Shown here in pieces: positions 1 to 64,000 of a stretch of DNA of 64,000 nt. The notes under the pieces are model-generated. The model worked only from the letters and a program-made list of their open reading frames with translations. It was not told the origin of the DNA and did not search any database. Each line of letters begins with the position of its first letter. Position 1 is the first letter of the stretch. The stretch lies in assembly GCA_977030845.1 (NCBI GenBank), contig OZ365110.1, forward strand, positions 21,700,001-21,764,000, given 5' to 3'. This DNA comes from Fimbriosthenelais zetlandica. Lineage: Eukaryota. The position numbers were made by a program, and so were the translations under genes.

Positions 1-2251
1 CCCGGGTGGCTCATCTCACTCTATATGGCTCATGTCGATCCTGATGGTCCCAGAAGCTAGCTAGATGCCCTTTTGTGGATCTCAGCCCTTCCCCCACAAC
101 CCACATTTGTTGTAAGGGTACCACAGTATAGCTCAGGGGTGCAATAGATGCCCTTTCTTTATATCACCCCGGGTGGCTCATCTCACTCTATATGGCTCAT
201 GTCGATCCTGATGGTCCTACATGATAGCTAGAAGCCCTTTTGTGGACCTCGTCCCTTCCCCCACAATCCGGCCTTGTTGTTGGTGTACCACATTAAAACT
301 CAGGGGGAGCAATAGATGCCCTTTCTTGATATCACCCCGGGTGGCTCATCTCACTCTATATGGCTCATATCGATCCTGATGGTCCCACATGCTAGCTATA
401 TGCCCTTTTTGGATCTCAACCCTTCTCCCACAACCCACATTTGTTGTCAGGGTACCACGGTATAGCTCAGGGATGTAATAGATGCCCTTTCTTCATATCA
501 CTCCTGGTGGCTCATCTCACTCTATATGGCTCATGTCGATCCTGATGGTCCCAGATGCTAGCTAGATACCCTTTTTGGATCTCAACCCTTCCCCCACAAC
601 CCACATTTGTTGTCAGGGTACCACAGTATAGCTCAGGGGTGCAATAGATGCCCTTTCTTTATATCACCCCGGGTGGCTCATCTCACTCTATATGGCTCAT
701 ATCGATCCTGATGGTCCCAGATGATAGCTAGAAGCCCTTTTTGGATCTCAACCCTTCTCTCACAACCCACATTTGTTGTCAGGGTACCACGGTATAGATC
801 AGGGGTCCAATAGATGCCCTTTCTTTATATCACCCCGGGTGGCTCATCTCACTCTATATGGCTCATGTCGATCCTGATGGTCCTACATGATAGCTAGAAG
901 CCCTTTTATGGACCTCGTCCCTTCCCCCACAATCCAGCCTTGTTGTTGGTGTACCACATTAAAACTCAGGGGGAGCAATAGATGCCCTTTCTTCATATCA
1001 CCCCGGGTGGCTCATCTCACTCTATATGGCTCATATCGATCCTGATGGTCCCACATGCTAGCTATATGCCCTTTTTGGATCTCAACCCTTCTCCCACAAC
1101 CCACATTTGTTGTCAGGGTACCACGGTATAGCTCAGGGGTGTAATAGATGCCATTTCTTCATATCACTCCGGGTGGCTCATCTCACTCTATATGGCTCAT
1201 ATCGATCCTGATGGCACCAGAGGCTAGCTATATGCCCTTTTTGGATCTCAACCCTTCGCCCACAACCCACCTTTGTTGTCAGTGTACCACAGTATAGCTC
1301 AGGGGTGCAATAGATGCCCTTTCTTTATATCACCCCGGGTGGCTCATCTCACTCTATATGGCTCATGTCGATCCTGATGGTCCTACATGATAGCTAGAAG
1401 CCCTTTTATGGACCTCGTCCCTTCCCCCACAATCCAGCCTTGTTGTTGGTGTACCACATTAAAACTCAGGGGGAGCAATAGATGCCCTTTCTTCATATCA
1501 CCCCGGGTGGCTCATCTCACTCTATATGGCTCATATCGATCCTGATGGTCCCACATGCTAGCTATATGCCCTTTTTGGATCTCAACCCTTCTCCCACAAC
1601 CCACATTTGTTGTCAGGGTACCACGGTATAGCTCAGGGGTGTAATAGATGCCATTTCTTCATATCACTCCGGGTGGCTCATCTCACTCTATATGGCTCAT
1701 ATCGATCCTGATGGCACCAGAGGCTAGCTATATGCCCTTTTTGGATCTCAACCCTTCGCCCACAACCCACCTTTGTTGTCAGTGTACCACAGTATAGCTC
1801 AGGGGTGCAATAGATGCCCTTTCTTCATATCACCCCGGGTGGCTCATTTCACTCTATATGGCTCATATCGCTCCAGATGGTCCAAGATGTTTGCTAGATG
1901 CCCTTTTTCGATCTCAACCCTTCTCCCACAACCCACCCTTCTTGTCAGGGTACCACAGTATAGCTTAGGGTTGCCATAGATGCCCTTTCTTTATATCACT
2001 CCGGGTGGCTCATCTCACTCTATATGGCTCATGTCGATCTTGATGGTCCCACATGCTAGCTAGATGCCCTTTTGTGGACCTCGTCCCTTCCCCCACAAAC
2101 CACATTTGTTGTAAGTGTACCACGGTATAGGTCAGGGGTGCAATAGATGCCCTTTCTTCATATCACCCCGGGTGGCTCATCTCACTCTATATGGCTCATA
2201 TCGCTCCAGATGGTCCAAGATGTTTGCTATATGCCCTTTTTGGATCTCAAC
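1..2251. repeat. Tandem satellite array, 166-168-bp monomer, 13 full units plus a partial one (continues off the left edge)
   Basis: Unit starts (ccgggtggctcatctcactctatatggctcat...) at 1,168,336,502,668,834,1002,1168,1334,1502,1668,1834,2000,2167. No unique spacers between units. Confidence 0.97.
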
Positions 2252-2519
2252 CGAAAGTCGAAAGTGACATAATTGACATGACTGTTATTTATAGTAGTAT
2301 ATAAGAAGTTACTCAGAGGCGATGGTGTGGGTTAATGGTAATGTGGGGTGGGTGTTTATTTTTATGACTTTTAATTGATATATTGTACAATAGACGTTTT
2401 ATTGTAATTGACAAATAATATTGTACAAAACTATCTGTATGATGAGGAAACAGACATAATTGGCCGCCTGAAAATACATTGTTAAAATGGAAATGGTACA
2501 AATAAAAGGCTTATTAAAC

Positions 2520-3345
2520 TTCAAAAACCCTAGATGCCCTTTTCTCATCTCAGCATTCCCTCACAACCCTCCCTTATTGATGGGGTACCATAGTACAGCG
2601 CAGTGGTCCAATAGATGCCCTTTCCTAATATCACTCCGGGTGGCTCATGTCACTCCATATATGGCTCATCTCACTCAACATGGGCCCAGATGTCACCTAG
2701 GTGCCCTTTTTGGATCTTATCTCTTCCCCTTAACCCTCAGAACGCTCCCTTATAGTCGGGGTACCACAGTACAGTGCAGGGGTGCAATAGATGCCCTTTA
2801 CATAAGCATCACTCCCGTTGGCTCATCTCACTCTATATGGTTCATCTCACTGAACATATGCCCAGATATCACCTAGATGCCCTTTTTGCATCTCAGCCCT
2901 ACCCCTCAACCCCCTCACCCCCACCTTATAGTCGGGTTACCACGGTACAGTGCAGGGGTGCAATAGATGCCCTTTAGGCCTACATATAATATCACTCCCG
3001 TTTGCTCATCTCACTCTATATGGCTCATCTCACTCAAAATGGTCCCAGATATCACCTAGATGCCCTTTTTGCATCTCATGTCTTCGTCCACAACCCTCAC
3101 AACCCTCCCTTATAGTCGGGGTACCACGGTACAGTGCAGGGGTGCAATAGATGTTCTTTCTATATATCACTCTGGGTGGCTCATCTCACTCTATGGCTCA
3201 TCTCACTCAAGATGGTCCCCCCGTAATAGACCTATATCACTCCAGGTGGCTCATCTCACTCCAGATGGCTCATCTAACTCCAGATGGGCCCAGATGTCAC
3301 ATAGGTGCCCTATTCGCCTCTCATCCCTCTCCCCACGCCCGTCCC
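2520..3345. repeat. Diverged flank of the same satellite (4-5 degenerate, longer units)
   Basis: Retains tagatgccctt, ggtaccac.gta and ggctcatctcactc motifs with irregular spacing. Separated from the main array by ~270 bp of AT-rich DNA. Confidence 0.85.
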
Positions 3346-3725
3346 CAATTTAAAAGTTCAAATCCACCATGATATAAGCCTACTATAGGCCTTATTCCCC
3401 ACTGAACGACCCGTACTAATAATATATTTTAATTTTGGGCCACCATACTTTGACCTATATATGCACTCCGTATGGCTCATTGACCTACTTCCAGGTCACG
3501 CCGGATGGCTCAATCACGCTAGATTACTCACGATTTAGTGTGCGAAGGGTCAATCGAGTGTGGCCCGAGTCGCTGTCAATAATATGTTGATTAAACAAAA
3601 AATGGTTTTAGATAATTGTAATTGACTAATTCATTTCGGTGAGTTCACACAAAGAACTCGAGAGCACGAACGACCGGAGCGCCACTTAGCGGAGTGTGGA
3701 GTTGTAGAAGCGGTAGCCTGTAAAC

Positions 3726-3769
3726 TAGTCAGTTCGTGCCTGACTCTGCACAACATGGGTTGTTTAGAT
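3726..3769 (+). mobile_element. Left half of the 85-bp inverted-repeat mini-element (see 53128-53212)
   Basis: 44 bp identical to 53128-53171 (tagtcagttcgtgcctgactctgcacaacatgggttgtttagat). Confidence 0.75.
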
Positions 3770-4428
3770 TAGCCTACATTTATGCCATGACAGGTTCTGT
3801 CCAAATTCAGGCTGGATATTCTCAATTTATAAGGTATGAACAATTTAAAAATTAAATTTAAATGTGCCGATCAGTAGTAGCAATGCCTCCTACAGTTTGA
3901 TGCCCTTTTGTAGCGGTTTTGAATGTCATTTTAGTCATTTAGACGACTTAAACTTGTCCGGGACTTCTCCCTGCTTCTGCCAGTGCCGTGGCTGAGTGAC
4001 TCGCTGTGAGCCTCGCGAGGATTAGCCTACATTTATCCCACGTATTTAGGCTATAATAGCCAGTTTGTCCCCTATTCAAACATTACACATTATAATTTAT
4101 TACCATATAATTAATTACCAGATTTTGTGTACCTAACATTAGACATAGGGCCTCCCCAGCACTCATTTTCTTCAGCCTAGCCTTAGGCCCAGGGGCTTGA
4201 GCCCCATTCCATACTGACCAATCAGAAACGCCCTTACAAAAAACTTCTCAACATGTTGAGAATGAATTACATTTGTCAATGGCCGTATTTCACCCATTTT
4301 CATTAAGAAACCACCTCAGTCATGGCATAATGTAGTGTATAGAACATCATTTTACCATGATAGGTTGTAGCCAATTCTATACAGCTGTTGCAATAAAACA
4401 ATGACTGTTGTCCAAAATGGCCGTTTTA

Positions 4429-5432
4429 GGAGAGTTGAGCCACTCTTCATGAGGAGAGTTGAGCATGGCACAACTCTCCTCTACCGTGTCAAATCTCTCC
4501 TATATAGCCTATTGCTCCCAGGTGGCCAATGTCTTAAATAGGCATATGTTGTCCTTTTTTAACACAATGCCACAAGAATGCAAACGGAAATCAGAGCTTG
4601 TTGGGATGGTAAATGGTCTCTAACATGCAACAGAAGCCGTTTAGGGTTGTCACAGTATCCACTCTGCAGAAAAATACTTTGTTGTGGATGGAGTGGGTCT
4701 CCCCTATTGAGACAGGCCTATTATTAAATTAGAACGCGAAGAAACTAGGCCTATCCAGAGAGAGTTAACCCTAGAGTTAACCCTAACCCTAGAGTTACCC
4801 TAACCCTAGGGTTAGCGTTAGCCCTAGGGTAAGCTTTGGGTTAGGGTTAACCTTAATCATAAAACCTTGGGTTAGGTTAGGGTTAGGTTAACCCTAAGAA
4901 ATCTCTAAACCCCAATAAAAACCCAAAACCCCAATAAATCCGTGCCTGGGATGGAGAAGAATGGTAGGCCTATACGTGAAAAAAGGTATAGTAGAAGAGA
5001 GAAGCAGGAGAGAAGATATAGTAGAGAAGAGAGGGAAATGGGAGAAGGGAGAGATGGGAGAATAAAGAGAGAAAGGACCAGGGAAGGTCCTCCATCACCC
5101 CTACGCCCCTTCTACCAACCACGTAACCACAAGCCTCAGTTTTAATTACTTTTAATATAATTTAATAGCACATGGCTCAACTCTCCCCAAGCAAATCTAA
5201 CGCCATGCTCAACTCTCCTCAGTCCAAAGGAGAGTTGAGCCAGTTGACCATGTGTTATATATGAGGCAATTCTGAGATAGCCAATGACTTTGGATTTAAT
5301 TTAACCAGCCCATATTGCAAAAAAATAATACTACTTTATAATAGTAACAAAGTTCTCCATCTAAGTTGAATATGCGAAAAGATATTGCACAAAATCGAAA
5401 AATTGGCACAACTCTCCTCGGTCTCCCCTACT
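4429..5432. mobile_element. Degenerate non-autonomous DNA transposon (MITE-like) with repeated GGAGAGTTG(AGC) subterminal motifs
   Basis: Motif forward at 4429, 4453, 5229 and reverse at 4471, 5175, 5207, 5409. Right end reads caactctcctcggtctcccctac. A matching left terminus was not found. Confidence 0.4.
4763..4897. repeat. Degenerate telomere-like (CCCTAA/TTAGGG) palindromic cluster
   Basis: CCCTAA at 4781, 4798, 4892; TTAGGG at 4841, 4877; many TTAGG/CTAGGG variants; perfect palindrome TAACCCTAGGGTTA at 4801-4814. Confidence 0.7.
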
Positions 5433-6650
5433 CCGTCTATAGAAGCGGCTGTTCTAACGTTAGTTCCTTTATTTACCGCTTCTTAGAAGGGGGCACCTGC
5501 TTATCGTCTGTGTGTTCGTTGGGCCCCACTCCGCACAGTAGCGCTCCAGTCGTTCCGCCCATATAACACAGTCCATAGAACTACCGGTATATAGTTCTAT
5601 GCACAGTCTACAGACGTGGGTTTTGTAGCATGGTTAACTTTGCACTTTCAAAATGATTATTTTCTTACATTAGCCCCCCCCCCCACCACCAGAACGAACT
5701 CGATTAAACTTAACAGTAGGCCTAATATTTAACGTAGGCTACGGTACCGTAGGCCTACATGCCAAATAATTATGAAAGCTTTCTCCGTTTTTTTGGGCCC
5801 GGTATATAGCCTAGGCCTTCTGGTGTAGGGGGTATAAACATCCGAAATAAAAAGAGGAAAAAAAGGTTGGACACAAAAGCCTGAATAGGCCGCTAGAGCG
5901 TAGTCAACATTGAATAAATAATTCTAATGGAATTATTAACAAAGTCAAAATTTCATGACCCAATTTATTAAGGCAACATTTAAATTTTACAAGGAAATAC
6001 AAGGATACACCAATTTAATATACAATTGCCGATTTATAAATCATGGTCCCTTTTATTTGCAGTCCTGCAAAATGAAATTACATGTTGGCAGCGTGTGAAT
6101 CGGTCACTTGGAAATTTCTTGTTACAAATCATTACCATGGCATGGATATAGGGCTGGGTGTAAAGGCATCCAAAAGTCATTTATAAATTCAGCATTTAAT
6201 GTGCCTTATTAGGGCTTCATATAATTTTATAATACATCCGATGTTTGTGAGTCGTGTCAGTCTTTTATCTACGATTAGCTTTATTATGGAAAGAGTGGAA
6301 GACGAAAGCATATACGCAGTTTTGGACTGACGTTGAAGTACATGATTTGAACCGTTACAATAAAGTATAATTTTATACCGATACATGAAGCTGACTTCTA
6401 CCGTCGTTCACAAGACTCACATCCCATTCGATCCAATCGGTAGCCTATGTGCTAAACTGTATCTTACCAAGTCAAACTAATATATTTCACCACTGTACCT
6501 TTGCAGCCAATAAACAAAATCAATGAAACGCTGTAATCATTACTTTTACATATGGCCGCATCTTCATAAATATAACTTCATAATTCCAGATGCTTATGAA
6601 AGCTCAATATTGGATACATATTCAGGATAAGAGACCCAATACGATCCTTT

Positions 6651-6678
6651 AATAATAATAATAATAATAATAATAATA
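6651..6678. repeat. (AAT)n microsatellite
   Basis: About 9 perfect AAT units. Confidence 0.95.
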
Positions 6679-8706
6679 GAAACGCATGTACACAAGAGGA
6701 ATAATAATATTGTTTGCTGAGAAAACGGCAGGTGTGTCAAATGTGACCAGCACTTAACACTCTAAAACATTACAAAACATCCTCACAATTAACTAAATCA
6801 ATTTGACTGGACTTCGTGAAAAGGTCCTGGAATTACCTTAATGTTTCTTATCTTTCCTTAGAATTATAACATAAGGTAGTTATCATATATATTACACTGT
6901 AGAAATGGGTCTCGATACCTTGACAAACTTAGTCCTTAGTTTGCACTCGTTACAAATCCATAATTATGTAAACTATGAGGGGCGTAAATTATGTACAAAT
7001 TAGGTTGGTTACGTGAAGGGTTTATTGTACCGGGTAATATTGTAACGGTCGCTCTGTAAGTCAATATCATAATAAAGGGAAGATTGGTATAATATAAATT
7101 ATTATAGAAATTATACTTGGCATAATATAATTAATTTTCAGCATAGAGTACCATTACAGAGTTCGCCAGACTGCCATAAAATCTATGAGAATAATAACAC
7201 TGTTTGGTGACAGTTAACTAATATTAGTTCCATAGATTTTACCGAGATCCAACGTGAAACTAAGACTGTTCTAGCTATGGTGTTTGGCAAATTCCTTTGG
7301 GTAAAAAAATGTTGGTAGTTACAAATTTATAAGAAACGTAAAGGACATTTTTTAGCATGAATGTAAAATTTAAAACATTACGATGAATGGATAATGCATG
7401 TAGTGGAAATATCCTCCCCTTTTAGCAGTATTATATATGCAGTGGAAATTGTCGGCGTAGACTATCACCATGGAGACAAGAGTATTTGTTAATTCAGGAA
7501 ACGGGCGTTTTTGGGGTGGACAAATTCCTTAACATGCACTAATCGTATTAATTTTACTGGTCACTCAATACATCGAAAACACTGCGTAATTAAGGCATTG
7601 GAAATTGGACATTTTTATCTTAAATGAATACGTAAATTCTGTTCCCCCTACCACAACCATTCCTGCTTATTTGGCCGGATTTACATTATATCAATTAACA
7701 ACTTGTCAGTGAGAGACGGGCAGATTCCACACAGTCAACATATATGAACGAAGCTGATTCAACAAAAAGGAACAATAATATAACCTCAATCTCTTTAAGA
7801 CCATAATTATAATAATTTGAGCAAACATAATAAGTCAAGGCCATGAGGCAGAACAAAAAACAAATAATTCTACAATTCAGAAACAGAGATTCTATCCTTC
7901 AGGTTCATAAAGGCCATCGAGTACACTTATGTGTCCCTATTTTGCAATGTTTGGGATCACTTTAGTGATAAATATTAATAGATTATAAGCATAATAATGG
8001 GCAGTTGGAGAATCCAGTAGTGCTCAGAGTATAGTCAGTTTGTTGGGTAGAGCTTACACCAATATATTGACAAGACTTTGTACAAAAATACCAAAAACAT
8101 TGTAACGTCATCTTACACGTAACAAAGAGGCTGTATATCGAGTATTATTAAATCTTCTCCAGATCCAAGTGTCATGATACCGATTGTTTTAAGCACCCCG
8201 TGATAAAACTGTAAACATGAGTAATACATCCTTTGAAACACGAATTCTGTAAGTTGTCAATGGATAATTATCATTATTAACCTTGCCTTGATATGATGAA
8301 GCTGCTGCAGTAAGTATGGAATCCAAAATAAACGACCATTGATAAACGATATCCTGTCACTCAGAAAAAAACCCAAGAGAAACCCAATTTTATTCCATTT
8401 GTAATGTTGATGTACTATATTATAACCCAAAGTATGGAACCCCATCCCTAAACAGAAAGCACAATACCATGGCAGATTCCATTTAGAGGTGTCCATTTGA
8501 CCAAAATTCAGTATTCGTTGTAGATTAGCTCCACTTATGTTATTAACATCAATTTTTTTTACATCTCTATCTTCTAGCTGCAAACGAAAACACTACAGCA
8601 AAGAATATGGCCAAAGTTGTGTATCCCGGTTATGAAAGGAATGTTATAAATACAAATAATAACAAAAGATTAAATCGTCGCCAAAGGCATCATCACGAGC
8701 GAGTTG

Positions 8707-11700
8707 TTACTTCTTAAACAAGCTCTTGCCCTTGTTCTTTTTCTTCAAAGTGGAATCTTTCTCCTCTTGTGTGAATCGTATCATGTAGTTGTATACATTC
8801 AGCATGTCCGTATCAGAATCTTTCTTTCTCCGTGCGTATATTGAGAACATGTAATTGCCCGGTCGCGTTAAGGAGATGTTAAATTTGGCTTTCTTGCCAT
8901 TCTCCTTCATGGATACCTTGTCCCGGTAGTCCTCGTTGGGCTCCTTTGTCATTTGATAGGACAACTTGAGGGCCTCACTGAGACCAATTTCAATGGTCAG
9001 TGTCCCTGGTTCACTTTTCTCAATGGTGGCATCGCGATGAGACAAAGCCTTGAGACCGAGTTCATCCCAGTGTGGGGATGGTCCCCAGCGTTCCTTGGCC
9101 ATCTTTTGTGAGGGTTCTACCTTGGAAACTGTGATATCCACTGGGTCAGTGACTCGGGTACAGTTCAGGAGGTACTTGCAGGCATGGGCAAGTGTATGAT
9201 TATCAGCAGCATCTTCAGGGCGGGCGTATATATCCAGCCCGTACTGGCCAGGCTGGGGAGGGCGACACCTGACGGTCAAAGCATCATCTAACACGGAGTA
9301 GCTCACATACTTTTCCAGCAGGTAATCTTCCACTCCATTCATGCGCAGTTTACACAGGAAGTGTAGAGGTCGGGGAATCTTGAAGCGGATCTCTGTCTCA
9401 TTGTCGAAGGACACCACACCTGTCATGTGGGTAAGCGGTTTGAGTCCAAAATGACGGATACCTTTACTCGGACCCCACTCACCAGAGGCACAGTTAGGGA
9501 GGGGGTGCATTTTACCAGTTAGTTCTTCACATACCACCTGAAATAAAATTGAAATCAATTAATAACTTTCATTTTCGTAAAATAACAGGTAAATGCGTAT
9601 ATCTCTACAATGGTAAGATAGAAATACAAAATAATATATTTATGAACTTCCTGGGGTAGCAAGATTTGAATTCTACAAAAGCCATTGAGCAACCATCACC
9701 TGATGCAATACAATCCAATGGAATATTATATTTTAAATAATATTGCCTGTTGAAGTCTATAGACAATAGTGTAACCATCTCACTGCGCTCGGCTTATGAT
9801 AATATTTTATAAACACACGCACGTACCTTGAATTTACAAGCACACTTAAGCCTGAAGGGCATCATGGTAGCATTGGGGTCGTCGCCGATCTTGTGGGAGT
9901 CGTCAATCTTGTTGGCAAACACCTCCAAGAAATAAGCTGCTGGAGTGGGAACGTGCACGGAGAAGAGAGCATAGCCATCGACGATGGAATGGAAGACAAA
10001 TCTCTCAAGTTTCGCTCCTCGGAATTCCGTCTCGTTCCGTCGTTCCCGGTCGGCAAATCGTATTTGATAGTGGAAGACGAGGTCAGAGGAAAACTCCTGG
10101 GGCACTCGAACCTTGACCTGAAATTCACATGTTTATTTATTGCTCATTTCCAATTCCTTCTAAAGGACGCCCTCGGGATATGGATACTTCATAGAAACGA
10201 GTTTCCTTGGAAAGCCTCGGGCATTTCAGAGAAAAAACCGAAATAATCTATTCAAATGCAAACAAACTATCAGCTGAAGTACATTAGCTTTAAAGTAAAC
10301 AGACCATGTATATGATAGGCAATGCAAGTCCATAGATATACTTCCCAGAAAATGCAAGAATGTTTCTTATTCCTTATTATAAATAAACATTTAGCGGACA
10401 TTTTCATACTACATATATATGCAAACCAGACCAAACTGCAATTTTATTGGAAAATCATCATTTTTTCCAGGACATTTCCAGTAGTGCATGACTGGTTTCC
10501 CAGGGTTATCCAGTATAGGAAAACGATTTCACGGGCATTCTGTGTTGAAGTAAAATTTCAGGCTTGTTGCCTATTAATAAGTAAAGGAAAAACGAGGGAA
10601 AATTTACCTCTGTACCTCCCTTGCTGTCTGTGTGTAGCACAGCACGTAGATCTCTATCAAACTCCAGCCCGTAGTGGAAGAAGACGGAGCGTACAAACGG
10701 CATGGCTTCAAACTCCTCCAGTGTGATGGGTCGCTCCATGAGCTGCCACTGAGGCTCAGACGCCCAGAACTCTTGGATGAACTCATCAGGGTCAGTGAGG
10801 AAATAATGCTCGTCATACTGGTAACGGATCTTGTCTTGTTTCTTGTTGCTCTTCTCCCGGGGTTTATCCTGCACGTCTTTGTTCAACACCAAATGTCTGC
10901 AAATTAAATTATACACACATATTACTAACTTGGCTGTATGGGAGGGATCTTTTTGTATGTATACATGTATAATATTGTTTAACGTCTAGTCAGTAATCTT
11001 TTAGCTATCTCAGGACAAGAGGAAACACGCTGTTAGCACACAATGGTCGACCTTTCTCGGACGGCAGCAATGGTTCTTTACAGGCCTCTCATCAGAGAGA
11101 GTATAAGGGCAATATCGCTGGCCTTTGATACCTTGATACACCAGTTAGCAGCACTGGCAAGTTCGGAGAATGCATTCGAGTAGAACACAGATGGCATTTT
11201 TTTGATAATATTGGGAAGAGGAGGCTCTATGGCCTGGTGGTTTTAATTGGCAGCAAAGTTTGTTTTACATAGTCCCACAGACAATGGGAGGCATGGCCCA
11301 ATAAGCAACACTGAAGGGTGGAGGCCAAATTGCAAATTTCAAGGTTACTCAGGGACCCAGTCCTGCTATATTGTATTCCAACAACCCGAACACTTTAGCC
11401 ACAACCCCAACCAAAACTCGGGTATAATAAACAGTTCTTCTTGATGGTTATTGATCAGTGAAATTTATATGTTTATGTCAAGAATGGAAATATTCCCAAA
11501 TATTTTATTCAAAATTCACTTTTCAGACGCAGCTTCATCATATCAAGGTGTTCAAAGTTAACCTAGTTTATGGTAACTGAAAATTTGGAAGTGTTTATCG
11601 GGTTCTCCTCCGTTTTGTGTGAGTCTAAATTAAAACAAGAATTCTCTAAAAAAAAAGTCTTACCTGGCTCCCCAGTTACATTGCACGGGCCACCAGTCGC

Positions 11701-14700
11701 CGTCTATAAGTACAGCGTTCCACGTGTTCTGGAAAGTGTCATCACGGATCTTCATACCTGGCTCGTAACCCACAGACTTGGAATGTCCTTTAATTTCAAC
11801 ACACGGTAAACCTGCATAACTGAAATAGAAAACACCAGAGTGTAATGTTTACTAGGTTTAAGGTTTACTAACACTGAAAACAAATAGAAATCGTAGACGT
11901 CAAGGGCTTGTGGAATTTTTAATTTCCTCTGTACAAGAGGAAAGAATAAAGATATTGTAAAAGAAAGAAATACATTATTTCTAAATGACTCATCTATCTG
12001 AGGAGTGACTGTGTCGTAAGTGTTTTAAAGGCAGTTCAAATGTATCCAAGATTAGTCATTACTGATCAGAATATAAAGTTAATTTTAAATGTAATATTAG
12101 AAGACTGTTCTATTGGTGCCAATTCCCCACAATTTGACATTTTAATTTATAAACCATTTTGTTCTTCTATAAAATATTGATATCTCTTTAGCAATGAAGG
12201 AATAGACTTTTATGCCATGATGTCGGCAACATGCTATCTTCACGGGTATATCCCTATTAAATGTTTTGATTGTGATTTACCTGCAAAGCCTCATGAAGAG
12301 GGTATGGTAGGTCTCAGTGCCGTATTTGATTCCTCTCAGTAGACCGAGGGGCGTGTCATCAATGGTCGTGTCATCAAAATCCATTACATTTAAATCCTTC
12401 ACCGTAATCCAACGGAAGATAGCACTACAAAGTCAAATTTGTAGTTACAGAAAGTGTACAAATCGATACTCAATTAAGTTTACAAGAATCATAGTATTGT
12501 AGTGTATTGTATACAAAAATAAAATAAAATTCATTATTATACTTACCGAGCTTTCTGTAGATCTGACAAACAATTCATGGTCAACTCTTTCACCAAACTT
12601 GTGTAGGTGCTCTGTTCTCTTTCAGCAACCTAAATGACAAGGAATAATAAATGTAATGTGCGGTACAAAAGCATCAAGATATCAATATCGACAAACATTT
12701 GGCAAATACAAGTAGTAAACGGGTATTGGTTGCTAAGATAAATTATTTTCCTATTTTTGTAATGATACTTACATTGATAACTTCCTCATCGAGCTCCTTG
12801 AAGACGGAGGGATCGTAATAAAGATCTCTTTTCCTGCATGTTGGAGGATGGGGAGGAGGGGGTTCGGTGGGTCGACCAAGGGCGTACATAGCCTGTTCTA
12901 AAGCTGCCTCTCCACTCTCATTGAGACCCTCAACTCCTGTACCGTCCACGTCCTGAAAGCGCAAATAGACATAATGTATATTTACACTGCTCGATACCAA
13001 ATAATATTTTTGACATCAAATATACATTTCCATAATTTTATATATATAAATCTGATTCGATCAATTAACTGCTCATGACACATCTTTGATGAAGATTAGT
13101 ATATTTATAAAGAAATAGTAAAATCCTCTTTCAATAATTATTTTTCTTGGAATTCATTGCATATACTATACTATGACATTAACCAGTATAGACCTAGAAT
13201 GCAGGGTATATTTTGAAAACAGTTATATATTAGGAACAAATATATTTGAGAGAGCCACATATATTTACTGAGGGTGATCAATCTTTTCTATCATTTTTTA
13301 GGACAATAGTAGTCAGAATCTTCACTAGTAATGACACTTTTTCTTGGTTAAAGGTGGGGTTTACATTATCTGGCATAGCTCTGGTTGCTCTATATGATAT
13401 AAACGGTTCTGGCAATGGTAGGAGTGTCATTTGGCATGGTAACCTCACAAAGGCAGGCGCGCGCAATATAACCGAGAAAACAATTTAAAATGTTCTCCTA
13501 ATTGTTCCCGACATATTTTTGCCTGGTAAATATGTACAGTATTTTTATTTATAACAATTATATTAAATATTAAGTATTGGTTATTCTTTAAATAATAAGA
13601 GTAAATGGAAAATTTTAATTCGGAGGGTTTGGGAAGGTCGTCAGGTAAATTTCCAAAGTTTCATTTTGGACGTGCAATGCCAACAATGACAAACTAAGAG
13701 TATTGGTATTAGAACTTTTTCCACTTAAATACCATCAACAGAGCAGTTATTTTTGTCTTGAATCAGTATGTGAAACACGATGGGTAATAGATACTAAACA
13801 TTCTGGATGATTCGCCATAATTTTGTTCATTGTTTTTGGAATGTCAAAGTACTATACATTTCTGTTTGTGAAGCACCGAAAAACAATGGAGAAATAAAAT
13901 TACTCTGACATGGAAGGTGGTGTAGGTCGGACATAGCAGTTCTGGCTCGACCTCCGACCATCAGAGGGCCTGTTTCAATAAGAGTTACAAAAACGCACCA
14001 TCCTATTCACCCTCTGCATCATTGACACATTTTCCTACCACACATACATGGCCTTCTAGTCATAGAATAGTGTGATCATGAAGAGAATTCCTGTCTACAC
14101 CGTTTAATGCCATTTTCCTGGGTATAATTTTACAGAAGAAAAAATTTAAATAACAAATGAAACCTCGGGAGCTCCGATATGGTGAGTGGGATGGGTCGCA
14201 CGCAACATGGTTGAAACGGATCGGTGGAGCGTACCAAAAAGCCCTATGGCTGGCCTCCCCTCAAACTAGATGACAACACATGCAGAAACTTGGCCAAGCA
14301 TCCCGATCATACTGCATTATTAAAGAGGTGGCCTGTATTGCTTCGCCACCAAAACTTTATACTTAATATAGAAAATCCAGGCCACATATAAAACTGACAT
14401 TGAATGATTCCCTTGGGGGTTTCTATACCTGTTGTAAATACTATTGTGAACCCACGCACACATTATCTGTATGCAAGCAGTAGATGTTATATTTTGTTTG
14501 TATCATATACATTTAGCAGGTAATATTTGAAGTATGGAACTCTCGCACAGAAAATTAACTGGAGTCGGAAAGAAGGGCTTGAATTGAATACTCTAGAAAA
14601 GTGTTTTGCATTAACTGATTGCACTGCATTTCCCAGATATTTGACCTTGGGATATTCAGCTTACATTCGAACACAGATTTTTAACACAGAAGGGATTATA

Positions 14701-17700
14701 AAGGGATCATTTGTGTCTTTTCCTGCAATATGTATGTTAGTTTTGTTCAACATGTCAGCCTTTTGGAATTTTGTCTTTTTGGGAGGTACAATTTAGCTAG
14801 AACATAAGGCGCAGAGATTCGGTTTCGGACGCAATTAGTCGCCATCAGTTCCGGGTCTCCTTTCAATGATAAATCTGTTCTCTATATCAGTGCCTAACAC
14901 TGAATCCTTTGAGAGAGGGGGGGATAGAAGGGAGGAGGCGGAGAGAAGGGGACGAGGGGAGGGGAGAGGGGGAGTGGAGATAGAGAGTGAGAGGGGGGTG
15001 AGGGAGGGAGACAGCAAAGAGGGAACCATGAATTCATAGGGGATATATCCTACTGAACAAGTACTAACAAAATATATATATTTTCGCAAATATTGTTTTT
15101 TTGCTATCCATAATAGGACATACGATAAATTTACTACAAGGTACATTATAAAAGTCAATCGCGATTTGACAAAATAATTTTGACAAACGCCATATTTTTC
15201 AGAAGGTAGGTTACAATGCCGTATATAAGCTCAACAATAAGACGATGGGGGAGTATTCTGTAACTAACCCATGTATCCCACCGTTTGCACAGCCCCACCA
15301 GGACCAACAATTTTGTCCTAGTTCTGTCATACAAAATATTAGATACCTCTTCTAGTCAGTCTTGGGAGCCAGCAGGCGCGCTCCGAGTAGGTAATATTCA
15401 TACAGTTTCACATCGATTGACCCATTCTGTGGACATCATGCGTGATACATCAACATTCATCTATAACAGCAGCCATATCATACTCGTGTTTACCCAACTG
15501 ACTGCTCTTTTTTTAAAAACGGCCTTGAACTCGCATCAATCATTTAGTTAGAAAAAAGCACTGAGGCTATATTAGATATGGTCACGACAAACAGGGATGC
15601 AATCTGAATCAGTGATAGCATGTACAATCAAAACCATCACATGTATCTGTGTGCATTCGATGCATGTCAAAGTCAACGACCATTCAAACTAGGGTAGTTG
15701 ATCAACAATTATTGATGTGTAATTAGCCATTATATCAGCTGATGAAAAGGCCTGCAAAAATATTTTGTCTGCCAGAAGAAAATTGCACCCAAACATGGCA
15801 ATTGCCATAATTCTAACAGATGTGTCTGGGGGGTGGGGGATGGCAGTCGATTTATTATTTGAGTCAGAGTGATGCATATTTGTGTTCTGAAGGGGGATGA
15901 GGTCAGAGGATGAAAAACATTTTGATGACTTACCGCCATTTCCATTACGAGCTCTTTCTTCACCTCTTCCTGCTGGACCTTGAGTAGCTCCAACATTTGC
16001 TCAGATTGTTTCTGGACGAGCACGGCCGTCTTCTCCTGCTCTTGCTTCTGTAGTCGCAGAGTCATGGCGTCCTTCTTCTGCTTTAACCTCACTGTGTGAT
16101 GTTTCTGTAATTCTTGCTTCTCTTCCTCAAATCTCATTGTCATCACCTGCCAAGAAATCCAACGGGGACATTATAACAGATTGAAAATCACAGAATGTAG
16201 TTAATCATTGCCGTTTAATGTAATAATCTTGAAGGGACAACATGCACAAAGCTAGGTGAACTCGTCACAATTTCACTCACGAAAATAGTCAAAATATTGT
16301 ATACCAGGTACATGCTTTTAATGCAAAAATGCTAAGATGAAGACATACCTTGTTTCCAAAGCTTTCAGATCCGTAGCGCCAAATGGCCCTGTGTGACTTT
16401 AGACTAATTTAGACATCACATTTTGTTACCAAGAGAAATTTACCCACCTTTCTTTCCGAGCCCTTGAGTTTTTTGTTAGTCTTTTTGTTGGACATGTCTA
16501 CATCAAATTTGGCAGTAAGATCTTTGAGCCTCTGCTCCCATTCCTGCTCAGCCAGAGCTCGTAACTCTGCATCGTGAGCTTCTCTGTCCTGTCTGAAGGC
16601 CTGCAGTAACCGGTCCTCCTCCACCCTGTGCTTAGCTTCCAACTTCTCCTGGGCTTCATACAGCTTCTCCTTTTTGCCAGCCTACAATGGACAGAAAGAC
16701 AAATATGTTTAAGAAAACATCGCAGATAGGGTGACAAGTATTCAACATTACCTAAGAGAATTAGTAACCTCACAAAGCATGAAACCGTCTAAATATTGTT
16801 CTGTGTTGTAAAAGGATCTTGTAACACCCGCTAAAAATGTTTGGGCCAGTTATCCTTTTATAAGGATGAATGAGATCTCAATCTGTTCATAGGAATTGCC
16901 TGTCAAAAGACAGATCTTAAGGATTAATCACTCAACATCATTCAAAGCATCATTGCTTTTGATATTTTGTTTCATTTGGTACCTTTTAGTTATTTACCAC
17001 TACCACCATACAATGGATCCTTGTCTAATGCAAGGATTTAGAGGATAGTAATATGCCACTTTTTGGGCATAGGTCAATGCATGTATATAACTTTAGACAG
17101 CTTCTAACCATACTATTCTCCGGGAAGAAAGTTAATGTGGAGCGAATATCTTCCGTAGGAGCGAGTTACCAATGTCAAGGGTATTTAATGAAGGCACTGC
17201 ACGATACCCCAACCCTTGCATGTACCCATGCATGGACTGCTAGCGTTTTAACTAAAAGCATTCCGTGGTATTCTAAAGGAAGATATGATTGATGGAGGTC
17301 AGAGTAACTGGAGACAGCATGACATCCCAGATCACTACAGCTTTAACATCCTTCCTTCAACTATTTATGTTACACCAACCTAATATTTCATTCCAATGAT
17401 AAACACTTGGAAATATCGGCCCAAAAAAGGAAACAATATTCCTGCTAGAAAAGTCTGCTTGATTGCAGTTGGGAATAAAATGCATACAGGTGGTCTATAC
17501 CTATACATACATTTTAAATTTAGCCATAGACATCAAAGGGAAAACTTTGTGTGGTGGGGAAAAGGCAATAGAAGGCAAACGTCAAATAGCTCTTGAATGC
17601 CAGTTTGACTGCAGTGTTTTTTTTTCATTTTCATATTCATGATAACCTGAGGCAATAGGTTATGTTTACCCACAACACATATATTTAACCAGCCTGTGTT

Positions 17701-20700
17701 TTGAGGTCAGAAAAAGCCCCTGGGAAGTATCGGAATCTGGGTAGAGCCTTAGTGTAATTACATGATTGAGGTGGTGAAGGGATCCAATGTCCATAATGCA
17801 GCACACGCAGCCGAGTGATCTGATACCAAGATTCACGAGTAAACATTGCTAAATATAGCTAAACACAGCCAGTCTGTGGAGCGAACAGAATGACTAATGA
17901 TTGGTAAAGGTAACATTCAGTCATCGTTTTGAGCCTGATTTATATTCTTGTTTATATCTGAAGGCGAGTCTAGATGAGTTGGTCATGATTTTGCCAGACT
18001 TTCGGTGGATAACAAACTTTGATTCGGACTACAGTAACTCTTCCATCAAAGTGGATCACAGACATTGGGGGCATTGCATAATCCCGCGAGCACTCGCAGA
18101 ATATGGCGAGCATAACGCATTCCAAATACAGCCTCTCCAGACTCTGCAACCCGTTCGATTGAAATGAACAAGGATTCGCGATCGAGTGCTCGCAGTATTA
18201 TGCAACTCCCCAATGTCAGTGATCCACTCTAATAGCAAAATCCTAGGAGAATTAGTTTTCAAAGTACTTTTCATTTTTGATGAGCCATCGTTTCGTCAGA
18301 ATCCCAAAATAATGAATGCTTAATGCACGACAAGGTAGTGGTGGCACACAAGAGAGCAACCCAGGCTCAGGTGCAATATGCTGGTATAATTAAGGAAACA
18401 ATCAATAATATAAACCCGGGATAGAAATGGAAGCAAACAGTACAGGTGTAAAAGTAAACCGAGACCTAGCAGGAACAGTGGGAGGTCTGGTTTAGCAATT
18501 GTCTAAAGATCAAAGGGATCAGCAAGTCTTTACTCCTTCCTCAGGTACTGACCTGGCTACTGCCCAAAGGTGGGTCGAGATGCAAGACTCAAGGATCAGC
18601 CAAGGTGGCGGTGGGAAGGCCTTATCACTTCACCAGCCCGGAAACATAAGCTAAACTGGCAGCATTCCACACAATCACAAATTACTTGAAAACAATTTTA
18701 CTCCTCTCACCTTAACTTGGCTATGAACAAATTAATATTAAAGCCAGTCTCTCATGGGCTATACAAATATGTAACATTTAAATGCCGTATGGAGAATTCT
18801 TTAAGAAATGTTGCCAAAATACACATACATTCCTTGACTCTCAAAGTTCACATGTATAAATCGTCAATACAGTTCCAGGATCGTAACCAGGGGGGGGGGT
18901 GTCGAGGGGGCAATGCCCACACCCCTCCCCACAAAAAAAAAGAAACTTAAGTGCTGTTCCACTAGAAGTATTTGAAAAAAAACCCTCCCTGATTTGTTGA
19001 GGGGCGTTTAGCTTTAGAGTTGCGTAAATATCTGCATTATGGGCTTAATAGTGTTTGGCTCTCCCCGCTCAGCATCACAGAAAATCCTGGACCCCGAGTT
19101 CTAAATCTAGATTAGCCTTGTATTACCCGGATATAAAGGATTCTCGACTGTCTCACGGTCGGGTGATACACAAAACCGGAGTAGAAATGACAGACTGCTG
19201 GGATATTTCTGTCCGGATATGGGATTTAAGATCAATACGAGGCAGAGGAGTGAAGCTTGGCTAGAGACATACATGTATAAACTAGTATACCTGAGATGTC
19301 AGAGCTCTACTCAATCATCAAAGTCACGACTGTTTGTATAGGTCTACACTATAAGACCAGTTCTTCCTTTACAGTGTGATGTAAATAGTAAATAAAAGGG
19401 AGTCTAGCTACTCCCATCTACTATATCTTTGTAGTTTCAATTTTATTTGATTCACCGAAAAAAGGCAAACAGTCGACTAATATAGTTGCCCTTTGTAGCA
19501 GCGAGTCGTAACCAGTTGGCATTATACCAAAGTTCATGTGCACCTTATACAAATATATTATAAAGTGTAATGAAGCTCGATATGCTGTCAAAAATCATTT
19601 TCGTTGCTTTAAATGATCATTGAACGGCACAATAAAAAAAACTTCTTAAGAAGAAAAAATCGAAAAAAAATATCAAAAAGATTCATCGTCTCAATAAACT
19701 TTCACTGTCCAACAATAAAGAGGAAATTCTCCACTAAAACAGGATGTGTACTCCTGACACAGGTACAAGAATCTCAGCTTTCTTTGCTCGCCGGGTTATA
19801 TCGGTATGGATCGATCAGCTAGGTGTAATATAACTAACCCTAGTCAGAGGTAGCACACCATTAGACCATCCTCTTGTCACCTAGTTCTATTTTCAAAGAC
19901 TGAATCAGATACCTCGGGACTTGTCTTTTTACCTTTACAAATAAAAATAAGTTTTTGTTGTACTTTCAGGCATCTGCTAATCCCTCCAATGGTATCTGTA
20001 CTTAGCGAAATGGGCCTATTTTTGTACAACGTCTGTATAAGTCACTTAGGTGAAGGCACCTAAAAATTCCTCCTAAGGCACTAGACTACCTAACACAACA
20101 GATAGAATTATCTGCATTCAAGCAGGTTGCTTCTCTCCAAGAATTAAATGGACTTTGTATTTGAGTTGATTTTCATTGAGTGCGAGCAAGGAAGCATTCA
20201 GAAGTAATGCAAAGGATTCTAAGGAATCGCAGGATCTCTTCTCTTTTCGGTTCAAGGTGTGAAACGAGGATGGGGGGAAGGTTCCAATGGATGGCGACGA
20301 AGAATGTGATGTTTTTCTTGTCAATAGGAGCGAGTGTACCTATTTGCTTAAGTGTTCGCACTGACCTATTCTGGCGTTACGCAGGCATGGCTATTCTATA
20401 GAAGGAACCCCGAGGCTGGCCCATTCTCTACACGTAACTGATATTTCTCATGAAACAAATCCATGGGTAACCCAATCCCTCAGGACAAACATCACAACTT
20501 AATAAAGTTTCCACCACAAAGAGAATATTATTTACACCTCTGGAAATGGAGATTGTATACCTTGAAGGACAATCAGGCACTTGAGGGATTGGCGAGTCAG
20601 ATAAGATCTGAAGCTCTCAACTTTTGGCAAGACAATGGGCAATCGAAACATGAAGATTGAAATTATAGGGAAGTGTAAATTACATGAAATTTACATTCAC

Positions 20701-23700
20701 AATTTCATGACATTTGCGCCAGGAAGTGAGTCAACATCCTTTTGAATGGAAAGCCCCTGCTTCAATGCAAACAACTTTTTCGTTCGAGTTCCATTAACTT
20801 TGAAAGTGGAGGGGAAGCCCTTCTTGAAGGGGGGAAGGATAAGGGATCACTTCCTGAAATCCAATATAAAGCTTACAAAGATGTCAGGGCTGAAGGCATT
20901 GAAAGCCATGACCACCTGTTAATGACAAGCAAGCCTCAATGTTAACACTGGCACCAATATTAGACATAATGCCAAATATGCCATTATATGACTACCAGAC
21001 CACAAGGCGACCCTTGACACATAATGCTAATATCCCGCTGACCGTGTTAAGATGTTAGTTCATGGTGGCCGGTCCACATCAAAGACTTGGTGAACATAGA
21101 GAAGCAACCTTTCTGAATGTCTTGAATATTGCACTCACGTAACATGATCAGGTGCATTGGCAAGGTGCCAGAATCATTACCATACAGGCAAGAGGCAAGA
21201 TAGGTCAGAATTGTGCACAAGACTTCTTCTTTGCCTCAGAAAATCACTCCTATACGAGTATGCCCCAAGCATGAGTATATAATATTCTCTGTATAACATG
21301 ACCTTCTATACGACCTCCTCCCATGCTCTGTCAGGAGTATATATGTGTATAGCAGTAGACACAATGGACATAAAGCCAGTGATGTGTGATCACAAGATTG
21401 AGAATATGCAGAAGCACGATCATGGTATGCACCAGCATATGTTCATCAGAGGATCTTGTACCAAAATGATAGAGACTTTGGTTGTGCAATTGTCAGCAAC
21501 CCATGCATGCATTAGTGTTTATGCTCATATATAAAAGAAGGCATCATTGGGGCCTTTGCATAATATTGAGGGATCAATTTCTAGCGACTGCTTTTCAAAG
21601 TTTCCCTATTAAAAGTGGTACCTGGGTACATGTCATTTTGAAGGGGCATATCTTATTATCTTCCTATGCAATACAGTAAGTTTTTTGTGTGCAATTGATT
21701 GAAATGATCTCCTTTCCTAGACAAAATTGCATTTTCATAATTTTTCAGAGAGGAGATTATTGCATGCGCGATACCAATAGAAAATGAATTTAAATCTCCG
21801 TATTTAAATAAACAAGGCAACCAGGGTGGCATATTTTGCTTGAAAATTTGATTGAACAAAATGGCTTGTCACATGCACAAAAGCAATTATCTATACTTAA
21901 ATGGTAAGCTTGTAGCAAGGTGCCAAATGTAAGAACAATGAGAGTTATATGCCAAGAAACTCATTAACCTAACAGAACCAGATATGTATATATACCTACA
22001 CAAGCACTACCTGTCTCCAAATTGAAAAATCTCCTCAATCTAACTGAAATCTGTCATTGAAAGCTAATAATTAATGACATAATTAACATTTGCACATTGG
22101 TAATCTTAAACCACACGACCTCCCCTCACATACAATTCATACTTTACATTCCTTTCAAATAAGAAAAAAAAATGTTTTATTTGAAGGCCTATAATTTACT
22201 TTTTGCACAGATTAAAATATATATCTTAACCTATGGTGATATAATGTATGAAATAAAAAGCGCCATATGTTATTTTTCAGCAGATTGATGACACCTTTTT
22301 TTCTTTGCCTGAATGTTTTAATGTTATAATTATATAAGCACATGTGTTTGCTTAATGTGTTCAACATCTCCATTCTGCTGCTTACTAGACCTTGTTTCCC
22401 GAGGCCATCGTTATCATGAATATAATAATAGACCAAGTTAATACCTCATTATACAATATAAACGGATTTAGACATAAAAATACCTAGCACCATTATACAA
22501 ACACATTCAGATTTAGAGGTCATTTTTTTCTCACCAGGGTGTATGGGAAGGGGCTTATTAGCTCTAGCTTCGGGAATCTAGGAGATCCAATGCGTTGGAT
22601 CGATGCTATTTGCTTTGGACTAAATTATCCGCATTAATAATTAAAAGAGGAAACAATTTTGTTATAAGAGGTCGACAGTCTTCTAAATTTTCCCATACAA
22701 ATCCCACAAGTCATTGAAATTTAACTGAAAATATCACTTCTTTGACTATAACTATCCCATTTTTAAGGCAGAACCAATTTTAAAATATTTTTTTTTGTCA
22801 GTGAACATTTAGAAGAAGCGTTCATGACAATATCCTTTTGAGAAGGAAATTCATCCACAAGGTTCCCGGGTGAGTTGAGGAATGTTAACAAGGCCGGTGT
22901 CAAGAAAAGTATATAATCTACAGCAAAGTTGGCCCATTAAACAAGCGGGCAATTGCGCAGTAGAAAGAAGGTATTTCCTAGGTCTAAATTATTGCTTGTT
23001 CTACTCTGTGGTAAGTAGAGTGTGGAGAATAAGAGGCCAGGGTCAGGGATGAAATCAGACATCATAAATTTATCAATACAATCACAGGCCCCTATATTAT
23101 GTATGATATATTATAGGGGCATTACCTTTATTTCCGCCCGCCCCCTCCCCCCTCATGCCAGGGGCAGAAATATTAGAAAACCACCAAATCAGTATTGTTG
23201 GTTTCCAGATATAAATAAATCTACATTAAGGGCATTGACATAGTATATCTCAAGGAAATATGTATTATTGACAATTTTTGCTCCTTGAGGAACTTGCAGA
23301 TATGTAGCATGCTATTTTCAGGTACAATTATAGGCGTATAACCAAAAGTCACAAAGCTTTGGCATTGGAGTCACAATTAGACCTAAGTACTGGTTGTAAA
23401 ATTAGGTTAAAGCAGGCAATTTTACACCTTAAGATCCAACAAATCTTTTTTCTCCAGGGGATACAAAGGTGCGTATGTACTATAGTATTCAGAGATTCAG
23501 GAAGAAGACACCATATTAATTGTTCACTTTACACTCACCCAACATATCATACAAATAAATACTTTCAAAACATTTATAAACCCAGCCAACGCGTAATATC
23601 CAATCAGTGGAATGTCAACAGAATTATGGTCTCCCTTTGGGAACTATGCCAAAGAATTGTTCACGCTAGAGTTTGATAGCACTTAAGTCACCTGATAACA

Positions 23701-26700
23701 TCAGAGTGGCTTCAGGGGTAATCTGCTTAATACGCCCAACAGTCTTCCCTATAAACATAACTATGCTAATTCAACACATCTTATACATTGGTGGTTTTTT
23801 TTGAAAAGATCATTGGAAAATGGGGCACAAGAAAAAATGCGTTTGATAATTGTTTTAATTAGATCGATTGAAGTGAGAGTCGAGTGTGTCACACTAGAGG
23901 TGGTAGATGAGATTCAAATTAAAAAAAATATATTAAAAAAACTTGTGTGACTTTCTGGATGTGCATGTTTGTGGATTGTTAAGAAATAGTTACAAAAATA
24001 AAAGGATTACATGTCAATGATAATTAATTAGAGTTGGAATGTTAAAATATGAAGGTTCACTATAAGGGTCGACACCCGCAGTATAAGTTCTGTATATAGA
24101 CTCAAATTATCCATTTACAAGAGGTGATAAAACGGTGAAAATGGAGGGGAGGATTTTATTAGGCAATAAAAATTGATGAGTATAGTCTGAGTGACATACA
24201 TAAACAGATTACATTTGGGATAAATAAAAACATGTCGTGCATGGTCAATTAATAAACATGGTGTAGGGATTCACACTAAAAAACTACATATGAATCACGA
24301 ATGCTATAAAGTTGCGAGTGAAAATAGTATAATAAATGTAAGGTCATTATTATGATTAATAGGTTTTAGTTAGATATCTAACTTCATTAGAAATTCACGA
24401 CATGATTATAGTAATAAATGAAACTTTATTAATCTTACAATATTACCGATATTTGGAGACATTATTTTCTAGACATTTATTTGTGTGATTTCTGGGGGGA
24501 AGGCAGGCTGACAAAGGGTTCCAAGAGCAGATAGCTATCAGATAATTCAAATATCAGAGAGCCTGTCCTTAGAAAGGGACCTGTCTGAAGAGAATGGATG
24601 GTTTCCCCAGATAAATTACCATATCTTTGGACCAACGTTCATGTCAAAGGCTGCATGAGTGGCAAGTGAGAGGCTATGCCAATCAATAGGGATTACGATT
24701 AAAGGCCACCTGCATGTCAATGGTCAACATGTGTGATTGTTATCATACCAACAATGGTATCACACCCCTACTCCTGACAGAGGACAAACATTAGCCTGAA
24801 TGGGGTACGATCTGGGTTTACCTGTATGCCCTTCTCCCACTCACATCCCCTCAGGGCAAACCCCATGCTAAGGTAGAGGTGAAATAAGGTCCGAAGATGG
24901 CAGTGGACTTTAAAATGCCTTACAAAGAACCTATATAGAAAGATCAATTTATTCCTGTTTAGGTTCTATAGCTTACAAATGTTTTGCATATTGAGAGGAA
25001 CCACGCCCTTGTGTCAAAACATACAAGGTCAAGAGATTTTATTCTGAATATTTTATAATATAAGCAGTAGATCAGGGTGAAAAGGAGTATCGGTATGTTA
25101 TAAAATGGAACATAGCCATCAGAAGGAAAGTGGGCCAGTAGTGCGACGATCTAAGATGAAAATAGTCTGGTTTTACAGAGGATAATTCCGTCTTATAGAA
25201 AGGTAGCTAGCTTATGGCAGACTGGTAAAGATGCCTATGATAATCAGAGCAGAACTTGTAAGTAGAGGTAGGAGGGAGAAGGGGATAGAAAGAGTGGGAG
25301 GAGAGAGTGAGTTAGGGGTGGAGATGGGATGGAGAGGGAGGGAGTAGAAAGGGGGAGGTGGAGGGGGAAAGGGTAGGGAGGGAGGTGGAAGGGTAGGGAG
25401 AGAGGGGTTAGGGAGAAAGGGGTAAGGGAGAGAGAGGGAGGAGGAAGAAAAAGGATGGGAGAGAGTGAGAGAGCCACACCGTAACCAAGTCTGTATTCTA
25501 AATTGCCAGTTATTTTGAATCTGCCTAATCGATACAAAGTGACAGAAACACCTGGACATTATGTGAAGTATTTGTATGTGAAACAATACATGGACAGCCT
25601 GCATCTTGGATGCTTATACTTTGGTACAGGTATATACGGGCATAATACGTTGGATTCAACATTAAAATTGCATTTAAACGTCAATTATTCCAGACCAAAG
25701 TTCTAACTGGGTGCTTGTTTGTGCGCTTATCTCACACTTCGTGAGTCGGCAAGCTAACAAACAAATAGGGTGAAGAAGATGGGAGAATAAAGCACAGGTA
25801 AACTGAGGCTTGAATCTCATATGGTTATACACTGACAGATTCAGAGGACGAGACAAGTTGAGAAATAATTATATGGCGAATCTATTGCTTGGGAAGCAAA
25901 ATATTGTCCCAGAAACAGGGCCAAAAGACCTCGTCATGGTCGCCTGGTCAGGGTATATGGAAAGGTATTCACTCCAATATACATCGAAGACGATTCAAGA
26001 ATATTTATTACCTTCCCGTGGGAGCAAGTGCAAATCTCCCCTTATGCAATATTCATTTTTAGTTTCCAGTTGAAACTATTAAATAGATCTCAAATGGATT
26101 CAGTTATGAAATAAAATTTACTGAAACCAAAAAATGTCAACAGTTCATTTTTTCCCTACATGAATAATAGACCAAAAGTTGCGGAATCATTTTGCTTGGT
26201 AATGCAGCTGTAATAAATCAGCTTCCATGACTCGGGGATCCAGAAACTAGCGTGAATTCATATACTTCCTCATGAGGGAGGTTCAATACCTAGATCTCTT
26301 CCATCTGTGACATAGGTTGTAACATTACAAATAGTTCAGTGTTTAGAATTGAGCTGGTTTTCATCCAAGTCTGTGATAGTGTATTAACCAGACAGGGAGC
26401 ACGTTTCCCAGCTAGATACCATCATGTATGTAAACCTGTGGTGTACATTAGGGTCGTATAACTAAAGATGATCCCCACCTGTCCCCACTACCCAGTACCT
26501 CCTCTGGTATGTGAGGAATGTAGGCGCCAGCGTTGCCCACAATACACCTTCAATGACTTTCAGGTACATTATGCACAACAAAGCTATTGTATATTTGAAC
26601 ATCTAATCCGATGAGACACTTCACACAACAATATTCAACGCGGGTTGACCTTTTTTCTCCATCGGATGCAATTTCAAACAATCCTTTTCAAGAGTACTAT

Positions 26701-29700
26701 AGTGTACACGACTGCAAAGGGAGGTATGCCTTAAAGCTATAGAAATAAGATGGAGAGATAAGGCAAAATAGTTGTTTCTCGAAACCAGAAAAAAGTTTGA
26801 TCGGATGTTGGGATTTTCCACTTTATCTACACATCATTATGTATTTAACATATGACAATATATAAGACAAATATATGCTGTCTGCAGCAAATATTGTTTT
26901 AATAAATTGTTAAATATGGTGTGTTTTAGAGAAAATTTATATTGGGCTTATTGGGCAGTGACGTAAGGGTGCAAGAAACGCACTTTTTCAGATTCAATGC
27001 CTATGGAGTGTTCTTGTCTTTTGAAAACCATCTGTACCCTTAAAAGCTAGAGGTGGGATATGGGCCCTTAGCCTGGATAACCATGCGTGACATGCATGCG
27101 ATATCATACCTTTCACTTCACATTTACACATAACTTAATGGTATATGTGTTTAACATTTAGATACTAGGGACTTCTCAAACCTGGCTTGGGGGTAGAAGT
27201 ATCAACTTCCTAACAGTTATTACTTGCTAATGCTCGGGTACGAGAACCTAAGGTCAGACCCCCTTTGGCTAAGGCCTTAAGATTAAACTGTACAGTTTTA
27301 AGCCTGACAAATATGTACATCCTGACTAAGGCAACTTAATCTGGCATAATGAGTGGATATGTCTCCTACTCGGTATCGTTTTACATGCACCGTTCAAGTA
27401 AATTATGCTGGGGCACCAGCTAAAGCTAAAGAATTTAACACACTTCGTAAAATACACGCATTGCTCCCAATACATCATTTTATGCTAAGGTCTATATTGT
27501 AGAAATAAGGTGATTCTTTTGAAAACAATCAAGCTCAACAAACAGTTAATATACGATAGTTTTCTGTATTTTCTAAGCTAATTTTCAATGGATCTGATAC
27601 TGACAGTATTCCATTTCTAGGGCAAAAGCATATAATATGTGCTTGCTTGATGCGTCAAGTCTTTTCTATTGTACACTGACAATCCATCATTCTTCATAAC
27701 ATAATTTATGCAGGGTCACTGAAGTGCATTTCACTAGTTTATACAGTAGAAAATGTATTATATCTGTGCGGTCTGATACCATGCATTATAGATCACTAGC
27801 TTGACTGAGATGTGTTCTACCTGGTTATGGGTATTTTTCCCGACATAACAATTAGTTGAGCATAAATCACTCTTTTTTTAACTTCGATAGTTCCTTCATG
27901 CTTTTTTCTTATAATGTAATTGCCATTCATTGGCAGCGCCATGGTGGTTGGTCATAGCATGGCAACTGTTTTCAAAGCAGACAAACCAGAAAAAGTGAGC
28001 ACTTCGTCAGGGAACTAAGTAACGACCATGTATCTCATTAGCTTTCTGGTCAACCACTGGCACTGTCGGAAGTGACTGTTTTTCAGCAGACACGATGTAT
28101 AGGCAATCAGACTATACAGGACACTGTCTATATGTTGAACGAAGTTACTATAAGTATAAACTCTGTATTTAATAGGATGATGGATGAGCATTTCTTTAAC
28201 GGACAGTCAGCAATGCCTCCTCCCTTAGACAGTGGGAAAATGACTGGCCTTTGACAGATTGTTGAGAGCTCGCAGCAATCTGCATGGAAAAGAATTTAGG
28301 CAACACATACATGCCCAATCCATTCTACACAATACATGCTATTGATTATAGAAATGTAATGAACAACTGCATCTATATGCGATGATGTGAATAAAGTGAA
28401 GCCAATCCATGAGAGCCATCACTCTAGCATGTCAAACTGATAGTATCATTTAAGATTTTACGATAGTCAACTTGGTTTGAATTGTCTATTATCTCGATCA
28501 CCATCGACTAGACTCGTCCACACCAGTGAGAGATCAGTCACATTATATGATTAATATCCACAGGTGTGGCTTTGTAATAACAGGGAAAAGACAGACTAAG
28601 TCTGAAATTGTCTCATATGGGCAATTTGGTATCCATAACAGGGACAAGACAGGGATGATGGCAATAACTCGTCCACCACAGATGTCATTTTATAAGGTAT
28701 CGATGCTGTACCAGAGGGCCAAAAACGGTAGTCTAAAAGGGCGGCACATCTCTAGAAACCAAAACTCCACCCCGCCCCCGGGATTCAAATAATACCCCCT
28801 CCCAGTCTGCACAAAATGTTCCTTGTATAACCCTTGAGTACTGGGTAAAACTGGCACACGATGTAAAATAATATTAAAAGGCATCCAGCAGAATGTTCAA
28901 ACTGAGTCAGACGAGCGGTGCTATACTATAGAGAAAGGGAGCTTTGAAGCTTGTTGAATAGACACCCAGGTCATGGCTGGCCTGTGAGCTGTGACTCGAC
29001 AACCATTAGACATGTACTATCGACCATCTTGAACCGTCAGTGTGCTCTATGCTACATAGTTCCCAACTTACTTGAAATAGATAAGTAAGAAAAGGGCATA
29101 TATAATACATCTAGTTCCCACGGGCCTGTTCACTGTCCTTTTAATTGAATCCGTCCATAGTTTAAAATATGTCTGAATAGACTTGCACATTTGATTATTT
29201 TATAGCTGAAAATACAATATAGGATCTCTCACTCATTTGAGAGAGAAACGGACCTCGAGCCCTACAGGTCAATGGAGCAGAGCCTGAATTAAGGGCGTGA
29301 CTGCTATAATAAATCAAGGGGGGCCAGCACATGCCATTGACATAATAAATGACATGGTATACACCTTGATCATGTATGAAGGTGTAAGGTACAGAGGCCA
29401 GGGGTGGACAGCATGTACCACACGTGCATGTCAGTCTACACTGGCCATGTACACTGCAGGGTACCAGTAGTACCTCCCCTCTGTGTAGACTGGGAGTGAA
29501 CAATTGAACTCATGGTCACCTTTCAAACGCACCTACCATGCTAGCCATATTGTTCATTTGATTTTGGTAGTTTAAGTGCTGCTTCAAATATACTCCAGTA
29601 AGATACAGAAAAATGTGTCCGTTTTCCTCTAAATTTTGCAGATGTTTTTTTCAAAGTACTATATTGAGAAAATTAATTTAATTATAAACAGCATGTGCCC

Positions 29701-32700
29701 TTGGGGTAGGTCAAGGGATATACATATTGAGAATAGGATTTCCAAGCATTGCTTTAAAACTGCAAAAATGCAGGCCACACTGTTTGATTCCGATTTCCAC
29801 TGCAAAAACCAGGACATTAATTTGGAATATTGACTGACCCCTTGTTCATTGAAGTATGTCTGGGGGAAACCAGAAATACGCGTGGTGAAAGGGTGATAGG
29901 GCTATAACCGTCAGCAAAAACGTGACCAAGTAGCCATGGGTCATTGTAATGGTAGTTCCTGGTCGGAAGGGCAATACTATTGTCCCCCGACCCCCAACTT
30001 TTCCTGGATACCTCGAGTCGTGCAGTAAACACCTGGGTACACGTAACACAGGCCGGGCAAATACACCCACTTGTTTCAATGACGTCTGTTTAAAGATTCC
30101 AGGATGATGCAGGGTACAGGCAGGTACAGCCAAGCATACGTGGATGTGTGTACATGAATGAATGTATACAGTATGTATGAATCATTGAATTAATTATAAT
30201 TATAGTAGGTCTGTAATCGCAAGACATTTTTTTTCAGAATTGAATCTTGTGCCATATAATGATATATATGTATGTCACAAAATTAGATGGGAGTAGATAT
30301 GCACAGTTGAAAAGACACAGTGCCCAGACAAGGCACGGTATAATATATTCAAGCAGTCAACACATTAATTAACAGATCATGACTTGAAACGGTTGATAAC
30401 TTAAACCCTAATAGATCTTATCAAAGAAACAAATCTGGATTAACAGTATCTCACATACATCTAACACACCACTAACTCAATACCCGAAGAGATAATTAAA
30501 AGTTAATTTGGTTGCATTATTAAAATTTATATTCCACACATTTATAATGAAAACCGACATTTTGGTCAATTATTTTGGCAAAAAGGTGTGCAATACACGT
30601 AACGTAATAATTAGGAATCTACCACAGTAGTATAGTTGTATATATAGGCGTGGTCGAGTTAATTGAGTACATTAGGTGACATTAGAAGGCTGTAATGATA
30701 ATAGGGCGGTTTTCACAGCAGGAAAATGAAGACAATAATAGTACGTCATAAAGGTTCATGACAGCTTTGATTAATGTGAGAATACCAAATGACTATAGGA
30801 AGACAGAAAGACCTCAAATTGTATTCAGGAAGATTTCTCTTTTGAAAAATGGGTTAAAATAGGATATTTAAATAGGAACACGTCCCCTTAATTTCCCCCC
30901 AAAAGTAACCACAACTATTTAAGCTACATCCTTGACAAACTGTGCTTGCCTCTTTATCAAAATCATCTAATCCCTTTGCAATCCTGTGGTTCCGTAGGCC
31001 AACAATATTTTTCTCTATAATATACGATGTATCATTGAAAAGATTTCTTAGTACCTTCTGAAGGCAAGCAAAAGTCAATTATATAATTTTGTAATGACTC
31101 AATGCATTTTTCTACATGAAGCAAGCTGGTAAATCCTATTCAGTTTTCCAAAGAATATCAACATTTTCATTTACATGTAGGTGGTGCATGGGAACTACTT
31201 TAGGGGGCTACTTTGATGCAATATTGCACAAATCTAAGATTGATCAGACCTCCCATCTTAAACTATTTATAAATGACATTTTATGCTACAAGTACACAGC
31301 CCTGCACCAGATGATACCACCAAGACAAGCTGTTACCCTGAAAGGACAATATAGATGAGTGGAGTCATGATGACTGTGAGTTATACCTCACTGAATGTGG
31401 GAGTCCAGCCGACTGTGGACTCAGATGTTTCTGGGAAATGAACAGCATGTGATCAGCAGCATGGAGATGAATGAGCTGAGAGGGACATATGCTACAGTTA
31501 GTGGAGGTTAGTTTATGAGTAAACAATAGATAGGCAGGCCTCACTATGTTGTGTCATCATCATTAGCATCATCCCCTGGACGGTTTAAATGAGAACACAT
31601 GTGGATTGGCTTTTCAAGCGAGACATGAGTAGGAACAGAAGTTGTACAAATGCAACATTATCAGGCAAGATTATTGCTTTGATAATGCAATGTGTTTAAC
31701 TGTGCAATGTGCATCATGACTTAGATAATTCGAGCGTTATGCAATGATATGTATACTGTATTAGTTTAATTAATACATTTTTATGACTCAATGAATAAAA
31801 TATTTTGTATTGCATGTCATGCACGCGACCTAATCAATGTCAAAGCTTCCATTCATTCGGTTTCCAACATCAGCTATTCAGGAAAATCGCCAGAGAAAAT
31901 CCCTTAATATTCCTATATATTCTGGAAAGAAGAAATGTAGGCAAGCACACTTCTCTCGGAGGGTTTTTCATCACAGGTTACTGGTAGGCTTTGGCTTTGC
32001 AGTGCAGTGAAAGAGTGTCGACACTTTGGTGCAGTAAATAGATATCCCATAATCCAGCATCTACAGGTAATGGACTAATGGGCTTACATTTAACCCTGGT
32101 CGTGATTAGAGGGTAGATTTATCTTGAATACAGATTTGATTTACAGTGAATGGACCTACCCCACGTTCTACCGTGGGTTAAATCTGTCTGAGCAGTGTCT
32201 TTTCAGTCTCCTGTCACGGCATGACAGGACAAAAGTGTATAAAACCAGAGAGAGGGGTTCAGTATTCTATACAGAAAGACTTACATTATGCCCATATAAC
32301 ACTCCCGGATAACACTATAATGATACATGTAGGCCTATAGGTCCATAGGTCCTCCTTATAGTTAAACATTTTAAATTTTGTCTTAGGGCAAAAGACATAG
32401 GTTGCAGGCTTCAAAAAGAGCTGCTATAGTAGTTTCCATTAAGATTTACCCACAATTTGGCAATCAATTATTTTTGTTTGCATTATCAAAATGTTCTGAC
32501 CAGCTTTAACAGTTGCTTAGCCATCCAGGGTTAAATGGAAGGCTAAATTATGTGATGAATGGGAGAAGAAATGACCAAGTTATGGCAAAATCGACTTAGT
32601 GCATCTCAACTATTTTTCAGCGCATGTATATCGCTAATCATTCTACATTGCCAAACCACCAAGCAATGGTAAAAACCTGTCTAGCCACTCAAGATATTTC

Positions 32701-35700
32701 CCCCACAGTCACAATATAATCCGATTAAAATGTGCCAAATACCATTGAGAAAGAGAGAGGAGACGTCGCATTAATGAGCATTGCATAGCTAGGTCTTCTA
32801 CATCAAAGTATCTTCACAAGCCAGGCATTTGATCTCACAGATAAATACTAGGAGTTGCCAAGGTTTCATGTTTTGCATAATTGGACGCTGAGCGATATCC
32901 ACAAATGTTAGATCTCATGAGTCTTAAGGAGTCATGAATAATTGATTGCTGGCCTGGAAACTGACTTATAATCAGGATCTGACTCGGTTAGTCTCCAATA
33001 AATCTATACACGTGAAAGATCCAAGTATATTACACGTGAAAGATCCAAGTATATGAGTCAGTAATCCCTCTAGTGTTAAGCATACACAGCCAGTTTTGAT
33101 ACAGACATATAATAAAACTGGGGGTCTAATGTGAGGGAAGCACGCGAAACAATGCCCCCAGGTATGTGCCTTAATAAGCTGTATAATCGTAAGCTACGCA
33201 TTCCAACACAGTAGGTTTTATCCCCAAAAGTGGCTTGAGTTAATATAAATTTCAAGACTCTATACAAGTGGGAACAGAAGTCAACGAGGTTAATCATGTC
33301 TTCCTTATAAATGCAAGAACTATTTATCATAAGTATACAGTTATATCCAAGAAGTGAAACCCCGAGTCATATACAGACCAATATATTTGATCATATTTCA
33401 ATATTAATTTTGAAACATATTTGTATGCTTTACCTATAGGTTTGATCTTTCGTTTTCCCAACATTTCCATATTTCAGGCAATATAGCAAACACACTGAAA
33501 CGGTACAGACAACCGATACATATATACAACAAAAGGCTGGTGATCCACAATAACTCAATGTATCATAATTTGACATGGAAGGGTTCACATCCCAATTAAT
33601 CCAAATAATTAGTGCCTCCCAGGTGTCAAATACTCCATAATAAATGTACATAATGAAGGTTAATATAATTAGGAGGATATTATTGGGTGTAATTATTGGA
33701 CTTCATGGAATCGGCACGAACATTCGGAGTCATTTCTTAAAACTTAAAAGCCCGTGGAGCTCACATGGGTATGCCAAACGGCAACAGGTCACATCAGTCA
33801 TATAGACCCATAAAATGGCGATCAATAAAGTGACTATCAAAACATCAGCTTCATTATGATGCCGACTGACCCACAAAGCTTCACAAGGTTTTAGGAAAAG
33901 CACACATTAAGGTCAGATGACTGGCCCCTCATCATCAGTCGCATCACCTGATGATAGTCATCATGATGTGGGGAGAGATGGCAAGGATGGTGATGGGTGG
34001 AAAGTTTGTCTATAATGCTGACTTCTCAATCAATATACGGTCAGCTGTAAACCTCTGACTAGGCCACGTCCATGTCTGACTCACACAAAAAAATCCCTTC
34101 AACTTTTAACCCTTTAGCGATTTGGTCCTTTGCTTTGTTGTTCCAATAATATAAGGGATTCAAATTCGATGTCGGATGGCAGTGGACAATTTTGTGTTTC
34201 TAAATCAATGTGTCAGCAAGGAAAAATATTTGCCTCACCGGTGTTTATCTATAGGCTGGCTTGGTATAATTTTTCGGTATTTTAAATGTTAACTAAATTA
34301 TCTTAATGCCTTTAGGCGTGTCCATTATACTCAATAGGTTAAAAAAAAATCAAATAATTACTGGGTACTTGTCCAATATGGGAACTTTTCATGAAGCGAA
34401 ATTAACCCAATCTAAATAGTACTTCAGAGCACATGAATTTTTAACCAATGTATCTCATGAATATAGGGACTTCTCCGTCAGATTGGTGCTCTCTGCTCAG
34501 ACATATTTGATATTGTATCAACATAAGGGCACCAGCCTACCAGGTTCATTATTTCTTCTCACCTTGCATTAACCAATTGAGGAAAATACAGGCATATGTA
34601 TGCTTTTGACAATATTTCAATAGGGTTCAGTCAAGTCCATTTGCTATGTTGACCGGGTACGTTCTAGACCGGGTCATTGGTGCATGCATATTTGAACAAG
34701 GGTTTAATCAATAAATCATTCTCATGCTATTGATACCAACAATAGATAATTAGAGGTACTCTTGTGGGCATCTGCCAACAGATTAATCATATATACCTTG
34801 AAAATGTATGGAGTATCCAAGGAAAGAGGATCTACCCCAGTTCATCCTTTACATAATTATTACTTTTTTTGCCCTACAAATTTGGCAGTTCTGAGCTATG
34901 TGCAACACTCCCGATCTCATCAGTTATGTTACTAAAAGTGTTTTGGATTTTCAGGGTTGCTGCCATAAATTGACAAAAATATCCCAGTAATACCTTGGCT
35001 CGTGTTGGGGGGATCTTGTCGATCTTGCATAATAAAGGTCATGCTTTTTCCAAGTAAGTATAATACGTCTAAGCTATTACTTGAGGCTTTGTAATGACAA
35101 GAGGGAGTGTTTGTACATGAAGGGGCAGTGTATATTTGTGTACTATATATGGTAAAGAACGACTACAAGGAGAGTGGTGAGATCAGTCATGCGTGAACAA
35201 GAGCCTGTTCCTTGACATGGCTTTATAAGGATCATGTAAGGTTGTCATGGAGAGAGAGAGGTATACACCGGAAACCATGGCTAAACAATTTCTTCGGGAC
35301 ATTCAGGCTTGTGGAATGTATGGCGGATATTGGGACATACCTTCAACCTATGACAACTTAAAACAAAAATTTCGCCTTTAACCTGTAGACAGGCTATGAC
35401 CAAGTCGAGAAGATTCCCAACTTTGGTTGATCCATTATATGAGTGATTAACCTATTACCTGTTTAGATCATATTCAGCTCGGTTTCAATTGCAAGCTCTG
35501 AATATGAATCATCATAACACCATTTGGGTTTGGAATGGACCTAATAATTAGCCAAAGAGGGTTTAAACAATTCGAGCTTTGAGTTGTTATAAAATCTATG
35601 GCCACGTGCATCTAATTTATTGGGGGCATTTATCCATGGAAATACACAAACATATTAGTACTTTTAGTTTGGGGTGAGAACTTATATCTTAAAGGAGTTA

Positions 35701-36229
35701 ATTCTTAGTTGATTTTTTATTATTTGGGGGAAGAAATACTCACCACATAAGCTGGAAAGTGATGTTTTGCGTTTGTTTGCTTGTACTTCATTTGAAACTG
35801 GTTCTGAGCTGAGACAGGTTGCATGATGTGCATGGCGCTCATATCTATCTGAGGAGCCCTGCCTCTCAACATGTCGTTGGCCCTTCCATGAGCCTTGGGG
35901 GCCATGAGGGCATTCTTGATGCCCACGGCATTGGCATCCACTCCAGCAGACATCACCTTGGCGACGTGCTGTCCACAGTATACTTCCTTGTCCCGAACAT
36001 CCGTGCCATTGGTAAAGTATGTTTTCATCGTCAAATGCTGTCGACATTGCACACATTTGAAACACGATTTGTGGAAGATGACATTGTTGACGGGGCCGAG
36101 TTTTTCGGCGTAGTACACCTTGTCGCCACATCGTTGGCAGGTATCGATGACTGACTGTGGAGGTGATTGGAAAAGACTGCTAAGACTGGACGGCATTGCC
36201 GTCAAGTTGGCTGTTTCAGTGGCCGCCAT
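8707..36229 (-). CDS. hil: Hillarin-like protein: N-terminal LIM domain, coiled coil, transglutaminase-like (KY/hillarin) domain and C-terminal beta-repeat region; 968 aa
   Basis: Ten exons with GT-AG sites and matching phases: 36229-35744, 16681-16448, 16146-15934, 12952-12773, 12629-12547, 12424-12281, 11819-11664, 10896-10608, 10117-9827, 9537-8707 (2907 nt, divisible by 3). Motifs: LIM CQRC...FHKSCFKCVQC...YCGQH; ARAIFRWITVKDLN; LFMRLCSYAGL; TWNAVLIDGDW..QCNWGARHL; YDEHYFLTDPDEFI; LAHACKYLL. Confidence 0.93.
14900..15020 (+). repeat. GA-rich polypurine low-complexity tract
   Basis: Run of gagagggg/ggaggag-type units; produces a spurious S/P/L-rich ORF on the minus strand. Confidence 0.85.
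18050..18228. mobile_element. ~180-bp foldback/MITE with ~45-bp imperfect inverted repeats
   Basis: gtggatcacagacattgggggcattgcataatcccgcgagcactcg (18051-18096) is the reverse complement, with a few mismatches, of cgagtgctcgcagtattatgcaactccccaatgtcagtgatccac (18183-18227). Confidence 0.7.
20722..20855. promoter_or_regulatory. Candidate intronic enhancer: ETS/AP-1 composite plus kB-like sites
   Basis: GGAAGTGAGTCA at 20722-20733; GGAAAGCCCC at 20748-20757 (GGGGCTTTCC on minus); GGGGAAGCCC at 20811-20820; CACTTCCT at 20848-20855. Confidence 0.35.
25270..25465 (+). repeat. GA-rich polypurine low-complexity tract
   Basis: Nearly pure purine stretch (ggagggagaagggg...). Confidence 0.85.
33007..33054. 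repeat. Perfect 24-bp tandem duplication
   Basis: tacacgtgaaagatccaagtatat x2. Confidence 0.95.
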
Positions 36230-38826
36230 GTTCCGTCTGTAAGTTAGGGTGTGTCGTTTTGGGCCACACTCTGGTACTCCTACACTACCATACAACTCCC
36301 CAACACCTGGTCTTCCCACACCGCCAGAGAGATAGATATGTCAATATATGTCAGTGAAAAAACTTCACAGGTGGTCATCAAATGTTCAATATCCTCACTG
36401 TTCTATCCAGATAGAGGTGCCCCTTTCAGCAATGGTAGAAGAAGGGGGTGTGATTGTCTCTCTAGGTCCAGGTACTCCTCTGCTTTCTATGCGTGGTGAT
36501 CACTGAAGACTGAAATGTGGGCATGTGTGAGTGAGTCAGGCTATGGTGGAGGTGGAGAGAAGCAGTCCCAACTAGGCCGCCTGCTTGCCTGCCTACCTCT
36601 ACCTACCTGTGTAAGGTAGACCGACCTGGTAGTCTCGCTTCACTGCGCAGCAAGCATCACTATCACACGACCATGTTGGGAAGCATTCCCTTACAGGTAG
36701 ACATGACCGTGGGATTCTCTATCTCTCCTGATCTCTACCTTGTATATTATATAGACTGTGACCTCTCCCTCCTCTTATATAGACAAAATGCAGCCCAAAA
36801 ATGTCATATCATTTCAGGCGGTTACAAAAACTATCAAGTTTGCCCAGGTTTTTAAAGGTTTTCCCAACAATAGAGTGAGTTTTTGGAGATCGTGCAGGAC
36901 TCCTGAGGTATGATGCTATTTATAGATCTCTCCCCAACCGAGGGCCTCAATTACTTGTGGCGTTAACACAAGTGTTTGGGTTATTTTCGTAAAAACGAAA
37001 GTATTTAGTCACCTGCGATGGAAGCTTCTCCGCGTCCCATCAACACTGTTTATGGCTACAACACTGACTTGATGAAAGTCCAGACACATTCATATTTTTT
37101 CTTGATTAATTGTGGGGAAAACCACAGCTGATGGTACATAATAGGCTATTGATCGAGCGAGGGATAATGCAGTGCAGTCTCGCCTTCCAAAGATAACCTC
37201 GTCTGCTGCAAGTTCGAGGGGAAAATAGGAGCGTTACACGTGCATGTGAAGCAGTAATATAATGTTGAAATTGTCAAAATATTCCTGATAAAAATCCGGG
37301 GATAAAACCACTGCCATGCAACCAGGTAAATTGTTCTGTTTTATGATGTTCCAACTCACATTTCCTGGATTATTGATTATATCATTTTAGGGGAAAAAGT
37401 CCTTTTATTCGATCCTGGGTGAACTTTCCCCTGTTTCCAGTGTGCGAAAAATAGAGTTGCCTTATAGATAGTGGTTGAAATCCATTTATAACTTTTATCT
37501 CCTGTTTCTTGATGAAGTGATAGAGATGAAGAATGGTTAAGTAAATCCTGTATAATTCAACACGTTGTATTTATAGGTTCAGGGATAGGAGGACCGGGGA
37601 CAGAGGAGTTAAAACCCTGTCATTTCCTATTGATGTGTGTCCTGGGAGGAAATGACTTTATCCTATTGATACAATGACCGGCTTCCGATATCCTTAAACT
37701 ATTATGTCATCCTCTTTCTATGTGGTTACAGACTGTTATATATGCTGCAACCAAACGGAAAAGTTACTTGTTAACTTCTGAACAGGATTTAGGCTGGTGA
37801 TAATAGTCCCGAAATCCAGTTACGATGTGAGGTGAAGTCTCCAATGAGGTACTTCTTTGATGGGTACAGTCATGTTTTTCTTCCAATCATTCATAAAATT
37901 GTATAAATTATGATTATTTGGATATTATTGTTTTCTTTTGATTGGGTGCAGGTCGAAGGTTAAAGGTTTTCGTCATCCTCGTGATCTGCAATATCCGGCT
38001 TCACTTTTGTCTTCTCATGGTTTGGAGGTCTTTATTCTTAATTGAGGTTCATGTTTCAATTGAGCCGTAATATATCTTCTGCGTTACACCACCTTGAGTC
38101 ATCCTCTTAAAATAAAATGGAAAAAAATATATGAATGTATTTAATTGAATTTAAAATATGCCCTGAAATAATAATTAAACATACAATGAATTAAAAGCAT
38201 GATGATGAGTGTATCAGATATTACATATTAAATATATAAATGTTATTTAAGGGATACTGAATCATGCATAAAATAATATACCGAGGCAAAGGCTAGCTGG
38301 GACAAACAAACTGCTCTCATGCACTGCCATGACATAACTCCGGAAAAGGGTTAGTCGCTTCCGCTAGACCAAGAAAATACCAGATCTAGGAGAGTTAAAA
38401 CGTTGGTATGATAAAGAGGAAAACATCAACACAGTATTGTAAAATAAGAGACCCATCCCAAGAAGTTCAAAATAGACATGACAGGGAACAATGTTTCCGG
38501 GGGCATACCAATGCTTAAAAGTCACGAGTTTTGCTTGAAAATCCTGGCAATATTATAAAATTTATATCCTGGAACAGCTAATCAAGACGATTACATTATA
38601 AGATATATTGATCCGGGATAAAATGGAATTTGTATTAAATATTTTGAGCCGAAATATTCCAATATTTAAATATATTGGAAATCTCCCATGCTTGGAAAGT
38701 AGTTCCCTCTGGTGTTTTTCCTGTCATATTATTTGGTCCTTGAAAACTAGAGGATCTAATTCACAATAGATGGCAGTACTATTGATTGAATAGCCGTGGA
38801 TGCTCTGTGCTTCCAAGCACTTATTA

Positions 38827-39029
38827 GACCTGGCTGGAGCCCAGTGCTGCCATGAGTGGCCAAACTGAGAACTGAAAGTTGAAACTCTCGTGGAGCCCAA
38901 TGCTGCCATGAGTGGCTATAATATGAACCTCAATTACCACAAATATAATCACCTCTTCAAATTTATATCATATTCCCGCATTCAGTTCTCAGTTTAGCCA
39001 CTCATGGCAGTAGGGGCTCCAGCCTGGTC
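38827..39029. mobile_element. ~200-bp foldback/MITE with ~45-bp inverted repeats and a third internal copy of the repeat
   Basis: ggctggagcccagtgctgccatgagtggccaaactgagaactg (38832-38874) versus cagttctcagtttagccactcatggcagtaggggctccagcc (38983-39024); partial direct copy near 38892-38918. Confidence 0.7.
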
Positions 39030-39396
39030 CCCTATATGTAATTTACTGTATGTAGACGAGTCCGCAATAAAGTTTTTCCATTCATTCATTCATTACTTGG
39101 CCGCCTGGGACATTGCACATGGACTTTAGTAGAGTGTATAATACATTGTATGCTAATTTGCAACCCTATTATATATCATAATACATGTTCTATACCACAC
39201 ACATAATTAATAAAAGCTTTACTCATCAAGCTGTGAAATATCACAATTATAAGTACCTTTTCACTGTAATTGTTGACACCTTATTTCATAGAATGTGCTG
39301 TTAAATAGAGCCATGTCGCGCTCATGCAAAATTCTCACCTTTGATGCCCCCTAGCGCGTGTTTCACACGCGACATGACCAACTCGTGAGGGCGCGT

Positions 39397-39551
39397 GAAC
39401 GACTCATCGCCAGTCATATTAGGCGCACCGACCGACTCACCACCTACTAGAACGACTCAACAGCCCGCCTTTAGTCGCCAACTGACCGACTCAACAACTA
39501 CTGAGCTGGTCATGGGACTTGATGAGTCGGTCAACCTCTCACCTTAAATAG
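39397..39551 (+). promoter_or_regulatory. Compact promoter: five GAMCGACTCA motifs followed by a TATA-like TTAAATAG
   Basis: Motif at 39397, 39430, 39450, 39484 (forward) and 39523 (reverse); TTAAATAG at 39544-39551; Inr-like acattcact ~27 bp downstream; ATG at 39650. Confidence 0.55.
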
Positions 39552-39649
39552 GTGGCGACACTGACATCCTGACATTCACTGCTCGAACTTTGAGAAGCGA
39601 CCATCACTCACCACAACCTGACACCACCTTCCTACACTCAGCAATTGAC

Positions 39650-39992
39650 ATGGCCAACACCCAGATGTTTGACGAATCTTACTACAAGGACGAGATGTCT
39701 GGCTGGCAGAATCGTTATCAGAAATCCAGTCTACATGGATCAACTATCGGCCGCCATTACTGCTCTGCGCGTCCGTTTCCAGAGGGCGCACCATGACGGC
39801 AATAAGGCCTTCTGGTATAACATCCACATCAAACTGATGACGTTGGAGGGCGTTCTTAATGCCGTCATCGAGTATGGTAACGTCTGCATTGATGAAATGC
39901 ATCGTATACGCATCTACCAGAACCTCTATGCTGTCGAATCAGATATGCGGAGACGACATATGGCTGAGTCAGACATCAATCAGAGTGACTGA
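39650..39992 (+). CDS. Orphan intronless helical mini-gene, apparently frameshifted (ORF1 39650-39796, ORF2 39735-39992 of 85 aa)
   Basis: Promoter upstream; AATAAA at 40113; ORF2 is MDQLSAAITALRVRFQRAHHDGNKAFWYNIHIKLMTLEGVLNAVIEYGNVCIDEMHRIRIYQNLYAVESD..., amphipathic and locally GC-richer than the flanks. Confidence 0.5.
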
Positions 39993-40422
39993 ATGAGAGT
40001 GGCTCGAATTCAACCTGGAGCCATCTAATACACCCACCTACCCTTCACAACACCAGTCCTTTTCAGGGCTACATTCACTCTAAAGAATGATCTATTCAGT
40101 GTTTCACTCCCCAATAAAATAAATTTCTTTTTCCATCGTTTCCAACCCCATCCTTTACTTTTATTCGACCTAACTGGAGCGATAAAATCCAACAAAGTTG
40201 CAGGCAAATTCAATGTATTGAAGAAATGTTTCTACATATTAGCAATTTGTATGTAGCATAGGGTCTATCATAGACCATGGCTCTCTTCGGGCCTATGTAT
40301 ATCACCTATCTATAATTTTAATGATATGTCCATATGCTTTCCCAGTTCTGCAGCCTCAAAAACCATCAAATGTTAATTATTATTCTAAAACATCTCCCCA
40401 TATCCATGTGGAAAATCATTTA

Positions 40423-43400
40423 TTATTTGCGACGTAAACATAAGATGGCGAAGATTTCAACCAGTAACTCCACAGCTTCTACAGCCGTGACGAGGGAGGC
40501 GCCCACATAAAGACCAACTGTTCCTCCAAAGTCAGACCAAAACTGAGAACTCTGCAAAACACATTTTCAACCAATATGCTTAATATTTTTAAACATACCA
40601 TGAATTAATACGGATTATTTATGTTTGTGGGTAAATTATCTAGACCAACTGATCCTTCAACGTCTGATAAACTCTAGGAACTCTGCAAGGATATATTAAC
40701 AATCATTATCCTTACAATCTTACAATTAAATATATCTTGAATTAATATTTCCCCATAATTTTAAATTCTATCTGAAGACAAATATCATGTATCCACTCAC
40801 CTCATAAGTTTCCACTTCCTCCATAATTTTGGACGTCAAAGTTTGAATGTATATTTTGACGCTGGCCAAATTTGCCCTGTAAAGAGGTAATTATTAATGA
40901 ATGCCCATGATTACACAATCGTTATTCAGAAATGGTAGTGGGCAGTGACGTGGTAGAACGAAGTTTAAGTAAACATATCCAATGCATTTCATAGCAGGGA
41001 GACAGGACCCATAATCATGATCTGTTGGATGTGCATCAAAAGATGGCATATTGATAGCTATTTTTTTTATATTTCAGTGAATAATTTTGGGACTCGAAGT
41101 CTAGTAGGGACCCATTTCTTAATCATATATATTATCAGTATACATTGTATATAAGACTTACCTGATATGGTCTTGACGTTGAGGGGCTGATACGTTCTTG
41201 AATCTCTCGCATGTGGATGGATGAATAGTATCACACAGGTTGGAAATCAATTGGTACTGTATAAAGGCGAATTGACAAGAAATTACATAAAGTACTGACG
41301 ATTCTAAAAACATGTCATATTAGGAGAAGATAAAATACAGAATTCTAGGAATGAAAATTGAATGTCAAAAGAATTATATTATGTGCAAAACATACCCAGA
41401 CACCCGGGTCGGGCCATCGTGTACTTGAATGTCTAACATTATAGATCTTTTCCCTGAAATTAGATGGGATCATTATTTACGATGGCCGGATGCTCAAATA
41501 TTATAACGATACTCAGAACCGCAATGTATCACTATCAGAAAACAAAAGTTTCCGCTGAGAAATTACTCTCAGGTATACCGTATTATAATTTTCCCAGAGT
41601 ATACGAATGGATCATATTATTAACTCGGACATATAGAAGCTGGAAATATTGAATAACTTACTTGCAAGGTGAGCGACATTTGCAGGGCATGCTACTTTTT
41701 ATGATAGATTCAATAGCATCCCACATACATCCACAATCATCTAGAAATAAAAGCAATATACTCGAAATAAATTTTGAAAATCCACACTTCATTGATATCG
41801 AACTTATACTTATTAAGACAATTGAATGATAATCTGAAAGCAATTATCGATGATATTCTATTCGATCATCTAGCCACTTATATTTAAATTTACGTTTCTC
41901 ATTGGGTTTCATTTCGCAGACACAGTGACGAAGAGTTTCTCTTTGTTTTTTAGAGTAGTTCTCCACATAGTCGGGACGCATGCAACCACACTGCTCAGCA
42001 ATGAGCCGGTCCTCACACGTGTCCAAACAACCCTGAAAATATAATAAAATGTCACAATAATTTACGGCTATGTTTTTAAATTTTAAATTTTATTTTTAAA
42101 TTTAAGTCTTTACGCCATTTTTTCCAATTATCTATATTAACTTCAAAAGTATTTGAGAACATACACATGTTGTTCTGGGAATTAGTTTTTGCTGGTTCTA
42201 CGCCAATGATTTTAATATCTGTATTGCCTCTAAAATTTTTCTGGGAACAAAAGTTGCTTACCTCTCGAGTGTATTCATAGCCGAGGTTCGAGGTGAAGTT
42301 GGTAACGTCACCACATGGCGTGAACTGTTTTCCTAGTCGGGTTACGTTATCCTGGAAATATACACAGGGCAAATCTACTAGAAATTTGAAGATGTTAAAA
42401 AACAAATAAAACTAGCTAATCCATACAAAAACTATTCAATGCTATAATTATTATACCTCACAGCATGCGGGATGGAAGTAAATGGGTGTTTAATTTTAAG
42501 CTTACCGTATAGAGAGCTATGTAGGTTTTGAAGCCTGGTGCAACAGAGAAACTAAAGTCGCCCATGGTAGGTTTAGTGCCGTAAGGATGAATACGGAACT
42601 TAAAGCCAGTAGCGTGATTAACCGATCTAACATACTCGAACTCTTCAGTGTACAAAACCAAGCTAAGACCTGCAATTTATGGAAATATTTATAATTTTCT
42701 TCAGCAACACAAAATAAGTTTTTATTCACAAGTTGCTGATCACTGTCTTTGTTATTTGAACTACAAGGACAAAAACATATTATTTAATGCATTGTACCGT
42801 AAAATAATAACCAGACTTCATGGGGAGCCAATTTCTAGTTAAATTCATATACGTGTATATTATCAGGTATTAGATCATAAACATAACACGAATTGTCACT
42901 TACCAAAACGAATTCCTGAGCGTTTTGAAACCAGAGTAAAATTACGAATGTCATGACTGTTGAACGTATAACAGTTACCAAAATCCCTCGAGAACGAATG
43001 ACTGAAATTCCTGATAAATCAAGTGAAATTTAAATTAATTGACCAAGAGTACAAATTGATTTTTTAAGATAAAATCAACAGTCATTTCGTCCACTAGCAC
43101 TGTTTCCAGGAATATGCTCAATAAAATTTTTGATTGTGTAAGTGAAATCCATGTTTTGAGCATTATTTTATTCTTGAAAATAAGGAGCCAATATCAAATA
43201 TTTTACGTACTGGTGGGAGCATAGACGGCCATTAAATGTACAGTCCCTTATCATGCGTTTGGCCTGGTGACCCTTCTCCTTTCGCTGGTCACTGAAACAA
43301 ATAATATATACGATATATAAGGTATCCCATATTTCATATTATTTAAAGCTTGGAATTTCAATCATGTATTTTAAAGTCTCCAATATAAGTTCAAAGTTAA

Positions 43401-46400
43401 GCATGATTCAACAGAAAAAGCTCAATAATATATGCAATTTTAAAACTGTTAGCTATTTAAACATCGACATAATTATAGGTTCTTTAAATTATTGAACTGT
43501 AATAACCTAAGTTCTGAACGTACAGTGGTATTAGTCCAACAAGGTAATTGTATTCTTCCAACTTTCTGTCATGAAGTGATCGTGGCCCATAGCCAGTCTC
43601 TTCGTCGCCCGTTAATCCAGATCCAAAGTCGTATACAGGATCGGCGTGACCAACCCATTCTAGATCAAAAAGAATCTGGATTAAACTTTCAGAAAGTTTA
43701 TTCAACAAATTCGCACTTCTAAATGAAAAGTGACAAGTTCTGGGTTGCAATGTTATATGTGTACAGGGTACACATACAAAAGGTGGTATAGGATGTTTTC
43801 TGCAAGTTGAGATGAATGTCTATTGTTATATGAATGTGTAAGTAGTTTGAGAGGTAATGATAAGTAAGTCCGTTCAGTTACAGGGTCAGATTTAGACTGG
43901 CGAGTCACCGAGGTGCTCGCTCTATTTATTAACTCATTAGGGTAGCGTCCCCCAATCCCAAGCTGGGACCGGGCGACGCTACAGGGTGTGTAGTGTACAG
44001 GGTTGTACACAATATAATTCAGATCTATAACATCACTCCCTCCCCCCTTTCCAGATGGTGCCTGCTCAAAGAGTTTGAGGAGGCATCATCTAGCTAACTA
44101 GTTTTTAGTAATTCATTCTGGGAGAAGTTAGTGAGGTTTACAATAGATAAGATTACAAGAGATATTGATTAAACATAAGGTTTGAAATTGTTGTTTAACA
44201 TAAATCAACAAAACTGAACGAGATAGAGATTGTTAATTACCTAAATTAATGAAAGCTGTTTTAACGAATATTGGGGAGTCAATCGTTTAGGTGATATTCA
44301 GATTCAAAGTTAAAACATATTGTCATTATAATCTAAAATGTAACAATGATAATGACGGGAATCATCCCTCCCCTCCCCGTAGGGGGGTGGGGTGTGAACC
44401 AATTTTAATATTTAAGCTAAATTCAAACACAAGACACTTAGTAATTACAGAATAATAAAAGATGAGAGAGATGTGATAAAAAGGGCGCGGCTGCCAATCA
44501 ACTTATAATTTGGACAAGTAATCTGGCTTCTATATCTGGCAGCGGCTACTTGATAATAAACTCAGAGTTGGGTTAGTTTAGGGTGCTATGTTATCAGTTA
44601 GGTGATAATGGGATGGAACGAAGTGACGGTTTAGTGAACACACGCTCAAGTGTCGACGTGACGCTTTCACAAGGCGGGGCACAGTACATATATTTGGACC
44701 CTTATTATACAGAAGACTAATTAAATCGAATTGATAAGGATGCAGTGTCATCTCCTGCATTCACTCCTTTTAAAGAACTTCTAACAATTATAAGTTCGTG
44801 GAGCATTGAAACTTTGAGGAATTAACCGGACATACACTCTGTCCCGACCACAAAGTAAAAAAAAACACACATAATTAATACCATTAATTTCAAACATTTA
44901 AAAAAAAACACACACACACAATACAGGTTATTTTACCCTAAATCATAATTGCTTAAATGATCAGTGTCTTCAAGTTGTTAATGAAGAATATTTTCTGCGT
45001 TTGAAATGGGCGCGTTTAAAGTTTCTAAAATTCAATTTGCCCTCCAAGTGTCATTAATGAGTCCATATGGCATACATATACACGCGGCTGGGGTGGCGCA
45101 CTTCCTGATGGGGAGATAATGGCCACGAGCTGAGTTGGATAAGGGCCACGTGAGTAACTTGGGTTTCTGCTGGTACTGCTAGTGCATACAAACATTGCAT
45201 AATAACGATTGAACAAACCAGGCAAAAGATTCAAAAATAAATTATTTGATATACCAGAAAGTGCATCTGTCCAAAGTTCAAATTTCAAAGGTAAAATATT
45301 ATCAAAGTATACATCATTAAATGTAATGTTTCCTTATGAATTTTGTATGACACTGGGTAACAGGTAAGGGGGATTTGTATTAAGCAATTTGCAGTAATTT
45401 GAATAATATAATATAGAGGTAAACCGAAAAAAAAAATACTGTGTGCTTTTATGAAATTGAATATTTGAATAACACTAGTTCAGAAATTATTAAACCAATT
45501 GACCTAGTCAGCATTGACACATGTAATATAGCAGTCACAAATTAAATCAATGAGACACCTCAATAGCCAGTAAGACTTGTAAATGAGCCAGAAATCAGAG
45601 ACACTAATTAGTGCCTCAGCCTATCCATGATGCACGTTACCAAGCTGCCACCAATTTATGGTTAGTCACTGCCTAAGCACAAGAGCGTAGCTGTGCTACA
45701 TGAAGGAGCAACTCAGTTGGCTTTGGGCTTGGCTCAACTGAGCTGTTTTTTCACGCGGGTGCAGCTGATTCCACGCGCTCCTATGGCGTTAGCCGTATAA
45801 ATGACCAAGTGACAACAGATCAAAGGGGATTTGGGGGCGTCTATTAGTCACTGGTCAAGGCAAGTCGGCACGAAGCTACAAAGCTTTATGACAGTGACGA
45901 CAGCAAGGACGCGCTCCGACGAAGCGTCATGGGGAAGGGTGGCTTGATAGACAAACCACCTGGCTCATTACAGAGGTCACGAAGACTGACCTTTGGGTGC
46001 ACACAAACCAATCCGTTCCTGCCATAAACATAGTTGCTGATAAGCGTTGGTCATTAACCTCTGTGATTACATTACAGTGTTTGAACATATACAGAGTGTT
46101 AGGGATGAAAAGCGGGATGGTTTCCTTAATGATGGGAAAGTATGTGACTGTTTAAGAATTAAGGTTTACTGTTTATTTCAAGGTGGATGGTTGAGTCCCT
46201 TTGAATGTCGAGGAATGTATTTGAACTAAAGAAAGTGACTTGGGATTAAGCCAAAGTCATGGATTAATTTTGATGAAATAACTTAAAAGTCGAGAAGTAA
46301 TTCAGAAATAATATATTAATATACACACACAAAAAATTACATGCTTGTTTTACTATTTGAGAAAAAAAATGATATAGACAAAATGATGTTGCCCCAGTGT

Positions 46401-49400
46401 CAATGAGGAATTTTAAGATGCTAATAGATAATTATATATATTTCCTGGTTTGAACAATACATGCAAGTCCTACCTTAGTTTTCTATTTGTTCTTCTTGCG
46501 AACTACGTGGAGGATCTAATAGCCAACGTAGCACGAAGTTCAGTTGATTTTCCACAAGTCTAAAATGAACGTCATTATGATTATTTTGTTCCCTCAAATA
46601 TTTTTCTAAAATTGGATTGATCAAAGATGGTAGTTCTGTCATGTCCAAATAGGTCCTATTATCCGTTTGTGTGGATTCCTCACATTTTGGGGGGTTGTCC
46701 GTACCCACAGCAGTGTCGACTAACGATGGTCCTGTGTAGTCCTCGGTATCAACGTTAACATTGTCGGTATTAACACCAATGTCAACCTTTGATGTCTGAT
46801 TGACACTTACTGTTTTGTATTTGTTAAGCTCCTCGGTCAAGTTTTGAACTTGTGAGCTTAAGTCCCTCACTTTGCTCCTCAAGTGGGTACATTCACATGT
46901 GGCATAATTTACATTATTGTAGTTAATTCTCTTGTTTCTATTCCTTTGGCATCGTTGCCAGTTTCCTTTTCTTCTTTTCCATGGTTTTCTATATACGTAA
47001 TTTTCATGGCTATGTTCTTCCCGTGTTTTATGGAGTCCGTTTGTCCTCAGAGTAAAAGGGAGGTTTGTCTGATCTCTATGGCGCGCTTTATCATTATGAA
47101 TAGTCTGTGTGAAGCAGCGTCTTGCAAAGTGGCCTGTTTTGCCACATTTGAAGCAGGACCTGTTATAGGCAGGACACTGATGTGTGGCTGTCCATGTGAA
47201 GCCACACCTATAACAATCCTCTCTCCAATTTATCATTTTGAAATCCTCATATGGGAGATAACCATGTTCTTGATAGTTCCGTAGGTGTTGGCTGGAACTA
47301 TGTAGGTAGGAGAAGGAATCTAACCCCTGAATCGGTCCAAAAATTCCAAGTTTTGCAAAATCCACAAAGTAATATTGTGATGTTGAGAGGTATCGAAATT
47401 TCGGGCTTCTCCACCAGTGAGATGAATGTCTATTGTTATATGAATGTGTAGGTAGTTTGAGAGGTAATGATAAGTAAGTCCGTTCAGTTACAGGGTCAGA
47501 TTTAGACTGGCGAGTCACCGAGGTGCTCGCTCTATTTATTAACTCATTAGGGTAGCGTCCCCCAATCCCAAGCTGGGACCGGGCGACGCTACAGGGTGTG
47601 TAGTGTACAGGGTTGTACACAATATAATTCAGATCTATAACAAAGTCATCATAAAGAAATGGCCCACGACTGATGCTTAAAAATACTGACATTCCAATAT
47701 TTGTTAATTCTTTCCATCCTGATGCACAAGTACATTCATTGCAGGATGTATTACTTACAATTTTTTAATCACGAAGTGTTTAATAGCAGAACATGATCTG
47801 CAATTATTGAGAAAGTAATTAAATTTGCAAGATCAATTATGTAAATAATTGGCGGAGAATTTAAGGGGGGAATACCTAGTCATTTAGGGACGTAATATTT
47901 ATGAAGCATGTATTTCCGTCTTAGTTTGCCTCCACATACATATTTAATTGTATAGTATTATGTACATTATGAGCGCTTGTTTGACTTGCTCTCCAGTCTC
48001 ATGCCATAATCAAACATGGCCATGGTAAGGCGATGCATGGAAGTTTGAAGGGAGGCGAGTGGGGGCTATTTTAGTCTCAAACGTGACAGTGAGTGGGAAA
48101 CCACTCATCTACGTTCCCACGCCCTGCGTATTTGGAGATGCAAATAAAACCCCAGCACACTTTAGAATTGAGGGCTAACACTTAATTCAACACAAATGTT
48201 AAACGCAATGTACAATCTGTTAGTCTACCCTATTCCAAAACCATGCAGATTTTGCGCTTTCAAATATGAATAAATGGATTGAGGCTGATGCATGTGAGCA
48301 TGCATGTGATTAATCGAGAAATTATATTTATCACGCAACCTATGGGGATTGGCATCCATGGGCAAGTACAGTGATATCATTATGAAATATTCCTCTATAG
48401 TGTTTGCTATCGATCAGTGGAAGGACATGACTCTAGGAAGGATTATAAGCTGGTGTCACATTGAGGGAAATTATGTTGATCTACATCTGGGGTCCGTTTC
48501 TAAACAAATACATGTATTTTGTATACAAACACTATGACCAATATCCCTGCATCCCAGTTTGGAACGGGCCCCAGATTTATAATGCATACCTGTGCCAGGA
48601 GGCTTTCCAGAAATGTTCACATAACCAGTCGGGAGTGAATTCATTTTAATGAATTTTTCCAGAACAGTATCTGCCGTCTGGCTGAGCCGGATGGAATTTT
48701 GGTTGCAGATGGTAACACTGGGGAACGGTTGGGTTGAAGTCCTAATGGATATCGCCACATTCGATTCATATTCCAGGTATTTGACAACTATGAGCGTTGT
48801 CTGAGAGAGGAGAAAGTTCATGAAAATGTGCATTCAGGTTTAACCAATTAAAACATTTTTCCAAGGAAAAAAATAGGCAACCATAAAGAAAAATGTTTAG
48901 TCTCAAATAAAGATAGGTCTTGACTAGAAAATTGATGCGAAATGAGAATGATATCATAAGTAAGAAACCTGAAGGCTTTGCTTAAAGTGAACAGTTTAAT
49001 TCCTAGGGTATTAAATAACGCCACCTGTCATTAGGTAAATGTACTAACACTCGATCATCCTCGATGTCCCCCCTTGTGTTTGGCGTCATAAAAATTTCAT
49101 TTTTTCAACAGCGGAAACTTGTGTTTTCATGACAACAAATGAGAAAGAAAACAAAGAATGTTTACCTGAATTATTGCTCCAGTGATGGCACAGAGAAAGA
49201 CGCAGAGCCAAATTCCTTTTTTCCACCAGGCCGTGGTTTGCCCCATATTAGAGATACCCTGAAGTGAAGTTCGTCCACAGAATTTCCTCCAGGATTTCCT
49301 TATTGAAGGCACAGAATCATCCTCTTCATCTTCCTTCTTCTCATCCACCACCTTTTCCAACTTTTTGTTTTCCAGGCCGTACTCGGGGCCCAATTTTCCA

Positions 49401-50020
49401 TTTCCCAAATCCTATAATTATGACGATTCAAGACGAGTATTGATAGCAAATATATAGGCGCAAAATATATTTGGGCAAGAGACAGAATTAAACTTTAAAT
49501 TAAAGCACTGAAACAGTAATATCAATACAGGATTGCTTGAATAATAAATTATGAAATCTCTTTTAAAATCAATTTTCATAAGTAGCCTAAGGCGTATGTG
49601 CAAAATACACACATTATTTCTTTCGAATTCCCAAGTCGTGAATTATGTTGAAATACAAAATCGTTTAAATAAAAACTTTAGAATTACATGTACTAAAACT
49701 CTTGACCTCAACATAATAATTATTAAATGTTCACTTTCACTGCTATTTAAGGAATAACCATGGAAACACTGCCAATATTATGTAAAAATGATTTCTGAAT
49801 GGCCACGTTCAAAATGGTTAAATTTTTCCCTTTTAATACAGCGCCATGTAGAATAGGACTAGTTTATGTAAACCATTTGTATGAAGCAGAGCTAAGTAGA
49901 AAATCTTGAAAGATGAAAGAGGGGTACACCTTGTTCCCCTGTTTGATCTAAAGGTATATTTACCTTCTGCACATCCGTCGCAAAAGCAAGACTCGTTGTC
50001 CCCATTTCCTTATTTTCCAT
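40423..50020 (-). CDS. DEG/ENaC (amiloride-sensitive sodium channel superfamily) subunit, possibly FaNaC-related clade; 555 aa
   Basis: Fourteen exons with matching phases: 50020-49964, 49411-49166, 48800-48590, 43659-43524, 43291-43211, 43010-42904, 42669-42506, 42351-42262, 42032-41894, 41740-41662, 41453-41396, 41256-41162, 40876-40801, 40551-40423 (1668 nt). Motifs: TSLQG; TM1 WKKGIWLCVFLCAITGAII; FPSVTICNQN; GHQ...CTFNG; FGNCYTFN; GLSLVLY; Cys-rich thumb; RWP; TM2 FWSDFGGTVGLYVGASLVTAVE. Confidence 0.93.
43808..44032 (-). repeat. 3' LTR
   Basis: 224/225 identical to 47418-47642; preceded on the minus strand by the PPT. Confidence 0.95.
46475..47236 (-). CDS. Retroelement zinc-knuckle (nucleocapsid-like) protein with basic patch, coiled coil and TQT-type motifs; 253 aa from the AAAATG start
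   Basis: CYRCGFTWTATHQCPAYNRSCFKCGKTGHFARRC: a degenerate knuckle plus a canonical CX2CX4HX4C, the arrangement typical of Gypsy gag C-termini. RKPWKRRK basic patch; heptad LRSKVRDLSSQVQNLTEELNKY. Confidence 0.85.
   Translation of the reverse strand: MINWREDCYRCGFTWTATHQCPAYNRSCFKCGKTGHFARRCFTQTIHNDKARHRDQTNLPFTLRTNGLHKTREEHSHENYVYRKPWKRRKGNWQRCQRNRNKRINYNNVNYATCECTHLRSKVRDLSSQVQNLTEELNKYKTVSVNQTSKVDIGVNTDNVNVDTEDYTGPSLVDTAVGTDNPPKCEESTQTDNRTYLDMTELPSLINPILEKYLREQNNHNDVHFRLVENQLNFVLRWLLDPPRSSQEEQIEN
47418..47642 (-). repeat. 5' LTR
   Basis: Followed on the minus strand by C + PBS TGGTGGAGAA. Confidence 0.95.
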
Positions 50021-50092
50021 CAACTAGCCGTTTTCGCCCCCAACCACCTCACCTGGCTCTGAGGCTTGGGGTACGTAGGGCTTGGGAAAAAT

Positions 50093-50102
50093 CTTTTATA
50101 TA
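50093..50102 (-). promoter_or_regulatory. TATA box of the DEG/ENaC gene
   Basis: TATATAAAAG on minus, ~75 nt upstream of the ATG at 50020, whose 57-nt exon splices in frame (AAG|GTAAAT). Confidence 0.6.
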
Positions 50103-52382
50103 CATGTATATAGGAGAATGTACGGTGTCCTAAAACGACGATTATGTTTGTTTCGCTTTCCCCTCAACTCACTTTCTCTCTCTCTTTAGGAAATTACTAT
50201 TCTGGTTAGTTAAAAAAGATATGGGTTAAATTAATGGGTTAAATTAAGTACTTATTATTTTGTCATAAAGTGTCCTGGCTACCCTTCCTAGCCATAAGAG
50301 AAAATTAGCACATTTGGGCCACCATAATGATAAATCCAGACCATCCTGGTTGAAAGAGGAGAACAGCCCATTGATCGGCCACTCCGAATCTGCTCGATAG
50401 CTTTTAAGCGCGTTTACTCCAATTATACTCAGAGGACAATTTCTAGTCAGCTCACATTCGAAGGATTGTATGAATCTTGAATAAGTAATCGCGCGTACAA
50501 TGCCATTTTTTGGTGTTCTCACGAGTTCATATTAATAATGCAGGGAAGCGGGATAAAGCCTATGACTATATATATGACTCATTATAACTATGAGGTGCAC
50601 AGACATTTTGATTGATCAGCACTTTTTAAAGAATGATCAGGAACCAAGATATTTTATCTCATTTATCCTAGTATTATCATAACTTTATATCCTAATTTTA
50701 TGTCGAAGATAAGAGATTTAAGAAACACATTTTTACTTAGTTATATTTGGATCATATTCATAAAGAATGAATAACTTTGCAATCACTTTTCCGTTAAGCT
50801 TTGACCGGAAAAGCAACTAATGCAACTAGCCTAAACTTAAAGTGGTTGAAAATTTCTTTATCTAAGACAATAGATAGACAGGATTTAACCATTTGATGTA
50901 TGTCTAAAACATATAATTATAGGCTATACAGATTTATTACACACCTACCAACTTAGTTTAGACCATTTCCATGCAGACAGGGAAAATGATCTAAATTTGT
51001 GTAGACCTGTGTATTTAGAAACCAAAAAAAGGCAAAACAGCATATGTCCTCCCTATCCCAACTGATCTTGTCCTCAAACCCTAAAAGTGAGACAAAATAT
51101 ATGAATAATATGTGAATAGAATATTTCAAATGAGTTCACTCACCGGGTTCCTTTGGCATGGTTTCAAATATAGGTGCATACCGGTAACCCTGATATCATC
51201 ATTATTGTTGGTGTCCACAGCAGCGTATATACCAGGGTTGGGCTTATTCTGTCTGGTTGCGTTAGTACTATTTTCATAATCGTCTGTATTACGACACATT
51301 AGTAACTGGAAACTTTCATGTCGGTTGAATAGCATCTTGTGTGGATCAGTATTTTGAAATGCTCAAGCTCAATAATTATATAGCTGGGCTAGCACAGGGC
51401 AATGGAAATAATGATGATGATTCCTGCTTAAATACTTTGCTGATGTTGAGTCAGTTGACACATTAAGTTAGTTACGGTACTTATCAACAACAATGTGATA
51501 GTTATGCCTGGTAGATTGATATCTTGAATCTCTCCATTAGATGTGCTAGCACATTCATCAATATTGAGAGACCAACACGAACAAGGCATCAACTTGATGC
51601 TGTAGGGCACAATGTACAAAGCAGCTGGACACAATCTTGTAGGACTGCTGTACAGGGAGACAGTCACATATCAACTCCTCATTCGGGCACTAGTCCAAGG
51701 TGACCTTGGCATGATTTTTGAATCATTGAATTGAAATACAGAAACAGTGTATCAACCAAACACTAATCCATTTATAGATATGTGTGTTTGACCATGAATC
51801 TTGATATCTGGTTCGAGGTTGACGGGATGTGTTATTTGCTGTTAGTCTGCCATAATCCTGATGTTTTCCTGTCCTGATGACGTTGACAGTGACACTGACA
51901 GCAGGGTTGGCACATCCATGCAGAGGCCTAGACTACGGGTGGGCTAAATATTCCATTTTTTGTATTCAAATTCACAATTGCGGATGTTGGTAGGGCCAGC
52001 GGCTAGGTACGGTAGGCCTAATTAATTAATTAATTAATCCTATCCCAGTCCGGTCTCCGGATGGCCAGGGTACCTGCATGATGCGCCTCACTTCGGTCCT
52101 CCATACATGAAGACAATACCGGTAGAGGATCTACCTGTTGACATGTAATAAAAATATTTATTATATTTTATATTTCTAATAATTATTATAGTACGGTATA
52201 TAATTTCTAGATCTACTAAATTCTAGACTAGTTATTTTAAGCTGCCATTACTTATTCATTACGTCATTACTGCCAGTATAACTATAGGCCTACTGGCACT
52301 AATGCCACTATAGGCCTACTATAGCAAAGAAAGCACTCATCAGGTGTGACCATGGAGTAGAACTAGAAGCTAGTTCTAGTCT

Positions 52383-52417
52383 TGGCTATGCCCGTACCGA
52401 GGGTCAGGCACGAACTG
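52383..52417 (+). mobile_element. Right half of the 85-bp inverted-repeat mini-element
   Basis: 35 bp identical to 53174-53208. Confidence 0.7.
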
Positions 52418-52624
52418 GCTGCTGAGGCCTGAGCCCCTCACTGCCACTGCCACTGCCACTGGCCTGACTCTCAGCCAGGACCCAAGTCCACGTAGGCTAC
52501 GGTACCCGGGTATTTTTAGTAAAAAGCTTACCTGAACTGGAGCAGCAGGAATGGATCTTTAGAACAATGGTTATACGGCAAAAGTGTCTTGAGAGTTCAA
52601 TCGTGTTGCGTTTGTTCAACTTTC

Positions 52625-52680
52625 CACATGGCCATCCTCGCCGATTCTACGGACGGAAGTGAGGTTACGTCACTTCCGGT
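52625..52680. promoter_or_regulatory. Bidirectional housekeeping-type promoter (inverted ETS pair around a CRE-like site, YY1-like site)
   Basis: CGGAAGTG at 52654-52661; TTACGTCA at 52665-52672; CACTTCCGG at 52671-52679; GATGGCC on minus near 52630; CpG-rich; splice donors on both sides (minus CAG|GTAAG at 52532). Confidence 0.65.
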
Positions 52681-53127
52681 CCCTTCAACTCATGCGAGGT
52701 CGGCAGGCGGCAGGGGTGACAAGGGCAAGGCATGAGACTGATTTTCTAGATTTCCAAGCTTCGTAGGTACACATGCCCGTTGAATTAGTGACTATATCTC
52801 AGGGAGTAAGTTACTTTCCAATATTATTTAAATCCGCCCACTTCCTTTTAAATTTAATGCCTTTTATTAGGCCCAATTCTTTTATAAATACTAAAATAGT
52901 GACTAAGTCAGTGCATAGTTCTACTATTATTATTATCTATGGTCAGTGCCAGTGTCAGCGCCAGCGGTGTCACTCAGACCATAGATAATAGTAGAATGAG
53001 TTACTGTCTACAGGCTACACAGTTTACAAAGTTAGAGTGGGTACCGCTAACTCATCACAATGTGACTCATTGCAACTCACATTGTGAGTTACAACTAAAT
53101 CAGAACTCGATCAGACAGAGTCAGCAG

Positions 53128-53212
53128 TAGTCAGTTCGTGCCTGACTCTGCACAACATGGGTTGTTTAGATCGTGGCTATGCCCGTACCGAGGGTCAGGC
53201 ACGAACTGACTA
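53128..53212. mobile_element. 85-bp MITE-like element with perfect 19-bp terminal inverted repeats
   Basis: TAGTCAGTTCGTGCCTGAC (53128-53146) and GTCAGGCACGAACTGACTA (53194-53212). Both ends include TA, a possible target duplication. Two further partial copies in the window. Confidence 0.8.
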
Positions 53213-53412
53213 AGTCAGCAGTGGCCAGACTGTAGTGTAGCCTAGGCTGTAGTGTAGGCCTAGGACCCAACCCTAGAGCGGGAACTTTGTCAAAATTAAC
53301 GTTTACAAGGCCTAGGCTAATTATTATAGATCTATGAAGTGTTCCTAGATTCCAGAAACATGACATTATGTACCCATTTATTTTCAGACCGACCCTGTTT
53401 GTATTTGTGGAC

Positions 53413-56400
53413 ATGGCCACGTGTGAGGTTGGTGAAGGTTACAGGTGTAACCTCAGTTCGGACGCCGCCCTCTCTCAGCTCCTCTCCCAAGTTTGTTATG
53501 TGTCCACCATCGACTCGCTGCAGCTTTCAGGAGAAGGTTATCTACTTGATTTCAGGCTTTAAAATTGTTTTCTGAATTTCAAAACTTATGTTTTGGACTC
53601 TAGCTATAGAAAGTAGGGACATAGCTATAGTATGCCCTGAGAGTGAATGGGAGGAAGACCGTCCCGAGGGCGTTAGCCCGAGGATAGCATATTAATAAAA
53701 GGCGGTAACGGATTTGGAATTTGGGAAAGACAAAGTGAGGTGCTCAATAAATCAGGGCATATTTTCAGCAACGAAAAAGGGGGTATTTCGACCCCCTGCG
53801 CTCATCTTCCCCACCCGGCCCTGGGCCTGGATCCGCCCATCATTATGTTCATAACGTTAGAGTGGGGCTGCATTGTATTTTTCACAGAGACAGGGCTGAC
53901 CCCCCATCCTCCCTCTGCAGGGTGCGCACCTGAATAATGAAATTTATGAGATGTACATGTGTTATTCCGTAATTCGGTAACAAATAATTTTATTTTTCAG
54001 TGGTAAAATGTGTGGAATGTTTTATCGGAAATCACTGTTTGCCCAACAATACTTGTGACGAAGGAACAGCCGGACCAACTTGTGAAAGATGTCTTCATTC
54101 TTCAGAAGCTGGTAAAAACTATAGTTTTACAAAGCTATTAATTTTGAATACCGGGTAGACGTTTTTCAGACAACATTTTCTTTTTTATTGATCCGGTAAC
54201 TGTAAACATTTTCAATGATGCATGTAGACAAACAAAAATTATGCACATCTTCACCTTCAGTTTCCCCGTGATAGGCTTATAGGCCACATATTCTTACTTA
54301 CATCAGTTCCTACAAAGACAATTTTTATTCTGTTATCTCAGATCCCAGCTACCATGAATTTGGAAGTATTTGTGTAAAATGCGATTCCTTGCCTATCGGT
54401 GCCATTGCGGCAGCTTTTTTCTGGTTGATTGTCCTGGGTTCCCTGCTCTTCAATCGCTTCCGACCATCTTCTTGTCTCAAGGTAAAGGGTAAAAACCGTT
54501 TGTTTTTTTTGCACAAGGCTGGGGGTTTTCCCACAAACATTCTACTCTATATAAACTATTAGTATTACAGTATTATAGGTAGACATTATTTTCTAATATT
54601 TTAATTGTGTAAGCCTAATGATATATATTTCATACTTTTGACAACAGGTCCGCCAGTTCATCAACTTTGGACAGCTGCTCGCTTTCACGTTTGCAGCAAG
54701 ATTGGCATGGCCCAGAACTACCATGACCTACCTCAAATACTCGGCCATTACCTTGGGCACCACCTACCCCTTCTCTCTGGGTAAGCCTAAAAATTTATTT
54801 ATTTATTAAATTAGCCAACTGTGTATCATGTCCTTTTGCTTCTGTCTATAAATACTTATACAATGTATTTTTTATTTATATTTCACTATATTTCAGAGTG
54901 TTTTTCCAGTTTTGAGTTTTACCACCACTTCACGGAGTGGGTTGTGTGTATGGGTCTTCCTCTCCTGTGTCTTTTCCTGCTCAAGTTTCATAATTCCATA
55001 ACAGTACGTAATCTTTTTATAATTTATTATACTATTAATCAAGGCTACTTGGTTTAATATTTCAATCATGGTGACTATTTTATGATTAGATTTGTTTTGT
55101 ATTTGTTGCCAGGTTCGCCTCTTGTCAAGGAGAACAGAGCGCAATGAGAGGTTAGAAGTGTACAGAAGTATGGCCAGATGGCGCCGCCTCTTCACCTTAC
55201 TCGCCTTGATGTGGTTTGGTCCACTCACACGGAGCACACTCAGGGCTAATGCCTGTCTCTCATCTGTCCCTAAGGTAAGATTAATTTTTTGACTTTCTTT
55301 TACACATAAAATTCAACATATATACAATATGATACATATGAGAATTTGAAGAAATTATCTAAAAAGTGGAGTGAGAGAAATATGAAGGGGATAGATAATA
55401 TGGGGATAATCCGATTGCCTGTGTTCTTGGTCCAATTTCATATACTACTTACATAGAATTTATATTGTAAGAAAAGTTGTAAGAAACTTAGAACTTTATT
55501 AACATTTTAATTAAAGAGAACAAGAAAAATACATGACACATATCAGGAAAGATAATTAATTTAGATAATTTAATTTCACAGAAATTGACTTTATCAGAGG
55601 ATATCGATGCGTTCCTGTACGATCAGAATCAAAACTGCGATGACATATCTTTTCAGGTGAGAACTTAAATAAACAAAATTAATATTATTAATTAATAACC
55701 CTTAATTCTACGGATTATTATTTACGTATAGAAACCAAAAGAAAACAAAAAAATTAACAAAAAACTAAAACCAAACCAAGATACTTTTTTGTGGCTATTT
55801 TATTCGCTTGTCCTCACCAATAAAATTGATTTTATTAAAAATGTTTTTTTTTCTCTAGGCATTGAACTTCTGCTGCACCATTTGTCTCCTGCTATTCGTC
55901 CTTACCGCTCCTCTGCTGCTTCTCTTTGTAACGCTGAGATTCAGGAAGTGGAATCTGCTCGATAAAAACCTGCCTTTTTATGGGTAAGAAATGACTGCTT
56001 ATCACAATCTTTATTTAGCTTTTCTTTCTTTTTTCTTCATCTCTAATTAATATTTTGCGGTTTTTGAGCAAGAGGAAAAATTTGAATAAGCATTATCTGA
56101 TATATACACGAACCAAATGAAATAAAAAATATAAATTTATTTTTTCCCTTTTATATTCAGAGCTCTATATGAGAACTACAACCGTCGGGGTTGTTTCTGG
56201 GAGTCTGTGATCCTTACACGGAAGCTTGTTTACCTCCTCCTGACTGAAATCTATCCTCTCGGGTATGATTTAATTCTTTAGACTTTACATTCTTTATTAA
56301 ACAAATATATTCTTTATGTAATTTGAAACCATGATATGTTTAGTAATTTAAATAGTTTTATAAGAATTAATTTTTTCATAATTTTACATAATTTATAGGG

Positions 56401-56909
56401 GTTTCGCACAGATAGTCTGTATGGCTATCTTGACTGTGGTCTATCTCATCCTCTTTGCTGCATTTAGACCATTTAGGTAAGTAAGATGATATTTGTTCGA
56501 ATCGTAGTTTACTCAGGACGAAAATTAGCCATAGACTTACCATTACTAATTATCATTTTGAAACGGGCCCTAGATCGATCTTTTGTGCACCTTTCCAAAT
56601 ATTGAAGCATTAAATTGGCTAACTTTCTGATATATTGTAACTCTTCTGATATATATATAACTCTTGTTTCTGCCTCTACAGCCCCTGCAGATACAAGAAA
56701 TGTCGAGTGAAATTTGATGCCAGCGTCTTCTTTGAGGTAGGCTCTCCTTTGTTCTGATTTAAAACCTCATTTTTCTGAATTTGCAGGAAATCTCAATCCA
56801 AGGTGCCTCAATCTCCCCAAGTATAATAATTTCTCAAGGCTGTTATTTTATACTCCTTTCACGGTCTACTCCTGTTCATTCGCCATCTAGTGGTTCCTCC
56901 GCAACCTAA
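53413..56909 (+). CDS. Uncharacterised Cys-rich N-terminal, multi-pass membrane protein (protist/fungal TRP-like-C-terminal 'YGxLYExY..WE..RK' family); ~444 aa
   Basis: Exons 53413-53536, 54001-54111, 54342-54481, 54648-54780, 54897-55003, 55113-55274, 55582-55656, 55859-55983, 56161-56262, 56399-56476, 56682-56736, 56787-56909 join in frame (1335 nt). Motifs: CDEGTAGPTCERC, FINFGQ...WP, SLECF, YGALYENYNRRGCFWESVILTRK, AQ...FRPF; 6-7 hydrophobic segments. First and last exons are less certain. Confidence 0.85.
56881..56893. promoter_or_regulatory. CTCF-consensus site
   Basis: CGCCATCTAGTGG matches the bilaterian CTCF core; a weaker TGCCACCTAGTGT lies near 57494. Confidence 0.4.
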
Positions 56910-58036
56910 AATAACAATTTGTACCAGTATGTATTCCCCGGTCTGATTAGACTGACATAATATTAATTAACTAAATATATACAACTGGGTTACCCTAGAT
57001 CTAGCTTTTTCTTTATTATTTGTCCTCGTGTTGTACACAATATATGATCGACACTCTTACTTGTCCGAAGAACATTTTAAGATATTTAAGGTATTTTTTC
57101 ATTTGCTGCAGCGCCCGTATTTGCATGGGAAGTATAAATTATTCTACCATATTTAATATATTGTTGCCATCATATTTTTAATTCGTGACATGTGAAAATA
57201 TGGTGAAATATAAGAACAGCTAGGCCCAGGAGTCAGGGCATTGGCCCTGGCTGGATCTATTATAGGACAGAAATAAAACACACCGGTATGTCGCTCCCAC
57301 CTTATATGCTCCCTCCCACCGCTCTACCTCCCAAATTTTCTCCCTCCCCTCGTCAGAACTTCCAAGAACTGGACCTATTAACCGATAAATGGAAAGCCAT
57401 CAAGAAGTATTTCTTAGAAGACGCTTAAGAAATAATATTTGAAATGTATGTCTTATATATTAGATGCAGACAGGTGTATAACGTCTTGAATAACTGCCAC
57501 CTAGTGTCACTAAGCGTAACTAGTGATTGGCAGTTTTTCCTCTACCTTATGCTTCATAATTTAATAACCAATATTTTAATTTAAGAGAAATTATTCTTAG
57601 AACCAAAAAGATGATGATATTTTTATTGCGGATCTACACGAATATAGAAAAATAATGAAAAAATGCGGAAATAGAAATAGAAAATAATGGTTTCAGATTT
57701 GCTATTATATTCTTAGACTGTCGGTGAGAATTATCCTTATATCTGATTCATATAAGATAATGTTTAATATGTTTCATCATTTATTATACTTTTGACTAGC
57801 TTTTGAAGAGGAAAGATTTTAAAAAATTATCCATATATTGACTTTACTTGAATCTGTGTTGAATTGGATGATATTAATTCCATTGTGTCCTAGATAATCC
57901 AGCAGACATGCTCCCATTTGTCTGACCGGGAAAGTGATGCCCATATAAGGGGTTGTTTATTTGTTCCTAAAGAGATGAAATAGAATCATGGATTTATGTC
58001 AAGGCAACTAGATATAATGTACCTGGTCCCCTTATA

Positions 58037-58075
58037 CCTTCCTCCCTCCCTCCCTCCCTCCCTCCCTCCCTCTCT
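58037..58075. repeat. (CCCT)n microsatellite
   Basis: About 8 cctc/ccct units. Confidence 0.9.
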
Positions 58076-60020
58076 GGGAGAGGAGAGCACTCAACAAAAT
58101 CTTACTAGATTGCCAAGCACCTTCCCGGTGTCAGGGAGAAAGGGTTGCTAACTGCAGACCCTATCCATGGAATTATAAAAGGATATAAGTCCTTAAGCTT
58201 ACCTTCGAAAAATATGCATATAATGTGAGTCCTTCAGTCAGCTGTATTAACCTTGTTGCCACTAAAAAAAACACTAGACATACAATTAGAGTAACCCCTT
58301 TACATATGATCCCTATGGTGGGCAATTTAGTACGTTGAACACGGAAGTATTGCACCACTTTAGGGACACGATGAAAAGGGATGAAGCATTGACTGTTAAT
58401 GAGTGAATGAGGGAGGGAGTGAAGGAGTGAGTAAATGAGTGAAGAGAAGGAGCGAGTAAATGAGTGAAGGAGTAATTGAGTAATGGCGGGAGGGACTGAC
58501 TGATATTCGTCTGAGAAAAATGTGAAAAGATAAGAGCTCGGAAGGAGCTGTATTTAAAATGAGCGTTGCCTTACTTTATTTTCCAAGAAATAGCATGAAG
58601 AATTTTTCGGAGAAGTTAATCAGACCATAGCTGTTGAGATTCATAAATAAGAGAACTGCTAGTGTTGAGACGAGACTCAGTCATCCATAAGGTCTCCTAT
58701 AAAGGGGACCAAGGTACAGTTTGTATAATTTGTACTAACTTGGTCTAAAAGGAAACCTGATGGAATATAATATAAGACACACCCTCGTTGAGATCATTTC
58801 GTATAGAGCTACGATGTTTATTATGTACATTATGATAAAAAATAGTTATAATAAAATTTAATTATGAAAATTATGACTGATAAATAATAATATTAAATAT
58901 ATTATAACTACATGTACATTATAAATATATTATATTAAATATTACCAATAATGAAAGTATTAATGATTCTCGTCTATTGTTCAATTTTTCCTTTTCAAAG
59001 ATGTTTCTCCTCTTTTTCTTTGACTTTTGTATGACAAAACCATACATATTGCTTGGTACACAAGTACCTAAATAACCAATTTTGCATCTCAGGACGAACA
59101 TTTTGGCGTCCTACCTTGTTTCTTATAAAAAAAAAATCAACCAAGGAGAACGCCTGTATATGTTATCATATTAGCAGGCCCGTTAACCTTGGCATGTACT
59201 CAATTGAGAACACGCAACTGAAAGACACACAGTTCTATATTTCACCTGGATATTATTTTTAGAAGAAGAAAAAATGAAGGAGGGACTCCTTACTAAGTAT
59301 GTGCCAGCACCTCATTTGTCAGGTGCCAATTCCATCCCAGCATCTTACCCTCCCCTACATATAATTAGTATGGTCTCTCGGCAGGAGTATTTCTATAACC
59401 AAACCGAATGCAGAACTATTATTGGTGAGGGTGGTACCATAACCTGTCTTCCTTATCCTCCCTCCCTCCCTCCCTCCCTTCTATTCCATCTACTCACTCA
59501 TACACACCCACTTGTTACCTATGTATGTATACCCATAGGTAATGTGTGTGTGTGCAAAACCCTGTGGAACGAGAAGGGCAGTGTGAAAAGAGAGGCGGTC
59601 CTTAATATTTTTCCTGTATGAATGCTTCGATATAAGTAGGTATAGCGTTCATTGCGGAAACCAAGACCCTCCTACACTGCTTATTAATTATTCCTCATTT
59701 GCATACGGATCGACCAAAGTAATGATGGCATAACGGGTATTGAAGATGATGTTGGTTGCAATCCTCTTCCTCAACTCTAGTGGTGGTATATATAGGGCCT
59801 TTCTTCTCCCCAACTCTTTACATTGCCAATGCCTTGCATGACCATTGCATGTCTCTGAAATTAGAGAAAACTTCCACATTTGGACAAACTTGATTGCCCG
59901 AAATCTCCAGTTCAAATACTTTCCAAGATTCTTCCTCTCGCGAAGAAATACTCACAAATTCTACTTTAACTTACCGCATCTCCTTGACTTATTTGTGGGT
60001 ATTACTGTAACATTATCATC

Positions 60021-61598
60021 ATGGAAATCCCCATCAAAGTGATATCTCTAATGATAGTGATAATCAGTGCCCAGGCTGAGAAATCCACGAAGATACTTCT
60101 CTATCCTTATGGACATTGCATGAACTCTCATCTGCTGGTTGTGGAACGTTTAGGAGCTATTTTATACGAGAAGGGCCATGATCTGCATATGTTGATCAAT
60201 TCCCAGTACAAGACATTCAGGCCTTCCACGGAAGAGGAACCCCTCTCCCCGATGACTCTGGTTGAATTCCAAGCACCCAGCAATTATACCACCGTCTGTG
60301 ATTATGATACAATAGATTACTCTCTTTATTCACCGGTGCAGGAACGCTTCAACTTCTTCATAGAAACATCGGCTAAATACTGCGAACAGATCGTGAGCGA
60401 CGAAGCCTTGATGAAAAAGCTGAAATCAGAGAGGTATGACTTGTTCATTGTAGAAGCTGTGGATCCATGTGGCCGTATTCTAGCTGACTATTTAGACGTG
60501 CCTTTTATTCCTCTTATCACAACGGGTTTAGGACATTGGGATGGAAACTTCCGACCCCCATCCTACATCCCCTCCCCTATATCACCCTTCACGCCTAACA
60601 TGAACTTTCTGGAAAGGGCTGGAAATTTCTTCATGAAACTCATGTACGAAAGCATTCCTGTCATCATGGGTTTTGATGCCAAGTTTGAAAAACTGAAGCA
60701 AACGTATAACCTGAATACATCCATCTCTTTAGCCGACACCTTTAAACGTGCCTCTGTCAAATTGGTCAACTCAGATTTTACCTTTGAATATGTTGCACCT
60801 ATCGAACCGGACACTGTCCTTGTTGGTGGCTTTGCCATCAATAAACCCAAACCACTACCTGAGAAGCTCAGAGCATTTGTTGAAGGATCAGGAGAACATG
60901 GAACTATCATCTTTTCCATGGGGACAGTAGTAAAAAGCTTTGATGATAAGTGGTATCGGATGTTTTTTGATGTTTTCTCTCGGATCCCACAAAGGGTCAT
61001 ATGGCGATTCTGCAGATCATCTATACCTGAGGGTTTGGTTGTCCCGGACAATGTCCTTTTGGTCGATTGGATCCCACAGACCGACCTACTGGCTCATTCC
61101 CAAGTGAAACTGTTCATCACACACTGTGGGCTGAACAGTGCCATGGAAGCAGCCTATTATGGCAAACCCGTGCTGGCAATGCCCATGTTTGCTGATCAAT
61201 TCAGCCAGTCGGGCAAATTGACCAAACATGCAGGTATGGGCCTTGAGGTGGACCTTTTCTCTGTCACTGAGGCATCCCTCTACCAACACTTGACTCAAGT
61301 GCTCTTTGATCCCAGCTTCCAGCAAAACGCAGAAAAAATGTCCAAGAGATTCAAGGACCAGTTGGTCACTCCTGTGGACAGAACCCTCTTCTGGATAGAG
61401 TACGTGATGAGACATAGTGGTGCTTTCCATCTCAAATCACAAGCGCATAAACTGACTTGGGTCCAGTATTTTTGTCTGGATGTACTTCTTGCTGTGGTTA
61501 TCATAGCATTTTTATGTTTAAAATTGGCAGCCATATCTTCAACAGCTTTGATCAAAATCACCCTGAGAATTATATTTCCGAAGAGAAAGATTTGTTAA
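60021..61598 (+). CDS. UDP-glycosyltransferase (GT1, UGT/CGT type), ER type I membrane protein, single coding exon; 525 aa
   Basis: Signal peptide MEIPIKVISLMIVIISAQA; catalytic His region NSH; UGT signature WIPQTDLLAHSQVKLFITHCGLNSAMEAAYYGKPVLAMPMFADQ; FWIEYVMRH; QYFCLDV followed by a TM helix; basic ER-retrieval-like tail KRKIC. Confidence 0.97.
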   Translation: MEIPIKVISLMIVIISAQAEKSTKILLYPYGHCMNSHLLVVERLGAILYEKGHDLHMLINSQYKTFRPSTEEEPLSPMTLVEFQAPSNYTTVCDYDTIDYSLYSPVQERFNFFIETSAKYCEQIVSDEALMKKLKSERYDLFIVEAVDPCGRILADYLDVPFIPLITTGLGHWDGNFRPPSYIPSPISPFTPNMNFLERAGNFFMKLMYESIPVIMGFDAKFEKLKQTYNLNTSISLADTFKRASVKLVNSDFTFEYVAPIEPDTVLVGGFAINKPKPLPEKLRAFVEGSGEHGTIIFSMGTVVKSFDDKWYRMFFDVFSRIPQRVIWRFCRSSIPEGLVVPDNVLLVDWIPQTDLLAHSQVKLFITHCGLNSAMEAAYYGKPVLAMPMFADQFSQSGKLTKHAGMGLEVDLFSVTEASLYQHLTQVLFDPSFQQNAEKMSKRFKDQLVTPVDRTLFWIEYVMRHSGAFHLKSQAHKLTWVQYFCLDVLLAVVIIAFLCLKLAAISSTALIKITLRIIFPKRKIC

Positions 61599-63294
61599 AC
61601 TTCTTATATTGAAAAGAAATTATTTGAAGTGTACGTATAACTGTATGTATATATATGTTTGGAGGTAAGGAATTGTATAGTTCAGCCATATAGTTTTGTA
61701 TATAAGTAGTTGTAATATATTTTGAATTGAGACAGATATCGGTTAACATGAATGGATATGTTAAAAGGCCTCAAGGGCTTATGACAGAATTAGATGTGAA
61801 TTATAAACCTTGACTATTGTTATATGAAATGTGTTGTATATAATATAAAATAATAGATGAATCTATTCTTTTATACATTTTATATATCCTGGAGTCAAAC
61901 CTGCCAAAGCAGGAATTTGTATTTTCTAATGTTTTCCCTCTTTATATATATGCATTGAATATAAAAAATCTATTTTAAATCTATTTTATACATGTGTGCT
62001 TTGAAAGAACGTCTCTGTGATATTGTGTTCACCAGAATTCGATGTTTGTTGAAATAAAATTTATTTCATGATACTCGCTGTATGTTCATTTTGTTAAGCG
62101 ATAGTTATATATTATGTAACTTTTTTTGAAAAGTGTGCAAGTCGACCGACCTGGGTGGCGCGCGGGGCGGGGGGATTATCTTTTAGCCCGTGATCCATGT
62201 TCAAGATTTGCGTTTACTAAGATTTCCGATAAATGCGCGCATTGATAAGCGCTAATGAAGTTATCAGTATTACAGTAATCTTGAGTCCAATTTGAAGTGA
62301 TAATTCCGGTACAACCTTATCTCTCATCCAAGTTTAAGTCTGGGCCCCATGTTTTCGGGGAATTATCAAGTACATTGATTTTTAAGATTGGAATTTTTCC
62401 ATAACTAGGTCTGGCTGATCCCTCCCCCCGCGCTCTCTCTTTCCCTCTCTCATTTTTAAGAAATATGTTTCAATTTCTCCCTACATCAAATTGTTTGATC
62501 CTTCCACCAACCTGTTTTATTCTGAGCACAATACAAATTTATAGTATTCATTCCCATTTACAAATTAATTATCAGAATCAGATCACTATAGTATGTTCTT
62601 TGGATGTACTTGCGCAATATACACGTGACCATGCATGATTTCCTCGATGACATTGCAATGGGTAATGAAAGTGCACGGACAAGTATGTACAAATAGATAA
62701 CGAAAGGTCAGACGTCCCAGATACCTAAACCAAACCGAGCACTAAAAAGCTTCACTTGATATCGTTATGGACTTGATAGATTGTATTTGACTTTGACAAG
62801 ATAAGTATGACATGTTACAGGAAGACTGAAATATTCCCATTGACCGGGAATAGAGAGGGAAGGGTTCAAGTGTCTCATCCCAGCTTCATTCATCTCCTTT
62901 CAGCCGTAACATCGATAATTATATCCAATGACAACTTAAAACCAAAGCTATCTGAACAAAATCGCTGCACTTTTTTCCAGTAATTAAAACCTAACTAAAT
63001 TAATTGTTTCACTTATCTTAGGATGAAGCAGGAGCTATATTTCTGCTATACTTGACATTGTAATCTTAGGTTATCTAGATAATTATCATTATCTATGGAG
63101 TGTTTATTTGTTTAGGGATTCAATCGATACCAAACTGTTCTTTGGCACAGTTTCTTGACCCACGGTGCTTCAAGAGCGAAACAAATTCACTACCTTCCCA
63201 TGTCAAGTGCCTCTTCAATGCATGATAACTTATGCTCAAACATCACTTAATGAAAATTATTTAAAAATGGCTGTTTACGTCTGCCCGTCCTGAT

Positions 63295-63395
63295 TAAATT
63301 CTTTCTTTCTTTCTTTTTTTTCTTTCTTTAGCTTCTTTCTTTCTTACTTTCTTTAGCTTCTTTCTTTCACATATTTCTTTCTTTTTTGCTATCCT
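63295..63395. repeat. (CTTT)n-type polypyrimidine low-complexity tract
   Basis: ctttctttctttctttttttt... units. Confidence 0.85.
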
Positions 63396-64000
63396 TTTGT
63401 CCTTTTGGTGGTATTTGATGAATTCCATGTAGGATATTTGATTGATTTCATGTCATTTTATCAGTATTGACATGTCTTCGTGTATGTATTGAAAAAAGGC
63501 CTATATATGAACACCATATATGTAAATCAACACATTGGAATTTGAACTGCGCTAATGTACAGCATAAATATATGCCCGGTTCTCATGTCCTGTTGTCCTT
63601 TTGCTGGGACAGAAATTGCGAGGGTCATGTAGGTCTACCGCCTTCAACCATGTTAGAGGTATAAAGTGGCCTTGATAGGAGACTCAAATCCCCCAGTTTT
63701 AGCCCAAGGGGGGAAGGTTCGACCAAGCAAATAAAATTACTTAAGGCACCGTGACACGTGCATAATGAATGTGTCAGTTTTCTAGATCGAAAGAATATAG
63801 CTCTCATAGACATACCTAGGTGCCCTATCTAAAATGGACGATGCCAAATACTTAGCGTTGCTTGAACTGTAATTTCTAAATATACATGTATTTATAATTA
63901 TGTTATGTTTGGGCCCTGGTACGGACATATGCTCTATTGCGTATCAGATATGGAAAATATGGGCCATAGTTCAGTCTTAGAACGAGTATACATGTTATGA

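What the first reader, a model, noticed from the sequence alone, without database searches (positions are those of the whole stretch)
43808..47642. Very young LTR element that encodes neither capsid nor pol: a 'nucleocapsid-only' parasite
All cis signals are intact (TG..CA LTRs 224/225 identical, AAGT TSD, PBS matching the 3' end of tRNA-Ala ...UUCUCCACCA, PPT), so it transposed recently. Its single ORF begins directly with the two zinc knuckles that normally end Gag. They are followed by ~220 residues with no protease, RT or integrase motif, then ~2.4 kb without a long ORF. An intact ORF in a non-autonomous element suggests the protein is selected, for example to load its own RNA into a helper's particle. 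This differs from TRIMs (no ORF) and from gag-only elements that keep the capsid. Novelty is an inference.
Basis: partly seen in the sequence, partly recalled or inferred. Interest (0 to 1): 0.75.

Follow-up and report, generated by a model that had tools for sequence, protein, structure and literature searches.

The report
Young non-autonomous LTR retrotransposon copy
A recently inserted 3.8-kb LTR retrotransposon that cannot copy itself lies in an intron of an ion-channel gene; its one intact gene encodes a small zinc-knuckle protein with a leucine zipper but no capsid, and one copy cannot show whether selection keeps that protein.

Summary
The LTRs are 225 bp each (43808-44032 and 47418-47642) and 224/225 identical. 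AAGT target-site duplications flank them. On the minus strand there is a PBS-like 17-mer one base after the 5' LTR and a 20-nt polypurine tract against the 3' LTR. A 253-codon ORF (47236-46475) starts 7 residues before two zinc knuckles.

Pfam finds only zf-CCHC plus weak coiled-coil-type matches. No capsid, RT, RNase H or integrase is detectable in the element or anywhere in the window. The remaining 2442 nt carry 44-57 stops per sense frame.

So this is a non-autonomous LTR element, moved in trans. Its knuckles most resemble those of Ty3/gypsy gag-pol proteins.

Three points are new:
- The odd first knuckle (CX2CX7HXC) is a conserved subtype. Unnamed "knuckle-first plus coiled-coil" proteins in other animal assemblies share it.
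- A protease-type FLIDTGA motif lies 20 codons past the stop, in a broken frame.
- The roughly 210-residue tail has no relatives.

The claim of selection is untested. Neutral survival of the ORF since insertion has P about 0.92. No other copies could be fetched, and the host genome is absent from the protein collection.

It is best seen as a capsid-less variant of the gag-only (TR-GAG-like) kind. Interest is moderate.

The parts
43804..43807 (.). Target-site duplication AAGT (left)
   Evidence: Read directly; identical to 47643-47646.
43808..44032 (-). 3' LTR (element sense is the minus strand), 225 nt, TGT...TCA in sense
   Evidence: 224/225 identical to 47418-47642.
44033..44052 (-). Polypurine tract GGAAAGGGGGGAGGGAGTGA abutting the 3' LTR
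   Evidence: 18 of 20 bases are purines.
44366..44378 (-). Second PPT-like purine run GGGGAGGGGAGGG, about 330 nt upstream of the real PPT; role unknown
44053..46474 (-). Internal region without coding capacity; mosaic G+C of 26-52%
   Evidence: 44-57 stops per sense frame over 44033-46474 (2442 nt, PPT included). No Pfam match in the open stretches scanned, the ten longest on each strand. No Rfam match. No RT or integrase similarity by tblastn with gag-pol hits. Composition.
46390..46410 (-). FLIDTGA, a retroviral-type aspartic protease active-site motif in a broken frame; a possible relic of pol
   Evidence: It is the only such motif in six frames of the 64-kb window, and 4 of 3000 shuffles of the internal region contain one. 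Its flanks are not protease-like and Pfam is blank. The frame has stops at 46485, 46434 and 46266.
46475..47236 (-). ORF of 253 aa plus stop: knuckles, basic stretch, leucine zipper, acidic N/T/D-rich stretch, two C-terminal helices
47174..47215 (-). Knuckle 1, CYRCGFTWTATHQC (CX2CX7HXC), followed by CPA
   Evidence: The same subtype occurs in P0014, P0016, P0034, P0059, P0094 and others.
47114..47155 (-). Knuckle 2, CFKCGKTGHFARRC (canonical CCHC)
   Evidence: Pfam zf-CCHC, E 8.5e-6. Retroviral nucleocapsid chains in the PDB match at E 6e-4 to 1e-2.
46910..47113 (-). Basic stretch, aa 42-109 (17 K+R, pI 11.2)
46805..46882 (-). Leucine-zipper-like helix, aa 119-144, with a/d positions L119 V123 L126 V130 L133 L137 Y140 V144
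   Evidence: Heptad register. Weak coiled-coil-type Pfam matches over aa 86-158. The low-confidence model predicts a helix at 110-141.
47237..47399 (-). Leader between PBS and ATG; it holds two of the three short out-of-frame upstream ATGs (47265, 47250; the third is in the LTR at 47547)
   Evidence: LTR plus leader RNA folds better than shuffles (z -4.06).
47400..47416 (-). PBS-like 17-mer TGGTGGAGAAGCCCGAA, one base after the 5' LTR
   Evidence: tRNA identity not tested (no tRNA gene in the window).
47418..47642 (-). 5' LTR with a TATA-like TATAT (47626-47622), an 18-bp-class hairpin (47592-47552) and AATAAA (47540-47535)
47643..47646 (.). Target-site duplication AAGT (right)

Best explanation
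This is a recently inserted copy of a non-autonomous LTR retrotransposon. It has Ty3/gypsy-like ancestry, judged from its nucleocapsid knuckles, and lies in sense orientation inside an intron of an ASC/DEG-ENaC channel gene.

Shown: all cis elements needed for reverse transcription and integration are present. These are the LTRs with TG..CA ends, a PBS-like site, a PPT and a 4-bp TSD. There is no capsid, RT, RNase H or integrase.

Inferred: its RNA, made from the 5' LTR, is packaged, reverse-transcribed from a tRNA primer and integrated by proteins of an unidentified autonomous helper.

Its single ORF encodes a 253-aa protein built as two CCHC-type knuckles, a strongly basic stretch, a four-heptad leucine zipper and an acidic tail.

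Inferred, at about 0.4: this protein binds the element's own RNA and self-associates, which helps that RNA enter the helper's particles. The element then works like a gag-only (TR-GAG-type) parasite that kept only the RNA-binding end of Gag.

The region from the knuckles to the FLIDTGA relic probably descends from the NC-to-protease part of a gag-pol ancestor.
For: - Structure.
- Coding content: Pfam gives only zf-CCHC plus coiled-coil-type hits. The PDB matches are retroviral nucleocapsids.
- Exhaustive phmmer search: 248 hits, and the best matched stretch of each of the 150 listed starts in or just upstream of the knuckles; it runs past query 130 in only ten, and none matches the tail on its own.
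- Long hits with the same knuckle module are Ty3/gypsy gag-pol proteins (P0071, P0084) and one copia (P0111).
- No RT or integrase is found in the element or the window, and no domain in the open stretches of the 2.4-kb remainder that were scanned.
- The ORF is not chance: 0 of 20000 shuffles are open over the 208 post-knuckle codons. The adjoining sequence has one stop per 14-18 codons.
- The FLIDTGA relic sits in the expected place downstream of the knuckles.
- The first knuckle keeps a conserved subtype with all ligands.
- The zipper register is shown.
- Intronic position: ASC exon pieces lie on both sides on the same strand.
Against: - Only one copy could be examined. No family, helper, expression or polymorphism data exist.
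- tRNA identity of the PBS is untested.
- The protease relic is a 7-residue motif whose flanks are no better than shuffles.
- The tail has no relatives, and its structure model is unusable (pLDDT 40), so RNA binding and self-association are read from motifs only.
- Intactness of the ORF at this locus is expected without selection (P 0.92).
- The knuckle type also occurs in a copia-type polyprotein, so the superfamily assignment is soft.
Confidence: 0.7

Rival explanations
1. Recent chimera with a leftover ORF. In one or a few replication cycles, template switching or recombination removed the capsid part and replaced pol with unrelated sequence. The knuckle ORF is then an undecayed remnant of the parent's gag-pol and has no role of its own.
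For: - The internal region is a compositional mosaic (26-52% G+C) with no trace of RT or integrase. That fits replacement better than slow decay.
- The ORF would stay open by chance over the short time implied by the LTRs.
- The tail is an orphan, as fast-evolving NC-protease linkers often are.
Against: - It needs two separate recent losses: capsid on the 5' side and pol on the 3' side.
- It also needs an ATG placed 7 codons before the knuckles.
- The FLIDTGA relic sits in a frame already riddled with stops only 20 codons from a 253-codon open frame. That points to long differential decay.
- Knuckle-first ORFs recur in other genomes.
Confidence: 0.3
2. The ORF is the complete, unusual Gag of a lineage whose structural protein has no retroviral capsid fold. 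Knuckles come first, then a basic stretch and a coiled coil that provides assembly, much as LINE-1 ORF1p does. This copy is a pol-less derivative of an autonomous partner with the same gag.
For: - Unnamed proteins P0014, P0016, P0094, P0041, P0065 and P0144 have knuckles at aa 16-75. P0014, P0016 and P0094 carry exactly our first-knuckle spacing; the other three carry a close variant two residues longer.
- They have no Pfam domain besides zf-CCHC, and three of them share a conserved short N-terminus.
- They have a multi-copy cluster (7 members).
- In the P0065 model the tail forms long helices with pLDDT 80-93. These match only generic helical proteins and no capsid.
Against: - The tail of our ORF is not detectably homologous to theirs. 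The HMM score is -1.6, matched or beaten by 1722 of 2000 shuffles, and hhalign aligns the 45 knuckle columns only.
It is unknown whether they sit in LTR elements or precede a pol.
Confidence: 0.15
3. The ORF product interferes with the helper rather than helping the element. It would act as a dominant-negative Gag fragment, comparable to Ty1 p22, which inhibits particle assembly.
For: Truncated Gag proteins that restrict their own family are documented for Ty1 (PMC4599808, PMC4551931). A knuckle-plus-zipper protein could compete for genomic RNA.
Against: - Ty1 p22 is the capsid C-terminal half and acts through Gag-Gag contacts. Here the capsid part is exactly what is missing.
- An element that blocks its helper would also block itself, yet this copy moved recently.
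Confidence: 0.05

Closest known systems
[quoted passage not shown] 2015, PMC4350172)
   Same: Under 4 kb, with LTRs, PBS and PPT, a single gag-derived ORF, and no protease, RT, RNase H or integrase. They are presumed to be mobilised in trans.
   Different: TR-GAG ORFs keep the capsid part (UBN2/copia gag similarity) with the zinc finger near residue 275. Here no capsid similarity exists and the knuckles are at residues 8-41. The host is an animal, and the ancestry is gypsy-like rather than copia-like.
LARD and TRIM non-autonomous LTR elements
   Same: They have LTRs, PBS and PPT, no pol, and depend on a helper. Like a LARD, this element has a long internal stretch (2.4 kb) with no coding capacity.
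   Different: TRIMs are much shorter and have no ORF. LARDs are larger and non-coding throughout. This element has a 253-codon intact ORF.
BARE-2 and Tos17 (gag-defective elements that use a partner's Gag; PMC4350172 introduction, PMC3977881)
   Same: They are partial elements that remain mobile as one half of a two-component system.
   Different: Those elements keep pol and lack gag. This is the opposite arrangement.
Ty3/gypsy (Metaviridae) Gag nucleocapsid domain
   Same: It has the two-knuckle module C-X2-C...CPA...C-X2-C-X4-H-X4-C. Identity is 34% over 76 residues to the gag-pol protein P0071, and the 4-bp TSD fits.
   Different: No capsid lies upstream and no pol downstream. About 210 extra residues follow the knuckles.
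LINE-1 ORF1p (coiled-coil RNA-binding chaperone of a non-LTR element; PMC5940361)
   Same: This is a functional analogy only. Both combine a self-associating coiled coil with a basic nucleic-acid-binding module encoded by the element whose RNA it would coat.
   Different: There is no homology. The domain order is reversed, the RNA-binding module differs (RRM/CTD versus CCHC), and the transposition mechanism differs.
Unnamed knuckle-first proteins in ENA and Logan animal assemblies (P0014, P0016, P0034, P0059, P0094, P0041, P0065, P0144)
   Same: They share the same or a close variant of the first-knuckle subtype, and in six of the eight the knuckles sit near the N-terminus (in P0034 and P0059 they start at aa 73-109). 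A basic stretch and helical coiled coil follow, with no capsid domain. Identity to P0014 is 44% over 62 residues.
   Different: Their KRRRD...LPF motif and tails are not detectably related to our tail. Their genomic context is unknown.

Membership tests
LTR retrotransposon (structural definition) | Two direct long terminal repeats ending TG...CA | tested here: met
   225-nt repeats, 224/225 identical, TGT...TCA in sense.
LTR retrotransposon (structural definition) | Short target-site duplication flanking the LTRs | tested here: met
   AAGT on both sides.
LTR retrotransposon (structural definition) | Primer binding site next to the 5' LTR, complementary to the 3' end of a host tRNA | tested here: inconclusive
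   TGGTGGAGAAGCCCGAA lies one base after the LTR and ends in the TGG that pairs with CCA. No host tRNA gene was available. The tRNA-Ala assignment rests on memory of the ...UCCACCA acceptor end.
LTR retrotransposon (structural definition) | Polypurine tract next to the 3' LTR | tested here: met
   A 20-nt tract with 18 purines abuts the LTR.
Autonomous Ty3/gypsy element | Gag with a capsid domain | tested here: not met
   No gag or capsid family matches at E up to 1-5 in the ORF or in the upstream open frame. No PDB match for the upstream peptide.
Autonomous Ty3/gypsy element | Protease, RT, RNase H and integrase | tested here: not met
   Pfam is blank on the open stretches scanned, the ten longest on each strand. 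tblastn with gag-pol hits finds only the knuckles. Only a 7-residue FLIDTGA relic remains.
Autonomous Ty3/gypsy element | CCHC nucleocapsid knuckles | tested here: met
   Pfam zf-CCHC, E 8.5e-6. 34% identity to the nucleocapsid region of gag-pol P0071. The module also occurs in one copia-type protein.
TR-GAG | Under 4 kb with LTR, PBS and PPT, and one ORF only | tested here: met
   3835 bp and a single ORF.
TR-GAG | ORF similar to the GAG capsid domain | tested here: not met
   Only the zinc knuckle matches.
TR-GAG | At least two copies in the genome | not testable with these tools
TRIM | Miniature size and no ORF | tested here: not met
   3835 bp with a 253-codon ORF.
LARD | Large element whose whole internal domain is non-coding | tested here: not met
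   The intact ORF occupies 762 of the 3385 internal bases.
Knuckle-first coiled-coil proteins (P0065/P0014 group, unnamed) | CX2CG..H.CPA-type first knuckle placed near the N-terminus | tested here: met
   hhalign gives probability 99.2 over 45 columns.
Knuckle-first coiled-coil proteins (P0065/P0014 group, unnamed) | Homologous tail with the KRRRD...LPF motif and long helices | tested here: not met
   The tail HMM scores -1.6, matched or beaten by 1722 of 2000 shuffles. hhalign aligns nothing beyond the knuckles.

The most novel reading that the evidence does not exclude
Capsid-less, knuckle-first ORFs (CCHC knuckles, basic stretch, coiled coil) may be a recurrent, selected design of non-autonomous LTR elements in under-sampled invertebrates. 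On this reading the element keeps only an RNA-binding, self-associating protein. That protein coats its own transcript and delivers it into a helper's particles, which would be an LTR-element counterpart of LINE-1 ORF1p. This copy and the unnamed P0014/P0065-type proteins would then be independent examples.
Probability: 0.2. Interest if true: 0.7.

Novelty: new variant of a known kind. Interest (0 to 1): 0.4.

Why it matters
How non-autonomous LTR elements get their RNA into a helper's particles is poorly understood. The known types either encode nothing (TRIM, LARD) or keep a whole Gag (TR-GAG).

An element that keeps only the RNA-binding end of Gag, joined to a zipper, would point to the step being competed for: RNA selection rather than shell building. 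It would also give a small, testable protein for studying packaging in trans.

If the ORF is only a leftover, this is one more deleted LTR element, and its interest is limited to being a young intronic insertion that may be polymorphic.

Tried and rejected
- Relatives of the ORF: the word-index search gave none at 139-443 aa. The exhaustive phmmer search matched the knuckle region, with at most a short run into the basic stretch and nothing to the tail on its own.
- Other copies: none in the window. Nothing came from metagenome or viral contigs by protein, nor from the LTR/PBS junction 23-mer. Exact look-ups of the ORF and of the neighbouring UGT gene were absent from the 15-billion collection.
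- Leader as former Gag coding sequence: its conceptual peptide is no more similar to the capsid-NC linkers of 51 gag-like hits than shuffles are (67 of 300 reach the sum). Pfam and PDB are blank.
- Protease relic beyond the motif: the flanks are no better than shuffles (63/300 and 108/300), and Pfam is blank.
- Tail homology to the knuckle-first family: rejected.
- Structure of the ORF: the single-sequence AlphaFold model has pLDDT 40. It is too poor for a fold search, so none was run on it.
- Cryptic capsid in the related family: the P0065 model is long helices. Foldseek against the PDB gives only generic helical proteins, none at E below 0.001.
- Nested DNA transposon: the 37-nt inverted pair 45208-45244 / 46422-46458 is 70% complementary with no TSD. 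It was dismissed.
- RNA families and tRNAs: none in the element or the window.
- Human check: nothing in the window looks human. It has an intronless 525-aa UGT whose best named relatives, at 38%, are brachiopod and fish. No contig was set aside.
- The ASC channel exon pieces were scanned one by one by reference and were not joined.

Full report
**What is there**

The window holds two direct repeats of 225 nt at 43808-44032 and 47418-47642. They differ at one position (A/G at 43841/47451). AAGT flanks both (43804-43807 and 47643-47646). No other copy or solo LTR lies in the 64 kb.

The element reads on the minus strand. In sense the LTR is TGT...TCA.
- One base after the 5' LTR comes TGGTGGAGAAGCCCGAA (47416-47400). 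It ends in the TGG that pairs with a tRNA CCA end.
- GGAAAGGGGGGAGGGAGTGA (44052-44033) abuts the 3' LTR.
- The LTR carries a TATA-like TATAT, a strong hairpin (47592-47552) and AATAAA (47540-47535).
- LTR plus leader RNA folds much better than shuffles (z -4.06).

The tRNA-Ala reading of the PBS fits my memory of the ...UCCACCA acceptor end with U70. It could not be tested, because the window has no tRNA gene.

**The ORF**

The first in-frame ATG after the LTR is at 47236. The frame runs 253 codons to the stop at 46477-46475.

Residues 28-41 form a canonical CX2CX4HX4C knuckle (Pfam zf-CCHC, E 8.5e-6). The best PDB matches are retroviral nucleocapsids.

Residues 8-21 read CYRCGFTWTATHQC, that is CX2CX7HXC. 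This is not decay. The same spacing, often with the same G-[FW]-x-W and the following CPA, recurs in 13 of the phmmer hits.

The rest of the protein runs as follows:
- a very basic stretch (aa 42-109, 17 K+R, pI 11.2);
- a four-heptad leucine zipper (a/d positions L119 V123 L126 V130 L133 L137 Y140 V144);
- an acidic N/T/D-rich stretch;
- two predicted C-terminal helices.

No capsid, protease, RT or integrase family matches. The 208 post-knuckle codons were open in 0 of 20000 shuffles. The frame is therefore coding, or was until very recently.

**The rest of the element**

The remaining 2442 nt (44033-46474) carry 44-57 stops in each sense frame. The longest open stretch is 102 codons. The twenty longest open stretches, ten per strand, have no Pfam match, and the region has no Rfam match. 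tblastn with the gag-pol proteins found shows no similarity outside the knuckles. G+C swings between 26 and 52%.

Twenty codons past the stop, in another frame, lies FLIDTGA (46410-46390). This is the hydrophobic-hydrophobic-hydrophobic-D-T-G-A pattern of retroviral-type aspartic proteases.

It is the only such motif in all six frames of the window, and 4 of 3000 shuffles of the internal region contain one. It also sits where a protease would follow a nucleocapsid.

Against it, its flanks are no better than shuffles, Pfam is blank, and the frame is broken by stops at 46485, 46434 and 46266. I take it as a probable but unproven relic of pol.

**Relatives**

The word-index search found nothing of comparable length. 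The claim rests on absence of relatives, so I ran the exhaustive phmmer search with the 313-aa frame from the PBS onward. It gave 248 hits at E up to 1e-3. The best stretch of each of the 150 listed starts in or just upstream of the knuckles. It runs past query 130 in only ten of them, and none matches the tail on its own.

Long hits with the same module are Ty3/gypsy gag-pol proteins (P0071, P0084) and one copia-type protein (P0111). The ancestry is therefore probably gypsy-like, but that is not certain.

The negative result for the tail must be discounted. The host genome is not in the protein collection. The neighbouring UGT gene has a best match of 79% (unnamed), and its best named matches reach only 38% (Lingula, fishes). 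The host is an under-sampled animal lineage, and its own transposon proteins were not searched.

**A recurring architecture**

The closest knuckle matches are P0014 and P0016 (44% over 62 residues). With P0094, P0041, P0065 and P0144, they are unnamed proteins of 280-344 aa. Their knuckles sit at residues 16-75.
- They have no Pfam domain besides zf-CCHC.
- They share a KRRRD...LPF motif. Three of them also share a conserved short N-terminus, so the start is real.
- The P0065 cluster has seven members at 90% identity or more, with further diverged relatives. This looks like a repeat family.
- An AlphaFold model of P0065, built with the 8-sequence alignment, gives long confident helices after the knuckles. 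These match only generic helical proteins and no capsid.

So 'knuckles first, no capsid, coiled coil behind' is not unique to this window. However, the tail of our ORF is not detectably homologous to theirs. The HMM score is -1.6, matched or beaten by 1722 of 2000 shuffles, and hhalign aligns 45 knuckle columns only.

**Is the protein selected?**

The LTR divergence of 1/225 (95% interval 0.01-2.5%) implies about 1.7 substitutions in the ORF since insertion. Of all possible single substitutions, 5.1% make a stop. The chance that the ORF stays open without selection is therefore 0.92. Intactness at this locus says nothing.

What bears on selection is history before insertion. If the FLIDTGA relic is real, sequence 20 codons from the ORF has decayed past recognition while 253 codons stayed open. 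The knuckles also kept every ligand of a conserved subtype. That pattern favours purifying selection on the ORF within a long-lived non-autonomous lineage.

If instead the 2.4 kb is foreign sequence acquired recently, the ORF may be a fresh leftover. I cannot separate these with one copy. I put the selected-protein reading at about 0.4.

The element is unlikely to be a full element deleted after insertion. With LTRs this similar, a deleted pol would still be recognisable at the deletion edges.

**Mechanism**

Shown: the cis signals are present and the coding functions are absent.

Inferred:
- transcription from the 5' LTR;
- packaging into particles of an unidentified helper;
- tRNA-primed reverse transcription and PPT-primed plus strand;
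- integration with a 4-bp duplication.

Also inferred, from motifs only: the ORF product binds RNA through the knuckles and the basic stretch, and pairs through the zipper. It would then work like a minimal RNA-coating protein, by analogy with LINE-1 ORF1p (PMC5940361). It would leave shell building to the helper.

A dominant-negative role like Ty1 p22 (PMC4599808) is unlikely. p22 is the capsid half of Gag, which is exactly what is missing here.

**Context**

ASC/DEG-ENaC exon pieces lie on the minus strand at 49130-49411 and 48474-48833 (profile positions 1-91), and at 41847-42089 (positions 296-340). The element therefore sits in an intron of that gene, in sense orientation. These pieces were scanned one by one by reference and were not joined. 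Nothing in the window looks human.

**Unexplained**

The ORF frame has no stop through the 135 codons upstream of the ATG. That stretch covers the leader, the PBS and the whole 5' LTR. The other two frames have 11 and 7 stops, and 10 of 20000 shuffles are open.

There is no in-frame ATG in that stretch. Its peptide has no family or PDB match. The leader part shows no order-specific similarity to capsid-NC linkers. A gag that once began in the LTR (as in Ty1, from memory), a non-AUG start, or chance all remain open.

**Verdict**

- The element is a capsid-less variant of the known gag-only non-autonomous kind.
- Interest is moderate. It would rise if the host genome shows a family of such copies with a conserved ORF.

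Noticed in passing
window 47237-47692 (minus strand): The ORF's reading frame stays open through the leader, the PBS, the entire 5' LTR and 50 nt of flanking DNA. That is 0 stops in the 135 element codons, against 11 and 7 in the other frames, and 10 of 20000 shuffles are open. There is no in-frame ATG and no family match.
   Followed up: partly
window 41847-42089, 48474-48833, 49130-49411 (minus strand): Exon pieces of an amiloride-sensitive sodium channel (ASC/DEG-ENaC) gene lie on either side of the element, on the same strand. The element is therefore intronic and in sense orientation.
   Followed up: partly
proteins P0014, P0016, P0041, P0065, P0094, P0144, P0034, P0059 (from other assemblies): These are an unnamed family of proteins, partly multi-copy, in ENA and Logan animal assemblies. 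Most have N-terminal CCHC knuckles, and all share a KRRRD...LPF motif and helical tails with no capsid domain. Their genomic context is unknown.
   Followed up: partly
window 1-2252 and 2558-3219: A satellite array with a 166-bp unit (13.5 copies, 87% matches; higher-order periods of 334 and 500). A related 176-bp array lies next to it.
   Followed up: no
window 60021-61598 (+): An intronless 525-aa UDP-glucuronosyl/glucosyltransferase gene (Pfam UDPGT, E 8e-97). Its best database match is 79% (unnamed), and its best named matches are only 38% (Lingula, fishes). The host lineage is therefore poorly sampled.
   Followed up: partly
window 8707-9558 (-) and 35720-36319 (-): Long open exons with a KY-like immunoglobulin-like domain (E 3e-39) and a LIM domain (E 3e-10).
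   Followed up: no
window 42520-42783 (-): A weak match to the CxC2 cysteine cluster of KDZ transposases (E 0.003, below the Pfam cut-off). It may be a remnant of a DNA transposon in the same intron.
   Followed up: no
window 44366-44378 (minus strand): A second purine run, GGGGAGGGGAGGG, resembles the PPT and lies about 330 nt upstream of it. On the plus strand it sits in a C-run/G-run palindrome (44365-44395).
   Followed up: no
window 4766-4827: A short tandem array with the unit TAACCCTAGAGTTAACCC. It contains TAACCC, the complement of a TTAGGG-type telomeric unit, at an interstitial site.
   Followed up: no
window 24001-26000, 25360-25465: A strong purine skew (GC skew 0.27, AT skew 0.14) with G/A-rich short tandem repeats.
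   Followed up: no
window 45690-45745 (+): On the strand opposite the element, a perfect 8-bp-stem hairpin (CTCAGTTG ... CAACTGAG) is followed by a T run, inside the G+C-rich block 45600-46100. No Rfam match.
   Followed up: no
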